64,000 nt of DNA. Origin: Gemmatimonas sp. GTDB lineage: Bacteria > Gemmatimonadota > Gemmatimonadetes > Gemmatimonadales > Gemmatimonadaceae. Below the pieces are notes generated by a model that was given only the letters and a program-made list of their open reading frames with translations, was not told the DNA's origin and ran no database searches. The position numbers and the translations under genes were made by a program. The stretch lies in contig OZ257156.1 of NCBI GenBank assembly GCA_965279375.1, positions 4,480,001 to 4,544,000 of the forward strand, written 5' to 3'. Shown here in pieces: positions 1 to 64,000 of the stretch (the stretch's first letter is position 1; the number at the start of each line of letters is the position of its first letter).

Positions 1-1
1 G

Positions 2-1837
2 ATCGAAGAAGGTGGCGCGATCGATCCCACGCGCCACGCGATTCTCTGCGCAAACCTGCTCGGCGGCTGCAATGGCACCACCGGCCCCAGCAACGAACGC
101 CCCGACGCGCTGCCGCCGTTCACGACGCGCGATCAGGCCGCCGTGCTTGCACTTCTGCTCGACGCGCTTGGCGTGCAGCAGCCGCTGCTCGTCTGCGGTG
201 GTTCACTCGGCGGCATGGTCACCTTGGAGTTCGCCGCGAGCTTCCCGGAGCGCGTGCGCGGTGCCGTCGTGCTGGCAGCGCCCGCGGCACAAACAGCCCA
301 GGGCATCGCGTGGGGCGCCATCATGCAACGCGCCATCGAGATCGGAGGTCCCGAGCAGGGACTCGCGCTCGCCCGCATGGTCGGCATGCTCAGCTATCGT
401 ACGCCCGAAGGACTCGAACGTCGCTTCGGGCGGACGCGCGACGCCGACGGTGCGTTCCTCGCGTCGTCCTGGTTGCAGTCGCATGGCGACAAGCTCGTAC
501 AGCGCTTCGATGCCACCAGCTACGCCGCGCTACTGCGCGCGATGGATGCGCATGACGTCGGTCGTGGTCGCGGCGGCATCACCGCCGCACTCGCGCCCGT
601 TGCCGATCGCATCGTCGGCGTCGGCATTCCAGGCGACCTGCTCTATCCGTCGGAGTCGGTGCAGGAGTGGACGTCCTCCATTTCCGCCCAGTACACCGAT
701 CTCCCGTCCATCCACGGGCACGACGGCTTTCTGCTCGAAGCCGAGCGCGTCGCGACCATCATTCGCGCGGCAATCACGCGCGCGGAGTCGGTCGCACCGT
801 CGCGGCCACCAAGCGGCGTGTCCTCGCTGCGGATCGTGAACGCGAGTTCGCGCGATACGACGCGCTCGGCAAGCACGCGCACATTGCGCGTCGCGCTGGC
901 GGGATGCGGGCATGTTGGTGGAAGCCTGCTCGATCTGCTCGGCGAACGTGTCGCGGGCGAGGGCCCGCGTGTGGATGTCACGCGTGTCCTCGTTCGGGAC
1001 GCGTTGCGCCCGCGTCCCGCGTTGGCGCAGGCGATCGCGCGCGGCCTGGCGGCTGACGGCTCTCGGATCGTCGATCCGGCGATACTCATCGACGACGACG
1101 TGGATGTGCTGGTGGAAGCGATCGGTGGCACGACCACCGCGCGCACGTTGGTGGAAACAGCGCTCCGTCGCGGTATTCGCGTGGTCACGGCCAACAAGGC
1201 ACTGCTCGCCGAGCGCGGCACGCAGCTCGCCGCGCTCGCGCGCAGCAACGGTACGCGCATCGACTTCGAAGGGGCGGTGGCTGGCGCAATTCCGGTAGTG
1301 CGTTGCCTGCGTAGCGGCGCGGCCGGCGTCGGCATCACGCGCATCCTCGGCATTCTCAACGGCACCAGCAACTACGTACTCGAGCGCGTCGCCGAAGGCG
1401 CGTCGTTGTCGGAAGCCATTACGACTGCGCAGCAGCTCGGTTACGCAGAAGCTGACCCCACGCGTGATCTCTCGGGCGAAGACGTCGAAGACAAGCTCCG
1501 CGTACTCGCGTGGCTCGCCTTCGGAGCGGACCCGGCCAGCCTTACGGTGATTCGGCGCGGCATCGACGCCGAGACGGCCGCATGGGCCGCGCGCGCGGCG
1601 AAGGACGGCGATCGCGTCAAGTTGCTCGCGAGTTGCAGTCTGGAGAATGGCGAACTGGTGTCACGCATCATCCCCACGCGTGTGACCGGCGACGATGCAT
1701 GGGCCTCCGTCACCGGCGCATTCAATCGCATCGTGATCGAGAGCTCGTCAGCGGGCGCGCTGGTCTTTCACGGCCCGGGCGCTGGCGGCCGTGCAACTGC
1801 CGGCGCGGTACTCGGCGACTTGCTTACGCCGGGCTGA
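2..1837 (+). CDS. metX: Homoserine O-acetyltransferase (MetX-like alpha/beta hydrolase) fused to homoserine dehydrogenase; 5' end lies outside the window
   Basis: Frame is open from position 2 (IEEGGAIDPTRHAILCANLLGGCNGTTGP). It has the GGSLGG nucleophile elbow, GDLLYP and HGHDGFL, followed by the Hom motifs GCGHVG, VVTANK, FEGAVAGAIP, GILNGTSNY, GYAEADPTRD and GPGAGG. Confidence 0.9.
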   Translation: MEEGGAIDPTRHAILCANLLGGCNGTTGPSNERPDALPPFTTRDQAAVLALLLDALGVQQPLLVCGGSLGGMVTLEFAASFPERVRGAVVLAAPAAQTAQGIAWGAIMQRAIEIGGPEQGLALARMVGMLSYRTPEGLERRFGRTRDADGAFLASSWLQSHGDKLVQRFDATSYAALLRAMDAHDVGRGRGGITAALAPVADRIVGVGIPGDLLYPSESVQEWTSSISAQYTDLPSIHGHDGFLLEAERVATIIRAAITRAESVAPSRPPSGVSSLRIVNASSRDTTRSASTRTLRVALAGCGHVGGSLLDLLGERVAGEGPRVDVTRVLVRDALRPRPALAQAIARGLAADGSRIVDPAILIDDDVDVLVEAIGGTTTARTLVETALRRGIRVVTANKALLAERGTQLAALARSNGTRIDFEGAVAGAIPVVRCLRSGAAGVGITRILGILNGTSNYVLERVAEGASLSEAITTAQQLGYAEADPTRDLSGEDVEDKLRVLAWLAFGADPASLTVIRRGIDAETAAWAARAAKDGDRVKLLASCSLENGELVSRIIPTRVTGDDAWASVTGAFNRIVIESSSAGALVFHGPGAGGRATAGAVLGDLLTPG

Positions 1838-3440
1838 TGCTTGGAGCGACGGCCGTGATGTCGAACGCGGCCGTCTCCACGACACCGTTGCGCTTCACCT
1901 GCACGAACACGCGATAGCGCCCGGCCGTCGGAAACGCGAAGGGGAACGACAGCGGTCCCGCCGCATGCATGGCGTGCATCGGCGCATCCGCTTGTTCTTC
2001 GCCGGCGATCGCCCGCGCGATGCTCGCGGAGTCGAGGATCGCCGTGTCGCCACGTTCACGTCGCATCAGTTGCGCCTGCGCCGTCATACTTGCCGTCCCC
2101 ATCGGATGCAGATGCATGAAGACGGTCGCGTCGCGGCGCAACACCATCGCGTGTCCGGCCATGCCCATATACGGCTCCAGCATGGACGGCTTCCCATCGG
2201 CGTCCTGCACGGTCACCGTCAGTCGCAGGTCACGACCCACGCGCACGGAGCCATCGGTCGCACGACCCGCCGAGTCGATGGACATCGTGATGCTGCCGCC
2301 CGAGGCCAGCGGAGCCGCACGCCCCATCGCGGTCGGCACCGTGCTGCGCCACGCGTCGTCGCCATCGGCCACCGGCACCGCTCGTAACCCGCCCGCGGAG
2401 ACCGTCGGTGATGCCGCACTCGTCACCTCGTCGCCCACCACCACCGGCGCGACCGGCACATCGATGGTGTCCACGAGCGTGCGCTGCGCGCCGTTCTGAA
2501 AGAGCAGATCGCCGAACAGCAGATACCGCCCGGCAGGAACCGCGGGCACCTTCGTCACGAACGCGTCGGCCTCCACGCGCAGCGGATGGAGATGCGCGAT
2601 GGTTTGCTGCGCGTCGGCGTCCACCAGGAACAGGTGCATCAGCTTGCCGTGGTCGGGCATCAACGGCAGCAAGCGGTTAGACCGCCACAGCGAATCCACG
2701 ATCGTGATCGTCAGCACCCGGCTCGCATCCACGGAGCGAACGGAGGATTCGATGCGGAACGGCTTGAGGATGCTGCGGCTATACGCCGCCGCCTCCGCGT
2801 CCCACCACTTCGATCCTCCAAACAGCGCCAAGGCGAGCAGCGACGCGGTGGACGCGATCGCAATACGTGCGGTGCGACGGCGCGCGGTGGAGGGCGCATC
2901 GCCGGCAGGCAGCGAGCCCTCGCGCACGGCCGCTCCAACGATCGTGAGCAGTCCGGTCACCAGCAGCACGCCGAGCACGCCGAGTAGTACGGACATGCCC
3001 CGCGTCATCGCGAGCGTGCGAGTCGCCGCGGTCTGCATCGGCACGACCACGCTGCCGTTGCCAGCCGGTCCTTCCACGGAGACGTACACGGCGTACGTAC
3101 TCGCCGTCATGATCCACAAGTCGTGCGCCCACACGCCTGGATCACCGGGCACGAGCGCCGCCGCTTCCGCCGGTGGCGCGCCGTTGGTGCCGACATTCCA
3201 CTGCGCCGCCCGCACGGTCACACGCGTTGGCGTGCCCTCGAGTACGCGCACGCTGATCGGCACCTGGGCCGGTACAACGCCCGGCGGGTTGATCAACACG
3301 CGCACCGGATAACCGCCCGCGCCCCCTTCGAACACCACCTGACTCGTGCCCACGTGCGCACTGAGCAACATCCAACCCAACAACGCCGTGGAGACGATCG
3401 CCCAGTGCCGCACCACGCGTGCGCGCAGGCGAGCCATCAT
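1824..3440 (-). CDS. Exported/membrane-anchored His/Met-rich protein, putative copper-binding
   Basis: 538 aa ORF with an N-terminal hydrophobic segment, two further TM-like stretches, duplicated motifs MPDHGKLMHLF...AHLHP and EPYMGMAGHAM...MHLHPMG, plus MHAMH. 4-bp ATGA overlap with the upstream gene. Confidence 0.7.
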   Translation of the reverse strand: MMARLRARVVRHWAIVSTALLGWMLLSAHVGTSQVVFEGGAGGYPVRVLINPPGVVPAQVPISVRVLEGTPTRVTVRAAQWNVGTNGAPPAEAAALVPGDPGVWAHDLWIMTASTYAVYVSVEGPAGNGSVVVPMQTAATRTLAMTRGMSVLLGVLGVLLVTGLLTIVGAAVREGSLPAGDAPSTARRRTARIAIASTASLLALALFGGSKWWDAEAAAYSRSILKPFRIESSVRSVDASRVLTITIVDSLWRSNRLLPLMPDHGKLMHLFLVDADAQQTIAHLHPLRVEADAFVTKVPAVPAGRYLLFGDLLFQNGAQRTLVDTIDVPVAPVVVGDEVTSAASPTVSAGGLRAVPVADGDDAWRSTVPTAMGRAAPLASGGSITMSIDSAGRATDGSVRVGRDLRLTVTVQDADGKPSMLEPYMGMAGHAMVLRRDATVFMHLHPMGTASMTAQAQLMRRERGDTAILDSASIARAIAGEEQADAPMHAMHAAGPLSFPFAFPTAGRYRVFVQVKRNGVVETAAFDITAVAPSISPA

Positions 3441-4624
3441 CTCTTCACCGCGCGCAGCCAGTTACCCCAGCCCAGTCCAGCACGCGCGGAGAGCACCGCG
3501 AGCACCACCGCCATGGCGTAGCCGCGCACGGCGGCGCCGGCACGTTCCTCCATGAATTCACCGGGTCCGGCGATCCACTCCGTCGGCAGCATGTACGGAT
3601 AGTTGTCCGATCGGAACAGCGCGTTGTGCGACGCAGGAGTCAGCAGGAATTCTCCGAACGGCCACTGCACCGCCGCGAAGGCAACGAGAAACGTCAGCCC
3701 GAGCACCAGCGCGCGCGTCCACGCGCCACGCGTCGCAGTCGCACGCAACACGAGGTCAATCGCGAACGCCGGCACAATCAACAGCAACGGAAAATCGAGC
3801 GGCACCATGTGCGAGATCGCTTGCCGGATGGGCCCAAGCTTTGGCGTCGCCGCAAAGAGCGGGAGTAGCCAGAGCTGCGTGCACATCACGGCGAGATACA
3901 CAGCCGCCGTCGCCGTGGCCGGATAACGCAGTCGCGTGGCGCGACCCGCAGCGACCAGCACGAACGGAAACACCAGCGCCGATGTCGCGTAGAACACGCC
4001 GCTGTGCATCATGTCCGGCTCGTGATACTCGCTGGTGAAGATCGCCAGCATCGTCAACACAAGGCCACTCGTGTACGCCACCGCCCACGGCGCCCGCGTG
4101 CCTGCATCCACAGCGCCCTCGTCGCGCGCCTGCTCCGCGACCGCCAGCAGCAGCGCGCCCGCCAGAATCGTCAGGAAGCCCATCGCCAGGAGCGCGTGCG
4201 GCGGACTGATGATCTTCACATCGAGACCATACGCGGCATGCCACCAGTCGTCGAACGGCGCCGAGGTGAGCATCGCCACCGCGCCCCAGATCGCGAGCCA
4301 TCCGCCGAGTGGGCCGTTGAAGAGGCGCCAGATCGTGACGCCGTCTTTCGGTCGGGCCGATGCAAAGAAGGATCGGCGCAGCACTTCATATCCGCTCGCC
4401 AGGCCAGCCACCGCGCCACCGGTATAGATCGCGAGATGTGCCGGCGTCCAGAACGTGTCGCGGCCAATCGTCATGTGCCACGAGATGTCCCAGATCAATC
4501 CGACGATGACGCTCGTCGCAGCAAACACTACGGCGGCGAGCTGCCACGGGAACGCCAATCGGTCGGCTGACGCGCCGGTGACGGCGGTTCGCGCTCCCTG
4601 GTGCGGCATGACGGACGAACTCAT
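3437..4624 (-). CDS. Polytopic membrane protein with PmoC/AmoC-like metal-site motifs
   Basis: 395 aa with many hydrophobic helices; motifs DISWHMTIGRDTFWTPAH and DDWWHAAYGLDVKIISPPH; strong AGGAGGAG RBS upstream. Confidence 0.75.
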   Translation of the reverse strand: MSSSVMPHQGARTAVTGASADRLAFPWQLAAVVFAATSVIVGLIWDISWHMTIGRDTFWTPAHLAIYTGGAVAGLASGYEVLRRSFFASARPKDGVTIWRLFNGPLGGWLAIWGAVAMLTSAPFDDWWHAAYGLDVKIISPPHALLAMGFLTILAGALLLAVAEQARDEGAVDAGTRAPWAVAYTSGLVLTMLAIFTSEYHEPDMMHSGVFYATSALVFPFVLVAAGRATRLRYPATATAAVYLAVMCTQLWLLPLFAATPKLGPIRQAISHMVPLDFPLLLIVPAFAIDLVLRATATRGAWTRALVLGLTFLVAFAAVQWPFGEFLLTPASHNALFRSDNYPYMLPTEWIAGPGEFMEERAGAAVRGYAMAVVLAVLSARAGLGWGNWLRAVKR

Positions 4625-4683
4625 TGCTCCTCCTGCGGCGTACGGACAGCGCTGTGGAACGAGGGGACGCGCTCTAATCGAAA

Positions 4684-5970
4684 CTAGCGAGGCGGTCGAG
4701 GTGCAGCAGATCCGCCGATGCCACGAGCCCGCAACAGGGACACCACAGAGTCCACGGGCAACGGCACCACGCGTCCCGCACGGCTCTGCACCGGCGTCGC
4801 CATCAGCATCGCGTCATAGAGCGCTTCTTCCGTCGCCTCCACCACCGCCTGAAACACAGCCGACATCGCCTCGTTCCCCAACTCCTGCGCAGAGGCCAGT
4901 ACGGCGTCCGGATTGCGGCGCACCAACGGCGACGAGGAGAACGCCAGCACGTAGTCGCCCGACCCGTTCGACGCGGATGACCCGGTCCGGCCCAGCGCCA
5001 TCACGGCGCGTGCCGCCATCCGCTCGAGATTGCGCGACAACAGCGGCGCATCTGTTGCCAGCACGATCATGCACGAGCCGTCTCCGCGTTCCGCGCCCAT
5101 ATCGCCAGGACCAGGCGGTCGCGAGCCACCAGCGGGCGCCACGTCGCGCTGGAACGAGTACCGACCCAGCAGCTGCCCAATCGGCACCCCGCCCATCTGC
5201 AGCACCCCACCGAAGTTGCCCTGCACCAGCACGCCGATGGTGTAGCCGCCGAGCGATGCAGGCAGTCGGCGCGACGACGTGCCGATGCCTCCCTTCCAGC
5301 CGAACATGATGGTGCCGTGTCCCGCCCCGACACTCCCTTCGGCGACGGGGCCCGTGTCCGCGACGGCCAGCGCGCGTACCACCGCCGCACCAATCCCCAC
5401 GCGCGATCGCGTCGCGTTGAGTCCCCCGTCGTTCGTCTCGCCGACGATCGGATTGATCGATCGCACCGACCCGTTCTCCGGCTTCTGCAGCATCCACTGC
5501 GCGAGCGCATCGCCCGCCTGCCAGATGCAGAGCGTGCAGGAGAGCACGATCGGCGTCTCGATCTCGCCCAGCTCTCGCAGCTGCGTCACTCCCAGCAGCT
5601 TGCCGAAGCCATTCCCCACGTGAAGCGCGGCCGGCACGCGGTCGCGATAGAGGTCGCCGCCGTGCGGCAGAATCGCCGTCACGCCGGTCCGGAGCGAATC
5701 GCCCTCGCTGACGGTCGCGTGCCCCACGCGCACTCCGGGCACGTCGGTCAGCGCGTTGTGCGGCCCCGGCGTAAAAATGCCCGTTGCCAGTCCAATGGCT
5801 CGCGCTCGCGTCGGTCGGTTGGGAGTCGGCGTCTGCGCACCAAGGCTCCCCCCAAGCGCCGACGAGACGAAGAGAGTCGCGACCACAGTCGCGATCACGG
5901 TCACGAACATAGAATCGATCGTGGTGGCGAATTCCAACGGACGCCGAGCGAAAAGCGGGTTTGCGGGCAT
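4684..5970 (-). CDS. dmpA: P1/S58 family peptidase (DmpA-like aminopeptidase), probably exported; start could be 5910
   Basis: NALTDVPGVRVGH, TGVTAILP, NGFGKLLG, GETNDGGLN, EGSVGAGHG, WKGGIGTSSR and the GS autocleavage motif (GDGSCMIV). Confidence 0.88.
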   Translation of the reverse strand: MPANPLFARRPLEFATTIDSMFVTVIATVVATLFVSSALGGSLGAQTPTPNRPTRARAIGLATGIFTPGPHNALTDVPGVRVGHATVSEGDSLRTGVTAILPHGGDLYRDRVPAALHVGNGFGKLLGVTQLRELGEIETPIVLSCTLCIWQAGDALAQWMLQKPENGSVRSINPIVGETNDGGLNATRSRVGIGAAVVRALAVADTGPVAEGSVGAGHGTIMFGWKGGIGTSSRRLPASLGGYTIGVLVQGNFGGVLQMGGVPIGQLLGRYSFQRDVAPAGGSRPPGPGDMGAERGDGSCMIVLATDAPLLSRNLERMAARAVMALGRTGSSASNGSGDYVLAFSSSPLVRRNPDAVLASAQELGNEAMSAVFQAVVEATEEALYDAMLMATPVQSRAGRVVPLPVDSVVSLLRARGIGGSAAPRPPR

Positions 5971-6023
5971 GCGCGAAACTATCGCGCCTTCACGCGCTCC
6001 GTGGCGCCCGGCATATTGCGCGC

Positions 6024-7115
6024 ATGACGCTACGCCCGCTCTTCGGCCATCACGAGCTCCGCCAACGACTGGCGGCGGCGATGCATGACGGCCGCCTGCC
6101 CGCGAGTCTGCTCTTGCAGGGATCGCGCGGGGTGGGCAAGCAACGACTAGCGATCTGGCTGGGACAACTGCTCCTCTGCGAGCGAGCCGCCTCTGGTCGT
6201 CTGGTGGACCCCTGCGGCGAGTGTCAGCAGTGCCGCTATTCAGCCCGGCTCGTGCATCCGGATCTGCACTGGTTCTTCCCGCGGCCACGACTCAAGGACG
6301 GCGACGCCTCGCACGCCGACGTCGCCGCGGACCTCGGCGAAGCCATTGCCGAACGCCTGGAAGCCGACGGGCTCTGGGCCGCACCGCCCGGCTCGGACGG
6401 CATTCAGGTCGCCACGATCCGGGCGCTCGTGCACTCGGCGTCCGTTCGTCCCGCAATGGCCAAGCGCTCGGTGTTCATCATTGGGGACGCCGAGCGAATG
6501 GTGGCGCAGGAAGGCGCGGATCAGGCGGCCAACGCGCTACTCAAGCTGCTCGAAGAGCCGCCGCCCAATGCGACGCTGATCCTGACGACGAGCGAACCCG
6601 GTGCGCTGCTGCCGACCATCAAGTCGCGCGTGGTCTCGGTACGCGTGCCCACCGTACCGCGGGCCGATCTCGAGGAGCTTCTTCAGGATCCTGCGGTGCA
6701 GAAGCGACTTGGCTCCGCCTCGCGCGACGAGCTGATTGCCCGCGCAAGCGGCGCGCCGGGCATGCTGTTCGGCGTGGAGTCCACGGCCGGCGCGTACGCC
6801 GCTGCGCGCAAGATGCTCGAAGCCGCGTTGCAGCCGTCGAACCCCGCCGGGTCGGTCGAGCGTATCAAGACCGCCGCACGACAGGGGGTCGCCGGTGCGC
6901 GCGGTGCTTTCTCCGACATGCTCGACGCGCTGACCGTGCTACTGCATGACCGGGTTAAACGACTCGTCGCCGCGGGCCACGAATCCGACGCGCGTCGCGC
7001 CGCGTCGGCGATGTTGTTGATCGAAGATGCGAAGCTGCGCGCGCACGGCAACGTCAGTCCACAGTTGCTCAGTGCATCGCTGCTGCGATCATTACACGAC
7101 ACGCTGCGTCCCTGA
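6024..7115 (+). CDS. holB: DNA polymerase III subunit delta'
   Basis: GSRGVGK, zinc site CxxxxxxxxxxPCGECQQC, HPDLH, ANALLKLLEEPP, LLPTIKSR. Confidence 0.9.
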   Translation: MTLRPLFGHHELRQRLAAAMHDGRLPASLLLQGSRGVGKQRLAIWLGQLLLCERAASGRLVDPCGECQQCRYSARLVHPDLHWFFPRPRLKDGDASHADVAADLGEAIAERLEADGLWAAPPGSDGIQVATIRALVHSASVRPAMAKRSVFIIGDAERMVAQEGADQAANALLKLLEEPPPNATLILTTSEPGALLPTIKSRVVSVRVPTVPRADLEELLQDPAVQKRLGSASRDELIARASGAPGMLFGVESTAGAYAAARKMLEAALQPSNPAGSVERIKTAARQGVAGARGAFSDMLDALTVLLHDRVKRLVAAGHESDARRAASAMLLIEDAKLRAHGNVSPQLLSASLLRSLHDTLRP

Positions 7116-7151
7116 CCGCGCTGCCCTCCACACCTCGCTGCCACATCTATA

Positions 7152-7664
7152 ATGGAAGAGTTCGCTGGGGCCCCGGATCCGTCCGCGCGGGAGTTTTCGC
7201 ACCTCGACGGGGGAGGGAAATTCCGGATGGTAGACGTCGCCGAGAAGCCGATTTCGGTCCGGACAGCGCTCGCCAGCGGTTGTATCCGGATGCAGCCGGA
7301 AACACTTAAAGCCATACAGGAAAACACGTTAGCAAAAGGCGACGTCGTTCCGGTGGCGCGCCTGGCCGGTCTTCAGGCCGCCAAACGGACAGCCGACCTG
7401 ATACCGCTCTGTCACCCGCTTCCGTTGTCGGGCATCGACGTCAGGGTTACCGTTGATGCATCCCTGCCCGGTCTCCGGGTCGAGGGTTTCGTCCGTACCA
7501 CCGCCCAAACCGGGGTGGAGATGGAAGCGTTGACTGCAGTGTCTGTGTCGCTGTTGACGATTTACGACATGGCCAAGGCAATTGATCGGTCGATGGTGAT
7601 CTCCGATATCGTGTTGCGCGAAAAGCGCGGCGGCACGAAGGGGGACTTCACCCGCGATCCGTGA
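7152..7664 (+). CDS. moaC: Cyclic pyranopterin monophosphate synthase
   Basis: SHLD..G..RMVDV, KGDV, AAKRTADLIPLCHPL, TGVEMEALT, TIYDMAKAID. Confidence 0.96.
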   Translation: MEEFAGAPDPSAREFSHLDGGGKFRMVDVAEKPISVRTALASGCIRMQPETLKAIQENTLAKGDVVPVARLAGLQAAKRTADLIPLCHPLPLSGIDVRVTVDASLPGLRVEGFVRTTAQTGVEMEALTAVSVSLLTIYDMAKAIDRSMVISDIVLREKRGGTKGDFTRDP

Positions 7665-7688
7665 ACGTCTCGAAGAAGCGAGGTTCCA

Positions 7689-8501
7689 ATGCACGATACA
7701 GCTGTTGCAGTGCGTAGTCTTGAAGCGCGTGCGCGACGCCGGCGGATGCATCGCCGGTCTGCCAAGCGCCGTTTGTCCCAGGTGTTTCTGCCGGCCGCCG
7801 GTTTGCTCGCTCTCGCGCTGTTCCTGACGCCCGAGCCGTCACCGCGCACCACGCCAGGCGTCGCCTCAGATAGCACGACCGCCGTCGGCCCGCTTGCCGT
7901 GCAGCCGTCGTGGCGCCCCGCCGGATCCGTCTTGCTACGTCGTCCGGAATTGCGTCAGCCGCCCGTGACCCGTTCCGACTCTGCGAACGCGTTGCCGTTT
8001 GGTCTGGCACCGCGCACCCTCGCGTCGGCCGACTCGCAGCCACGTGAGTCGATCAGCCGCTGGCATCGCATCTATACCTACACGGCGCGCTACCACATCC
8101 GCACGGACCTCGCGCGTCGCATCTACGATGCCTCCATCGCCGCTGGCATCGAGCCGGAGCTCGGCTTCCGTCTGGTCCGCGTCGAAAGCGTCTTCGATCC
8201 GCGCGCTCGTTCGGCCGCAGGTGCGCTCGGCCTGACGCAGCTCATGCTCGGCACGGCGCGGGCGTTTGAACCCAAAGTCACGCGCGAACAGCTCCTCGAC
8301 CCCGACGTGAACCTGCGGATCGGCTTCCGCTACCTTCGCGGGCTCATTCGCGAGTACAAGGGCGATCTCAAGCTGGCGTTACTGGTCTACAACCGCGGCC
8401 CAGGCGCGGTGCAGAGCGCGCTCAGCATGGGCGTGAATCCCGGCAACGGCTACGACAGTCTGGTGATGCGCGGTTACCGAGGTCGCGGCACCCTCGACTG
8501 A
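7689..8501 (+). CDS. Lytic transglycosylase, SLT domain
   Basis: VESVFDP.A.S.AGALGLTQL, NLRIGFRYL, ALLVYNRG; N-terminal TM segment. Confidence 0.85.
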   Translation: MHDTAVAVRSLEARARRRRMHRRSAKRRLSQVFLPAAGLLALALFLTPEPSPRTTPGVASDSTTAVGPLAVQPSWRPAGSVLLRRPELRQPPVTRSDSANALPFGLAPRTLASADSQPRESISRWHRIYTYTARYHIRTDLARRIYDASIAAGIEPELGFRLVRVESVFDPRARSAAGALGLTQLMLGTARAFEPKVTREQLLDPDVNLRIGFRYLRGLIREYKGDLKLALLVYNRGPGAVQSALSMGVNPGNGYDSLVMRGYRGRGTLD

Positions 8502-8524
8502 TCTGCGACGAACCACAAAGAAAG

Positions 8525-8549
8525 AGGCGCCCTACCGGGCGCCTTTTTT
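8525..8549. terminator. Intrinsic terminator between the convergent transglycosylase genes, probably bidirectional
   Basis: Stem AGGCGCCC-TACC-GGGCGCCT followed by TTTTT, with an A-rich run on the 5' side. Confidence 0.7.
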
Positions 8550-10295
8550 CTTGCTCGTCGACTTCTTGACCGTGGGCTTCTTGCCGGTGGCGCCCTTCGA
8601 CTTGCCTCCGCCCTTCTTCGACTTCGCAGACGACTTTCCCTTGGACTTCGCGCTCGCCTTCGCGCTCGCCTTCGCGCTCGACGAGCGCTTCGCCGAGCCT
8701 TTCGCGGACGCGACCTTGCGACTCTTCGACGAGGCGGTACTCGCCGTCGATCGCACGCGCAGCGTCTGACCGGTGATCACCCGGTTGGCCTTGATGCCGT
8801 TGAGCGCCTTGAGTCGCGACACACTGAGCCCGTACTTCCGCGCGATTCCGCCCAGCGTCTCGCCACGCCGAACCACGTGCACGCCGCGGCTGGCGAGGGA
8901 GGTGCTGCCGCTGCCACCGTACCGCTCGATCGACGGGTCGGGCACTGATCGCGCGAACGCCAACGTGGCGCGTGTCGGGACACGCACGCTCTGCCCCGAC
9001 GACAGGCGACCGCGCTTGCTTGTCTTGAGCCCCGGATTGAACCAGGCCAGTTGGCGCGCCTCCAGCCCATGCTTCGCGGCGAGAGAGGCAAGCGTCGTAG
9101 TCGCCCCGGAGACTCGCACGCTCGAGTACCCTGCCCGCTCGGCCTCGGAGAGCGCTGACAGCGCCTCCGACGCGCGCGACGCGGATCCCGCTGGAACGTG
9201 CACCCACAGGTCGGCGTCAGGCGGCACAACGCCACGCAGCATCGCCGGATTGAGATTACGCAGTTCCTCAGTACCGGCGCCGCTGGCCGTCGCCACCGCC
9301 GACAAGCTCGTGCCTGCGGGTGCGAGCACGGAGTCGTAGGCCAGGAGCGGCAGCGAATCGACCGACAGTCCGTATCGGCTCGGCATCTTGGCGATCAGCG
9401 CGGCGGCGATCAGCTGCGGGACGTAGTTCTTCGTTTCCGCGCGCAGGTAGTCGTGCTCGGCCAGTGCGAAGAAGCGGTCCTCACCTTCGCTCCCTTCCAT
9501 CTCGCCAGCATAGCGCGTGAGGCCCCGGGCCACGCGCCCCGGACCGCCGTTGTACGCCGCGGCCGCGAGGTACAGCGATCCGAACTGCTTTTGCAGATCG
9601 GAGAGGAAACGGATCGCCCCCTCGGTCGAACGCGCAGGATCGCGACGCTCGTCGACCCACCAGTCCACGCGCAGTCCGACCCCGCGGGCTGTGCCGCTCA
9701 TGAACTGCCACATCCCTACCGCGGCCGCGCGGGAGTAGGCATGCGGGTCGTAGCCACTTTCGATGAGCGCGAGATACGTCAGATCTTCGGGCATGCCACT
9801 CGCACGCAGCTTGGCGCGAATCATCGGCTCGTAGCGCGTGCCGCGGGACAGCCGCTCACGGAAGTGCTCGCGCGAGCTCGTGGAGAACAGCTGTACGTAG
9901 TGGGCGACGCGATCGTGGGTCTCGTAAGAACGCACGTCGATATCCCAGATCGGCTCCGCGTCGCCATCGAGCGCTGCCGCCGAGTCGAGGAACGGCACAA
10001 CCGTTGGGCGCAGTGCCGCGGAATCGCCAAAGACTGCCACGACCGTGCGCGACAGTTCGTCGTCGGTGGGGGTGACAACCTTGCTGCGCGATTGCTCCGC
10101 CGCCGGGACGGACGACGTGGTCGCGACGGTGTTGGACGCCATGGGCGCCAGCGCCGGCTGCGGGGCCACGTTCGCGTCGGCTGGTCGACACGCCTGCACG
10201 GCGCACAGCGCACAGATCGCGCTCAGCGTTCGCAGCAGCGAGCGCGCGCCATGCGGGCTTTCGAGATGTCTGGGGATTCGGAGGAAGGAGACCAC
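8532..10295 (-). CDS. MltD-like lytic transglycosylase with LysM domains and a Lys/Ser/Ala-rich C-terminal tail
   Basis: LALIESGY, AVGMWQFM, AAAYNGGPG, ETKNYVP; LysM HVVRRGETLGGIARKYG; lipobox-like VQAC. Confidence 0.88.
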   Translation of the reverse strand: MVSFLRIPRHLESPHGARSLLRTLSAICALCAVQACRPADANVAPQPALAPMASNTVATTSSVPAAEQSRSKVVTPTDDELSRTVVAVFGDSAALRPTVVPFLDSAAALDGDAEPIWDIDVRSYETHDRVAHYVQLFSTSSREHFRERLSRGTRYEPMIRAKLRASGMPEDLTYLALIESGYDPHAYSRAAAVGMWQFMSGTARGVGLRVDWWVDERRDPARSTEGAIRFLSDLQKQFGSLYLAAAAYNGGPGRVARGLTRYAGEMEGSEGEDRFFALAEHDYLRAETKNYVPQLIAAALIAKMPSRYGLSVDSLPLLAYDSVLAPAGTSLSAVATASGAGTEELRNLNPAMLRGVVPPDADLWVHVPAGSASRASEALSALSEAERAGYSSVRVSGATTTLASLAAKHGLEARQLAWFNPGLKTSKRGRLSSGQSVRVPTRATLAFARSVPDPSIERYGGSGSTSLASRGVHVVRRGETLGGIARKYGLSVSRLKALNGIKANRVITGQTLRVRSTASTASSKSRKVASAKGSAKRSSSAKASAKASAKSKGKSSAKSKKGGGKSKGATGKKPTVKKSTSKKKGAR

Positions 10296-10428
10296 GGCTA
10301 CAACCTATGCCGCGCAGAGCGACCTCGACACCGGCTGTTGTGACGGCGCGCGTGATTCCCGGCCCTGATCTTTCGTATCAGCTCGCGCGAACGCGTTCCG
10401 CGCGGCGCGACGACTCAGCGCCCGGGAG

Positions 10429-10905
10429 CTACGCGAACGGGTCGAGTCTCGTCAGATGCGGCGCGACGAGCCGGTTAACCGCGTGCAGCGTGGCGCGCGC
10501 GACACCCGTGAGCTGATCGTTGTCGCTGATGGCCGTCCCCACCACGCGGCAGGTAGTCCCGTCGCGATGGGCCAGAAGCGCCACCACCATCAGATTCGTA
10601 TCGAAGGCGCGCACAGGCTTCACGCCGACCAGCTCCAGCCGCAGCTCACCATTCGAGGCCTGGGACACCGCGTCGATGGTCGCGATCGCGGCCAGTCGCA
10701 GATCGCCCCCCAGGCAGGTCGCGCCCTCCTGCCGGTACTCGAGCGTCGCGTCGCTTTCGATATCCGCGAACTGTACGAACACCCGCGAGGTTGCCGCGGG
10801 ACCGCGCTCCAACCGGCAGCCAATCAGCTGCAAGCGAGCCGGCGACCGAGTCGCGGCCCTGGAGGCGTCAAAGCTGTTTGCTGTCGTCTGTTCCGTGGCG
10901 GCCAT
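10429..10905 (-). CDS. Hypothetical protein, possible stand-alone LeuA-type regulatory (beta-beta-beta-alpha x2) domain
   Basis: 158 aa ORF filling the gap between recognisable genes; ends VGTAISDNDQLTGVARATLHAVN. Confidence 0.55.
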   Translation of the reverse strand: MAATEQTTANSFDASRAATRSPARLQLIGCRLERGPAATSRVFVQFADIESDATLEYRQEGATCLGGDLRLAAIATIDAVSQASNGELRLELVGVKPVRAFDTNLMVVALLAHRDGTTCRVVGTAISDNDQLTGVARATLHAVNRLVAPHLTRLDPFA

Positions 10906-10998
10906 ACGGGGTTGGGCATGATGGATACAGGAATGCGCATTCCCTCATCCGCCTGACGACTTCAATTCACGTCCGTCACGCCCTCGGAACGGAAACGC

Positions 10999-11526
10999 CT
11001 AGCGCACCCCGCCAAGCATCACATAGGCGCAGACGATGGCGATGGCCTGTCCGACCGCCACGTCGCCCGGATAGTGGACCCCCAGCATCACGCGGGAGAA
11101 GCCAACCAGCAGCGCCGCGAGCAGCAGCGGTATGGCCAGTGCGGGAAAGGCCCACGCGTAGGCCACGGCCACGGCCATCGCGGCGCAGGCGTGTCCGCTC
11201 GGGAAGGAGAACCGGTCGGGCACCGTGATCAGCGCTTCGTACGACAGCCGCACGGAGGGCCGCTCGCGCACGGCGAAGCGCTTGACGATCTGCACAGCGA
11301 GGTGCGACGCGCCGAGCAACAGCAGCGCGCGCCATGCCGTCATGAAGGTGACGCCGGGGAGGAGCAACGACAGGAGGCAGGCGCCGATGCTGCCGCGTGC
11401 TCCACCCAGATGGGTGATCGTTGTCCAGAAGCTGCGTCGCGAGTGTGCGCACCGCGCGTCGAGCGCGAAGCGGACGAAGAGCGCGCGATCGCGCGCATCG
11501 AGTCGTGCCAGCAGTGGCGTAGTCAT
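10999..11526 (-). CDS. PAP2 family membrane phosphatase
   Basis: K-x5-ERP, SFPSGH, SRVMLGVHYPGDV. Confidence 0.92.
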   Translation of the reverse strand: MTTPLLARLDARDRALFVRFALDARCAHSRRSFWTTITHLGGARGSIGACLLSLLLPGVTFMTAWRALLLLGASHLAVQIVKRFAVRERPSVRLSYEALITVPDRFSFPSGHACAAMAVAVAYAWAFPALAIPLLLAALLVGFSRVMLGVHYPGDVAVGQAIAIVCAYVMLGGVR

Positions 11527-11572
11527 TGACCATGAGTATCCGCATGGCCCACCACGAACGCCTACGTGCGCC

Positions 11573-11611
11573 GAAACGCAGGGGAAACGTTGCCGAAACG
11601 ACGGCGTAACG
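11573..11611 (-). promoter_or_regulatory. Four direct repeats with 11-bp period upstream of the PAP2 gene (OmpR/PhoB-type operator candidate)
   Basis: GAAACG at 11573, 11584 and 11595 and GTAACG at 11606. Confidence 0.5.
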
Positions 11612-11669
11612 GCGCACGCGAGTTACGCGATCCCAGAGCGTGCTCGCCGATGAGTTGGCGCGCGAACGA

Positions 11670-12326
11670 TCAGTTGGTGGTCGTGCTGATGCCTGCTTCG
11701 AGGGCGAAGCGCGTGAGGCCGGCGACGCTGTGAATCTCGAGCTTGCGCATCAGGCTTTCGCGGTGCGCTTCGACTGTGCGTCGGCTGATGCCCAGTTCGC
11801 CGGCGATCGCCTTGTTGGTCAGTCCACGTGCGACTCCACCCAACACGTCGCGCTCGCGTGGCGTGAGTGCTTCGAGCTGCGCGCCGGGAGTGCTTGCCGC
11901 CGACGCGTCGCCCGCAGAGAGTCGGCGTACCACCGCCGGAGAGAAGAACGTGCCCCCGGCATACACTGCGCGAATCGCCGCGCGCAGTTCTTCACCGGCG
12001 CTGTCCTTGAGGATGTAGCCGTGCGTTCCTATGCGCATGCCCTCGCGGACGTACTCCACGTGATCGTGCATGCTGAGCAACAGCACGCGCGCGGCCGGCA
12101 GCAGGTCGCGCAGTCGCGCCGCCGCACGCAGCCCAGTCTCTTCGGGCATGGTGATGTCGAGCACCACGACATCCGGTTGATGCAGGACGGCCAGCTCCAC
12201 CGCATCACGCCCGTTCGATGCTTCTGCGACCACCTCGATTCCGGGCTCGGCATCGAGCACGTGGCGAATACCCTCGCGAACGAGGGCGTGGTCATCGGCA
12301 ACGAGGACTCGGATGGAACGACTCAT
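11670..12326 (-). CDS. NarL/LuxR family response regulator
   Basis: VLVADDH, VLDITMP, GYILK; HTH LTPRERDVL...NKAIAGELGISRRTVEAHR. Confidence 0.95.
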   Translation of the reverse strand: MSRSIRVLVADDHALVREGIRHVLDAEPGIEVVAEASNGRDAVELAVLHQPDVVVLDITMPEETGLRAAARLRDLLPAARVLLLSMHDHVEYVREGMRIGTHGYILKDSAGEELRAAIRAVYAGGTFFSPAVVRRLSAGDASAASTPGAQLEALTPRERDVLGGVARGLTNKAIAGELGISRRTVEAHRESLMRKLEIHSVAGLTRFALEAGISTTTN

Positions 12327-12354
12327 GACGGACCGGAGACGAAGGCGAGGGAAA

Positions 12355-14199
12355 TCAGGACGCGTGCGCCGCAACGACCGCGGCGACCGGAATGGTGATC
12401 TGAACGTCGGCGCCGCGTTCGCTCGCCGGCCCGTTGGCTACGACAACGTTACCCCCGACTGCGAGCATGCGCTCACGCATGCCAGTCAGCCCCATGCGTC
12501 CTTCGGGCTCCTGCACGCGTCCATCGCGCGCGACGGGAAAGCCGCGACCGTCGTCGCGCACGCGCATGTGCAGCAAGCCATCGCGCACCCAGACCGTCAC
12601 CGCGATCGAGCGCGCATCGGCGTGTCGCGCGACGTTCGACAACGCTTCCTGCAGTGCGCGGAACAGCGCGAGATCGGCGTCCGCGTGCAGCGCAGGCAGC
12701 TGCGCAGGCGCCGTCAGCGTGGTACGCAGGCCACTGCGCTCGGAGAAATCACTCACGAGCGAACGGAGTGCCGGCAGTAGCCCCAGATCATCGAGCAACG
12801 ACGGACGCAAATCGCTCGTCACCTGGCGAATGCTGCGAATGCCGGTGTCCACCAGCTCGAGCAGGCGATCGAGCCGACTGGAGGCGTTGGACGGCAGCAA
12901 CGTGCGCAATCCTTCGAGCTGCATCTTCACCGCGGAGAACACCTGAGCCGTTTCGTCGTGCAGTTCGCGCGAGAGTCGCCGACGCTCGTCCTCGTGCTGA
13001 CGAACCATGCGCGTAGAGAGTGTCTCGAGCGCGGCGGTGCGTGCAGCGAGCTGTCGATCGAGCGTGGACTGTTCGAGTGCCGCACCCACTTGCTGCCCCA
13101 GCGCAAGCAGAAAATCGTCGTCGAGGGCAGTAAACGGATTGCGAATGTCACCCGCCATCACGAGCGCGCCGGCAAGCCGATTGCCCGAAGAAATGGGCAG
13201 CGCGGCCACGAAGGGTTGCTCGCCGCTGGTCGCGACAAGCTGCGGACGGCGCGTCAGGCGCATGCGCTTGAGCGCCTGGGCCACCGGCTCGAGCGGCGTG
13301 GTGTCCTGCCAGGCCACGCAGCTGCCAGCGCCTCGCACGAACCGTCCGTCGGCATCGGGCGCGGCTCCCTCCGGGCGTGCGTCTTCGTCGTCGCTGTAGT
13401 ACAGGTACATCGCGCTGCCACGCACGCCCGGCAGGGTCAGCGGCCGCGAGAGCAGCAGATCGAGCGGATCCGCCTTGGCGTCGTGGCGCTGCAGGTCACC
13501 CGACAGCGCGGTCAACGCGCGAACCCCTCGGCCGAGATCGTCGAGGACCAGCAGCACGAGTCCGGCGCCGACCAACAGTTCGAAGCAGATGTCGAGGTAG
13601 TAGCCCCACGGCGTCCACGCGCCCTGCGCGCGCAGGAAGGGGTAGTCGAGGTGGTGCAGTCCCCAGAGCGCGAACGAGAGCGCGAGCAGACGCGCGCCGG
13701 GTGAACCCACCAGCCGATGGTGTCTCCAGAAGACCCAGCCGGTCCACGCCGTCGCGCCGCTGAGAAAGAGCACCGCTGGCAACGCGGCCCACAAAAAGTG
13801 CTCGAGCTGGTAGATCGCAATGAACGACCAGAGCGGCGGGAAGAGCGCGAGCACGAGATAGATCGGCCGCGCCTTCGGCTGTCGCAAAAACACCAGCGAC
13901 GCCCAGAGCAGCACCAATGCCGTCCAACCCGTCGTCACCTGATGCCAGTAGAGCCAGATGCGATCGGTGGTCAGCAAAAAGCTCAGAATGCACAGCAGTC
14001 GCGCAACGTAGATGCCCCACGCGACCGCGAACCAGCCGAACCACGGGCGGTGATACCGCGAGTACAGATGCGCACACAGCGCCGCCAACCCGGTCGTGAT
14101 CGCGCCCTGCAACAGCGTCGCCGCCAACTCCGACGCCAGCAATGGCGACGGCAGCAGCAGCGAGGGCGGCGAGGCGAAGGAGCTCTGCAGCAAGAGCAC
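12355..14199 (-). CDS. Membrane sensor histidine kinase (about 7 TM, GAF-like region, HisKA_3, HATPase)
   Basis: ERRRLSRELHDETAQ, QEALSNVARHA, DDGRGF, GLTGMRER. Confidence 0.93.
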   Translation of the reverse strand: MLLLQSSFASPPSLLLPSPLLASELAATLLQGAITTGLAALCAHLYSRYHRPWFGWFAVAWGIYVARLLCILSFLLTTDRIWLYWHQVTTGWTALVLLWASLVFLRQPKARPIYLVLALFPPLWSFIAIYQLEHFLWAALPAVLFLSGATAWTGWVFWRHHRLVGSPGARLLALSFALWGLHHLDYPFLRAQGAWTPWGYYLDICFELLVGAGLVLLVLDDLGRGVRALTALSGDLQRHDAKADPLDLLLSRPLTLPGVRGSAMYLYYSDDEDARPEGAAPDADGRFVRGAGSCVAWQDTTPLEPVAQALKRMRLTRRPQLVATSGEQPFVAALPISSGNRLAGALVMAGDIRNPFTALDDDFLLALGQQVGAALEQSTLDRQLAARTAALETLSTRMVRQHEDERRRLSRELHDETAQVFSAVKMQLEGLRTLLPSNASSRLDRLLELVDTGIRSIRQVTSDLRPSLLDDLGLLPALRSLVSDFSERSGLRTTLTAPAQLPALHADADLALFRALQEALSNVARHADARSIAVTVWVRDGLLHMRVRDDGRGFPVARDGRVQEPEGRMGLTGMRERMLAVGGNVVVANGPASERGADVQITIPVAAVVAAHAS

Positions 14200-14201
14200 G
14201 C

Positions 14202-15824
14202 CTACTCGCCCGTCGCGGGCGGTGGTGCGCCGTCACCGCTTTGCGTGACGTGATAGACCGTGCGCGACGGATACGCGATGCTCGATCCTTGCGTCGCCAC
14301 GATGTCGACGAAGTCGAGCAGCATGCGGTGGCGGATCTGCAGAAACTCGCCCCAATCGGTCGTATCGAACCACGCGAAGACCCGCATGCGAATCGCCGAA
14401 TCGGTCAACGCGACGACATGTACCCGCACAGCATCAGGCCAGACCTTCGGATGTTCTCGAATCTTCGCTTCGATTGCATCGCGTATCGCATCGACTTGCG
14501 CGGCGGTGGTGTCGTACGTGATGTCGAGATCGGTGCGCAGGAACATCCGATCGCGTTCGCCGAACGTTTCGATGCGCTCGTCGGCGAGACGACCGTTGGG
14601 AATGCGCACGACGGTGCGATCGTTCGTGCGAAAGCTTGTGGATCGCAGTCCGATCCGCTCGATCGTGCCCTCGGTGGTGCCGGCGCGCACCCAGTCGCCC
14701 ACGCGAAACGCCTTGTCTGCGGCGAGCGAGACGCTGCCGAACAGATGCTCCACGGTCTTCTGACCGGCGAGCGCCACCGCAATGCCGCCGATGCCAAGAC
14801 CGGCCAGCAGCGTGCCGACGGGATATCCAAACTGCGAGAGCGTGACGAGAATCGCGACGATCGCGAGCGTGACGCGCAGGATGTTGCCGAGCAGCGGCAC
14901 GAGGGTGCGCGCCTGCTGCGAATCGCCGCCCGCCCACACCGCATTCGCCACGCGCTCCTGCACCAGTCGCACCACGCGCAGCACGCCCCAGAACATCGAC
15001 AGCAGCACCAACCCACGCGTCGTGTCGTCCACGAAACTCGCCACGCGCGTGTTCAGGTCGATGATGCGAAGCAACGGCGTGGCGGCAACGGCGGCGACCC
15101 ACAAACGGAACGGGCCGCGCAGGTGCGTCACCAGCAGATCATCCCACTCGGTTGCCGTGCGTGACGCGAGCCGCGTCAGAATGCTGCGCAGCAATCCCCC
15201 CACCAGCCACGCCAACAGCAACAGCACCGGGATCGCCACCAGCAGCGCAATCCACTGCCAGTAGAACACGTGCCACGGACCCTCGCGCATCAATGTCGGC
15301 GGAACCCGATCGCGCACCCACGGCGATCCGAGATTCTCATACCAGCCATCGATCGCGCGCACCGTAGTTGTCGAAAACACCCAGCGCACGCCGGTGCCAG
15401 TCGTCGTGCTCACCATGCGCACCGGATCCTCGCGACCGCTCATTCCGGCGATCACGCCGATGCGGTCACCCTGTCGATCGCCGTCCGTTGTGTCACCGAC
15501 GGTCAGTGGTGACACACTGCCGACGTCCAGTGCGAGCCGTTGATCCAGCACGACTTTCAGTCGACGCGCCAGCACGGGTGCGAGCTCACGATCCGCGGAG
15601 ACGACGGCCAAATAGTCGGCCGCCACATCCCAGTCACCGGCCTTCGCCGCGCGCAGATACTCCTGCAGCGACGCACGGGGGGAACCGGCGGCGACGACTG
15701 CGGGTGACTCAGCGGCGGCCGACGGGGGCGCCGACTTCGGCAACAGCTGCGCGCCGGCGACATGAGGCAGCAGCATCGCACCCACCGCCAGCGAGAGCAG
15801 TCGCACGCGCGCCACCTGGCGCAT
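14202..15824 (-). CDS. MscS family mechanosensitive channel with a periplasmic N-terminal domain (start uncertain, 15824-15902)
   Basis: LLAGLGIGGIAVALAGQKTV, FRVGDWV, GTIERIGLRST, IPNG, IAYPSRT. Confidence 0.9.
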   Translation of the reverse strand: MRQVARVRLLSLAVGAMLLPHVAGAQLLPKSAPPSAAAESPAVVAAGSPRASLQEYLRAAKAGDWDVAADYLAVVSADRELAPVLARRLKVVLDQRLALDVGSVSPLTVGDTTDGDRQGDRIGVIAGMSGREDPVRMVSTTTGTGVRWVFSTTTVRAIDGWYENLGSPWVRDRVPPTLMREGPWHVFYWQWIALLVAIPVLLLLAWLVGGLLRSILTRLASRTATEWDDLLVTHLRGPFRLWVAAVAATPLLRIIDLNTRVASFVDDTTRGLVLLSMFWGVLRVVRLVQERVANAVWAGGDSQQARTLVPLLGNILRVTLAIVAILVTLSQFGYPVGTLLAGLGIGGIAVALAGQKTVEHLFGSVSLAADKAFRVGDWVRAGTTEGTIERIGLRSTSFRTNDRTVVRIPNGRLADERIETFGERDRMFLRTDLDITYDTTAAQVDAIRDAIEAKIREHPKVWPDAVRVHVVALTDSAIRMRVFAWFDTTDWGEFLQIRHRMLLDFVDIVATQGSSIAYPSRTVYHVTQSGDGAPPPATGE

Positions 15825-15911
15825 CACGTCACGCGTCACAGCATGCGAGACTCCACGCATGGAGCCACGCGAGAGACTTTCGAGCAAATCAGAGCAGCGC
15901 ATACGCGCAAG

Positions 15912-16493
15912 CTAAGGCGTGAGGCGCTCCGACGGCACGCGCACCGCCAGCGCTGCCTCGATGTCCGCACTCAAAGACGCGGGCGTGGCGTTCGGGGCGT
16001 AGCGGCGAATCACCTTGCCGTCCCGTCCCACGAGGAACTTGGTGAAGTTCCACTTGATCGCTTCGCTGCCGAGGAGCCCGGGCGCCTGCACGCGCAGCCA
16101 CTGGAAGAGCGGGTGTGCCGACGAGCCATTCACCTCAACCTTGGCCATCATCGGAAAGCTCACGCCGTAGTTGCGCTGGCAGAACGTCGCGATCTCGGCG
16201 TTGCTGCCGGGGTCCTGCGCGCCGAATTCGTTGCTCGGAAAGCCCACCACAGCAAGCCCGCGCTCGCGGTACTCCTGCCAGAGCGCTTCGAGTCCCGCGA
16301 ACTGCGGCGTGAAGCCGCAGGCGCTCGCCGTGTTGACCACCAGCACGACCTGCCCGGCCAGCGAGGAGAGCGCCAGGCGCGCGCCATCGATCGACTCGGC
16401 GTCGAAGTCCGACAGGCTCAGCGTTTTCGGGTCGAGCGCGGGGAACGGGCGCGTTTGGTTTTGCTCAACGGGTGACGACGGGTCAACACTCAC
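15912..16493 (-). CDS. Glutathione peroxidase family protein
   Basis: VNTASACGFTPQ, GFPSNEFGAQDPG, IKWNFTKFLV. Confidence 0.95.
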   Translation of the reverse strand: MSVDPSSPVEQNQTRPFPALDPKTLSLSDFDAESIDGARLALSSLAGQVVLVVNTASACGFTPQFAGLEALWQEYRERGLAVVGFPSNEFGAQDPGSNAEIATFCQRNYGVSFPMMAKVEVNGSSAHPLFQWLRVQAPGLLGSEAIKWNFTKFLVGRDGKVIRRYAPNATPASLSADIEAALAVRVPSERLTP

Positions 16494-16681
16494 GGCAGCA
16501 GCTCGGGATCAGGTAAGTAGACTGGGAACCACTCGACGCGCGGTCAACGGTTCGCGCAGGGGATCCCGTTCCGCAAGCATGGCGTTGGACACACGACGCG
16601 ATGGTCGCCCACCCCGCTGTGCGATAAGTTGCCAACGACTGTCGCTTCCCGCCCCCACCGACCCTTCAGGAGTGTCGCCTC

Positions 16682-17911
16682 ATGCGCTTGTCCCGTCCCA
16701 TGCGCGTCCTCGGCTTCGCGCTCGGCGTTGCGCCCGCCGTTGCCTGCGCCCAGAACGGCGGCGTGGATCCGCGCCCGCCCAACGCCCCCACGCAGACGCC
16801 CGCCTTCGCTGGTCAAACCCGCGCGCCGGAGCAGAAGCTCGGCGTGGCGTTCGACGTGGTCACCGTGGCGTCGGGGCTGGATAGTCCATGGGGACTCGCG
16901 TTCCTGCCGGGCGGCAAAATGCTCGTGACGGAGCGCCCCGGCCGCATGCGCGTTGTGGCCGCAGACGGCAGCCTGTCCACAGCTGTGGCCGGCCTGCCGG
17001 CGATGGATGTGGGCGGTCAGGGCGGCCTGCTCGACGTCGTGCTGCATCCCAACTTCGCCAGCAACAAGCTGGTGTACTGGAGCTACGCCGAGGCGCAGGC
17101 GACGGGCGGAAACAACACGGCGGTCGCACGCGGTACCTTCGTGGACGGTCCGGCGCCGCGCATGGACAACGTGCAGGTGGTCTTCCACCAGGCTCCGTCG
17201 CTCGTCTCCAAGCAGCACTTCGCTGGACGACTGGTCTTCGCGCGTGACGGCAAGCTGTTCGTGACGCTCGGCGATCGTTCGATCATCGAGGGCCGCATGC
17301 AGGCGCAGCGCATGGACGGTCTGCTCGGCAAGGTCGTGCGTATCGAAGCCGACGGAAAGATTCCTGCCGACAACCCGTTCGTGGGCAAGAGCGGCGTACG
17401 TCCCGAGATCTGGTCCATCGGCCATCGCAATCCGCAGGGCGCCGCGCTCAATCCCGCGACGGGCGAACTGTGGACCGTGGAGCATGGCACGCGCGGCGGC
17501 GATGAGCTCAACATCCCGCGCAAGGGCAAGGACTACGGCTGGCCCACCATCGCCTACGGCATCGAGTACCGCGGCGAGAAGATCACCGGCGGCATCACGG
17601 CGCAGGACGGCATGGAGCAGCCGCTGTACTACTGGGACCCCGTCATCGCCCCCAGCGGCATGACCTTCTACACGGGCAACCTGTTCCCTGCTTGGAAGGG
17701 GAGCCTGTTTCTGGGCGGACTGGGAAGCACGAATCTCGTGCGTCTGAGCCTGTCGGGCGAAAAGATCACCGGCGAGGAGCGACTGCTGACCGATCTCAAG
17801 CCCGCGCGTGAGCGCATTCGCGACGTGCGTCAGGGGCCGGACGGGGCACTCTACCTGCTCACGGACAACACGGCAGGACGCATTCTCAAGCTGGTGCCGG
17901 CCAAGAAGTAA
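16682..17911 (+). CDS. PQQ-dependent sugar dehydrogenase (GSDH/YliI family), exported
   Basis: [51 protein letters not shown]. Confidence 0.92.
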
Positions 17912-17972
17912 GCACGGGCGCCATGGGGCACTGTGTTGCGTTGCGGCGAAGACTCAACGTGAAGCCACGCAG

Positions 17973-18045
17973 TGCCCCGACTGGGACTCGAACCCAGGAC
18001 CTACGGCTTAAAAGGCCGCTGCTCTACCAACTGAGCTATCGGAGC
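17973..18045 (-). tRNA. tRNA-Lys (anticodon UUU), CCA not encoded
   Basis: Reverse complement GCTCCGA TAGCTCAGTTGGTAGAGCA GCGGC CT TTT AA GCCGT AGGTC CTGGG TTCGAGT CCCAG TCGGGGC A folds as a full cloverleaf. Confidence 0.96.
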
Positions 18046-18076
18046 AAGCCGCGTACTTCCGCGGCCGACGGGCAAT

Positions 18077-19219
18077 CTAGCGAGGACGATGCAGCGTCAG
18101 GTAGTCGCTGATCAGCGCATCCCACACCGCGTCCCACGTCTTGGACGCTGCGAAGGCCAGCGCACGCTCCCGGGCGTGCGCGAGGCGCCCCGGTTCGTCC
18201 ACCAGGGCAACCAGTGCATCGGCGAAGGCCTGCACATTGCCGGGCTCCACGAGCCAGCCACGATCGGGCGCGAGTTGCTCGCGAGTCGGGCCCACATCCG
18301 CCCCCACCACGGGCATTCCCGATGCCATCGCCTCGAGCAACACGTTGCCGAACGTGTCGGTGGTGGACGGGAAGATGAAGACATCGCCGGACGCGTACGC
18401 CGCGCTCAATTCGTCGCCCAACAGCTTTCCCGGCAGCCAACTGCCCTCGGGGGCCAGTCGCCGCAGCTCCGCCTCGTACGGGCCATCGCCCACTGCCACA
18501 AATCGAATGCGGCCGGGCCTCGCCTCGCTCGCGATGCGCACTGCGTGCAGGGCGACGTCCAATCGCTTTTCTGCCGCCACTCGCCCCACGTACGTCACGA
18601 CCAGCGCATCGTCCGTGGCGCCAACGCGTTCGCGCAGCGCGGCCGATCGAAACCGCGGCGAGAACCGGTCCATATCAACGCCGCGAGACCAGATCGCGGT
18701 GTTGGTGAATCCCTCGGCCTTCACCTCGTCGACGATCGCTTGCGTGGGGCAGTAGGTACGCTTGCCGATGTTGTGAAACCAGCGCAGAAACAACCAGCCC
18801 GGCTGCGCCAATAGCCCCAGTCGGTAGAACGCGGCGTACGCCGTGAAGCTGGTGTGATACGACGAGACGAACGGCACCCCGAGCACGCGTGCAGCGCGGC
18901 GGCCGGACATTCCGACGCCAAACTCCGTGGCCGCGTGAAGCAGCGTGGGAGCAAACGCCGCGACGTCGGCATTCACGCGTCGTTGGGCGGGCCAAGACAG
19001 CCGCAGTTGCTTGTAGGCCCAAAACGGCACACTCGGATAACGCACCACGTCCGGCGAGGGCGCAGCGTCCGGATCATCGAGCGTGAACACGCGTGCGACG
19101 CCCCCGCGCTCCTGCACGGCGCGCACTAAGCGCTCCAGTGTGCGCGCGACACCATTCACTTGGGGCGAATACGTATCCGAGAAAATCGCGAGACGGAGTC
19201 CTCGCGCGTCAATGGGCAT
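18077..19219 (-). CDS. GT4 family glycosyltransferase
   Basis: DTYSPQVNGV, SYHT, YVGRVAAEK, FPSTTDTFGNVLLEAMASG. Confidence 0.92.
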   Translation of the reverse strand: MPIDARGLRLAIFSDTYSPQVNGVARTLERLVRAVQERGGVARVFTLDDPDAAPSPDVVRYPSVPFWAYKQLRLSWPAQRRVNADVAAFAPTLLHAATEFGVGMSGRRAARVLGVPFVSSYHTSFTAYAAFYRLGLLAQPGWLFLRWFHNIGKRTYCPTQAIVDEVKAEGFTNTAIWSRGVDMDRFSPRFRSAALRERVGATDDALVVTYVGRVAAEKRLDVALHAVRIASEARPGRIRFVAVGDGPYEAELRRLAPEGSWLPGKLLGDELSAAYASGDVFIFPSTTDTFGNVLLEAMASGMPVVGADVGPTREQLAPDRGWLVEPGNVQAFADALVALVDEPGRLAHARERALAFAASKTWDAVWDALISDYLTLHRPR

Positions 19220-19233
19220 CAGCGGGTACGTCC

Positions 19234-19974
19234 TTAGAGCTGCGCGTAGTGAATGACGGGGCGCGCGCGAATCCAACGCGCCGTTTCCCGCGCGACAGAT
19301 GCCGCTGTTACCGGGTGCGCGAGGTCCTGTGGGTGCAGCGCGAGACGCACCAAGGGCGCCCCCCGTTGCGTGCGCCAGCGCAACTCGGCGGTCGCTCGCG
19401 ATCCCCACGCTCGCACGGTCGTGCGACCGCTCCACCGCAGCGCGGGTGCCGCGAGTCGTACATCGTTGGGATGTACACGGACACCGTCCGCATCCTCGCT
19501 CACATGCAACCCGGCGTCTCGCACCACATCGTGCGTGCCCTCGAGCGCGAGCCACGCCGGCGGAATGAAGCCGACCGGCGTCAGTCGCTGCGCCGCCAGC
19601 CGATCGAGTCCGCGCGCGATGCGCAGCTGGGCCGCCTCGTACGACAGTGTGAGAAACTCCCCTTCCTTGGCCGTACGTCCAACGGCGCGCAGCTCATCCC
19701 GCCACGACCGCGGTGAGCCGATCTCGTCGTGCCGCTCTCCGTGCAGAAACACCTCGGCACCTTCCGACGCGCACGAGCGCACCCACGCCATGAACTCGGG
19801 TGCGCGCTCGATTGGCCACTCACCATGCCACTCGGGCACCACGAGCAGCGCTGGCGTCACACCGTGCTGCCGGCACATCGCCCACAGCGCGCGCACGGGC
19901 GTCTCGAGTGCGGGTGTCACGTCATGAATCGACACCAGCAACCCTTCACGCAGCGGAATCGCGTGCGCGGTCAC
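19234..19974 (-). CDS. Polysaccharide deacetylase-like protein (DUF2334 type)
   Basis: VSIHDVTP, LHGERH, EGEF, GFIPPAW, RLALHP. Confidence 0.8.
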   Translation of the reverse strand: MTAHAIPLREGLLVSIHDVTPALETPVRALWAMCRQHGVTPALLVVPEWHGEWPIERAPEFMAWVRSCASEGAEVFLHGERHDEIGSPRSWRDELRAVGRTAKEGEFLTLSYEAAQLRIARGLDRLAAQRLTPVGFIPPAWLALEGTHDVVRDAGLHVSEDADGVRVHPNDVRLAAPALRWSGRTTVRAWGSRATAELRWRTQRGAPLVRLALHPQDLAHPVTAASVARETARWIRARPVIHYAQL

Positions 19975-21248
19975 CGCCGCGCGAGGACATCGCGGTAGAC
20001 GGCGAACAGCCGATCAAACACCGTGTCCCACGAGTGCTCACGTTCCGCGTAGAAGCGACCAAGGCGTCCGAGCGCGGCGACGTCCTCGCTCAGGAGCGCA
20101 ATCGCCTCCGCCGCCAACGATTCGGATTCCCCCGCCTCGAAAGTGCGTCCCGCGCCGCTCCCCGCGACCTGTTCGGACACGCCGCCTTGATTGGCGGAGA
20201 GGACCGGCGTTCCACTCGCCAGCGCCTCGAGCGACGACAGCCCAAACGTCTCGATGCGCCCCGGAGCGATGTAGATGTCGAATGCCGCCAGCATATCGGC
20301 CAGCGCTTCGCGATCCGACTCGAAAGGGAGGAACGTGACCCGTGACGAGTACGGGTGTGCCCGCAGCATGCGCTCCTGGGGGCCTGTCCCGACGAGCACC
20401 AACCGCGCCCCAGTGCGACGCTCGACCTCCGCCCACGCGTTCATCACCACGTCGAGTTCCTTCTCGCTGGCGAAACGCCCCACAAAGCCCGCCAAGAGTC
20501 CATCGGGCATGCCGTGCAGACGACGCGTCTCGGTCGCGCGCGCGCGTCGCAGCGGAGTGAAGCGCTCGAGGTCGACGCCAAGCGGTACCTTCGCGATACG
20601 CGTGATGCCTTCGTTCGCGAGATCGTTGGCCGAGAATGACGACGTGACAACCGTGATCGGGAACAGGCGATCGAGGCGACGCATGTAGTGCCACGAGGCG
20701 CGGTAGATCGCCTTGCGCGCCGAGCCGTTGTGACCGGCTCTTGGCGCAAACATGCGCGGCAGATTGGTGTGGTAGAAGCAGATCAGCGGAACATCCAACC
20801 CCTTTGTCGCGTGTCGCACGATCCAGGGCACGATGAACGGGCTGCCGATCTCGATGATATCTGGACGCTCGTGTCGGACAATTTTCGCGACACTGCGCGT
20901 GGCGAGCATGAAACGGTACGGCTTCTGGCTCGGAATCGGCGGCCCCTGCAGCCGATACATGCGTACGCCGTCTTCTTCGGTGATCGCGTCGCGCGATCCA
21001 GGCACCGTGAGCACGTGGCGCAGCCAAGGCCGTGCGGCGACGTACTGCGCCTTCTGCAGCAGGTAGGTGCGAATGCCTCCGCTGGTACTGCCGAACCACT
21101 CCGTGATGTCAAGGACGCCGAGCGAGGCCTCGGGACGGAGGGTGGGAGGAAGACGGTCGTGCCCGATGTCGATGGCCGGGAGCGACTCTTCAGGTTGAAC
21201 CAGATGGTCTACGAACGCTTGCGTTGGGTGCATGGCATCGGAAGCCAT
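19971..21248 (-). CDS. GT4 family glycosyltransferase
   Basis: SGGIRTYL, FYHTNLP, FVGRFASEK, ETFGLSSLEALASG; 4-bp overlap with the downstream gene. Confidence 0.92.
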   Translation of the reverse strand: MASDAMHPTQAFVDHLVQPEESLPAIDIGHDRLPPTLRPEASLGVLDITEWFGSTSGGIRTYLLQKAQYVAARPWLRHVLTVPGSRDAITEEDGVRMYRLQGPPIPSQKPYRFMLATRSVAKIVRHERPDIIEIGSPFIVPWIVRHATKGLDVPLICFYHTNLPRMFAPRAGHNGSARKAIYRASWHYMRRLDRLFPITVVTSSFSANDLANEGITRIAKVPLGVDLERFTPLRRARATETRRLHGMPDGLLAGFVGRFASEKELDVVMNAWAEVERRTGARLVLVGTGPQERMLRAHPYSSRVTFLPFESDREALADMLAAFDIYIAPGRIETFGLSSLEALASGTPVLSANQGGVSEQVAGSGAGRTFEAGESESLAAEAIALLSEDVAALGRLGRFYAEREHSWDTVFDRLFAVYRDVLARR

Positions 21249-21351
21249 CCGACCTCATGCGCGTGCGGATGGAACGCGCGAGATATCGGATAGCACGGTC
21301 AGCGAAATCGGACCCGAAAGGAACGTGTCCGGAATATTACACTGACCATAC

Positions 21352-21390
21352 CGCAAAGTGGCCGCTCCCTGAAGGAGTGACCACTTTGCG
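21352..21390 (-). terminator. Long hairpin downstream of the OmpA-family gene (possible terminator; no clear U tract)
   Basis: CGCAAAGTGG(CCGCTCC)-CTGAA-(GGAGTGA)CCACTTTGCG, a near-perfect 17-bp stem. Confidence 0.5.
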
Positions 21391-21438
21391 ACATCGAGAA
21401 CCACTACTTCGGCACAGTCTGTGCGCGTGAGCGCACTT

Positions 21439-22098
21439 TCAGCGCATGGACAGCGCGGCGACCGTGTTCTCCGGTGCGGTCTCCACCACGAACGTCACGC
21501 GGCGATTGAGCTCTGCGCCCGGATCGTTCCGTTCGGCGCCCGGCCGCACGAGGCGCGACTTGCCGTAGCCCACGGAGCGAATGCGGCTGGCGTCGATCCC
21601 CTTCGACACGAGATACTCACGCACCGCTTCGGCGCGCGCACGGGACAGCTGCAAGTTGTAGTTCACGCCGCCCGCGGGATCGGCGAATCCTTCCACCGTG
21701 ATGGTGGACCCCTTGTAGTGCGCGCCGGCAACCTGCGCGAACTTGGCGAGTGCCGCTTCGTCCTGCGACCGCACGGCGGACGCGTCGAACTCGAAGTGCA
21801 CGGGCATCGCGAACGTCACCTGCCCTTCCATCGCGGTGATGCGCGTGCCGAACTCGGTACGCAGCGTTCCCAGATCGGCGCGCAGCGCGGTGAGCTCGTT
21901 GCGCAGCTCGGTGCGCACGGCATTCACATCGGCACGATTCGCACTGTCGCCCATCATCCGCTCGCCGCGCTCGTTGCCCAACGCAACGCGCTGCTCGTCC
22001 AGTCCACGGCGCACGAATCCCTTCGTCGCGCACGCGCCGAGTGTGCTGACGGCCATGATGGTGATCACCGCGCGCGTCGCAAATCGAGTGTTGTGCAT
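21439..22098 (-). CDS. OmpA-family peptidoglycan-binding lipoprotein with a coiled-coil region
   Basis: Lipobox LGAC; heptad region ELRNELTALRADLGTLRTEF; VHFEFD, VEGFAD, NLQLSRARA, NRRV. Confidence 0.9.
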   Translation of the reverse strand: MHNTRFATRAVITIMAVSTLGACATKGFVRRGLDEQRVALGNERGERMMGDSANRADVNAVRTELRNELTALRADLGTLRTEFGTRITAMEGQVTFAMPVHFEFDASAVRSQDEAALAKFAQVAGAHYKGSTITVEGFADPAGGVNYNLQLSRARAEAVREYLVSKGIDASRIRSVGYGKSRLVRPGAERNDPGAELNRRVTFVVETAPENTVAALSMR

Positions 22099-22240
22099 GA
22101 GTTCCCCTTCGTCGTTGGTGTAGTCGAACAATCTCCGCCGCACGAAGAACCGTCGTGCACTCTGCTATCGCAGAGTTGCAGAACATGCTCCGTGCAGGAA
22201 GCGATCCACACCGGCAAACTGCGCACGCACCAGATGTGGC

Positions 22241-22300
22241 GTCGTGACTGCAGTCACGACACAAACACAAATTTCTCGAATGGCGTGACTGCAATCACGC
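22241..22300. promoter_or_regulatory. Two CRP/FNR-like palindromic sites upstream of the OmpA-family gene
   Basis: Perfect palindrome GTCGTGACTGCAGTCACGAC (22241-22260) and GCGTGACTGCAATCACGC (22283-22300); both fit GTGA-N6-TCAC; centres are 41 bp apart. Confidence 0.6.
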
Positions 22301-22337
22301 GAGAAGAATTTTCGCGCAATGACACAGATGACGTCGA

Positions 22338-23177
22338 CTACAACGCGGGTGCTTTCGCGAGCCACTCACCGCCATCGACGACGAAAATGGAACCCGTGAT
22401 CCAGTCGCCCGCTGGCGACGCGAGGAATGCCACCATGTTGGCGATGTCGCGCGGCGTACCCCAGCGGCCGAGCGGAATGCCTTCCTTGGCATAGCGCGCC
22501 ATCTTCTCGTCGGCGGCTGCGAACACGTCGGTGACACCGCTGTTGGCTGGCGGCGTGAATGCCTTGCGCACTCCCTCTGTGGGGATGGGTCCCGGCGCGA
22601 TCGCATTCAATCGAATCCGCTGCGGTGCCCACTCGACCGCCAGCGTGCGGGTCAGCGCATCGACACCGGCCTTCGCTGCGGTGGCGTGCGCCATCAACGG
22701 CCACCCGCGATAGTGCAGCGTCATCGAAATACTCACGATGCGACCGCCGCCCTGCTGCGACATGACGGGATACACGGCCTGCGAGCAGTAGAAGGTGCCG
22801 AAGAGATCGATCTCCACCACGCTGCGCCACGCGTTGGGCGACAGCGTGGCACTCGGCGCGTAGAAGTTGCCCGCCGCGTTGTTCACGAGCAGATCGAGTC
22901 GGCCGTGCGTCTGCGCGACGCGATCGACTGCCTCCTTCACCTTCTCCGGATCGCGCACATCGAGGATGACGCTGGATGCCTGACCACCCGTTGCCGTGAT
23001 GCGCGCGCACGCAGCATCGAGGTGGTCCTGCTTTCGACTCGCGAGCACCACGTGTGCTCCGAGGTCGGCCAGCAACTCCGCGACGCCCAGTCCGATGCCC
23101 GTGCCGCCGCCGGTGATGAGCGCCACCTGTCCCGCGAGCAGGCCGGGAAGGAATACGGGTGCGTTCTGCTCTGACAT
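22338..23177 (-). CDS. SDR oxidoreductase, 2,4-dienoyl-CoA reductase-like
   Basis: TGGGTGIG, NNAAGNF, HATAAKAGV, NAIAPGPI. Confidence 0.88.
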   Translation of the reverse strand: MSEQNAPVFLPGLLAGQVALITGGGTGIGLGVAELLADLGAHVVLASRKQDHLDAACARITATGGQASSVILDVRDPEKVKEAVDRVAQTHGRLDLLVNNAAGNFYAPSATLSPNAWRSVVEIDLFGTFYCSQAVYPVMSQQGGGRIVSISMTLHYRGWPLMAHATAAKAGVDALTRTLAVEWAPQRIRLNAIAPGPIPTEGVRKAFTPPANSGVTDVFAAADEKMARYAKEGIPLGRWGTPRDIANMVAFLASPAGDWITGSIFVVDGGEWLAKAPAL

Positions 23178-23204
23178 GGGACGAGTCCGGCGCCTCAGGG
23201 CGCG

Positions 23205-23879
23205 TTAAAGATCGTTGGGGAGGTCGACGGTGCGATCAGACGGGGGATCCTCGAGCGGCAAGGCCACCTGCACACCCAGACAGAACCGTCGCCGATGATG
23301 CGGCGTGAGCCCATGCTCCGCCAGAGCGCGCATGTGCGTGGGCGTACCGTAGCCTGAGTTGCGCTCCCATCCGTACAGGTCGTAGCGACGCGAGAGCGAC
23401 GTCATCAACCGATCGCGCGTGACCTTGGCGACGATCGACGCGCAGGCGATCGCATAGCACTTGGCGTCGCCTTTCACGACCGCGGTGTGTTCCACGCCAA
23501 GCGTGCGCAGCGGATTGCCGTCCACCAGTACGTGATCCGGCGCGACTCCAAGGCGCGCTTCGACTCGTGCGAGCGCACGGCGCATCGCCAGCACGGTGGC
23601 GTGATAGATGTTGATGCGGTCCACTTCGCGAGCGGACGCGGCGCCCATCGCGACGGCCAGCGCCTGATCGAGAATCTTCTCGGCGAGGTGCGCACGCGTA
23701 CGCGGATCGAGCTGCTTGGAGTCGTCGACGCCGGCGATGGCACGGCGATCGGGAGGCATGACGATGGCGCATGCGACAACGGGGCCCGCGAGGGGGCCCC
23801 GTCCTACTTCATCCACACCGGCGAGCAACGGCCCGTATTGCAGGCGAGCCGTTCGCTCGATAGCGCTCCAACGCCCCAT
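23205..23879 (-). CDS. rnhB: Ribonuclease HII
   Basis: AGVDEVGRGPLAGPV, DSK, VDG, KGD, ASIVAKVTRD, GYGT, HRR.F. Confidence 0.96.
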   Translation of the reverse strand: MGRWSAIERTARLQYGPLLAGVDEVGRGPLAGPVVACAIVMPPDRRAIAGVDDSKQLDPRTRAHLAEKILDQALAVAMGAASAREVDRINIYHATVLAMRRALARVEARLGVAPDHVLVDGNPLRTLGVEHTAVVKGDAKCYAIACASIVAKVTRDRLMTSLSRRYDLYGWERNSGYGTPTHMRALAEHGLTPHHRRRFCLGVQVALPLEDPPSDRTVDLPNDL

Positions 23880-23908
23880 TGCTGCGGCGGGAGAAACGCG
23901 GCGGCTGC

Positions 23909-24271
23909 TTACGCCTTGGGCGTGCGGACGACCTTGCGCTCCTTGATGCGCGCGGCCTTACCGGTCACGTCGCGGAGGTAGTACAGCTTCGCGCGGCGCA
24001 CAACGCCACGACGCACAACGACGATTTCGCCGATCATCGGGCTGTGAAGCGGGAAGATGCGCTCGACACCGACGCCGTTGGAGATCTTGCGGACGGTGAA
24101 CGTCTCGCTGACACCGCCATGCTTGCGCGCGATGCAGATCCCTTCGAACGCCTGGATGCGCTCCTTTTCGCCTTCCTTAACGCGCACGTTGACGCGGACC
24201 GTATCACCTGGACGGAACGGCGGAATGTTGTCCTTAAGCCATTCCTTCTCTGTTTCGCTGAACGGATTCAT
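23909..24271 (-). CDS. rplS: 50S ribosomal protein L19
   Basis: [52 protein letters not shown]. Confidence 0.98.
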
Positions 24272-24606
24272 ATCTCTACTCCGGGGCCGACGCATTGGCC
24301 CGGTCAGGGTGCTGCGGATTCGGTGACTGTCCCCGCGCCGTCTGGCGCGATCTCAGACAACCGCTGCGAGAGGCTGCGACGTGGTGCGGGAGCGAAGTCC
24401 CCCGTCCAGAACCGGCGCGGCATCGCCACCATCGTGGTGCGCCGAGGGCGCGGTACGACGGGACGCGAAACGTTTACCCCGGGGTTGAAACCGGAGAGCT
24501 GTGGAAGATAGACGACCCGCCGTCCGGAGCGCTACCCCTGACGGCCCTCCGCGGGCGCCGCGGCGTCCCCGGTAGCGGGGCTTCGCCCGGCCGCTAACCT
24601 ACTCGG

Positions 24607-26705
<2,099 letters not shown>

Positions 26706-26709
<4 letters not shown>

Positions 26710-27713
26710 CCTCGATTCCGCAACGCAATCTCGGACGACAGGGGCTCCGCGTCTCCGCACTCGGACTCGGCTGCATGGGCATGTCCGCGTTCTACGGAAG
26801 CGAAGCGGACCGCGACGAGGCGAATGCGATTCGCGTCATCCATCGCGCACTCGACATCGGCGTCACGCTGCTCGATACGGCGGACATCTACGGCCCGCAC
26901 ACGAATGAAGTGCTGGTGGGGCGCGCGATCGCCGACCGTCGCGACCGCGCGATCGTGGCAACCAAGTTCGGCATCGTCTACGATCCGGCAGATCCAACAC
27001 GACGTGGCGCAAGCGGCCATCCGGACTACGTGCGCGCCTGCTGCGAGGCCTCGCTCCGTCGGCTCGGCATCGACACCATCGACCTGTTCTACCAGCACCG
27101 TGTGGACAAGAGCGTTCCCATCGAGGACACGGTCGGTGCCATGTCCGAGCTGGTCACCGAGGGCAAGGTGCGCTTCCTCGGACTCTCGGAAGCTGGCCCC
27201 GCCACGCTGCGCCGCGCGCACGCGGTGCATCCAATCAGCGCGCTGCAGTCGGAGTGGTCACTGTGGACGCGCGATTGGGAGGAAGATGCGTTTCCCGTCG
27301 CGCGCGAGTTGGGTATCGGCATCGTTCCCTACAGCCCGCTCGGCAGGGGATTTCTCACGGGGCGTTTCACGAGTGTCGCGGACTTCCCGGCCGGCGACTA
27401 CCGCCTGTCGAGTCCGCGCTTTCAGGCCGAGCACTTTGACGCGAACCGTCGTCTGGCCGATACCGTCGTGACGATGGCGCGCGCCAAGGGGTGCACCCCG
27501 GCGCAGCTCGCGCTGGCATGGGTGCTCTCCCGCGGCGAGGACGTGGTACCGATTCCGGGCACGACCAAGATCGAACGGCTCGAGGAGAACGCCGAGTCGG
27601 TGCGTGTTGGCTTGAGCGCCACCGAACTCGCACAGCTGGCAGACCTCCTGCCGCGCGATGCGGCATCGGGCGCGCGCTATCCCGGCGGCATGGCTGGGTT
27701 GGTGGACAAGTAG
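26706..27713 (+). CDS. Aldo/keto reductase
   Basis: [43 protein letters not shown] overlap with the upstream gene. Confidence 0.95.
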
Positions 27714-27741
27714 TTCCGCGGTGCTGACGGCGGCGCGACGC

Positions 27742-29553
27742 TCAAAACCAGTCGTCGCGCATGTTGTATGGCGTGGCATCAGCTCGCTCGAGTAGCGCAG
27801 CGAGTGTCTGCGTGCGGGGCAACTCCCAGCCGAACCAGTAGCGCGCCGCCTGCAACTTACCCCGATAGAAATCGGCGTCGTCGCCATGCGCACCTCCATC
27901 GAGCGCGCGCTGCGCAACCGTCGCTTGCCGCAACCAGAGCCATGCGACGGTGGTGCGGCTGACGAGATCGAGATACGCGCTGGCGTTGGCGAGGGCGCGC
28001 GCGGGTTCGGTGTTCGCACTCGCGACCAAGAGCGTGGTCGTGACGCGCGTCAACCGTTCGATCGCGTCCGCCAGCTCCGTCGCGAGATCCGCCAGCGACG
28101 CGATCTGCTGCGCATCGGAGACTGCGGCAGTCATCCGTTGCGTCAGTGCACGGTACCCTGCGCCGTTGTCCTGTCGGACCTTGCGCCCCAACAAATCGAG
28201 GGCCTGCACGCCGTTGGTGCCTTCGTGAATCGGGTTGAGCCGGTTGTCGCGAAAGTATTGTTCGATCGGATACTCGCGTGCAAAGCCATACCCGCCGAGC
28301 GTCTGCATGGCGAGTGAAATCGCCTCCTGACACGACTCGGCCGGCCATGCCTTGGCGATGGGCGTCAGCACTTCCAACAGCGCGCTGGCATCTCGACGAG
28401 CAGCGTCGTCGGGCGCGGTCTGTTCGTCGTCCACCAACTGCGCGCACTCGAGAATCAGTGACACGGCGCCTTCGACGATGGCCTTCTGCGCCAGCAGCAT
28501 GCGTCGCACATCGGGATGCTCGACAATCGCCACGGGTTCGCGCAGCGGATCCTTTTCACCCGGCAGCCGTCCCTGCCGACGTGTGCGCGCGTAGTCGAGT
28601 GCGTGACGATACGCCGCGTATCCCATCGCCGTGGCCGCACGCCCCACGCTGATGCGCGCTTCGTTCATCATCTGGAACATGCACGCGAGTCCACCATGCG
28701 GTTCGCCGACCAACTCGCCGATGCATGGAGCGCTTTCACCGAAATTGAGGATCGTGCTGGTGGTGCCACGCCATCCCATCTTGTGAATGAGCCCGCCGAG
28801 CACAACGCCATTGGGCACGGACCTGCCGTCTTGAAGACGGTAGCGCGGCACAAGCATCAGTGAAATCCCGCGCACGCCGGGTGGCGCACCATCGATGCGC
28901 GCGAGCACCATGTGCACGATGTTCTCCGACAGCTCATGTTCGCCGCCGGAGATCCACATCTTGGTGCCAGTGATGCGATAGCTCCCCGCCGGATAGTCAT
29001 CGCCAGCTGGCTCGGCGCGCGTTCGAAGGTCGGCGAGAGACGAGCCGGCATCCGCCTCGGTCAATGCCATCGTGCCAAGGAAGCGCCCAGTGCGGAGCGC
29101 ATCGAGAAAGCGCTCGCGTTGACTATCGGTGCCAAACGCATCGACGAGATTGGCGACGCCGGTGGTGAGCATTGCATACGAGGCCGTAGCCACGTTGGCC
29201 GCATCGAACCAGAGCAGCGCCGCCGTCGCAACGACGTGAGGAAGCTGCATGCCACCGCGCGCCTCGTCGCACGTGGCCGCGATGAACCCCGCGTCTGCGA
29301 TCGCGGCAACCGCTGACTTCACGGCGGGCGGCGTCACCACGCGACCGTGTTCGACGAATGGTTCGTGTTCGTCGCTCTCGCGGTGATGCGGCGCAAGCAT
29401 CGTTTCGGCGAGACGCCGCGCCGTATCGAGCACCGCATCGAACGTTTCGCGCGAATGCTCGGCGAAGCGTGCGCGCTCGGTGAGAAGATCGGTGCGCCGT
29501 ACCTCGTAGAGTTGAAACTCGAGATCGCGCGTGTTCAGCAGCGAAAGCATCAT
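27742..29553 (-). CDS. Acyl-CoA dehydrogenase with a C-terminal extension domain
   Basis: GTMALTEADAGS, GTKMWISGG, HKMG, MFQMMNEAR, NPIHEGTNGVQALDL. Confidence 0.93.
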   Translation of the reverse strand: MMLSLLNTRDLEFQLYEVRRTDLLTERARFAEHSRETFDAVLDTARRLAETMLAPHHRESDEHEPFVEHGRVVTPPAVKSAVAAIADAGFIAATCDEARGGMQLPHVVATAALLWFDAANVATASYAMLTTGVANLVDAFGTDSQRERFLDALRTGRFLGTMALTEADAGSSLADLRTRAEPAGDDYPAGSYRITGTKMWISGGEHELSENIVHMVLARIDGAPPGVRGISLMLVPRYRLQDGRSVPNGVVLGGLIHKMGWRGTTSTILNFGESAPCIGELVGEPHGGLACMFQMMNEARISVGRAATAMGYAAYRHALDYARTRRQGRLPGEKDPLREPVAIVEHPDVRRMLLAQKAIVEGAVSLILECAQLVDDEQTAPDDAARRDASALLEVLTPIAKAWPAESCQEAISLAMQTLGGYGFAREYPIEQYFRDNRLNPIHEGTNGVQALDLLGRKVRQDNGAGYRALTQRMTAAVSDAQQIASLADLATELADAIERLTRVTTTLLVASANTEPARALANASAYLDLVSRTTVAWLWLRQATVAQRALDGGAHGDDADFYRGKLQAARYWFGWELPRTQTLAALLERADATPYNMRDDWF

Positions 29554-29590
29554 CGGTCAGAATGGGGTCGCGAGCGAACCGCGCGTCTGT

Positions 29591-30601
29591 TCACGGCGCG
29601 CGGAGTTGACGATACCACGCGGTCATCGCGCGTTCGACGGCGGGCTTCGAGGCCATCCACTCGCCGAGGGTCGCTGGTACGATGTACGAAGCGGCGGCAT
29701 CGGTCGTGCTGGTACCGGCCTGGAGGGAGCGACGTGCGTGCGCTTCGAGATCGTCGAGCAGTGTGAGGTAGCGCGTGAGCGCTGCGCGATCGACAACGGC
29801 ACCGTGCCCCGGCACCAAAGTCGGCGCGCGCAAGCGTTCGAGGGCGCGTACGGACGTCGCAAGCTGGCCCGGCACCGCGTCAGTGAAGTTGGGAAACATG
29901 CCGTTCCACACCAGATCGCCCGACCACGTGATTCCGGCGTCCTCGTCGATCACGGCGAGGTCGCTGGCGGTGTGTCCGCGCAATGCAGAGAGTCGCACAC
30001 GTCGATTGCCGAGGTCGATCTCGCTGACGCGGTCGGCCGGGACGATGATCACGTCAGTCAACGCGTTTCTCAGCGCCGCGTTCTTGGCCGGTGCAACGGG
30101 TCCGCCACCGAGCGCCAATTCGCGCGTAGCGGACGTCGCACGGATGGATGGTGGAATGCTGTTGGAGCCGGCCTGCGTGCGCATCGCGGCATCGGTGGTT
30201 GGAGGCGTCAGATACCCAGCGACTCCTGAGGCATGATCGACGTGGTAGTGCGTGAGCACCACATGCGTAGGCCAACGTCCGGTGAGTTCGCGCGCACGCT
30301 GTGCAAGCCACGCGGCGCCTTCCGTCCGATAGAACCCTTCGACGGCGATCACGCCCGATCGACCGGCGATGATGCCACCATTCGCGAAGGTGGTGCGATC
30401 TCCGCCAAGGGGCGTCGAAATCAGCGCCCACGTGTCTGGGCCAATGAGGTCGAGTCGCGCGAATGGTGTGGTCGCGACGGTCGGATGCGCCGGCGCTGTC
30501 CAGCGACGGCGCGCGGCGAGCGGTGCGCACGCGGACATCAGGGCGAGATGCGCGAGACAACTGCCTGAGTGCTTGAGAAAGTCGCGTCGTGAGTGCGTCA
30601 T
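29591..30601 (-). CDS. MBL-fold metallo-hydrolase with a Tat signal
   Basis: SRRDFLK Tat motif; THYHVDH, GHT, GDL, PGHG. Confidence 0.9.
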   Translation of the reverse strand: MTHSRRDFLKHSGSCLAHLALMSACAPLAARRRWTAPAHPTVATTPFARLDLIGPDTWALISTPLGGDRTTFANGGIIAGRSGVIAVEGFYRTEGAAWLAQRARELTGRWPTHVVLTHYHVDHASGVAGYLTPPTTDAAMRTQAGSNSIPPSIRATSATRELALGGGPVAPAKNAALRNALTDVIIVPADRVSEIDLGNRRVRLSALRGHTASDLAVIDEDAGITWSGDLVWNGMFPNFTDAVPGQLATSVRALERLRAPTLVPGHGAVVDRAALTRYLTLLDDLEAHARRSLQAGTSTTDAAASYIVPATLGEWMASKPAVERAMTAWYRQLRAP

Positions 30602-30636
30602 ACCTGAGACTGAATGCGAGGCGTGGGCCGTTCGGC

Positions 30637-31908
30637 TCAGCGACGCAGCCCGAACGGGATGCGCGACATCGCCAGCTGACCGTTGCTGATCACGACCAAC
30701 ACGTCCTGCAGGGCGCTGATGTCGTCGAGCGGGTTCCGCTCTACAAGGATGAGATCCGCCTCGAATCCCGGCGCCACGCGGCCCACGGTCTTCTCGATGC
30801 GCAACAACTCGGCGGCGACCGTGGTGGCGGCCTGCAGTGCCTCCAGCGGCGTGAATCCCAGCTTGGCGAAGCGCGCCACTTCGTGACTGATGCGCGTGAC
30901 ACTGGTGGGACCGTATTGCGTGTCGCCTCCGGTGACGACCTTGACACCCATCGCGTGCGCCTGCCGAATGGCGTCTTCCGCGCGCGGGAACATGTGCTTG
31001 CCGCGCAGCTGCAAGATGGGATCGTCGTAGTCGCCGCCCGGCTCGATCAGGTCGGCGAGAGTAGACAGTGTCGGCACGAGAAAGGTGCCCTTCGCCTTCA
31101 TCAGGCGCAGTGTGCTGTCGGAGATGTAGGTGCCGTGCTCGATGCTACGCACCCCCGCCGCAACGGCCGCGTACGCCCCTTCATCGCCGTGCGCATGCGC
31201 CTCGACCGGCACGTTTCGCGTGGCGGCTTCCTCCACCACCGCGCGCAGCTGCGCTTCGTCGTAGACCTGCTTGCGCGGATCGGTATTGGGGAGGCCGGCG
31301 CGCTCCGTACCGCGCGTCTTGATCACGTCCACGCCGTGATCGAGGTTGACGCGAACCAACGCGCGCAGCTGCTCTGGCGTGCGTACGCCGCTCAGAAACA
31401 GTGGACCGAGCCGCGAGTCGGCGAGCACCGTCTCACCCAAGTCCGGCGTGACGAAGACGCCGGCGGCTTGCATGTCGGGACCGGGCAGCGTGCCGCGCCT
31501 CACGGCATCACGAATGGCCACGTCCTGAAAGAGCGGAGTGCTGGCGCTGCGCACGGTCGTCACGCCGCTTTCGAGCGCGCGTCGCGCCGCGTCGAGTGAT
31601 GCGATGTGTGTGTGCGCGTCGATGAGTCCCGGGAGCATCCAGCGACCCTGCGCATCCACCACCCGCGCGCCCGCGGGCGCGGGAGCACCACTCGCGATAC
31701 GCGTGATGAGCCGCCCGTCGATCTGCACCGTCGCATCGCGCGTGACTGCGCCTGTCACAACATCGACGACGTTGGCATGGACGACAACCAGCGGAGCCTG
31801 CGCGCCAGCGGGCGCCTGCTGCGCGCGAAGTTCCGTTCCTGCGTGCGTGACCTGCAGCAGCGCGAGCGAGACGACGGACACAGCGGAGCGTAACGGAACA
31901 TGCTTCAT
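30637..31908 (-). CDS. Exported amidohydrolase (Xaa-Pro dipeptidase-like)
   Basis: PGLIDAHTH, GVTTVR, AHAH, SIEHG, GGD, GFEADLI. Confidence 0.9.
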   Translation of the reverse strand: MKHVPLRSAVSVVSLALLQVTHAGTELRAQQAPAGAQAPLVVVHANVVDVVTGAVTRDATVQIDGRLITRIASGAPAPAGARVVDAQGRWMLPGLIDAHTHIASLDAARRALESGVTTVRSASTPLFQDVAIRDAVRRGTLPGPDMQAAGVFVTPDLGETVLADSRLGPLFLSGVRTPEQLRALVRVNLDHGVDVIKTRGTERAGLPNTDPRKQVYDEAQLRAVVEEAATRNVPVEAHAHGDEGAYAAVAAGVRSIEHGTYISDSTLRLMKAKGTFLVPTLSTLADLIEPGGDYDDPILQLRGKHMFPRAEDAIRQAHAMGVKVVTGGDTQYGPTSVTRISHEVARFAKLGFTPLEALQAATTVAAELLRIEKTVGRVAPGFEADLILVERNPLDDISALQDVLVVISNGQLAMSRIPFGLRR

Positions 31909-32048
31909 CACTCGTACTCCCTGACAACAGTCTGAAGGCCGACTCGGGAACGGAGACAACGTGCCTGCGTCGCGGCGAGAACGCGAGGGTTTTGGGCTGT
32001 AGTTCGCGAGACCTGCCGCCCGACCCTCCACCTCGCCAGCTTCCCCGA

Positions 32049-32873
32049 ATGCGCGCCCGCCCCTCTCCGCCAACCAACCTCCCCGACCGCCCGGCGCGGC
32101 ACGAGCAGACGCACGCCGGCCCGTCGACTGCCTCGGTGCCGAGCGCACTTGCCGCACAGCGCGAGCGAAACCGCGCGATTCGTGCGCACGCGGAGCGGTT
32201 GGCGAACACCAGCGAGTGGGGCGCGCTGCCGTTGGCGATCGTGCCTTTGCAGGAGCGCCCACTGGCCGCCGTTCCTGCCGCGATGCAACAGCGCTTCCTT
32301 GCCCGTCTGGCGGAACGGATCGAACGCGCGTTCAGCGCGAACGCAGCGGTGCCTCAGGCCGACCTCACCGATCTGAGCGAACCCGCGCAGACGTCGGCCC
32401 TTCTGGGCCAGGGGTGCGCGCTATGCCGTGGCGCGTGCTGCACTCGCGGAAGTGATCACGCATTTCTCGGCGAGGATAGTCTCGCGCGCGTTCGAATCGA
32501 GAACCCGTCGCTCGATGCCGACGCGCTGCTCGCCGCCTACGTCGCACATCTGCCGGTCGAGCACTACGCCGAGAGTTGTGTGTATCACGGCGCCACCGGA
32601 TGCGCGCTCCCGCTGCTGCTACGGTCCACCACGTGCAACCGCTATCGTTGCGGCGGGCTGACGGAACTCGCGCGTGCCTTGCAACCGTCCGCGGCGTCGG
32701 TCGTCGCGTCGGCTAACGATGTGTCGGCTACCGATGTGTCGGCTACCGATGTTCGCGCGCCAAGCGCGACCGCGCCTACCGTCGCCGTCATCGGGGTGTC
32801 GGACAACGTACGACTCCGACGCATCGCGCGCGTGTGCGGTACGACCGCGGACGAACGCCCCGTCAGCGATTGA
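32049..32873 (+). CDS. YkgJ/CxxCxxCC-like cysteine-cluster protein
   Basis: CALCRGACC ... CVYHGATGC ... RSTTCNRYRC. Confidence 0.65.
   Translation: MRARPSPPTNLPDRPARHEQTHAGPSTASVPSALAAQRERNRAIRAHAERLANTSEWGALPLAIVPLQERPLAAVPAAMQQRFLARLAERIERAFSANAAVPQADLTDLSEPAQTSALLGQGCALCRGACCTRGSDHAFLGEDSLARVRIENPSLDADALLAAYVAHLPVEHYAESCVYHGATGCALPLLLRSTTCNRYRCGGLTELARALQPSAASVVASANDVSATDVSATDVRAPSATAPTVAVIGVSDNVRLRRIARVCGTTADERPVSD
32708..32752 (+). repeat. In-frame tandem repeat, 3 x 15 bp (GTCGGCTA[A/C]CGATGT)
   Basis: Read directly; encodes SANDV-SATDV-SATDV. Confidence 0.9.
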
Positions 32874-34206
32874 GCCAGTGACGCACGAATGACCCATCCG
32901 GATCGTACGTCGCCGCCTGTTTGGCCACGTTGAAGGCGCGCGTTCCTCGCGCGTCGTTGCCAACACCGGCGGCGTACATCCAATTGCCCCAGTTGCTCGC
33001 CACATCGTAGTCCACGAGCAACGATTCGAACCACTCTGCGCCCAGACGCCAATCGATGCGCAGCGTCTGCGTGAGATGGCTGGCCACGTTCTGCCGAGCG
33101 CGATTGCTGGTGAAGCCTGATGCGGCGAGCTCGCGCATCGACGCGTCCACGAGCGGAAGCCCCGTGGAGCCTTCGCACCAACTCGCGAAGTCGGCCTCCG
33201 CCCGCGCATCTTCGAGCGTACGCCAGGGCACACGACGGCGCTGCAGGCCGCCTTCGGCGAAGATCGCATCGCCGTGTTGCAGCGCGACAAAGCGAAAGAA
33301 GTCGCGCCAGCGCAGTTCGAAGACCAGCCAGTAGGTGCTGTCGTTCTTCACGCGTTCCTTCTCGTAGCGCTGCACCTCCCCCCAGACGCGACGCGGCGAG
33401 AGGCAGCCCATGGCCAGCCACGGTGAAAGCTTGCTCGAGTCGTCAACACGCAGCATGCCGTTTCGCGTTTCCTTGTACTGCGCGATCTGATCCGTCTCCC
33501 AGAGATAGGACTTGAGTCGTGCCATGCCTGCGGTCGCTCCGCCGCGTGGCCGAAAGAGCACGCGCGGATCGTCGGCCGGTTCAGATAATCCGAGCGATTC
33601 GAGCGTGGGCAACTCGCCGGGCCCCACCGGTGGTAGCGTGAAGGACTTTGGCGCGGCCACCGGCATGCGAATGCGGATGTCGCGTTCGATCTGCTGTCGA
33701 AAGCTCGTGAACAGCTCGGGGAGCGCGCGCACAGGAAACGGCAGATCATCAGGATGGTGCAGCGTGTACCCCCACACGCGATCGACGGCGACACCCATCG
33801 GAGCAAGCGCAGAAATCAGTCGCGATTCGACCGACGTCTCTTCCGACGCGACTTCGGCGTGGCAGAACACGCGCGTCGCACCAAGCGCGCGGACCACCTC
33901 AGGCAGCTCCACCTCGGGCATGCCGCGGCGCACCACGAGGTCGCCACCGCGGGCTCGCAGCAGCTCCCGCAAGTCGGCGAGCGACTCGAGCAGAAACCGC
34001 GCGCGGAACGCACCGGTCTTGGGCACCCCCGACGGGAGCCGACCGAAGTGCCGAGGATCGATGCAGTACACCGGCACTACCGGCGCGCCAGTCGCCACGG
34101 CGCGTACCAACGGCTCGTGATCGTCGAGGCGCAGGTCGTTCCGCAGCCAGACGATCACTGGGGGCGAGGGCGTGTCGACCGGGAGCGGACCAGCGGGAGC
34201 GGACAT
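32863..34206 (-). CDS. DASH family cryptochrome/photolyase
   Basis: WLRNDLRLDD, YKETRNG, SSKLSPWLAMGCLSPR, TYWLVFELRWRDFF, SNRARQNVAS, DYDVASNWGNW. Confidence 0.93.
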   Translation of the reverse strand: MSAPAGPLPVDTPSPPVIVWLRNDLRLDDHEPLVRAVATGAPVVPVYCIDPRHFGRLPSGVPKTGAFRARFLLESLADLRELLRARGGDLVVRRGMPEVELPEVVRALGATRVFCHAEVASEETSVESRLISALAPMGVAVDRVWGYTLHHPDDLPFPVRALPELFTSFRQQIERDIRIRMPVAAPKSFTLPPVGPGELPTLESLGLSEPADDPRVLFRPRGGATAGMARLKSYLWETDQIAQYKETRNGMLRVDDSSKLSPWLAMGCLSPRRVWGEVQRYEKERVKNDSTYWLVFELRWRDFFRFVALQHGDAIFAEGGLQRRRVPWRTLEDARAEADFASWCEGSTGLPLVDASMRELAASGFTSNRARQNVASHLTQTLRIDWRLGAEWFESLLVDYDVASNWGNWMYAAGVGNDARGTRAFNVAKQAATYDPDGSFVRHWLNR

Positions 34207-34356
34207 GCGATGGGACCGGTGAGTGGTTCACGCAACGAACGGGCGGCGGACGCGACGGTTCCCGCGTAGTCAGCGGCCGTTGTCGGGTTCCGACAGCGAC
34301 TTGCGATGTAGGGAATGGCCCCCGTACTGCCGTCTCCTTTTTCGCGAGTTCTGATC

Positions 34357-34545
34357 ATGCCCGTCATCTCCTCGCACATGCGCGACGCCCTCGCGCCCCT
34401 GCTCGACTGCGCCCGCACACTCCGCGACGTGGACCGCACCGCGTGGCTGGCTGAGCTGCGGAAGGAATCGCCAACCGTGGTGACCCTGCTGGAGCAATTG
34501 CTGCGCGCGCAATCGCCACGCAGCAGCGCGCCGCGCGATCGATGA
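34357..34545 (+). CDS. Small hypothetical protein resembling the helical N-terminal module of some Ser/Thr kinases
   Basis: LAPLLDCARTLRDVDRTAWLAELRKESPTVVTLLEQLL; lies directly upstream of the hydrolase on the same strand. Confidence 0.5.
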   Translation: MPVISSHMRDALAPLLDCARTLRDVDRTAWLAELRKESPTVVTLLEQLLRAQSPRSSAPRDR

Positions 34546-34581
34546 AGGACGCGCGCTGAGAACCAACAGCACCGATCGCGC

Positions 34582-35616
34582 ATGATGCTCTCCCAGCTTC
34601 TGCTGACGGCGTCCGGTCTCGGCGCGGCCTACGTTGTGGTGGCTGCGGCGGTGGCCCATCGCTTCACGAGTCCGTTCACTCGCGGTCGACGCCAGCAGCT
34701 GCGCTCCACGTCGCCGGAGCTGCACGCGGGATGCACACACCTCTCGCTCCGCGCGCGCGTGGATGGTACATGGCTCAGCGCCTCCCTGGCCGATGTTCCG
34801 AACGCGCCAAGCGCAGTTGTGCTCGTGCACGGCCGCGGAACGTCGCGAGGCAGTCAGCTGCGTGAGAATGCCTATCCTCTCGTGGAGGCGCTCAACGCGG
34901 CGGGATTCGCGGTACTGCTATTCGACCTGCGTGGTCATGGCGACAGCGCGTCCACGCGCATCACGTTCGGCATTCGGGAGCAGCGCGACATTCTGGGCGC
35001 GTTCGACTGGTTGCGCGAGCGGGGCTTCTCGCCCGGAAACATCGGCGTGCTGGGCGCGTCGATGGGCGGAGCAGCCACCATCGCTGCGGCGGCGATCGAG
35101 CCGGGATTCGGAGCCATCGTGATCGACAGCGCCTACACAGACGTGGGCGTGATCTTCGCACGGCAATTCGCGCGCTTCACTCGGCTTCCCACCCCGGTTC
35201 TCCACAGTGCGCTCGTCGTGGCGCGTTGGCTGACGGGCGAGTCCATCGCTGATTTTCGTCCGCTCGACCTCGCACACCGACTGCGCGCCCGACCTACGCT
35301 GGTCATCCACGCTCAGGGGGATAGCATAGTGCCGGTGGAACAGGCGCACGCGATTGCGGCGGCGGCGGACGGTGAGTTGTGGCTGACCGGCGCACGCGGG
35401 CATCTTCGCTCGTACGCCCATGACCGTGCCGCATATCTGCACCGTGTGGTCGGGTTCTTTGCACGACACGTGGGCACCGCGGTGGCAGCGGATGCGGTCT
35501 CGCCGATCTCCGCGATGCCGGCGCGGGCCTTGACGCGCGATACTAGGCGCGAGGTGAAGCGCGAGGAGGAGCGCGGCGCCGTGGGACACCCTGCGGAGGA
35601 GCCGGTGACGCGGTAA
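34582..35616 (+). CDS. Alpha/beta hydrolase with an N-terminal anchor
   Basis: VHG, FDLRGHGDS, GASMGG, IHAQGD..VP, GH. Confidence 0.88.
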   Translation: MMLSQLLLTASGLGAAYVVVAAAVAHRFTSPFTRGRRQQLRSTSPELHAGCTHLSLRARVDGTWLSASLADVPNAPSAVVLVHGRGTSRGSQLRENAYPLVEALNAAGFAVLLFDLRGHGDSASTRITFGIREQRDILGAFDWLRERGFSPGNIGVLGASMGGAATIAAAAIEPGFGAIVIDSAYTDVGVIFARQFARFTRLPTPVLHSALVVARWLTGESIADFRPLDLAHRLRARPTLVIHAQGDSIVPVEQAHAIAAAADGELWLTGARGHLRSYAHDRAAYLHRVVGFFARHVGTAVAADAVSPISAMPARALTRDTRREVKREEERGAVGHPAEEPVTR

Positions 35617-35671
35617 CGTTGGCGCGTCCTCAACATTCCGCGCGCACACCGCCACCTCAGCCCCGGTGCCC

Positions 35672-38056
35672 ATGCCGACGATCGCACCAACGCCTCGCTG
35701 CCGTTCCGCACGCTTCCGGATTGGAATCGTCGTCACTGCCGCCGTGCTCGCCGGGCACACCACGTCGCTGCGCGCCCAGGCGCGGTTGGCGGTGAGCGGA
35801 TCAACGCTGCCATCGCCGGCCAGTGTACTTGGCTACGAGCCCGGAACGGCGCGCAAGCTGCCGACGTGGAAGCAGGTGACCGACTACTTCACCTCGCTCG
35901 ACAAGGCGAGTCCGCGCGTGAGTGTGCGGACGCTCGGCAAGACGACACTCGGCCGACCGTTTCTCGTCGCGTTCATCGCCGACCCGGCCACGCTCAACAA
36001 TCTCGAGAAGTACCGACGCATCCAGCGTAAGCTGATGGACCCGCGCCTGCGCGCGAAGGATGAACTCGAGTCCCTCCTCGCAACGGGCAAGAACGTCATT
36101 CTCATCACGTCGAGCATTCACTCCACCGAGGTGGGCGGCTTCACCACACCGCTGGTGCTGGCCGACCGACTGGCTCGCGCGGAGACGCCTGAGGCTCGCA
36201 GCATTCTCGCCAATACCATCGTGATGCTCGTGCCGAGTCAAAATCCTGACGGCGTCGACATCGTCGGCGACTGGTATCGCTCGACGCTGGGCACGCCTGC
36301 CGAGGGCACGCAACCGCCAGAGCTGTATCACAAGTACACCGGTCACGACAACAACCGCGACTGGTACGCGTTCACACAGCTGGAGACGCGATACACGGTG
36401 GACTCGCTGTACACGCCGTGGAATCCGCAGATCGTCAACGACGTACATCAGCAGGGCTCGAATGCGGGACGCATCTTCATTCCGCCGTACATGGATCCGG
36501 TGGAGCCCAACATCGACCCGATTCTCACGGCCGGCACGAACGCGCTCGGCATGTCGATGGTGGCGCGCATGACCGCTGAGGGAAAGACGGGTATCGCGTC
36601 GAACGCCGCGTACGATCAGTGGTCACCGGCGCGCCAGTATTCGCTGTATCATCGTGGCGTGCGCATTCTCACTGAGACGGCGAGCGCGCGGCTGGCGACG
36701 GCCATCGATCTCCCATTCGCCTCGCTCGGAACCGGGCGCGGCTACGACGCGAAGGTGACGAGCTGGAACTTCGCCTCCATCTGGCCCGGTGGTACGTGGA
36801 CGTACGCGGATATCGTATCGTATCAGGTGAGCGCATCATGGGCGCTCTTGAGCGAAGCGGCGCGCAGCCGTCGGCAGTGGCTCGAAAGCTACGCGGCGTT
36901 AGGCACGAGGGCGCTGGCGCCTGAACATCCGTGGACGGCAACCGCGACACCGACGGCGTTCGTGATCCCGACGGCGCAGCGCGACACGCAAGCACTGCAG
37001 CGGATGCTCTGGATGCTGCAGCATGGCCAGGTGGAAGTGCGTACGGCAACCGCGCCCGTCACGACGGCCACCACCACCTACCCTGCGGGCAGCTATCTCG
37101 TCTCGACCACGCAGCCGTTCGGCGGCTACGCCAAGACGATGCTGGAGCGTCAGCAGTACCCGAATCTCTTCGACTACCCGGGCGGCCCGCCCAAGCGACC
37201 GTACGACGTCACGGCGCACACGCTGCCGCTGTTGCTGGGTGTGCAAGTGGAGGCGGTCACTACGCCGGTCTCGATGTCGAACGCACCGATTGCAGCGGTC
37301 GCGGAACCCAAATTTGCGGTGAACGGATTGAGCGACACCAGGGCGCGTCGCGTGGCGATCTACCGCAGCTACAGCGCGTCGATGGACGAAGGATGGACGC
37401 GATGGATGTTCGATGCGAATCGCATTCCGTTCACGAGCATCGTCGACAAGGACATTCGCGCGGGTGCGCTGCACGATCGATTCGACGTGATCATTCTCCC
37501 CGACCAGAACACCGCGGGATTGGCGCGCGGGCTCGGCAACGCCTATCCAGATTCACTGCGCGGCGGCATTGGCGGCAGCGGTGGCAATGCGCTCGCCGAC
37601 TTCGTGCAGCAGGGCGGAACGCTGCTCGCGTTCAACGATGCGAGCGAGTACGCCATCGAGACGCTCAAGCTGCCCGTCAAGAACGTGCTGGCTGGCGTGC
37701 GCAACACCGACTTCTACGCGCCGGGATCATTGATGTCGGTGCAGCTCTCGCCGGGCCATCCGCTCGCGGCCGGTGTGACGGCGCCGGTGCCCGCGATCTG
37801 GTTTGAAGACAGCCCCGCCTTCGAGATCACCGACCCGTCGCGCGCGACGGCGGTGGCGACGTATCAGGCGAGCGGTGACCCGTTGCTCTCGGGATGGCTG
37901 CTGGGCGGCGCGAAGCTCAATGGCAAGGCCGCGATGGTGGACGTTGCACAGGGCAAGGGCCACGTCGTGCTGTATGGGTTTCGTCCGCAGTATCGCGGAC
38001 AGACGATGGCGACGCAGCCGCTGATCTGGGAAGCGATCATGCGGCTGCGTCAGTAG
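35672..38056 (+). CDS. Exported M14 zinc carboxypeptidase with a C-terminal GATase-like domain
   Basis: HSTE, NPDG, DNNRD, DVHQ; signal peptide. Confidence 0.9.
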   Translation: MPTIAPTPRCRSARFRIGIVVTAAVLAGHTTSLRAQARLAVSGSTLPSPASVLGYEPGTARKLPTWKQVTDYFTSLDKASPRVSVRTLGKTTLGRPFLVAFIADPATLNNLEKYRRIQRKLMDPRLRAKDELESLLATGKNVILITSSIHSTEVGGFTTPLVLADRLARAETPEARSILANTIVMLVPSQNPDGVDIVGDWYRSTLGTPAEGTQPPELYHKYTGHDNNRDWYAFTQLETRYTVDSLYTPWNPQIVNDVHQQGSNAGRIFIPPYMDPVEPNIDPILTAGTNALGMSMVARMTAEGKTGIASNAAYDQWSPARQYSLYHRGVRILTETASARLATAIDLPFASLGTGRGYDAKVTSWNFASIWPGGTWTYADIVSYQVSASWALLSEAARSRRQWLESYAALGTRALAPEHPWTATATPTAFVIPTAQRDTQALQRMLWMLQHGQVEVRTATAPVTTATTTYPAGSYLVSTTQPFGGYAKTMLERQQYPNLFDYPGGPPKRPYDVTAHTLPLLLGVQVEAVTTPVSMSNAPIAAVAEPKFAVNGLSDTRARRVAIYRSYSASMDEGWTRWMFDANRIPFTSIVDKDIRAGALHDRFDVIILPDQNTAGLARGLGNAYPDSLRGGIGGSGGNALADFVQQGGTLLAFNDASEYAIETLKLPVKNVLAGVRNTDFYAPGSLMSVQLSPGHPLAAGVTAPVPAIWFEDSPAFEITDPSRATAVATYQASGDPLLSGWLLGGAKLNGKAAMVDVAQGKGHVVLYGFRPQYRGQTMATQPLIWEAIMRLRQ

Positions 38057-38063
38057 GCCAACG

Positions 38064-38927
38064 TTACTTCAAGTTCGTCTTGAAGAACGACAACGACTTG
38101 GTCCAGGCGTCTTCAGCAGCTGCCTTGTTGTACGCCTGGCCGGTCGGGTTCGCAAAGGCGTGGTTGGCATCGGCGTAGACGTTCACACCGATCGCCTTGC
38201 CAGCCGCCTTGATCTTGGACTCCATCGCGCGCACGCTGTCCACGGGAATGCCCGTGTCCTTGCCGCCGTAGAAGCCGAGCACTGGCGCGGACAGACGCGC
38301 GAGCTGCGTCTGGTCAGTGATGGGCGCGCCGTAGTAGATCACGACGGCCTTCACATCCTTTCCGCCGACGAGTCCCGTGCGCAGCGACCAGTGACCGCCG
38401 AAGCAGTAGCCAACAGCGCCGATCGACGTCGCGCCCTGCTTCTTCAAGTAGTCGATGGCATCGAAGATGTTCTTGTCGCCGACGGGCACGTTGGCCATCG
38501 CGCCCTGATAGAGCTTCATCGCCGCATCCGGCGTGGTGGCGACGGAGCCGAAGAGATCGACGGCGAGCACCGTGTAGCCTTCGCCAGCGTAGCGCTTGGC
38601 CACGGCCTTGATGTTTTCGTTGAGCCCCCACCATTCGTGCACCATGATGAGCGCCGGCTTGCCCGCGCCCGCCTTGGGCTTGGCTGGCTTTGCCAAGAAG
38701 CCCGAGATCACCTTGCCGTCGATCGTGCTGTACTTGACCGTCTCGGAGGTGACCGCTTGCCGTGGCGCGATGAGTGCAGCGGGCGACGGCGTCGGTGTTT
38801 CGTTCGCGTGTTCGTGCCGCATGGCGGCGGCGTAGTCAGGCTGGTTCTGCTGGGCCGCGAGCGGAGCGGACGCCAGCACGAGCGTTGACACGCCAGCGAT
38901 CAGGCGAAGCGAGCGAGTAAGCATCAT
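38064..38927 (-). CDS. Dienelactone hydrolase family protein, exported
   Basis: HEWWGLN, GYCFGG, YYG, HAFAN. Confidence 0.93.
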   Translation of the reverse strand: MMLTRSLRLIAGVSTLVLASAPLAAQQNQPDYAAAMRHEHANETPTPSPAALIAPRQAVTSETVKYSTIDGKVISGFLAKPAKPKAGAGKPALIMVHEWWGLNENIKAVAKRYAGEGYTVLAVDLFGSVATTPDAAMKLYQGAMANVPVGDKNIFDAIDYLKKQGATSIGAVGYCFGGHWSLRTGLVGGKDVKAVVIYYGAPITDQTQLARLSAPVLGFYGGKDTGIPVDSVRAMESKIKAAGKAIGVNVYADANHAFANPTGQAYNKAAAEDAWTKSLSFFKTNLK

Positions 38928-38961
38928 GTGTCGAGGAGTGGTAGTTGGAAGATGAGCGCGA

Positions 38962-39501
38962 CTACAGCGCGCGCTCGAACAGCAGGACTTCGGTGGAGTC
39001 GGGCGAGAGTCGCATCGGTCGAACCGGGCGAAACCCCAGCCGCTCCAGCAAGCGGATCGAGGAAGCGTTCTCTGGATCGGTGATCGCCGCGAGCCGCGTC
39101 AGCGCGTGTATGCTGCGCCCCTGCTCAATCACGGCTTCGGCGGCTTCTCGTGCGTACCCCTGACTCCAGAATTCGGGCAGAAAGGCGAACCCGATGTCCG
39201 GCACGTCCAGTCCGTCCCGTCGGATCAATCCGCAGATTCCGATCGCGGTTTCATTCGACCGCTGCTCGACACGGTACAGTCCGAAGCCGTTGGTCGCGTA
39301 GCTGGCAATCGCGCCATTGCGGAGATACGTGACGGCGTCGTCGACCGTGCGCACGCCGCGATCCCCGATGTAGCGCAGGAACGATGGCTGGTTGACCAAC
39401 GCCAGCATGAACGCGCCATCCTCTTCCGTCAGACGGCGCAACAGCAGTCGCTCAGTCACCGCGACCGCGCCCTCCAACTGCGCATCGCGCGCTTCGTTCA
39501 C
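38962..39501 (-). CDS. GNAT (RimJ/RimL-type) N-acetyltransferase
   Basis: TERLLLR, DIGFAFLPEFWSQGYAREAA, N..SIRLLERLGF. Confidence 0.9.
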   Translation of the reverse strand: MNEARDAQLEGAVAVTERLLLRRLTEEDGAFMLALVNQPSFLRYIGDRGVRTVDDAVTYLRNGAIASYATNGFGLYRVEQRSNETAIGICGLIRRDGLDVPDIGFAFLPEFWSQGYAREAAEAVIEQGRSIHALTRLAAITDPENASSIRLLERLGFRPVRPMRLSPDSTEVLLFERAL

Positions 39502-39505
39502 GGGT

Positions 39506-41278
39506 CTATGGTGCGCAGGTGAAGGCGCCGCTGTTCACGAGGTTCGCAACAGCTCGGAGCTGCGCGTCCGTGGTCGCCAGGCGTTTCGCGGCGCGCAACG
39601 GAGCGCAGGCTTTGTCTGGCTGATCCGCCATTCCGTACGCCGTGACCATGTACACGTACGCAAACGTGCTATCGGCCGAACTTGTGAGCTTGCCGAGTGC
39701 CGCTTGAAGCTGAGGTATCGCATCACGCGCAACCGCGGGCGCCTCCGCCTCTTCCGCGTTCGCCAATGCGCGCTTGACGGCTTCGAGCGTGCGGCGGGCC
39801 TCCTCCGCGCCAGCAGTCGACGGGGCAGCAGGCGGCGTTGCCGCGGGCGCGGCGTCCACCGTCGCCGGTGCCGATGGCGTTGCCGGCGCTGACGCAGCCG
39901 CGCCGCCGCTTGCTGGCGGCTTGGTGCCGCCCGATGGCGAAGCGTTCGCGGGCGGCGCGGTGACGTTCGGCGGCATCAACGCCGAAACCCCCGCCGAATC
40001 GAGTGCGCCCGGCGTGGCCACAGCGGGAGACCCACTTCCCCGCAGGAAGAACGCCGCCGCTCCTACTACGACGGCGCCCACAACGGCGAACAGCACACCG
40101 CGCGACGATCCGGACGCGGCGGGTGCGGCCCCCGTGCCAGCGGCTGCCGCGGGCGATGCCGCCGCCTTCGCAGGCGAACTCTCTGCCTTCTTGGGTGCGG
40201 TCGTCTCCTTCCACTCCACCGTCGAAGCCACCGCCGGCGCAACCGCCGCGGTGGACATCGGCGTTGGCGAGAGCGCCGCACTCGACAGCGGCGTCCGCGT
40301 GCGCAACACCGACGATCCAATCCACGCTTCGGTCGCCGCGACCACAGCGTCCGCGAAATCGAGTGCCGATGCCGTGCGCGCATCCGGCTCGCGCGCCAGC
40401 GCGCGCGTGAACGCCGCCTGCAACGCCTCGGGCCACGCCACCTCGGGCACGCCCTCGGCGAGCGTGCGCGGATCGCCCACGATGCGCGCGGTCAGACTGC
40501 GCTCCGGTGAGCTCGAATCGAACGGCAGCACGCCCGTGAACATTTGGTAACCAACCAACGCCAACGCGTAGACGTCGCTGCGCGCATCAAGCGGCTCGCC
40601 AAACACCTGCTCGGGGCTCATGAACTCCGGTGTGCCAATCACCGAACCGGCCTGCGTGAGCTGCGTGCGCTGTCCCTGCGTGCCATCCACCACCTTCGCG
40701 ATACCAAAGTCCACCACCTTGGAGCGATCGATGCCGCCCTCTTCGGTGATGACCATGATGTTGTCTGGCTTGAGGTCACGATGCACGATGCTCATGCGAT
40801 GCGCGGCGTCGAGTCCCTCGGCGACCTGGAAGATCAGGTTGGCCGCGCGCGCGGGGGGCAATCGCGGCTGCTCCTCGAGAATGTCGCGCAGCGTTCGCCC
40901 CGGCACGAATTCCATCGCGAGATAGACGAGCCCATTGCTCGTCTCGCCGAAATCGAAGACACGCGCCACACGATCGTGCTCGATGCGCGCCGCGTTGGCC
41001 GCCTCACGGTTAAACCGCGCCACCGCCGCCGAGTCCTGCACCATGCTGGGGTGCAACACCTTAATGGCCGCCTGCTGCGGCAGGCGCACGTGCCCCGCCA
41101 GATACACACGGCCCATGCCGCCCTCGCCCAGCAGCTTGCTGATCAGATAACGATCGGCAATGACGGTACCGATGAGATCGGCATTCGTTTCGTCGGCGCG
41201 GAGCGTGGTGCCGTCAGCGGGGCAGAAGGCGTTGCTGTCTGGATACGTGGTATTGCAGATCGGACAGGTTTTCGGCAT
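39506..41278 (-). CDS. Hanks-type Ser/Thr protein kinase with an N-terminal zinc ribbon, one TM and an extracytoplasmic helical domain
   Basis: CPIC...FCPADG; LGEGGMGRVY, AIKVL, HRDLKPDN, DFGIAK, GTPEFMSPEQ, SDVY. Confidence 0.95.
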   Translation of the reverse strand: MPKTCPICNTTYPDSNAFCPADGTTLRADETNADLIGTVIADRYLISKLLGEGGMGRVYLAGHVRLPQQAAIKVLHPSMVQDSAAVARFNREAANAARIEHDRVARVFDFGETSNGLVYLAMEFVPGRTLRDILEEQPRLPPARAANLIFQVAEGLDAAHRMSIVHRDLKPDNIMVITEEGGIDRSKVVDFGIAKVVDGTQGQRTQLTQAGSVIGTPEFMSPEQVFGEPLDARSDVYALALVGYQMFTGVLPFDSSSPERSLTARIVGDPRTLAEGVPEVAWPEALQAAFTRALAREPDARTASALDFADAVVAATEAWIGSSVLRTRTPLSSAALSPTPMSTAAVAPAVASTVEWKETTAPKKAESSPAKAAASPAAAAGTGAAPAASGSSRGVLFAVVGAVVVGAAAFFLRGSGSPAVATPGALDSAGVSALMPPNVTAPPANASPSGGTKPPASGGAAASAPATPSAPATVDAAPAATPPAAPSTAGAEEARRTLEAVKRALANAEEAEAPAVARDAIPQLQAALGKLTSSADSTFAYVYMVTAYGMADQPDKACAPLRAAKRLATTDAQLRAVANLVNSGAFTCAP

Positions 41279-41367
41279 ACGCTAGTACTTTTATCCTATT
41301 GACGCCGTACCTGAACAAGCACGACGTTAGGGTGGCAGTTCGACGATTCCACTTGAGAGGTGTCTGC

Positions 41368-42093
41368 ATGTCCGTGACGCATACCGGTCGGCGTTGGCCC
41401 GGCCTCCTGCTGGCCGCGAGTCTCGCCGCCGCACTTCCGCTCTCCGCCCAGTCTTCCGCAGCGGATTCGCGGCCGACCGTCGCCATCATGTACTTCAACA
41501 ACGGCTCGATTCTCGACAACGCGTCGTACGCGCCGCTCAGCAAAGGCATGGCCGATATGCTGATCAGCGAGATCGCGCAAAATGGCGCCGTTCGCGTCGT
41601 TGAGCGTGACCGCCTGCAGTCGCTCATCGAAGAGCAGAATCTGCAGAACAGCGATCGGGTGGACAAGGAGACTGCCGTGCGTCTCGGCAAGCTGCTTGGG
41701 GCCCGTCACATTCTGATGGGCGGCTTCGTCATCGACCCCGCCAAGAACATGCGCATCGACGTGCGGTCGGTGAACACGGAGACGTCGGCCATCGAGTACA
41801 CCGAAACGCTGACGGGCAAGTCGGACAAGCTGCTCGAGCTGGTGATTCAGCTGGGCGCCAAGGTCAACGCGGGACTCAAGCTTCCGGCGATGAAGACGGC
41901 CAGCGCGACGATTCCTGCCGCGAAGAGCCCGAACCAGTTCAAGGCGCTGATGGCCATGAGCCAGGCCCTCGAAGCGGAAGACAAGAAGAACCCCGCCGAG
42001 GCGTCGAAGCTCTACAAGAGTGCAGTGGCGCTCAATCCTGATTTCGATCGCGCCAAGTCTCGGCTCGCGTCGCTGGAGAAGATCTCGCGCTAA
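41368..42093 (+). CDS. Exported CsgG/HfaB- or TolB_N-like protein with a C-terminal TPR-like segment
   Basis: Signal peptide; TVAIMYF, VVERDRLQSLIEEQ, AVRLGKLLGARHILMG, RIDVRSVNTET; YKSAVALNPDF. Confidence 0.8.
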   Translation: MSVTHTGRRWPGLLLAASLAAALPLSAQSSAADSRPTVAIMYFNNGSILDNASYAPLSKGMADMLISEIAQNGAVRVVERDRLQSLIEEQNLQNSDRVDKETAVRLGKLLGARHILMGGFVIDPAKNMRIDVRSVNTETSAIEYTETLTGKSDKLLELVIQLGAKVNAGLKLPAMKTASATIPAAKSPNQFKALMAMSQALEAEDKKNPAEASKLYKSAVALNPDFDRAKSRLASLEKISR

Positions 42094-42138
42094 GTCGGAA
42101 GGTCGCTGCCGCACCTCGGTAGCGATGAGAGAAACGAG

Positions 42139-42174
42139 AAGCGCGTGTCGATCGGTCGATCGACACGCGCTTTT
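42139..42174. terminator. Intrinsic terminator between convergent genes
   Basis: Perfect 16-bp inverted repeat AAGCGCGTGTCGATCG-GT-CGATCGACACGCGCTT, then TT. Confidence 0.8.
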
Positions 42175-42213
42175 GTCTGCCTAGGCTTCGAGGAACGCAC
42201 CGCCGAATGGCGC

Positions 42214-45200
42214 CTAGTTTTCCTTGAAGGCCACGGTGATTGCCAGCGGTCCATTCGCCATCGGCGTGCACACGGCGCCGGTCTGCACCGCCGCCGGCGC
42301 GCAGTCGCCGCCCCAACGATCGAAGACGGTCTCGGCGCCCGGCAGCGCCGCAATGCGAAGTGCGGTTCCCATCGGAACCATCACGGTGCACTTGTTCGAC
42401 TGATTGGGCGCCGTGATCGCGCACGCCGTCGTTCCGTTCAAAGTCACGGTGCCGCTCGTACCACGGATCGCCGTCACCGTGATCTCCACTGGCACGAGCA
42501 GATCGAACGTGCCCGACACCGCCGCGGCGACAGTCGGCGTGAGGGTGCACGACGTGGCACCGACACACGCTCCGGTGAATCCTGAGAACGCCGACTCTGC
42601 GCCCGGCACCGCCGTCAGCACGACGGGCGCGCCGATCGTGACGAGGCGCGCGCAGGTGGCACTGCCCCGCGACACCGTCAGCGCGCAGAACGGCGCGCCG
42701 TCGATGAGCACCGAACCACCGCCCTGCCCCGAGAGCGAAAGCGTCAGCGGCACCTGCCGCTGGGTGAACGTTGCCCCCACGGTGCGAGCCGCGGTGATGG
42801 CCAGCGTGCAGCGTCCGGTGCCGCCGCAATCACCCGAGAACGCATCGAAGCTCGAGCCAACCGACGCAGCGCCCTGCAAAACCACACTCGATCCGACATC
42901 GGTCAGTCGCGTGCACGTCACCGTTGACTGACCGAGCGCCAACGCGCACGCCACCGAGCCGTCGACTGAAATGCTGCCGGCGCCGGTACCAGTCAGCGTC
43001 ATCGTGAGCGGAACCTGACGACGGCGGAAGGACGCCGTTGCGGTCATCGGTGACGCGACCGAGAGCGAGCAGGTCGCGCCGCCGATGCAGGCACCACCAA
43101 ATCCATCGAACAGCGACTCCGTTGTCGGCGTGGCGCCGAGCACAATCGTCGAGCCGACATCCACCAGCCGCGTGCAGGAGGATGCACCCTGCGTGAGCGT
43201 CATCGAGCACGCGGGCGCGCCATCGACCGTCACCGCACCGGCACCCGTGCCACTCAACTGCAGCGTCAGCTGCACCTGGCGACGCGTCATCGTCACGGAC
43301 ACGGTACGCGGCGCGTTCATCGTCACGTTGCAGTTGAAGCCACTGCAATCGCCGCCGAATCCGCCAAAGGTCGATTCAGCACCGGGCGACGTCGAGAAGC
43401 TGACGACGGTGCCAGCGTTGACCAACCGCGTGCACGTCACGGCAGTCTGTGCGAGCGTGGAGGCGCAACTGCCGCCGTCCGATGCGGTCACGCCACCCGA
43501 ACCAGTGCCAGTCAGTGCAACGGTCAGCGGGTACTGCGTGACGCTGAAGGTCAGGCTGACTGTTTGCGGCGCGTTCATCGAGACCGTGCACGCGCCGGTG
43601 CCAGTGCAAGCGCCGCCAAAGCTGGCGAACTGCGAACTGGTCGCCGCCGTGGGCACCACCGTCACCGACGAACCCGCATCGAAGGTCTGCGTGCAGCTCG
43701 TCGTGGTTTGCTGCGAGGACAACGTGCAAACGAAGCCGCCCGGCAGTGTGGCGCTGCCCTGGCCGGGACCGTTGAGCACCAGCGTCAATGCCACCTGCCG
43801 CCGACCGAATGTCGCGACGACGTTGCGCGTTTGCGAGAGCGTGGTGGTGCAGGTGTTGGACTGTCCGCTGCACGCGCCGCTCCATGCGGTGAAGCTGGAG
43901 TTCGCGTCGGGAATGGCGGTGAGCGTGATCGACGTGCCGAAGGTCGCGGCCTCGGTGCACGTGCCGGTGTTCGCCCCTGCCGCTCGCGCGCACGCGATCG
44001 TCGAACCGCCAGTGACCAATCCGCTGCCGACGCCTGCTGGCGTCACCGTGATGCGCTGGGCATCGAAGAATCGCGCCGAGGCGGATACGGCGGCCGCGCC
44101 CGGCGTCACGGTGCACGTCGCACCGGTCGCACTCGCGCAGTCGGCGCCCCACCCCGCAAAGAATTGCTGTGTGCCACCCGTCGGCAGCGGCTCGCCAACG
44201 GCGGTGAGCTGATACGGCGCGCCTTCGGGCGTATCGACGGCGCAGGTGCCCGAGGTCGCAGTCGGTGTGATGCGGCAATCCAATCCGTTCGCTCCGGTTA
44301 CCCGACCACGACCGTCGGTGCCTGCGGCCGCGCTCACCGTCAGCCGGCGGAGCGCGGCGAATCGCGCGGTCGCGACACGAGCCTGCGACATCGTGACCAC
44401 GCACGTCGTGGAGTTCGTCGCCGATGCGCACGCATCACTCCACGCACCGAACGCGCTGCCCGGATCGGCCGTGGAGGTCAACGAAACCGTGGACTCGCCG
44501 GTGAACGAGAACGCGCAGGTTCCGCTCAATGCGGCGCCGGCCACCTTGCAATCGATACCCGCCGGCGTCGAGCGAACCGTGCCCGTGCCCGCACCGGTAC
44601 CCACGTTGATCGTCAACAGGACGGGAGGGCGCTGCACGCGCACCGACACCACCTTGATCAGCGTGCCAATGCGCGCGGAGATCCGGGCCGTGCCCAGCGA
44701 CACGCCGGTGATCACGCCCGTTGCGCCATTCACCGTCGCAACCGTCGGCTCGTCCGAGCTCCACACGACACTGCGATCGGTCACCAGCTGTCCGCGCGTA
44801 TCGAGCACGCGCGAAGTGAGCGTGGTGGTTGCGCCAAGAATCACCGGCACCACGTCCGTCGCCTGCACCACTGCGCTGCCACCCTGCAGCACTTCCACCG
44901 ACGCCAAGTCGATGAGCGTCACCGGCTGCGTCACCGTCGTCGTCAACCCGGGCGCAAGGCGCAGCGGACCAACGACCTGCTCATCGACGATGGAGCCATT
45001 CACCAACAACGAGAGATTGAGCACCACCGCACAGGAGGCGCTGGTGCTGTTGCCGCTCGCGCTCACATCGCGCGCCGGATCGGACAGACAGGTGCCGACA
45101 TCGACAGGAATCGGCACCGCTTGCGACGACTCGCTCGTGAGTGTCAGCACCTGTGACCCGATGCGGACGCTGCTGCCGTCCTGCCGCAGATACGAGGCCA

Positions 45201-45432
45201 CGACGTTGAGCGACACGACGTCGGTCGCGGTGGCAACCTTCCGCGGCACGCTCGCCGTGAAAGCGATCGTCGCCGGACCCGCCGAGCCTTTCTTGCCTGG
45301 CGAGAGCATGTCACCGCAGGCCGCCGTCACCGCGAGCGGCAAGACCAGCGCCGCGATGCGCCATTGGCTCGCACGTCGGAGAACGGAGTGACACAGTGCC
45401 TGCAGCTGCATGGACATCGAGAAGGTGCGCAT
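42214..45432 (-). CDS. Large surface lipoprotein: Big_2-like Ig domain plus nine Cys-containing InlB B-repeat-like units (start 45432-45447)
   Basis: Lipobox TAAC; VVWSSDEPTVATV...G..TGVSLG; nine ~88-aa units LT....G.G.G.V...C..C....F..(W/F).G.C...C. Confidence 0.82.
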   Translation of the reverse strand: MRTFSMSMQLQALCHSVLRRASQWRIAALVLPLAVTAACGDMLSPGKKGSAGPATIAFTASVPRKVATATDVVSLNVVASYLRQDGSSVRIGSQVLTLTSESSQAVPIPVDVGTCLSDPARDVSASGNSTSASCAVVLNLSLLVNGSIVDEQVVGPLRLAPGLTTTVTQPVTLIDLASVEVLQGGSAVVQATDVVPVILGATTTLTSRVLDTRGQLVTDRSVVWSSDEPTVATVNGATGVITGVSLGTARISARIGTLIKVVSVRVQRPPVLLTINVGTGAGTGTVRSTPAGIDCKVAGAALSGTCAFSFTGESTVSLTSTADPGSAFGAWSDACASATNSTTCVVTMSQARVATARFAALRRLTVSAAAGTDGRGRVTGANGLDCRITPTATSGTCAVDTPEGAPYQLTAVGEPLPTGGTQQFFAGWGADCASATGATCTVTPGAAAVSASARFFDAQRITVTPAGVGSGLVTGGSTIACARAAGANTGTCTEAATFGTSITLTAIPDANSSFTAWSGACSGQSNTCTTTLSQTRNVVATFGRRQVALTLVLNGPGQGSATLPGGFVCTLSSQQTTTSCTQTFDAGSSVTVVPTAATSSQFASFGGACTGTGACTVSMNAPQTVSLTFSVTQYPLTVALTGTGSGGVTASDGGSCASTLAQTAVTCTRLVNAGTVVSFSTSPGAESTFGGFGGDCSGFNCNVTMNAPRTVSVTMTRRQVQLTLQLSGTGAGAVTVDGAPACSMTLTQGASSCTRLVDVGSTIVLGATPTTESLFDGFGGACIGGATCSLSVASPMTATASFRRRQVPLTMTLTGTGAGSISVDGSVACALALGQSTVTCTRLTDVGSSVVLQGAASVGSSFDAFSGDCGGTGRCTLAITAARTVGATFTQRQVPLTLSLSGQGGGSVLIDGAPFCALTVSRGSATCARLVTIGAPVVLTAVPGAESAFSGFTGACVGATSCTLTPTVAAAVSGTFDLLVPVEITVTAIRGTSGTVTLNGTTACAITAPNQSNKCTVMVPMGTALRIAALPGAETVFDRWGGDCAPAAVQTGAVCTPMANGPLAITVAFKEN

Positions 45433-45443
45433 GTGAGTGCGCC

Positions 45444-46736
45444 TCAAAAGCGAGACGAAATGACGAGGCCGAGTCCGGCCCCGGTAAACGAGCGTGACGG
45501 CTTGTTTCCTGTTGGCGTGCGCTGAGTGAGCACGCCCCCCTGTGCGCGTACGTACGGCTGCACCGACATCAGGCTGCGACGCAAGTTCACGCCGAACGTC
45601 AGCGTCGCGCTACGCACCCCAGCAGTCGGCAATCCAAGGTCGACGCCGAGCCCGGAGTGCCAACGCGCGTCGGTCGAAATTACGAAGTCACGTCCGACTG
45701 CCCACGGCAACACGGTGCGCGCGCCTACATCGACGTACTGACCACCGGACTTCTCCACCGTCAGCCCATCTCGCGCGAAGGGCGCCCGCCAGCGATACGC
45801 GGTGTATGCGAGCAACTCACGCACATGCGGCGCCGCAATCTGCAACTGCGCATCCGCACTCAGCACGGGCCCAAGCCGGACCGACGCGATACTCGGCCCG
45901 CCACGCCCGGCCGCATCTGTCGCAATATCGGTCGTCAGCTTGTCCTCGGCGAATACATCTGCGGCAAGCGCGACGATCAACCGATTGGCGCCAACGGTCC
46001 GATCGCCGCTGACCGACGCGCGAATGACTCCGCCGGGGGTGAAGTCGGCCGTGGAGGCTCCCACCGTCAGCGCGGCGAGCGGCTGGTAGCGTCCGCGCAC
46101 CTCGTACGAACCGCCGTAGGCCATCGCCCACTTGCCCAGCTGCTGCGGCACGACGAAGCCGAGCGTTCCGCTGGGGCCGGAGCCGACCGAAGTGCTGCCC
46201 ATGCCGAGCGCCGGCGCACCAAGCACGCGCAGCGTGGCGAACTCCGGCACCGAGAGCGCAGTACGCCCAGTCGGTGCATTGAGCCCCACCGTGAAAATCA
46301 GGCCATCGCCCCACACCCGCCCGGAAGCGCGAACGCGCACATCACTGACGCCGCCGAGCGACGCGGTGCGTGTGCCGCCCTGTGCCGCGGGGTCGGTATA
46401 GGTGATGCTGCCACGCGAATACAGCGCAGTGATATCCATTCGCCAGCCGCCGATCGGGACCGCCGTGGTAATCGGCAACGTGAACTGCTGCACCTTGGTC
46501 AACCGTGTGGAGTCGAGCCCTGCGAAGCCCGTCTGCGGAATGCCGCCGCCACCGAACGAGATCGATTCGAAGGACATGCCCGCGCCGAGCGCACGCGTCC
46601 CGACGAGACGATCCTGCGCGTGCGCGGAGCCGGCGGTCATGAGCATCGCGGCGACGAGGGTCGCCCACGGCGCGACGAACCAGCGCTGATCGACTGCCTC
46701 GGTCCGCAACGCCGCGTGGGGCGCCTCATGATTCAT
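45444..46736 (-). CDS. Putative outer-membrane beta-barrel protein
   Basis: Signal peptide (AHA-QD), many alternating-polarity strands, C-terminal GLVISSRF. Confidence 0.6.
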   Translation of the reverse strand: MNHEAPHAALRTEAVDQRWFVAPWATLVAAMLMTAGSAHAQDRLVGTRALGAGMSFESISFGGGGIPQTGFAGLDSTRLTKVQQFTLPITTAVPIGGWRMDITALYSRGSITYTDPAAQGGTRTASLGGVSDVRVRASGRVWGDGLIFTVGLNAPTGRTALSVPEFATLRVLGAPALGMGSTSVGSGPSGTLGFVVPQQLGKWAMAYGGSYEVRGRYQPLAALTVGASTADFTPGGVIRASVSGDRTVGANRLIVALAADVFAEDKLTTDIATDAAGRGGPSIASVRLGPVLSADAQLQIAAPHVRELLAYTAYRWRAPFARDGLTVEKSGGQYVDVGARTVLPWAVGRDFVISTDARWHSGLGVDLGLPTAGVRSATLTFGVNLRRSLMSVQPYVRAQGGVLTQRTPTGNKPSRSFTGAGLGLVISSRF

Positions 46737-47761
46737 GGACGACGGATGGTCACCACGACGGTGACGACCGTGCTCGGGAAGGAGGGATCACCCACTCCGC
46801 CCGAAGGACGTGTCAGCGACGTGATGAAGTCGAGCGGGCGATTCAGCCGATCGATCGTGCCCGTCTCCGGCGCGTTGATCGCCCGTACACCCGGCAGCAG
46901 CGCCGGAGGAACCGCCGCTGCCCGCGCGATGCTCTTGAGCTGCGACGCTCGGTCGCCCGCCGCCTGAAACGTCGGCGTCAGACGCGAGGCCTGCTCGAAC
47001 TCCTGAATCGCGCGCCGCCGATCACCGGCGAGCTCCGCCTGCACTCCGCGACCATACGCCGTCAGCGAGGCGAGGCCGACCGCCGGGCGATCCTCGATGC
47101 GCGCCCGCTCCGCCGGAGTGAGCGTGACCCCCAGTGCCTCGAACAGTCGGAACGCCACGGCCTTTTCCGCCGCCAGGATATCCGCGAACGAAGCGCGTGC
47201 GTCGAGCGCGGACTCCAACTCGCCCGTCTCGACATCCGCCACCCGCGCCGACAATCGCAGCTCACCACTGGGCAGCGTGTCGAGTGCGCCGAGCACGAGG
47301 CGCCGGGCGCGCAACAGCTGACCAACGCGCGGCGCCGTCGAAGAATCGACTCGGCCGGTCTTCGTCAGGTCGAGCTCGCGGAGCACCTCGCTCAGACGCG
47401 AACGCTCCACCAGCTGCAGCTGCGCGCTGCGCGACAGGTCGGTGACGAGCAAATCGGAGAGCGCGAAGCCCAGGGAGGTGAGGCGCGCGTCGTTGGAGCT
47501 GAGGCGAAAGGGCGTGACGCCGACCGTGCCCGCGGCTGCACCGGCGCCACGTTCACGAGCAAGCGCGGCGGCAGATGCCGAGTCGATGGCGACGCGGCTG
47601 GTGACGGCGGGCGTGCGGGGACCGGCGGAGGCGCAGGCGCCGAGCAGGAGCGCGCCAATCGATGCGACGCCTAACGTCGCGATGCCGCGGATCGGCAGGC
47701 GTGCTCCAGTCTGCTCGCGGCGTCGCACCAGTCCAACGGACCATGCGGACTTCGGTGTCAT
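46733..47761 (-). CDS. CsgG/HfaB-like lipoprotein with a TPR-like segment (start uncertain)
   Basis: Lipobox LGAC; TVGVTPF, LVERSRLSEVLREL, TAPRVGQLLRA, RLSARVADVETG; AYGRG...FEQASRLTPTF. Confidence 0.78.
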   Translation of the reverse strand: MTPKSAWSVGLVRRREQTGARLPIRGIATLGVASIGALLLGACASAGPRTPAVTSRVAIDSASAAALARERGAGAAAGTVGVTPFRLSSNDARLTSLGFALSDLLVTDLSRSAQLQLVERSRLSEVLRELDLTKTGRVDSSTAPRVGQLLRARRLVLGALDTLPSGELRLSARVADVETGELESALDARASFADILAAEKAVAFRLFEALGVTLTPAERARIEDRPAVGLASLTAYGRGVQAELAGDRRRAIQEFEQASRLTPTFQAAGDRASQLKSIARAAAVPPALLPGVRAINAPETGTIDRLNRPLDFITSLTRPSGGVGDPSFPSTVVTVVVTIRRP

Positions 47762-47833
47762 CTCTTCAAACGGATCGTGAGGGCCACCGCGCCGTTCAGG
47801 CGCGGTAGTGCAGATCACCATATACGAGAGGGA

Positions 47834-47862
47834 AAGGTGCCCCCCCCTCCAACGAGCGTCAA
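47834..47862 (-). promoter_or_regulatory. Candidate sigma70 promoter TTGACG-N17-CACCTT with a G8 tract in the spacer
   Basis: Minus strand reads TTGACG CTCGTTGGAGGGGGGGG CACCTT. Confidence 0.35.
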
Positions 47863-47903
47863 GAATAATTTGACCTATACGAAGCGAAGATTTCCTTCAC
47901 GTT

Positions 47904-49490
47904 TCACGGGCGGCGTGCACGGGCCTTCGTGGGTGCACTTTCCTCTCCGAAACGATCGACGGCCGTCACGATCACAACGGGTCGCGCCCCATCGCCCGCC
48001 GGCGCGATAACCACGCGCCGCTGCGATCCCGGGAGCACACGCTGTCTCCACCCGCTATCGGTTCGGACATGCACGGTCCACCACGCCACGGCCGAGCCCG
48101 CTAACGGAGCGAGCGACAGTACGACTTCTCCCGTCGCCGGGTCGTCACCAAGCGTCGCCCGGGGCGACGGCATCCGCTTGCGCGAGAGCCATGGCGATGC
48201 AGGCACCAGAGCGTCCGCGCCATAGAGCTCGCTCACGAGGCGTTCCGCCAAGGCCGCGGCGGCGGCCTCCCTGGGAGGCTGCGTGGCCACACCCACCAGG
48301 ACGCTGTCTCGGCGCACTGTTGCCGCTGGCATCAGCGCGCGCATGGAAAACAGCACATCACCGGTCGCCGCTGTCGCCCGGGTCGCCCGGATCTGCGCAT
48401 TCAGTTCGCCCGGACCCCAGGTACCGCCCGCCGCCGCACGGCTTGCGTTGTGCCCGGGCCAGATGTGGCGCCCTTTGGCGTTCTCGCCAAGCCACCAATC
48501 GAGGAGCACCGGGTAGCTCTGCGCGGTCTGCGCGATCGGCCAGTAGAGCTGCGGCGTGAAGTAGTCGATCCACCCCTCGCGCAGCCATCGACGTGAATCG
48601 CCGTACAGCTTGTCGTACGAGTCGAAGCCCTTGATCTGCGCCGGATTGCCCGGGCGCCAGATGCCGAACGGACTGATTCCGACTTTAACCCACGGTTTGA
48701 GCGACTTCGTGCGCATGTAGAGCAGCTGCACGAGCGTGTCCACGTTGTGGCGACGCCAGTCATTGCGATCGAGCCGACCGCCGCGAGCACGATAGGCCCG
48801 ATAGCTCGACGAGTCGGGGAATGGCACCTCGACGGTGTCCGGCCCAACCTCGGGATACGGGTAGAAGTAATCGTCGATGTGAATGCCATCGACGTCGTAG
48901 CGCTTGACCACGTCGAGCATGACGCGCAGCGACTGCTGCAGCACCTTGGGCTCGCCCGGATCCATCCAGAGATACTTGCCGTAACGACGCACGAGCTCCG
49001 GGTGCGCTTCGCTGATGTGCGTCTTGGCCGAGGGGCTGAACGCACTCGCGTGGCGGGCGCGATACGGATTGAACCACGCGTGCAGCTCGAGCCCGCGCGC
49101 ATGCGCCGCTTCCACCGCGAAGGTGAGCGGATCGTAGTACGGCTCGGGCGCGCGCCCTTCGAGGCCGGTGAGATACGCGGACCACGGCTCGAAGGGCGAG
49201 TCGTACAGCGCGTCGGCGGCGGGACGGACCTGCAGCATCACGGCGTTCAGATGCAGCGCTTTCGCTCGATCGAGGATCGCCAGCAATTCCGATTGCTGCT
49301 CGAACGACGACAGCCCTGGCTTGGACGGCCAATCGATGTTGGCCACGCTGGCCACCCAGACGCCTCGAAACTCACGCGCGATGGGCGGCGGCATGTCGGG
49401 CGACTGCGCCCGCACGAATGGCGCAGCGCTAAAACACGCGAGCGTCGCGAGCTCGAGGGCCCAACGACGCACGAATGGAGAACGATTCAC
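47904..49490 (-). CDS. GHL10/YddW (DigH)-like glycoside hydrolase
   Basis: REFRGVWVASVANIDWPS, QVRP, ELHAWFNPYR, DGIHIDDYFYPY, PQLYW. Confidence 0.9.
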   Translation of the reverse strand: MNRSPFVRRWALELATLACFSAAPFVRAQSPDMPPPIAREFRGVWVASVANIDWPSKPGLSSFEQQSELLAILDRAKALHLNAVMLQVRPAADALYDSPFEPWSAYLTGLEGRAPEPYYDPLTFAVEAAHARGLELHAWFNPYRARHASAFSPSAKTHISEAHPELVRRYGKYLWMDPGEPKVLQQSLRVMLDVVKRYDVDGIHIDDYFYPYPEVGPDTVEVPFPDSSSYRAYRARGGRLDRNDWRRHNVDTLVQLLYMRTKSLKPWVKVGISPFGIWRPGNPAQIKGFDSYDKLYGDSRRWLREGWIDYFTPQLYWPIAQTAQSYPVLLDWWLGENAKGRHIWPGHNASRAAAGGTWGPGELNAQIRATRATAATGDVLFSMRALMPAATVRRDSVLVGVATQPPREAAAAALAERLVSELYGADALVPASPWLSRKRMPSPRATLGDDPATGEVVLSLAPLAGSAVAWWTVHVRTDSGWRQRVLPGSQRRVVIAPAGDGARPVVIVTAVDRFGEESAPTKARARRP

Positions 49491-49533
49491 AGGAGCGAGC
49501 CGGAAAGGCAGCGCGTCGGCTACTTCGAGTCGA

Positions 49534-50169
49534 CTACTTCGTGCTGGTGGGCTCCACCCAGAGCTTGGGATACAGCTTCTTCAGCTCGTCGAGCTTGGGC
49601 AGATCGTTGTACACGATGTACGGCTGCGTGAGGTGCTGCGGGAGATAGTTCTGATGATACGCTTCCGCCATGTAGAACGCTTTGAGCGGCGCAACCTGGG
49701 TGACGATCGCGCGCGAGAACTTCTTGGATGCGCTCAGGCCAGCGATGAAGGCGGTCGTGGCCTTCGCCTGCTCGGGGGAGTTGGTGAAGATCGCGGAGCG
49801 GTACTGCGTGCCGACGTCCGGCCCCTGGCGATTGAGCTGCGTGGGGTCATGCGCCACGGTGAAGAACACCTCCAGCAACGTCGCGTACGACACCACGGCG
49901 GGATCGAAGGTGATCTTGACCGCTTCCGCGTGCCCCGTGTCGCCGTCGCTCACCCGCTCGTACGATGGGTTCACCACCGTACCGCCGGCGTAGCCCGAGA
50001 CGACGTTCGTCACGCCTTTCACGTGCTCGAACACCGCTTCCACACCCCAGAAGCAACCGCCCGCGAACACCGCGGTCTCCGTTGCGCGAGGTGCCGACGC
50101 GTTGGCGTTCGTCGAGAACGGTAGCGCCAAAAGCAGAGCGCCGGTGAGTGTCACGAGTGAGCGAACCAT
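49534..50169 (-). CDS. msrA: Peptide-methionine (S)-S-oxide reductase, exported
   Basis: FAGGCFWGVE, GYAGG, GHAE, HDPTQLNRQGPDVGTQYRS, AEAYHQNY. Confidence 0.97.
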   Translation of the reverse strand: MVRSLVTLTGALLLALPFSTNANASAPRATETAVFAGGCFWGVEAVFEHVKGVTNVVSGYAGGTVVNPSYERVSDGDTGHAEAVKITFDPAVVSYATLLEVFFTVAHDPTQLNRQGPDVGTQYRSAIFTNSPEQAKATTAFIAGLSASKKFSRAIVTQVAPLKAFYMAEAYHQNYLPQHLTQPYIVYNDLPKLDELKKLYPKLWVEPTSTK

Positions 50170-50281
50170 CGAAGACTCCAGCGAGATGGCGAGTACGAAC
50201 TTACAGCGATTGTTGAACATATCCGAAGCGGCCCACGAAGTTCCCGCAGGCGACGACAGAGGGATCGGTTGCGGACGCGCG

Positions 50282-52318
50282 TTACGGCCGCGCGCGCCCA
50301 GTCGCACGATATCCTGCGCGGTACAGCGGGTTGCGACTGTCACTCGGCAGATCGGAGCGCTGTCCGCGCACGGCGTCCATCGACGAGGGCAGTTCGAATG
50401 GCAGCCGACCGGTGGGGAGCACTTTCCCTTCGAGGGCGTCGAAGAGCGCGTCGTCGCTGCTGCCGAAGTCGCCGATGAGCGTCTCCGCCAACGGCTTGAG
50501 CGCCGTCAGAATGGCCGGTCGATCGAGATACACGACGATGATCGTGCGCTTCTTCGCGGCCACGGCCGCTACCTTCGCGAGCGTCGAATCGGCGGCCTTG
50601 AAGTCGAGATCGCCCTCGTGCTGCATGCGGCCAAAGAAGAACGTGGGGTGAAGCGTCTGAAACGGAGCCGCCACACGTACGACCGCGATGTCCGCCCGCT
50701 CCGGAGTGGTCGCCACGCGATAGCCGCGCGCGCGGACCACGGCCGTGTCGATCCCGTGCACGTAGAGCGCACTTCCGCGCTTGGGAAGCATGCGCGCACC
50801 GCCCGCGTGCTCGAGCACCACCAACGCCCGCGCCTGCGTCTGCGCTGCCTCGCGATGATGCGCCGGCTGGGAGATGATTCGCACGGCCGCGGCGTCGTCC
50901 ACGATCGGATTCTCGAAGAGCCCGAGCGAGAACTTGAGCGCCAGCACGTGCGCTACCGCCTCATCGAGGCGCGTCTGCGGCAGCAGGCCGCCGCGCACCG
51001 CCGCCACGAAGGGCGCGCCGTCGTCCACGCCGCCAAACTGATCGATGCCTGCTCGCATCCCCTTCGCGAACCGCTGCGTGACACTCAGCGATTCCACGCC
51101 CCACGGCATGGCGATGTCCTGCGGCTCCATCGGTGGTGTACCGGTCTGACAGGCCGTGTTGCAGTCACGCGTGATGGCCCAGTCGGAGACGACGAGGCCG
51201 CGAAACGCATAGCGCCCGCGCAGCAGCGTCGTCAGCAACTGTGCGTTAAAGCCCGCTCCCACACCTTCCAGCGGCGCGCCATCCACCGTCACGCCCTGCA
51301 GGATGTCATACGTGGGCATGACACCGGCGACGTTCGCGGCAAACGCACCGAGGAACGGCGCGATGTGCGTCTGCAGCGAGGCGTCCGTGAGCTTCGCGAC
51401 GCTGCCATAGCGATTGTGTCCATCGAGTCCTTCCACGCCGGCACCGTAGCCCACCCAGTGCTTCACGACAGTGGCGACGCCATCACGCGTGACGCCGCTG
51501 GGCGCCCCCTGCATGCCCTCCACGTACGCACGCACGAGCGCACCCACGCGCACGGGATCGTCGCCGAAGGTGCCCGTGGCGCGCGCCCAGCGCGGATCCG
51601 TCGCGAGATCGGCCTGCGGCGAGAGTGCCATGTGCAACCCCACCGCGCGATACTCCTGCCGCACGATCGATGCGAAGCGGTTGAGTAACGCCGGATCATT
51701 CAGCGCACCGAAGCCCAACGCCTCGGGCCACTGCGAGAAACCGGAGGAAGCGACGCTCGCGCCACCGACCACCTGAAAGTGATTGCGCGGATCGCTGCTG
51801 ATCGTGAGTGGAATCCCCAGCCGTCCGCGTTCAGCGATGCGCTGCAACGCGTTGTTCTCTCTCGCGAACTCGGCTGGCGGCATCGACATGCGCGTGATCA
51901 GGCTCGTCACGGCGCCCTTCAGGATGATCGCCGTGGACCCATCGCGATCGTAGCTGGGGCCCGACGCCATCGGGCCACCGGCGATGGGCGCGGTTCCGTG
52001 GACGGCCGTACCCGCTTTCTCCTCGAGCGTCATCTGCGCGACGAGGTCCGCCGCGCGTGTCTGCACCGAAAGCCGCCAGTCCTCGTAGCGATCGAGCGTG
52101 CCGTTGCGGTTGAGGTCCCGGAAACGCAGGCCGCCGACCGTCAGGATCGGGATCGCGCCCGTGGCGAGGGCCGGCTGTCGGGCCGCCGTCGTGCGAGGCG
52201 TCTGCGCCGACAGTTCGGCGTGCATGATGAACGGCAGCGTCAGCGCGACGACGCGCCCGATGCGGAGCTGCGCGCCGAGTGTCGCCGACGGCATCGCGGA
52301 GAATGAAGGATAAGTCAT
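50282..52318 (-). CDS. GH3 beta-glucosidase
   Basis: MTLEEKAG, RLGIP, SDPR, LSPQADL..DPRW.R, KHW, SDW, GRLPFELP. Confidence 0.92.
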   Translation of the reverse strand: MTYPSFSAMPSATLGAQLRIGRVVALTLPFIMHAELSAQTPRTTAARQPALATGAIPILTVGGLRFRDLNRNGTLDRYEDWRLSVQTRAADLVAQMTLEEKAGTAVHGTAPIAGGPMASGPSYDRDGSTAIILKGAVTSLITRMSMPPAEFARENNALQRIAERGRLGIPLTISSDPRNHFQVVGGASVASSGFSQWPEALGFGALNDPALLNRFASIVRQEYRAVGLHMALSPQADLATDPRWARATGTFGDDPVRVGALVRAYVEGMQGAPSGVTRDGVATVVKHWVGYGAGVEGLDGHNRYGSVAKLTDASLQTHIAPFLGAFAANVAGVMPTYDILQGVTVDGAPLEGVGAGFNAQLLTTLLRGRYAFRGLVVSDWAITRDCNTACQTGTPPMEPQDIAMPWGVESLSVTQRFAKGMRAGIDQFGGVDDGAPFVAAVRGGLLPQTRLDEAVAHVLALKFSLGLFENPIVDDAAAVRIISQPAHHREAAQTQARALVVLEHAGGARMLPKRGSALYVHGIDTAVVRARGYRVATTPERADIAVVRVAAPFQTLHPTFFFGRMQHEGDLDFKAADSTLAKVAAVAAKKRTIIVVYLDRPAILTALKPLAETLIGDFGSSDDALFDALEGKVLPTGRLPFELPSSMDAVRGQRSDLPSDSRNPLYRAGYRATGRARP

Positions 52319-52377
52319 GCGCGAAACGTGCAGAGTGCACTGGCCTCGCGAAATGGCGCGCGGCGTACTGTGCGGTG

Positions 52378-53835
52378 CTATTCCGCCGTGGGCGCCGTCG
52401 CGCCCGGCTCCTCGCGCGTCCTGCCGTAGCCGGTCAGGACGGAGAGTACGACCGCCGCCGCCAGCGCCCAGGCATAGGTGTTGTGCAGGCCGATTGCGCT
52501 CGCTGACAGCGCCGGCATTCCGAACTCCGCGCCGCTCCGACTCGCGCTGGCGGCGAGAATTGTCGGCAGGAAATACGGCAGCAGGAACGGCCACGTGCAG
52601 ACAGTCATGTCGAGCAGATTCGCTCGGCGGTACCCCGACACACCGAAACGCGCACCCGTCTGCCGCGCGAACTCGCCGACGGCCAGAATCGCGACGACGC
52701 TGTGCGTAGTCAGGAGGACCGCACCCGAGACGACCCCGACAATCCACCCTTCCGCGGCACGCGCCGACGCCGCGCGTCCCTGCGCCGCCCGCACCAGGCG
52801 ATCGAGTGCGTCGGTCGCCTGCAGCGTCCCGACGAGCGCCACCAGCAGCAAGGTGAACACGCTCACTCCCACGGCGTGCTGCATGCCGTCGACGATGATC
52901 CCCGTCGCCCCAAAGGTGCCAGGCGCGATGTGCAGCAAATCGCCGGGCGCGACGAGTCCGAGTAAGAGCGAGAGCAGCGTGGCCAGCGCGATGCCGAAGA
53001 GCAACGATTCGATCAGGTGCCGTTTGGCCAGCAACATGCCAATGACCACAGCCGGCGCGACCAGCAGCAGGAGCGCGATCGCGGGACTCGCTGAGGCGGT
53101 TGCATCACGCAGGACGGCCGTGGGTATGGAGGCCGGCATCTCCGCATTGCCCAGCAACAGCGACGCGACCAGCGCAACGGCGCCGGCGGGCAGCACATAC
53201 ACCAGACGACTCCGTACCGTCCCGCCGATGTCCACGTGCTGGCTGCCGCTCGATGCGATGGTTGTGTCGGACACGGGCGAGATGGAATCGCCGAAAGTTG
53301 CGCCAGCGAGAATGGCGCCCATCAGCGCGGCCGGCGGAGCGCCTGCGCCACCACCGGCGGGATAGAGCAGCGGTCCGCAGAGCAAGATCGTTCCGAAGCT
53401 CGTACCGGTGGACGTCGACACAACTACGCATGCGAGAAACGCGGCGGCCACGTAGCCGCCTCCCGTGAGATGCGCCGCGCGCGCGAGCCATGCCAGCGCT
53501 GCGACGAACCCTGCGGCACTGAGGACCGCCCCCAGCACGCCGGCAAAGAGCCACGCGCACAACATCACCATCACCACACGCTGGCTCATTCCATCGAGCA
53601 TCGCCTCCGCGTAACGCGACCGGTCACGCGCCAGCAGCAAGCCGAGTGTGAGGGCGGCGAGCAGAATCGGCCAGAACCCCTTTTCGTCCGGCGCACCGTT
53701 GAGCGCGAGCACGCCAACGCCCGCCAGAAAGAGCGCGAATGGCGCGAGCGCGCCAAACAGGCCACCCCAGAATTCCAGCGGTACGGTGAAATGGGGTTGG
53801 ACCGCGTCCGGAGTGCCGGTCGACGGAGCCGTCAT
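52378..53835 (-). CDS. NhaC-family (IT superfamily) transporter
   Basis: STGTSFGT, GATFGDSISPVSDTTIASS; many TM helices. Confidence 0.85.
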   Translation of the reverse strand: MTAPSTGTPDAVQPHFTVPLEFWGGLFGALAPFALFLAGVGVLALNGAPDEKGFWPILLAALTLGLLLARDRSRYAEAMLDGMSQRVVMVMLCAWLFAGVLGAVLSAAGFVAALAWLARAAHLTGGGYVAAAFLACVVVSTSTGTSFGTILLCGPLLYPAGGGAGAPPAALMGAILAGATFGDSISPVSDTTIASSGSQHVDIGGTVRSRLVYVLPAGAVALVASLLLGNAEMPASIPTAVLRDATASASPAIALLLLVAPAVVIGMLLAKRHLIESLLFGIALATLLSLLLGLVAPGDLLHIAPGTFGATGIIVDGMQHAVGVSVFTLLLVALVGTLQATDALDRLVRAAQGRAASARAAEGWIVGVVSGAVLLTTHSVVAILAVGEFARQTGARFGVSGYRRANLLDMTVCTWPFLLPYFLPTILAASASRSGAEFGMPALSASAIGLHNTYAWALAAAVVLSVLTGYGRTREEPGATAPTAE

Positions 53836-53893
53836 CGGGAGAGAAGCTTGGACATATGGCCACGCAAGGTCGTGCACAGCTATCGTTCGCGCC

Positions 53894-54319
53894 ATGCCAA
53901 CCGGGACCTCAACCGAATCGTCGGCCGCCATCCCGACGCCTGACGAGCAGTCGTCCAGCGACGCGTTCACGCTCTTCGACCTGCGCGTGGAGGTGATCGC
54001 CACCGAGCGGCCGATGGTGTGCAATCATCAAGCGGGCGATTGGTTCACGCTGCGTGGCGAGAACCTCGAGTTTCCGCCGGGTCAGACGTTTCCGCTCTAT
54101 CCGCTGGCGGCGCTGCTTCCGCTGCTCCCGGCCAAGCAGCGTCCCACGCACCCCAACGACTGGATGACAACCGATGCAGAAATCGCCTGCCCGGATCCGC
54201 ACTGCGGCGGCCGCTTTCGCATCTCCCGAATCGGAACATCCACCTTTCGCCACGCCGATGTGACCGTGGTGCCGTTACCGACCGCGCCGCACGATCGCGC
54301 CGACGCATCGCCTTCGTGA
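53894..54319 (+). CDS. TIGR04076-like Cys-motif protein
   Basis: LFDLRVEV...CNH..GD.F...LPAKQR....NDWM.TD..IACPDPHCGGRFRI. Confidence 0.75.
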   Translation: MPTGTSTESSAAIPTPDEQSSSDAFTLFDLRVEVIATERPMVCNHQAGDWFTLRGENLEFPPGQTFPLYPLAALLPLLPAKQRPTHPNDWMTTDAEIACPDPHCGGRFRISRIGTSTFRHADVTVVPLPTAPHDRADASPS

Positions 54320-55374
54320 GCGACTCGACCGCGATGGAGACACGAGTGCTCGCGCCGGGCTACGAAATCCCCCGCGTGATCAAAGGCGGGTGGCAGCTGG
54401 CCGGCGGCCACGGCGACATCGACCACGCGCAGTCGCTGGCCGACATGACGGCCTTCGCCGAGTCCGGGATCACCGCGTTCGACTGTGCGGACATCTACAC
54501 GGGCGTGGAAGAGCGCATCGGCGCGTTCCTGGCGCAGTGGCGTGCCGCGCACGGCCCCAATGCTCCCGTCATTCGCGTGCACACCAAGTGCGTCCCCGAT
54601 CTCGATGCGCTGCCAACACTCTCGCGCGCGGACATCGAGCGCATCATCGATCGTTCGCTGCGCCGGCTCGGCGTTGAGACGCTCGATCTGGTGCAGTTTC
54701 ATTGGTGGGACTACGACATCCCGGGTGTGGAGGATGCCGCGCTACACCTGGCGGCGCTGCAGCGTGCGGGGAAGATCCGTCACCTCGGTCTGACCAACTT
54801 CGATACGGCGCACGTGCGGGCGCTGCTCGCGGCCGGTGTGCCTATCGTGTCGCATCAGGTGCAGCTCTCGCTGCTCGACCGGCGCGCGCTGGGCGACATG
54901 GCCACGCTGTGCGCGGCACACGGCATCGGTCTGCTGACGTACGGCGCCCTTGCTGGTGGCTTCTTCCACGAGCGCTGGATCGGCGCGAGTGAGCCCGCGC
55001 CACCATTCGAGAATCGGTCGCTGGTGAAGTACAAGCTGATCATCGACGACTTTGGCGGCTGGGGCGCGTTTCAATCGCTGTTGGGCGCCTTGCAGATCAT
55101 GGCGCGGGCGCACGGCACCACAGTAGGCGCGATCGCACTGCGCACCGTACTGGATGAACAGGCCGTCACGGCCGCCATCGTGGGTGCACGACACGCGGGA
55201 CATCTCGCGGCCACACTCGCCGCGCTGCGTGTACGCCTGACCGACGCGGAGCGTACCACGCTGCGACATCTGATCGACGCGGCACCCGGACCGTCGGGAG
55301 ACGTCTACACGCTCGAACGCGAAAAGGGCGGCCGACACGCGTCGATCATGCGTTACAACCTGAATACCAAATAG
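54316..55374 (+). CDS. Aldo/keto reductase
   Basis: GGWQL, FDCADIY, HTK, LDLVQFHWW, GKIRHLGLTNF; GTGA overlap with the upstream gene. Confidence 0.9.
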   Translation: MSDSTAMETRVLAPGYEIPRVIKGGWQLAGGHGDIDHAQSLADMTAFAESGITAFDCADIYTGVEERIGAFLAQWRAAHGPNAPVIRVHTKCVPDLDALPTLSRADIERIIDRSLRRLGVETLDLVQFHWWDYDIPGVEDAALHLAALQRAGKIRHLGLTNFDTAHVRALLAAGVPIVSHQVQLSLLDRRALGDMATLCAAHGIGLLTYGALAGGFFHERWIGASEPAPPFENRSLVKYKLIIDDFGGWGAFQSLLGALQIMARAHGTTVGAIALRTVLDEQAVTAAIVGARHAGHLAATLAALRVRLTDAERTTLRHLIDAAPGPSGDVYTLEREKGGRHASIMRYNLNTK

Positions 55375-55402
55375 GCCGAGCGCGCACCGACGCGCGCGAC
55401 GG

Positions 55403-56020
55403 TCACTTGGCTCCGAGCAGCTTGAGCTTGACCGCGTTCGTCAGCTCGTTTTCCAGCCGGCCCGTTGAGCCGCAATCCACTGGCGCCGTCGAGCTGCCGG
55501 CCATGCTGCGCGACGTCGCGGTCAGCAGCGTCTGCAGCTCCGTGCGTTCGGCGCCGGCCGCCACCGCGGTGACGGTGACCGAAAGAACCACGCGGTCGCG
55601 GTTGGCTCGCAGCCCGGTCATGTCGCTGCCGCATTCGACGTAGCTCGACAGCGCGACCTTCCCCAGTCGTCCGGTACGCTGGATGCCCGGGTGAAATGCG
55701 CGACGCTTGGCCGGGTCGAGCACCGGCGTGGCGAAGCCGGCCTCTTCCAGAACTCCGCCAAGCGTTGCGTAGACACGATCGACGGGCGCGTCGACGGTGG
55801 CGCGTGAGGCATCGGAGGCGACCGTCTGGATGCGTCCCTGCTCGGTGGTCATGAGCGTGCGCATTGCGGGAGCCGCGGCAGGTGCGGGGCCGGCGCCACC
55901 GCAGCCGGCGATCGCCGAGAGGGCAAGCGAGGACAGTCCAAGCGCGACGGCGCGGGATACCCCGCGGCCTGCCTTCGTTGCGATTCGCGATGAACGGCAC
56001 GTCGAACTGAGAATTCTCAT
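55403..56020 (-). CDS. Hypothetical lipoprotein
   Basis: Lipobox IAGC; two further Cys (VECG, VDCGSTG). Confidence 0.65.
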   Translation of the reverse strand: MRILSSTCRSSRIATKAGRGVSRAVALGLSSLALSAIAGCGGAGPAPAAAPAMRTLMTTEQGRIQTVASDASRATVDAPVDRVYATLGGVLEEAGFATPVLDPAKRRAFHPGIQRTGRLGKVALSSYVECGSDMTGLRANRDRVVLSVTVTAVAAGAERTELQTLLTATSRSMAGSSTAPVDCGSTGRLENELTNAVKLKLLGAK

Positions 56021-56078
56021 GCGCGGTGCCCCATGCGGTTGGTTGCCAACGTGTCGCCTGTTGCACATACTCTGGTCC

Positions 56079-57047
56079 ATGCTTGTCGCTTCGGCAACTC
56101 CCTCCGACGAACGCGCGTCCTCGCTTCTTCGCGTTGCGATTATTGCGTTCTATGTGCACTTCGCGCTGAGCGCCTTCTCCGGCATCGCGTTCGCGACGTT
56201 TCTCGTCCCGCCAATCCCCGCGTGGTTTACCACGCCGTCGAACGCCAAGATCATGGCGTTCAGCTTCACGTGGGGCGGTCAGATGACGGTGGTGATCGGC
56301 GCGGTGTCGGGGCTGGCGTTCCTCATCTGGGCCGTGGGACAACGACTCGCGCTGCTCGCCTTCGTTGTGAGCTTCGTGGTCTCGCTTGGCGCGGAACTCG
56401 CCGGCACAGCGACCGGGCTCCCGTTTGGTCCGTATTCCTACACCACGCAGCTCGGGTATCTGATAGCGGGGCTGGTCCCATTCAACATCCCCACGTCGTG
56501 GTTCTACATGCTCGTCGCGTGTCTGGGCATGTGCGGACGGTTTCTGCCCGCGAAGGATGACAGCACCAGTCGTTGGTGGTGGGCCTTCATCGGCGGCGTT
56601 GTTCTCACGGCGTGGGACGTGTCGATGGACCCGGCGATGGTGAAGACCACGCACTGGCTCTGGCACAACGCCGACCTGAGCAATGCGCCGTGGTATGTGC
56701 AGCTCCTCGGCACGGGCTACTACTTCCAGATGCCGCTCACCAATCTGCTGGGCTGGCTTCTCACGGGTATCATCGTCGCGCGCCTGATGCTGGCGATCAT
56801 TCCGCCGACGCTTTGGGCGACGCGCGTTTCGCCGCACCGCTTTCCGATGGCGCTGTACGTGGCGAACGGCATCCTGCCCATCATGATCTGCTTCCGCTGG
56901 AACATGGTGCTCGCCGGAGTGCTTGGTACGATAGCCATGGGGATTCCGCTGTACGCGGCCTGGCGTGCCGAACCTCGGGTCGCGCGCCTTGGTCTCTCTC
57001 CTCTTCGTACCTCCCGCGTAGACAGCATTGCCCTCACCGGTGACTGA
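56079..57047 (+). CDS. cruF: Carotenoid biosynthesis membrane protein, CruF/DUF422 family (carotenoid 1,2-hydratase-like)
   Basis: E..G..TG.PFG.YSY...LG, VP..IP.SW, AWDVSMDP, MPLTNLLGW; close to crtI. Confidence 0.8.
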   Translation: MLVASATPSDERASSLLRVAIIAFYVHFALSAFSGIAFATFLVPPIPAWFTTPSNAKIMAFSFTWGGQMTVVIGAVSGLAFLIWAVGQRLALLAFVVSFVVSLGAELAGTATGLPFGPYSYTTQLGYLIAGLVPFNIPTSWFYMLVACLGMCGRFLPAKDDSTSRWWWAFIGGVVLTAWDVSMDPAMVKTTHWLWHNADLSNAPWYVQLLGTGYYFQMPLTNLLGWLLTGIIVARLMLAIIPPTLWATRVSPHRFPMALYVANGILPIMICFRWNMVLAGVLGTIAMGIPLYAAWRAEPRVARLGLSPLRTSRVDSIALTGD

Positions 57048-57438
57048 CCCGCGCCACAAGGCGCGCGCGTCGAAAAAGAAAGCCGCTCCGCGCTCGCAAG
57101 ACGCGTCGAGTCGCGTGCAACGGGCTCCGTCGGAACACGAGCGCTTCGGTCGTCAGCAGATGTCACGGCTCGGCGACGCGCTGGCCTCCGATGGCATGAT
57201 CGTTTTCATGCTGGCAGTCGTCCTCATCGAGGCGACGGCCCTCTTGTGGTGGCATCGCACGACCTCCAAGGGTCCCGATCCGATCGAACTGATGTCGTTC
57301 ATGGGCGCAGGTGCGTCGCTGATGACGGCGATGTTCTTCGTCAAGCGAATCAAGAAGTCGGCGCTTCCCTTCGCCACGGCGCTGCTCTCCGCCCTCGTTT
57401 TTCACATCTGGCACATGGCGCTCCTCTGGGCGCGCTGA
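57040..57438 (+). CDS. Small membrane protein between cruF and crtI (start 57040 or 57160)
   Basis: Three hydrophobic helices with intramembrane Glu and His (IEATAL; FHIWH). Confidence 0.65.
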   Translation: MTDPRHKARASKKKAAPRSQDASSRVQRAPSEHERFGRQQMSRLGDALASDGMIVFMLAVVLIEATALLWWHRTTSKGPDPIELMSFMGAGASLMTAMFFVKRIKKSALPFATALLSALVFHIWHMALLWAR

Positions 57439-57492
57439 TGTCGCAGCGGTGCGTTTCGCGCTGCGGCACCATGTGCATTTCGGCATTTCGTC

Positions 57493-58971
57493 ATGCGTAG
57501 CATCGTCATCGGCAGTGGATTCGGCGGACTGGCAGCAGCCATCCGCATGCAGGCGAATGGGCATCAGGTCACCATCGTCGAAAAGCTCGATCAGCCCGGC
57601 GGGCGCGCGCGCGTTTTCAAACAAGATGGCTTCACCTTCGATGCCGGCCCGACGATCATCACCGCCCCCTGGGTGATCGACGAGCTGTTCGAGCTGTCGG
57701 GGAAGAAGCGTTCGGATTACGTACAGCTCGTGCCGCTCGACCCGTTCTACAACATCCGCTTCGAAGACGGCACCGTCTTTCACTACAACGGTGACAAGGC
57801 GATGCAGCTCAAGCAGATCCGCGAGTTCGGCGGCGACAAGGATGTCGCCGGCTACGAGCGCCTGCTCAAGAGCATCGAACCGATCTACAACGTGGGAATG
57901 GCGCTGCTCGACAAGCCGTTTCTCACCCTTGGCTCGCTGCTGCGTGTCATCCCCGACCTGGTACGTCTACGCGCCGATCGTTCGGTCGCGGCGCACGTCA
58001 ATCGCTACATCTCCGACGACCGCCTGCGCCGCACCTTCTCGTTTCATCCGCTGTTGGTGGGTGGCAATCCGTACAGCACGTCGTCGGTCTATGCGCTCAT
58101 TCATCGCCTAGAGCAGCAGTGGGGCGTGCTCTTTGCGATGGGCGGCACCGGCGCGCTTGTCCGTGGCCTGGTGAAGCTGTTCGAGGATATCGGCGGGACC
58201 GTGCGGCTGAGCAGCGAAGTGGCCGAGATCGAAGTCGATCGCAACACGAAGCGGGCGACCGGCGTGCGCCTGGTGGACGGTGAGCGTCTCACCGCCGATG
58301 CCGTGATCTGCAACGGCGATCTCGCCGAAGGCTATCGCCGACTGGTGCCGGCGTGGGCGCGTCCGAGCATGACCGATACGCGCATCGCGAACTACCGGCA
58401 TTCGATGTCGCTGTTCGTCATCTACTTCGGCACGAACAAGCTCTACCCGGGCACCGCGCACCACGAAATCATCCTCGGCAAGCGCTACAAGGAACTGCTC
58501 GAAGATGTCTTCGAGAAGAAGCTGCTGTCGGATGATTTCTCGCTCTATCTGCATCGGCCCACGGCGACGGATCCGTCGCTGGCGCCGCCGGGGCACGATT
58601 GCTGGTACGTGCTCTCACCGGTGCCGCATCTCGGTGGCGGCGCCGACTGGGAGAAGGTCGGGCAGCGCTATCGCGACCTGATTATGCAGTACCTCGAGGA
58701 TCGCTATCTGCCCGGGCTGCAGTCGCACATCGTGACCGAGCGTCGCATCGATCCGCGCTACTTCCAGGACACGCTCAACAGCTACAACGGCAGCGCGTTC
58801 GGCATCGAGCCGACGCTCATGCAGTCGGCGTACATGCGCCCGCACAACAAGAGCCCGGACATTGGCAATCTGTATTTCTGCGGCGCGGGCACGCACCCGG
58901 GTGCCGGCCTGCCCGGCGTGATTTCGTCGGGCAAGATCGTCGCCGATCTCATGGGCAAGGCCACGCGCTAG
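57493..58971 (+). CDS. crtI: Phytoene desaturase family protein
   Basis: IVIGSGFGGLAAAIR, PGGRA, FDAGPT, SFHPLLVGGNP, SLYLH.P..TDPSLAPPG, GAGTHPGAGLPGV. Confidence 0.94.
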   Translation: MRSIVIGSGFGGLAAAIRMQANGHQVTIVEKLDQPGGRARVFKQDGFTFDAGPTIITAPWVIDELFELSGKKRSDYVQLVPLDPFYNIRFEDGTVFHYNGDKAMQLKQIREFGGDKDVAGYERLLKSIEPIYNVGMALLDKPFLTLGSLLRVIPDLVRLRADRSVAAHVNRYISDDRLRRTFSFHPLLVGGNPYSTSSVYALIHRLEQQWGVLFAMGGTGALVRGLVKLFEDIGGTVRLSSEVAEIEVDRNTKRATGVRLVDGERLTADAVICNGDLAEGYRRLVPAWARPSMTDTRIANYRHSMSLFVIYFGTNKLYPGTAHHEIILGKRYKELLEDVFEKKLLSDDFSLYLHRPTATDPSLAPPGHDCWYVLSPVPHLGGGADWEKVGQRYRDLIMQYLEDRYLPGLQSHIVTERRIDPRYFQDTLNSYNGSAFGIEPTLMQSAYMRPHNKSPDIGNLYFCGAGTHPGAGLPGVISSGKIVADLMGKATR

Positions 58972-59011
58972 CCGAGTGTTAGCCACGCGCTAACCGCGCA
59001 TTACAGCGAGA

Positions 59012-60394
59012 CTATCGCGTTCGCCGTCGTGCGCGGAGCGTGATTTCCTTGAGCGGTCGCGTGGTGAGTCGCGCCACCGGCACCACCGGCTCGTCACCGA
59101 CGACTTCGAAGTCGTAGCGGCGCACGAGCCGTGCGATGATGAGTGCGGCTTCGAGTGTCGCGAACGCCGCGCCAACGCAGATGCGCGGCCCCACGCCAAA
59201 CGGGATGTACGCGCCGGGCGTGAGCTCGTGTGATCGCTCCGACGACCAGCGGTCGGGATCGAATCGGTCCGGGTTCTTCCAGAGCTTTTCGTGGCGATGA
59301 ATGAGCCACGGCGCCACCATGAGCATGCCGCCACGTTTCACGCGATGCGGTCCTACCGTCACGTCTTCCAGCGCCACGCGCGGCAGGAAGGTGATCGGCG
59401 CGTAAAGTCGCAGCGTCTCGCGAAACATGTCGCGCACCGTGGCGAAGCGCTTCGCATGCTCGATCTCGACGGGACCGTCGCCGCACACCTCATCGACTTC
59501 GGCGCGAATGCGCGCCACCATCTGCGGCTGCATTGCCAGCAAGTAAAACACCCACGTCAGCGTGCTGGCGCTCGTTTCGTGGCCGGCGAGAAAGAACACA
59601 CCCAGCTCGTCGACCAGTTCGTCGCGCGTGAATCCTTCCCCGGTGTCCGAATCGCGCGCCGCCATCGTGGACGCGACCATGTCGTCGTGCACGGGTGCGC
59701 CCGGCGCGAGTCGCGGATCGAGCATGTCGCCGATGTGCTGCCGAATGCGGCGACAGGCGTCCACCACCACCGCGGGCTGCTTGGTGCGCGACCACGCCTT
59801 GTCGAGCAGCAGCGCCTTGATGTTCACGCTGGCCACGGTGCGTTCGAAGATCGTGAACGCCTCAAAGACGTCATGTGCCGCACTCGTGGCCAGCGGCGTC
59901 GAGAAAATCGTCCGCGTAATCACGTCGGCGGTCAGATGTCCCATCGCCTGATCGAGCGAGTAGGACTCGCCCTTCTCACACAGCTCGTCCATCCATGCTT
60001 CGTGCGTATCGACGGCGTCCTTCATCTGGCCGAACGCGCGATTGATCCGCATGTGCGAAAACGACGGCTCGATCATGCGCCGCTGCTTGCGCCAGAGCGC
60101 GCCGCTGGACACGAACATCGCGTCGCCTACGAGATCTTCGAGCGCGTCCACCATCAGATCGCTCTTGGGAAAGATCCCCTGCGGATCGCTCAGCACATGC
60201 GCTGCGAGCGTGGGCTCGTTGATCAGAAAAATGCCGCGCCGAGTCTTCCCGACCTCCATCGTCATCTCGCGATACGCGTCGATCGGCACGAGGCTCAGTA
60301 GGCTGCGCTCGCGGCGCCACATCATGCGCAACAGGGAGCGCACGGGCGAAATCGGCGAGGGCGCCGGCGGACGGTACAGCGTGGATTCGCTCAT
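59012..60394 (-). CDS. Cytochrome P450
   Basis: LAGHETS, ETLR, FDPDRW, PFGVGPRICVG. Confidence 0.96.
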   Translation of the reverse strand: MSESTLYRPPAPSPISPVRSLLRMMWRRERSLLSLVPIDAYREMTMEVGKTRRGIFLINEPTLAAHVLSDPQGIFPKSDLMVDALEDLVGDAMFVSSGALWRKQRRMIEPSFSHMRINRAFGQMKDAVDTHEAWMDELCEKGESYSLDQAMGHLTADVITRTIFSTPLATSAAHDVFEAFTIFERTVASVNIKALLLDKAWSRTKQPAVVVDACRRIRQHIGDMLDPRLAPGAPVHDDMVASTMAARDSDTGEGFTRDELVDELGVFFLAGHETSASTLTWVFYLLAMQPQMVARIRAEVDEVCGDGPVEIEHAKRFATVRDMFRETLRLYAPITFLPRVALEDVTVGPHRVKRGGMLMVAPWLIHRHEKLWKNPDRFDPDRWSSERSHELTPGAYIPFGVGPRICVGAAFATLEAALIIARLVRRYDFEVVGDEPVVPVARLTTRPLKEITLRARRRTR

Positions 60395-60428
60395 GCCTGA
60401 CCGGCGATCGCTATCGTGTGCGGTGACA

Positions 60429-60812
60429 CTATTTGCCGCTGCGGGCATCCGCGCGCAGTGCCCACCAGGTCCAGCCGAGTCCGACCGCTTCGTTGCCGGC
60501 AATGCCGAGCAAGAGCACGGGCGCGATGCCCAGAATCACCAGCGTGGTGAAGCTGACGATCATGATGCCGTGCCCCCAGAGACTCGCGCGTGCCATCACC
60601 GTCAGGTCGTTGCGACCCGCGACGATGTAGTACGTGCCCAGCACCATCGCCGACGTACCAAGCAAACGAATCCAGTGCTCGGTGGTGGGCTTGGTGAGCA
60701 GCAGAAAGAGCGCGGTGTTGGGCGCAACGAGCAGGAAGGTGCCCATGAAGAGGGCATACGCACCGAAGCCAACCAGACTCTTCCCCGTCCGACTGATGCT
60801 GACTCCACTCAC
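60429..60812 (-). CDS. Small four-TM hypothetical protein
   Basis: 127 aa, hydrophobic; 4-bp overlap with the upstream gene. Confidence 0.7.
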   Translation of the reverse strand: MSGVSISRTGKSLVGFGAYALFMGTFLLVAPNTALFLLLTKPTTEHWIRLLGTSAMVLGTYYIVAGRNDLTVMARASLWGHGIMIVSFTTLVILGIAPVLLLGIAGNEAVGLGWTWWALRADARSGK

Positions 60813-61543
60813 GCGCGCACACTCGCGGCGGACGCCGCCTTCTTGGGCGCGTACTGCTTACGAATCTGGTACTGGTGGTAGAAGATCAGCCCCAGCCCCA
60901 CCGTGAGCGGAATCGCCCACGTCGCCGGATTGAGCGCATGCTCAGGCATCAGCCGCACGAGCCCGAACGTCATGAACGCGGTGTACACCGAAATGCCCGC
61001 GCCGACCAGCGCCTTCACATGCTCCAGCAGAAACGCGTGCTTGGGCGGCGCATTGGAGTAGGTGAAGACAAGGTTGGTGATACCCGACGCAACACCGACA
61101 ATCGAGATGCCGATCATCAGCGGCTGCGAAATCATGAACCCGCGCACGGCGCAGTTCACGGCCGCGATGATCACCAGGATCTGCAGGAACACATCGAACT
61201 TCCCGCGATTCGCTTCGTGATTGCGCTTGTTCTCCACCACACCGCGCCCGTGCCACGCCAGGCTGATCGTGAGGATGGCGAGGTAGACCATCATCCACCC
61301 AAAGATGCCCGTCACCATTGTGACGTCCGGCAGCTTGGGATGCGTACCGATGGGATCGAGGATCGTAGCCGTGCCCATGCCGATCGCGAAGCATCCCGTC
61401 ACGAGCATGCTGTACACGAACACTCGGCCCCACTGTTTGTGCACCGGCCCTCCCTTGCGGGACAGCACCGCTACCCAGAACAGCACCAGGCCGACGGCAC
61501 CGGTGGCGATATGCGCCTTCACCAAGTACGGGAACGGCGACAT
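60809..61543 (-). CDS. DUF2306-like membrane protein
   Basis: HIATG, KGGPVHKQWGRVF, EH....GAGISVYTAF. Confidence 0.7.
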   Translation of the reverse strand: MSPFPYLVKAHIATGAVGLVLFWVAVLSRKGGPVHKQWGRVFVYSMLVTGCFAIGMGTATILDPIGTHPKLPDVTMVTGIFGWMMVYLAILTISLAWHGRGVVENKRNHEANRGKFDVFLQILVIIAAVNCAVRGFMISQPLMIGISIVGVASGITNLVFTYSNAPPKHAFLLEHVKALVGAGISVYTAFMTFGLVRLMPEHALNPATWAIPLTVGLGLIFYHQYQIRKQYAPKKAASAASVRA

Positions 61544-61685
61544 GCAGGAGTCTCGGTTGGAACGATCGGAAGGGACATGACGACGAACGGCCGGAATCTG
61601 TTTCGCGCTCACCGAATGAGCAATGCACGCGAATGTTCGCCGTTACACATGCAGAAATCGCGCGTGCGCGTGCGCCGCCGACTCG

Positions 61686-62006
61686 CTACGCCTGCTCAGC
61701 GACAGTCGCGGGGCGAAGCGCAAGATAGATGAGCAGCGGCGGACACCCGAAAATCAGCGTGGCCGGCCACCACGCCATCGATCGGCGCCGCTGCTTGAGA
61801 TCGCGTGCGAGCCACACCAGGACGCAGGCTGTGAAAACACCCATGTCGTTCCAGGCCATGAAGACCATGGGATCCTGCCGCAGCGTCATCCACGCGTGGG
61901 ACAGTCCGGCACTCACGGTCCCGTGCGTCTGCATCCAGAGGTAGAACGCGTACTGCTCGTACGCGAAGAAGAGCGCGGCAGTGAGAAACAGCAGCGGTCG
62001 GCGCAT
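61686..62006 (-). CDS. Small membrane protein (DUF2834-like)
   Basis: 106 aa, three TMs, pattern ND...F...VW...D.....W...L..G....L.YL. Confidence 0.6.
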   Translation of the reverse strand: MRRPLLFLTAALFFAYEQYAFYLWMQTHGTVSAGLSHAWMTLRQDPMVFMAWNDMGVFTACVLVWLARDLKQRRRSMAWWPATLIFGCPPLLIYLALRPATVAEQA

Positions 62007-62048
62007 GCAACGTGGGATGAGGGATTCGATCGAAGTGCACTTCGGAAG

Positions 62049-62636
62049 CTACCAGGCGAACCGCACGCCGCCGCCCCATCGGCCGTCTGGCATCGTGCGA
62101 ACCGTCGCGCGCACGCGGGCCGTCGGCAACGCGGCGGCGTCCCACCGCTCGCGACCGATCAGCGCGCCGAATCCTGCGCCATAGAGCGCACCCGTCACGG
62201 CGAACACCGCCGTGATCGCGACGCGTTCGGCGAAGTTCATTCCATCAGCCGAACGGCACCCTGACGGGTTGGTCGTCGGCGCTGCGTCCACGTAGCAGGT
62301 CTCCACCGTCTCGCCAATCAGAAGGCCGAACGGTGCGAACACCGCCGCGGTCCAGAGCGCGCCGGTACGCGCCCCGTAGCTCCGACTGCGCCCGCTGCTC
62401 AACTCCAGCGCAGTGATCTGCGATATGGCGATATCGAATGGCTGTCCCGACCGTCGCGCGATGCGCAGCGTGTCGCCATGTCGCTCGAGCACCGTCCCCG
62501 TCACCCGCGTGCCCAGCTCTGGTGAGCGGACGCGCACCTTTGCGCCAGCCACGACCTCCGCGAGCTGTGCGTCGGCACGACGCGGTGCGAGGCAGAATCC
62601 AAGAACGACTGCACCGATCAGCAACACTGCGCGCAT
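62049..62636 (-). CDS. Exported hypothetical protein with Gly-rich hydrophobic segments
   Basis: Signal peptide (ADA-Q); GALYGAGFGALIG glycine zipper; C-terminal GVRFAW. Confidence 0.6.
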   Translation of the reverse strand: MRAVLLIGAVVLGFCLAPRRADAQLAEVVAGAKVRVRSPELGTRVTGTVLERHGDTLRIARRSGQPFDIAISQITALELSSGRSRSYGARTGALWTAAVFAPFGLLIGETVETCYVDAAPTTNPSGCRSADGMNFAERVAITAVFAVTGALYGAGFGALIGRERWDAAALPTARVRATVRTMPDGRWGGGVRFAW

Positions 62637-62787
62637 CACTCCCCCGGAAAGTGCACCCGTATGCACGCTGCGCGGCGCGCTCCCCAGCGTCAAGCACTCG
62701 CGGTCGATAGCTTTCCCTCGCGCGCACTGTCCGGTCGCGTCATCGGCCCCTGCGCCTCGCTGCACCGTCCCTTTACCACCGCCCGCC

Positions 62788-63576
62788 ATGCGAATCGTCG
62801 GAGGCAAGTTTGCCGGCCGTCACCTTACCTCGCCCAATGACTTCCGGGTCCGTCCCACCGGAGAGCAAGTGCGCGCGGCCATGGTTGGCATGCTGGGCGA
62901 AGATCTGAAGGACGCCCGGATTCTCGATCTGTTTGCCGGCACCGGTGCGCTCGGCCTCGAAGCCGTCTCGCGTGGCGCCAAGTACGTGGACTTCGTGGAG
63001 TTCCGTCCGTCGAGCCTCCACGCACTCAAGGCCAACATCGCCCTACTCGGCGTGCAGTCCAAGTGCCGCATCTTCAAGAAGGACGCGCTGCCCTTCGCGG
63101 CCGCCCTGCTCGCGGATCGATACGACATCGTCTTCGTCGATCCACCGTATCACTCGAAGATGCTCGATCGACTGCTGGACTCGTGGCGCGCGGTGCCCTT
63201 CGCACGCATTTTCGCCGTTGAACACGCGGCGTCGCATGTACTGCCGCTCGGCGGGCGTCTGCGGTTGTTCGACGAGACCGCCGTCACGATCTACCACCGC
63301 GACGAACTGCCGCTGACCGAGGCGCCAATCGTCGCCGCGATTGCCCCGACGCCTGCAGCGAAGAAAGCCGCGGGTGCGAAGACGCCGATGAAGAAGTCCG
63401 CGACGAAGCGTCCGGCTACAAAGCGTCCTGCGACGAAGCGTCCGGCGTCGAGTCGCTCAGCGACGGCGAAGGCTCCGGCAAAGAAGGCTCCCGCAAAGAA
63501 GTCGGCTTCCTCGCGCCCTTCCGCCGCGCCTTCTTCGCGGCCTTCTCGGCCGCGAGGCGCTCCAAAGCGGAAATAG
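62788..63576 (+). CDS. rsmD: 16S rRNA m2G966 methyltransferase with a Lys/Ala/Pro-rich tail
   Basis: MRIVGGKFAGR, RPT, LDLFAGTGALGLEAVSRGA, DPPY. Confidence 0.9.
   Translation: MRIVGGKFAGRHLTSPNDFRVRPTGEQVRAAMVGMLGEDLKDARILDLFAGTGALGLEAVSRGAKYVDFVEFRPSSLHALKANIALLGVQSKCRIFKKDALPFAAALLADRYDIVFVDPPYHSKMLDRLLDSWRAVPFARIFAVEHAASHVLPLGGRLRLFDETAVTIYHRDELPLTEAPIVAAIAPTPAAKKAAGAKTPMKKSATKRPATKRPATKRPASSRSATAKAPAKKAPAKKSASSRPSAAPSSRPSRPRGAPKRK
63400..63444 (+). repeat. In-frame tandem repeat, 3 x 15 bp, encoding (ATKRP)3
   Basis: GCGACGAAGCGTCCG / GCTACAAAGCGTCCT / GCGACGAAGCGTCCG. Confidence 0.85.
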
Positions 63577-64000
63577 CCGCCTCACGCTCGGCGATCACGC
63601 GCTCGCGCTCCACCCACGCGGCGCGCTCACGATCCTCGACTTCACGCGTGCGCCGCAGACTCTCGGCCTCTCGCCACGCCGCCACCTTCGCGTGGTCGCC
63701 GCCAATCAGCACTTCGGGCACGCGATAACCGCGATACTCCGCCGGCCGCGAGTAGCTGGGCGCACTGATGCCGCGATCGTAGAACGAATCGGTGCGTGCG
63801 CTCTCGAGATCGCTCATCGCGCCGGGCAACAGCCGCACCGTCGCATCGATGATCGCCAGCGCCGCCGGCTCTCCGCCGCTGAGCACGAAATCGCCGAGTG
63901 AGAGCTCTTCGGTGGCGAGATGCTGTGCGACGCGTTCGTCAACGTCCTTGTAGTGCCCGCAGAGCAGCGTGAGCTCGGTGCCTTCGGAAAATCGAACCGC
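63416..64000 (-). CDS. trmD: tRNA (guanine37-N1)-methyltransferase, 3' part; start lies outside the window
   Basis: Frame is open from 64000: LLCGHYKDVDERV, SLGDFVLSGGE, RLLPG, YSRP, VPEVLIGGDHAKV..WR. Confidence 0.95.
   Translation of the reverse strand, partial: AVRFSEGTELTLLCGHYKDVDERVAQHLATEELSLGDFVLSGGEPAALAIIDATVRLLPGAMSDLESARTDSFYDRGISAPSYSRPAEYRGYRVPEVLIGGDHAKVAAWREAESLRRTREVEDRERAAWVERERVIAEREAAISALERLAAEKAAKKARRKGARKPTSLREPSLPEPSPSLSDSTPDASSQDAL

Follow-up and report, generated by a model that had tools for sequence, protein, structure and literature searches.

The copper membrane monooxygenases (CuMMOs), such as pMMO and AMO, consist of three separate subunits, C, A, and B, the last with a cupredoxin fold; they form trimers of protomers, bind copper, and carry out O2-dependent hydroxylation. 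In AMO, the two triads of the C subunit are about 8 Å apart. pMMO draws its electrons from quinol, and the CuB set of PmoB is made up of the N-terminal His and an HxH motif in the first domain. The catalytic copper site of pMMO/AMO and the origin of the enzyme are described as open questions in parts of PMC13058606, which also report that these enzymes resist recombinant expression. Divergent CuMMOs of presumed heterotrophs have been described for Ca. Angelarchaeales in PMC9038741, whose text contains no word beginning with 'fus'. The locus analyzed here resembles that divergent system of presumed heterotrophs, but the Angelarchaeales system is archaeal, has separate C-A-X-B genes, and was found with an amoA/pmoA HMM. 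In a window of 64,000 nucleotides from Gemmatimonas sp. (contig OZ257156.1), only two genes are involved, and the C core and an A-like domain form one ORF. A literature search found no published description of a fused PmoC-PmoA-like family. All coordinates below refer to the minus strand of the window.

Gene 1 (3437..4624; ORF call and model) encodes a membrane protein of 395 residues, and its predicted structure contains ten long helices. A Shine-Dalgarno-like AGGAGG is located 4 nucleotides 5' of the ATG (4629..4634). No promoter-like site was found, terminators occur at chance level, and no RNA holder is listed. The first-pass annotation had pointed to two metal motifs, 79 residues apart, and both are present at those positions. 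Motif 1 (D46/H50/H63, 4436..4489) is equivalent to the CuC triad and is identical to AmoC 9cl6_C at 11 of 18 positions and to the first PmoC row of the alignment at 10 of 18. Motif 2 (D125/H129/H143, 4196..4252) occupies the CuD position, with Asp replacing Asn. In the family alignment, D46 and H63 are kept in 106/106 rows and H50 in 98/106, and the counts for motif 2 are 103, 96, and 98 of 106 for D125, H129, and H143, so that H50, H129, or H143 is missing in 8–10 rows. The strict two-motif pattern is matched by one of the 15,277 stop-to-stop ORFs of the host genome, which is gene 1 itself, and the loose pattern by two; the paired motifs exceed chance. A His/Met patch, EYHEPDMMH (4004..4030), had also been put forward as a feature, but this loop is mostly variable across the family. 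Only E199 (75/105 rows) and H207 (96/106) are conserved, compared with 19, 11, and 59 of 106 rows for H201, M205, and M206.

Residues 25–170 (4115..4552), which form two helical hairpins, match PmoC in hhalign with an E value of 2.8e-5, and the alignment places D46/H50/H63 on the CuC ligands and D125/H129/H143 on the CuD ligands of PmoC/AmoC without a shift. The single match in a PDB sequence search (E 0.032) and all five matches in a PDB profile search (best E 4e-4) are AmoC/PmoC. Pfam AmoC is the most frequent weak match of the family (16/106 rows, with 3 rows for the runner-up), and the best member reaches an E value of 0.0011. Gene 1 itself exceeds the Pfam cut-off for no family, AmoC and AMO included, and standard Pfam/NCBIfam annotation overlooks it completely. 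An NCBIfam match to HvfX (E 0.027, 14.6 of 80 bits) was regarded as noise. In the ESM Atlas, residues 20–170 retrieve AmoC clusters at 0.88, which is a lead only, and the whole protein retrieves solely unnamed clusters. The profile matches and the ligand register support the earlier suggestion that the protein is distantly related to the C subunit of CuMMOs. The PmoC profile score stems from one block, motif 1, since the full score survives block shuffles. In fold comparisons of this half, an unbiased wide search gives generic bundles on top (cytochrome b561, Z 10.7) and VIA comparison with PmoC gives only Z 6.7, where a Z below about 13 counts as weak for helical bundles.

The description of motif 2 as CuD-type holds for its position, its spacing, and the register of both His residues, but the first ligand is Asp rather than Asn and the motif alone reaches only E 0.05. 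In profile comparisons motif 2 is closer to motif 1 than to the CuD stretch of PmoC, and the two hairpins of gene 1 match each other with a probability of 89% (E 2e-6). The two motifs therefore form an internal repeat, and motif 2 appears to be a second copy of the Asp-His-His set, placed by duplication where PmoC has CuD. The same test on the PmoC hairpins gives a probability of 0.5%, and no repeat is detectable there. As read from the sequences, this internal repeat of CuC/CuD-like motifs is a new observation, and it suggests a duplication as the origin of CuC and CuD. In summary, gene 1 shares with PmoC/AmoC (PF04896; 9CL6_C, 9PXF_G, 9LEG_C, 6CXH_C, 7S4M_C) the D-x3-H-x12-H motif with its RDT core, a second triad x-x3-H-x13-H in register, and a four-helix core at the outer face. 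It differs in the Asp at the CuD position, the absence of extra N-terminal helices, the fused A-like domain, a score below the Pfam cut-off, and hairpin repeats that are still recognizable.

The first-pass annotation had called gene 1 an orphan C subunit with extra C-terminal helices. The orphan label was rejected: these helices are PmoA-like, and the adjoining gene is a conserved partner. Residues 171–395 (3440..4114) fold like PmoA/AmoA (PF02461; 6CXH, 7S4H, 3RFR, 9CL6, 9LEG), so gene 1 joins a PmoC-like core to a PmoA-like domain in one chain. In VIA, PmoA/AmoA occupy ranks 1–12 with about 200 residues aligned at an rmsd of 4.0–6.2 and Z scores of 11.7–12.7, just under the same mark of about 13; the next unrelated row has Z 8.6. 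Ranks 1–5 in Foldseek and 1–12 in VIA are chains of 218–274 residues from pMMO/AMO entries, which we assign to subunit A by length and chain, although no Foldseek match of the gene 1 model reaches E ≤ 0.001. A viral fold library likewise gave no match at E ≤ 0.001. In hhalign the match to PmoA is collinear over 203 columns to the C terminus (E 0.0014; score 32, against 12 for the reversed control), but its probability is just 18–31% and one of 40 block shuffles scored higher. E199 is aligned to the invariant Asp of the PmoA GDW. The domain differs from PmoA/AmoA in its low identity (12–16%), in having no Pfam match, in not keeping DWKDR, and in its place behind the C core. Two separate halves in C-A order that both indicate one enzyme make a chance match unlikely, and we regard common ancestry of the family with PmoC and PmoA as very probable.

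A six-helix fold over residues 174–395 is also shared with ECF S-components (5EDL, 4Z7F, 5D0Y, 4RFS, 4DVE; Z 7.4–10.3), to which the identity is 8–13%. In the wide fold search an S-component (Z 10.3) ranked above the sole PmoA chain listed (Z 7.9), whereas PmoA ranks above the S-components once better structures are used, as in VIA. No ECF ATPase or T gene is among the 25 commonest neighbor families. The shared fold is one of the points in favor of the main rival explanation, a copper-handling module. Here, periplasmic copper captured by the His1, HxHP, and Met residues of the partner would reach the membrane triads, and the module would serve in buffering, Cu(I)/Cu(II) detoxification, import, or the loading of other cuproproteins. 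The protein would then be a relative without oxygenase function, and CuMMOs may have originated from a protein of this kind. We give this explanation a substantial minority share of the probability. If correct, it describes a widespread unnamed module that shows a role of the scaffold before or besides gas oxidation.

The partner, gene 2 (1824..3440; 538 residues), starts with an ATG that overlaps the gene 1 stop codon (ATGA), and it adjoins gene 1 in 76 of the 77 related loci with room for it. Its putative signal peptide (3357..3440) ends in LSA before a His, where cleavage is expected; the pattern of a small residue followed by H[VI]G marks this point in 73/80 loci. The mature protein would begin with an Ig-like β-sandwich (3027..3356) with invariant His1, W81, and M83, followed by two modeled membrane helices (mature residues 119–146 and 157–195; 2772..3002) and two homologous periplasmic β-domains (1848..2759; 94% probability for domain 2 against domain 3). 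These are weakly YtkA-like and contain H..H and HxHP motifs with the invariant residues H236, H241, H255, and H257 in one and M399, H402, H415, and H417 in the other. The fused A half and the near-obligate His1 partner point to a two-gene system rather than a lone C subunit.

Gene 2 resembles PmoB/AmoB (PF04744) by topology only: it is third in C-A-B order and has a signal peptide, a mature N-terminal His, a β-domain, two membrane helices, and further β-domains. True homology with PmoB is supported neither by hhalign (probability 1%, 9-row alignment) nor by profile controls. PmoB is not among the top 50 in three fold searches with the 510-residue model, which may miss a remote relationship. 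In contrast to PmoB/AmoB, the Ig-like domains are nearest to CBM56/CrdA/CopC, there is one extra domain, and the HxH motifs are in domains 2 and 3 instead of domain 1, where His1 is the sole conserved His and a CuB set is therefore absent. The fold of the N-domain matches CrdA (Z 10.5; profile E 0.06) and CopC (Z 8.8), and in profile searches YtkA is matched by 8/65 rows at E ≤ 0.01 and CopC weakly by 1/65. These matches favor copper handling: in CopC/CopD, YcnI/YcnJ, YtkA, and CrdA, as here, a periplasmic β-domain with His1 is coupled to a polytopic membrane protein. However, gene 1 has the CuMMO C/A architecture and not that of CopD, and a CopD domain is absent from its matches and from the 25 families listed for the 106 rows. 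The partner also bears on whether the metal is copper. Asp-His-His triads are a general ligand set for divalent metals, and a Zn or Fe membrane hydrolase, transferase, or lipid-modifying enzyme on the same scaffold could agree with the envelope enzymes that recur near actinobacterial copies. The free N-terminal His of the partner, its His/Met motifs, the CrdA/CopC-like fold, and the copper islands described below favor copper, and we consider a non-copper metalloenzyme improbable.

The predicted complex of gene 1 and gene 2 scores 0.75, against 0.09 for the best control; the score mark is reached by 116/157 solved pairs and 2/215 mismatched pairs, counts that apply only roughly to our own alignments. 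At least 93% of the contacts agree between runs, with a partner pLDDT of at least 83. In the model, the N-domain of gene 2 caps the CuD-side loop of gene 1, and the first membrane helix of gene 2 lies against helix 3 of the PmoC-like core.

The reading that we prefer is that genes 1 and 2 encode one membrane complex, a compact deep branch of the CuMMO superfamily, and we estimate a probability of roughly 0.5 that it acts as a copper redox enzyme in the following way. Both Asp-His-His triads would lie at the outer face of the four-helix bundle and hold a CuC/CuD-like two-copper center, and the A-like half would form a lipid-facing substrate pocket. The HxHP domains of the partner may gather periplasmic copper, and its His1 domain, above the CuD-side loop, would deliver copper to the center, perhaps with a role in electron relay. 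The center is predicted to activate O2 with membrane-derived electrons, the quinol donor being assumed by analogy with pMMO. The substrate would be membrane-borne or hydrophobic, with a lipid-like compound of the envelope or a small hydrophobic molecule as the most likely candidates, rather than methane or ammonia used for energy. A lipid sits between CuC and CuD in AMO (PMC13058606), and in archaeal AMO, too, the C core has four helices and B has a single domain (10.64898/2026.08.31.748207). Because both candidate sites are present in a fused two-gene relative, the system could serve as a tractable model and as an outgroup, and the family points to a large unstudied branch of the methane and ammonia monooxygenases.

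Of the 201 Gemmatimonadota genomes sampled, 48 carry the family, which is also present in cultured Bacteroidota and Actinobacteria; Mucilaginibacter arboris, Chryseolinea serpens, and a soil Streptomyces are examples of cultured harmless carriers. As first noted, no pmoA or pmoB is present in the window; profile searches of the complete host genome found no pmo/amo genes, including separate pmoA, pmoB, or pmoC, and the PF02461 search was positive in 4/151 other genomes. The six C-subunit ligands, the A-like domain, the B-topology partner, and the C-A-B order could suggest that heterotrophs use the complex as a genuine second type of monooxygenase for methane, ammonia, or short alkanes, for example in heterotrophic nitrification. 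However, in a search of the host for the methanol dehydrogenase or Hao of a methanotroph or nitrifier pathway, the best match to PQQ alcohol dehydrogenase scores 192/480 bits, below the TIGR03075 cut-off, PF13447 is unmatched (a search without positive control), and no dehydrogenase is conserved as a neighbor. In addition, an unrooted quick tree places the family on a very long branch apart from bacterial PmoC/HmoC. We consider such an enzyme very unlikely, and the family probably does not act on methane or ammonia. The initial proposal from the sequence, that a probable heterotroph uses the protein as a copper enzyme or for copper handling, is plausible.

For the two-gene form, gene neighborhoods and co-occurrence argue against copper handling. 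Among its 80 loci, no copper family is found in the 25 commonest neighbor families on either side. No catabolic or electron-transfer gene is conserved beside them, a point against the enzyme reading, and there is no conserved third gene: with neighbor ORFs chosen by a composition filter and compared over their first 330 residues, the top family accounts for 3/141 upstream and 5/127 downstream ORFs. CopD occurs in 29/48 carriers and 85/153 other genomes, and nosZ in 14/48 and 68/153, counts in which kin are not independent and which include the unpublished genomes G332, G248, and G307. These counts show neither a replacement of CopD nor a link to nosZ. A search for short stand-alone forms gave mostly apparent fragments.

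We see it as possible, although doubtful, that the family is the sister group of the CuMMOs or a present-day likeness of their ancestor. The quick tree, unrooted and with archaeal AmoC left out, does not reveal the order of events. CuC and CuD would then descend from duplicated Asp-His-His hairpins that form a symmetric pair, and PmoA from an S-component-like domain joined to that pair. Capped by the His1 domain, the complex would work as a two-copper oxygenase in heterotrophs that are ordinary and cultivable, and in Actinobacteria the complex would be one gene, with His1 freed by internal signal-peptidase cleavage. If true, this would provide an expressible one- or two-gene system for testing the CuC/CuD pair as the catalytic site.

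In the actinobacterial clade, the membrane part shares one fused chain with an internal domain that starts from A-x-A|His, and the six ligands and the A-x-A|His are kept in 120/120 proteins; the C half gives no profile match to PmoA. All five plasmid regions examined with a full-length gene contain copper/metal genes, such as those for P-type ATPases, HMA, multicopper oxidase, cupredoxin, YHS, and CopY/BlaI-type repressors. Comparable families turn up repeatedly near 69 metagenome loci. This fused form in copper islands is a new observation, and the islands fit copper handling as well. Against it, loss of the S. mirabilis plasmid barely altered copper tolerance, as reported in PMC9195940; the gene's tag number is absent from the supplementary file of that paper. 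The commonest actinobacterial neighbor is a TetR repressor (30/265 neighbor ORFs), by family not a copper sensor, which also speaks against copper handling. Envelope enzymes recur near the actinobacterial copies as well, namely Lgt, NlpC/P60, polysaccharide deacetylase, and a VanY-like peptidase.

The ORF at 4624-3437 on the minus strand (gene 1) encodes a 395-residue protein, described in the first-pass annotation as carrying two metal motifs of the type found in the C subunit of the copper membrane monooxygenase (CuMMO) superfamily. Both motifs were confirmed at the stated coordinates, 79 residues apart: a CuC-like motif 1 at D46-H63 (ligands D46/H50/H63) and motif 2 at D125-H143 (ligands D125/H129/H143). 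A strict two-motif pattern occurs in one of the 15,277 ORFs of the genome, gene 1 itself, and a loose pattern in two. The product belongs to no Pfam family and matches NCBIfam at noise level only. In an alignment of 106 of 270 relatives (29 close and 77 divergent, selected by length), the motif residues are conserved: D46 and H63 in all rows, H50 in 98, D125 in 103, H129 in 96 and H143 in 98. Of an additional His/Met patch reported earlier, E199 and H207 are conserved, but the remainder is mostly not. The observation is real, conserved and larger than first reported. H50, H129 or H143 is replaced by E, D or Q in 8-10 of the 106 rows; judged from sequence, these perhaps form a subfamily that binds another metal or is metal-free. 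A non-copper enzyme is an improbable reading of the family as a whole, behind both a copper enzyme and copper handling.

A sequence search of the PDB with gene 1 alone gave a single match, AmoC/PmoC, covering both motifs (E 0.032), and with the family profile all five matches were AmoC/PmoC (best E 4e-4). Pfam AmoC matched weakly in 16 of the 106 aligned rows and the runner-up family in three. Comparison of the family by hhalign with ten canonical PmoC/HmoC sequences from operons gave an E of 2.8e-5, with the six ligands in register with those of CuC and CuD, the difference being an Asp at the CuD position where PmoC has Asn. The PmoC profile score is carried by one block, motif 1, because block shuffles retain the full score. 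Motif 2 by itself matched the CuD stretch with an E of only 0.05. By fold comparison alone, PmoC reached Z 6.7, under the generic four-helix bundles of the wide search.

Aligned with one another, the two hairpins of the C core give a probability of 89% over 48 columns (E 2e-6), against 0.1% for a reversed control; in the actinobacterial clade the probability is 97.6%. Motif 2 is therefore a repeat of the Asp-His-His set that occupies the CuD position. The corresponding halves of PmoC showed no mutual match in an alignment of 10 rows (0.5%). CuC and CuD may thus have arisen through duplication, with the gene 1 family retaining the symmetric state; a literature search found no paper on such an origin.

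The AlphaFold model of the gene 1 product is confident (pLDDT 93) and contains ten long helices. Foldseek returned no match at E 0.001, and its ranks 1-5 were pMMO/AMO chains (220-274 residues, probability 1.00). In a second fold search, ranks 1-12 were all pMMO/AMO chains (Z 11.7-12.7, rmsd 4.0-6.2), with alignments of 197-216 residues spanning residues 170-395, and the next unrelated row reached only Z 8.6. From chain label and length, we infer that the matched chains are subunit A. Aligned by hhalign with ten PmoA sequences, the family matched over 203 columns reaching the C terminus (E 0.0014, probability 18%), and E199 falls on the invariant Asp of PmoA GDW; the reversed control scored 12 versus 32, and one of 40 block shuffles scored above the real alignment. 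In the wide fold search an ECF S-component (Z 10.3) ranked above the sole listed PmoA chain (Z 7.9), whose entry had a low score in the second search as well. Residues 174-395 of the predicted structure m66afc44a28d1 match both PmoA and S-components. The simplest reading is that PmoA, the C-terminal half of gene 1 and the S-components have a common fold, with PmoA nearest. The double match hints at an S-component-like fold for PmoA; a literature search with these terms found no paper. Lys/Arg counts and the even number of helices would place both ends inside and the six ligands, E199 and H207 outside. In one sampled genome (G162:C123:1074-2226) the gene is split at the C/A junction into two pieces, matching the profile at 20-179 and 173-398, and the A-like half alone was matched in two others (G262:C54:8972-9625 and G299:C81:8846-9580); these cases are possibly split forms or frameshifts.

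A partner gene (3440-1824, minus strand) overlaps the stop codon of gene 1 via ATGA. A pattern search found a downstream ORF with a signal peptide and H[VI]G in 73 of 80 related loci, and three further partners were found by tblastn and reading. Of the others, three loci stop at a contig edge and one (L064, after 7221) has no adjacent partner, so the partner adjoins a gene 1 relative in 76 of the 77 loci with room. In locus L030 (7194-8548) the partner is apparently frameshifted. His1 and eight more His/Met residues are invariant in 65 partner rows. The partner model consists of a β-domain, two membrane helices and two further β-domains, the last two being mutually homologous. This is the topology of PmoB, but the partner gives no profile match to PmoB. 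Its N-domain is Ig-like, with CBM56, CrdA and CopC as nearest folds, and YtkA matched weakly in 8 of the 65 rows. A model of the complex, zinc included, scored 0.75 versus 0.09 for the best control, on a scale whose mark was reached by 116 of 157 solved pairs and 2 of 215 mismatched pairs. Contact agreement between runs was at least 93%, and partner pLDDT at least 83. In the model, partner helix 1 packs against gene 1 helix 106-127, and the N-domain (27-30, 52-62, 81-84) lies over gene 1 loop 130-141 and R55. The modeling supports binding of the partner by the gene 1 product.

We give a probability of about 0.5 to gene 1 and its partner forming a two-copper redox enzyme. To the observed ligands, C-A fusion and partner coupling, this reading would add the metal, O2 chemistry, a donor and a substrate as putative elements. 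The partner would collect copper and load it into the gene 1 protein, the paired Asp-His-His triads would activate O2, and the A-like half would present a hydrophobic or lipid-like substrate. The main rival, more doubtful, is copper handling with no oxygenase chemistry, and the fold of the partner speaks for it, as do the copper islands of a second, actinobacterial form.

In this one-gene form, plasmid matches led to proteins of 475-489 residues (family profile E 1e-21 to 1e-27) comprising the C core, an A-like part, an internal signal-like helix, a His-first β-domain and a tail helix. The ORFs lie in plasmid copper/metal islands (L091:6052-7497, L092:5950-7377, L093:5977-7446, L099:8001-9434 and L100:7962-9452; also loci L102-L180). 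Copper/metal genes surround the gene in the five plasmid regions read; a sixth region, with a partial match, is not among such genes. The membrane part and the His1 domain are in one chain and are therefore functionally tied. Of 513 relatives, the best 120 have the six ligands and the internal His behind an A-x-A-like site invariant, and the chain is presumably cleaved internally. The domain after this His matched the partner N-domain and first helix weakly (E 0.001, 76 columns, probability 21%). In a quick tree, unrooted and with archaeal rows absent, the one-gene clade joins the two-gene family, distant from bacterial PmoC. The commonest neighbor is a TetR gene, accounting for 30 of the 265 ORFs collected around 69 loci after de-duplication; a few of these loci were centered on the wrong ORF. 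These TetR genes (L102:1280-1918 and similar loci) make up a dedicated subfamily that for the most part lies divergent from the one-gene ORFs. Its ligand domain carries several conserved His (FH, YxHLRxxHxW), and it is possibly a metal- or substrate-sensing repressor. Around the two-gene form no third gene is conserved, and copper genes are not among its commonest neighbor families.

At E 0.001 the family takes in 7,919 of 8,000 scored candidates and likewise 2,041 clusters (50% identity). Named relatives are mainly Gemmatimonadota, Acidobacteriota, Bacteroidota and Verrucomicrobiota, and of the 201 genomes sampled from the host phylum, 48 (one unpublished) carry it; carriage neither excludes CopD nor tracks nosZ. 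The host genome, a single contig (99.95% complete), contains no match to AmoC, AMO or Monooxygenase_B (a PF02461 control matched 4 of 151 other genomes), and our own PmoA, PmoB and PmoC profiles gave nothing under E 0.1 in it, extending to the genome the earlier remark that the window has no pmoA/pmoB. It also has no PQQ alcohol dehydrogenase above cut-off, no nosZ and, in a search without positive control, no Hao-type protein. A true methane or ammonia oxidase is the least probable reading, remote beside a copper enzyme or copper handling. Gene 1 and its partner share the CuMMO build but fall outside the known families, being below cut-offs, fused and without the CuB set. The family appears to be a fused and so far undescribed branch within the CuMMO superfamily, with a predicted function; no paper describing it was found by title or abstract start in a search outside which most subscription journals lie.

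Upstream of gene 1, by 59 nt and on the same strand, is a Peptidase S58 (DmpA-like) gene (4684-6288, minus), which adjoins a family gene in only three close loci. An ORF entering from the window edge (143-1837, plus) combines a homoserine O-acyltransferase (MetX) domain with homoserine dehydrogenase. At 39509-47821 there are a Ser/Thr kinase, a CsgG-like protein, a 1077-residue InlB-B-repeat surface protein and two more ORFs (45447-47821) with no Pfam match at E 1e-12. A carotenoid-related cluster at 55797-60502 comprises a Caroten_synth protein, a phytoene-desaturase-like flavoprotein and a cytochrome P450.
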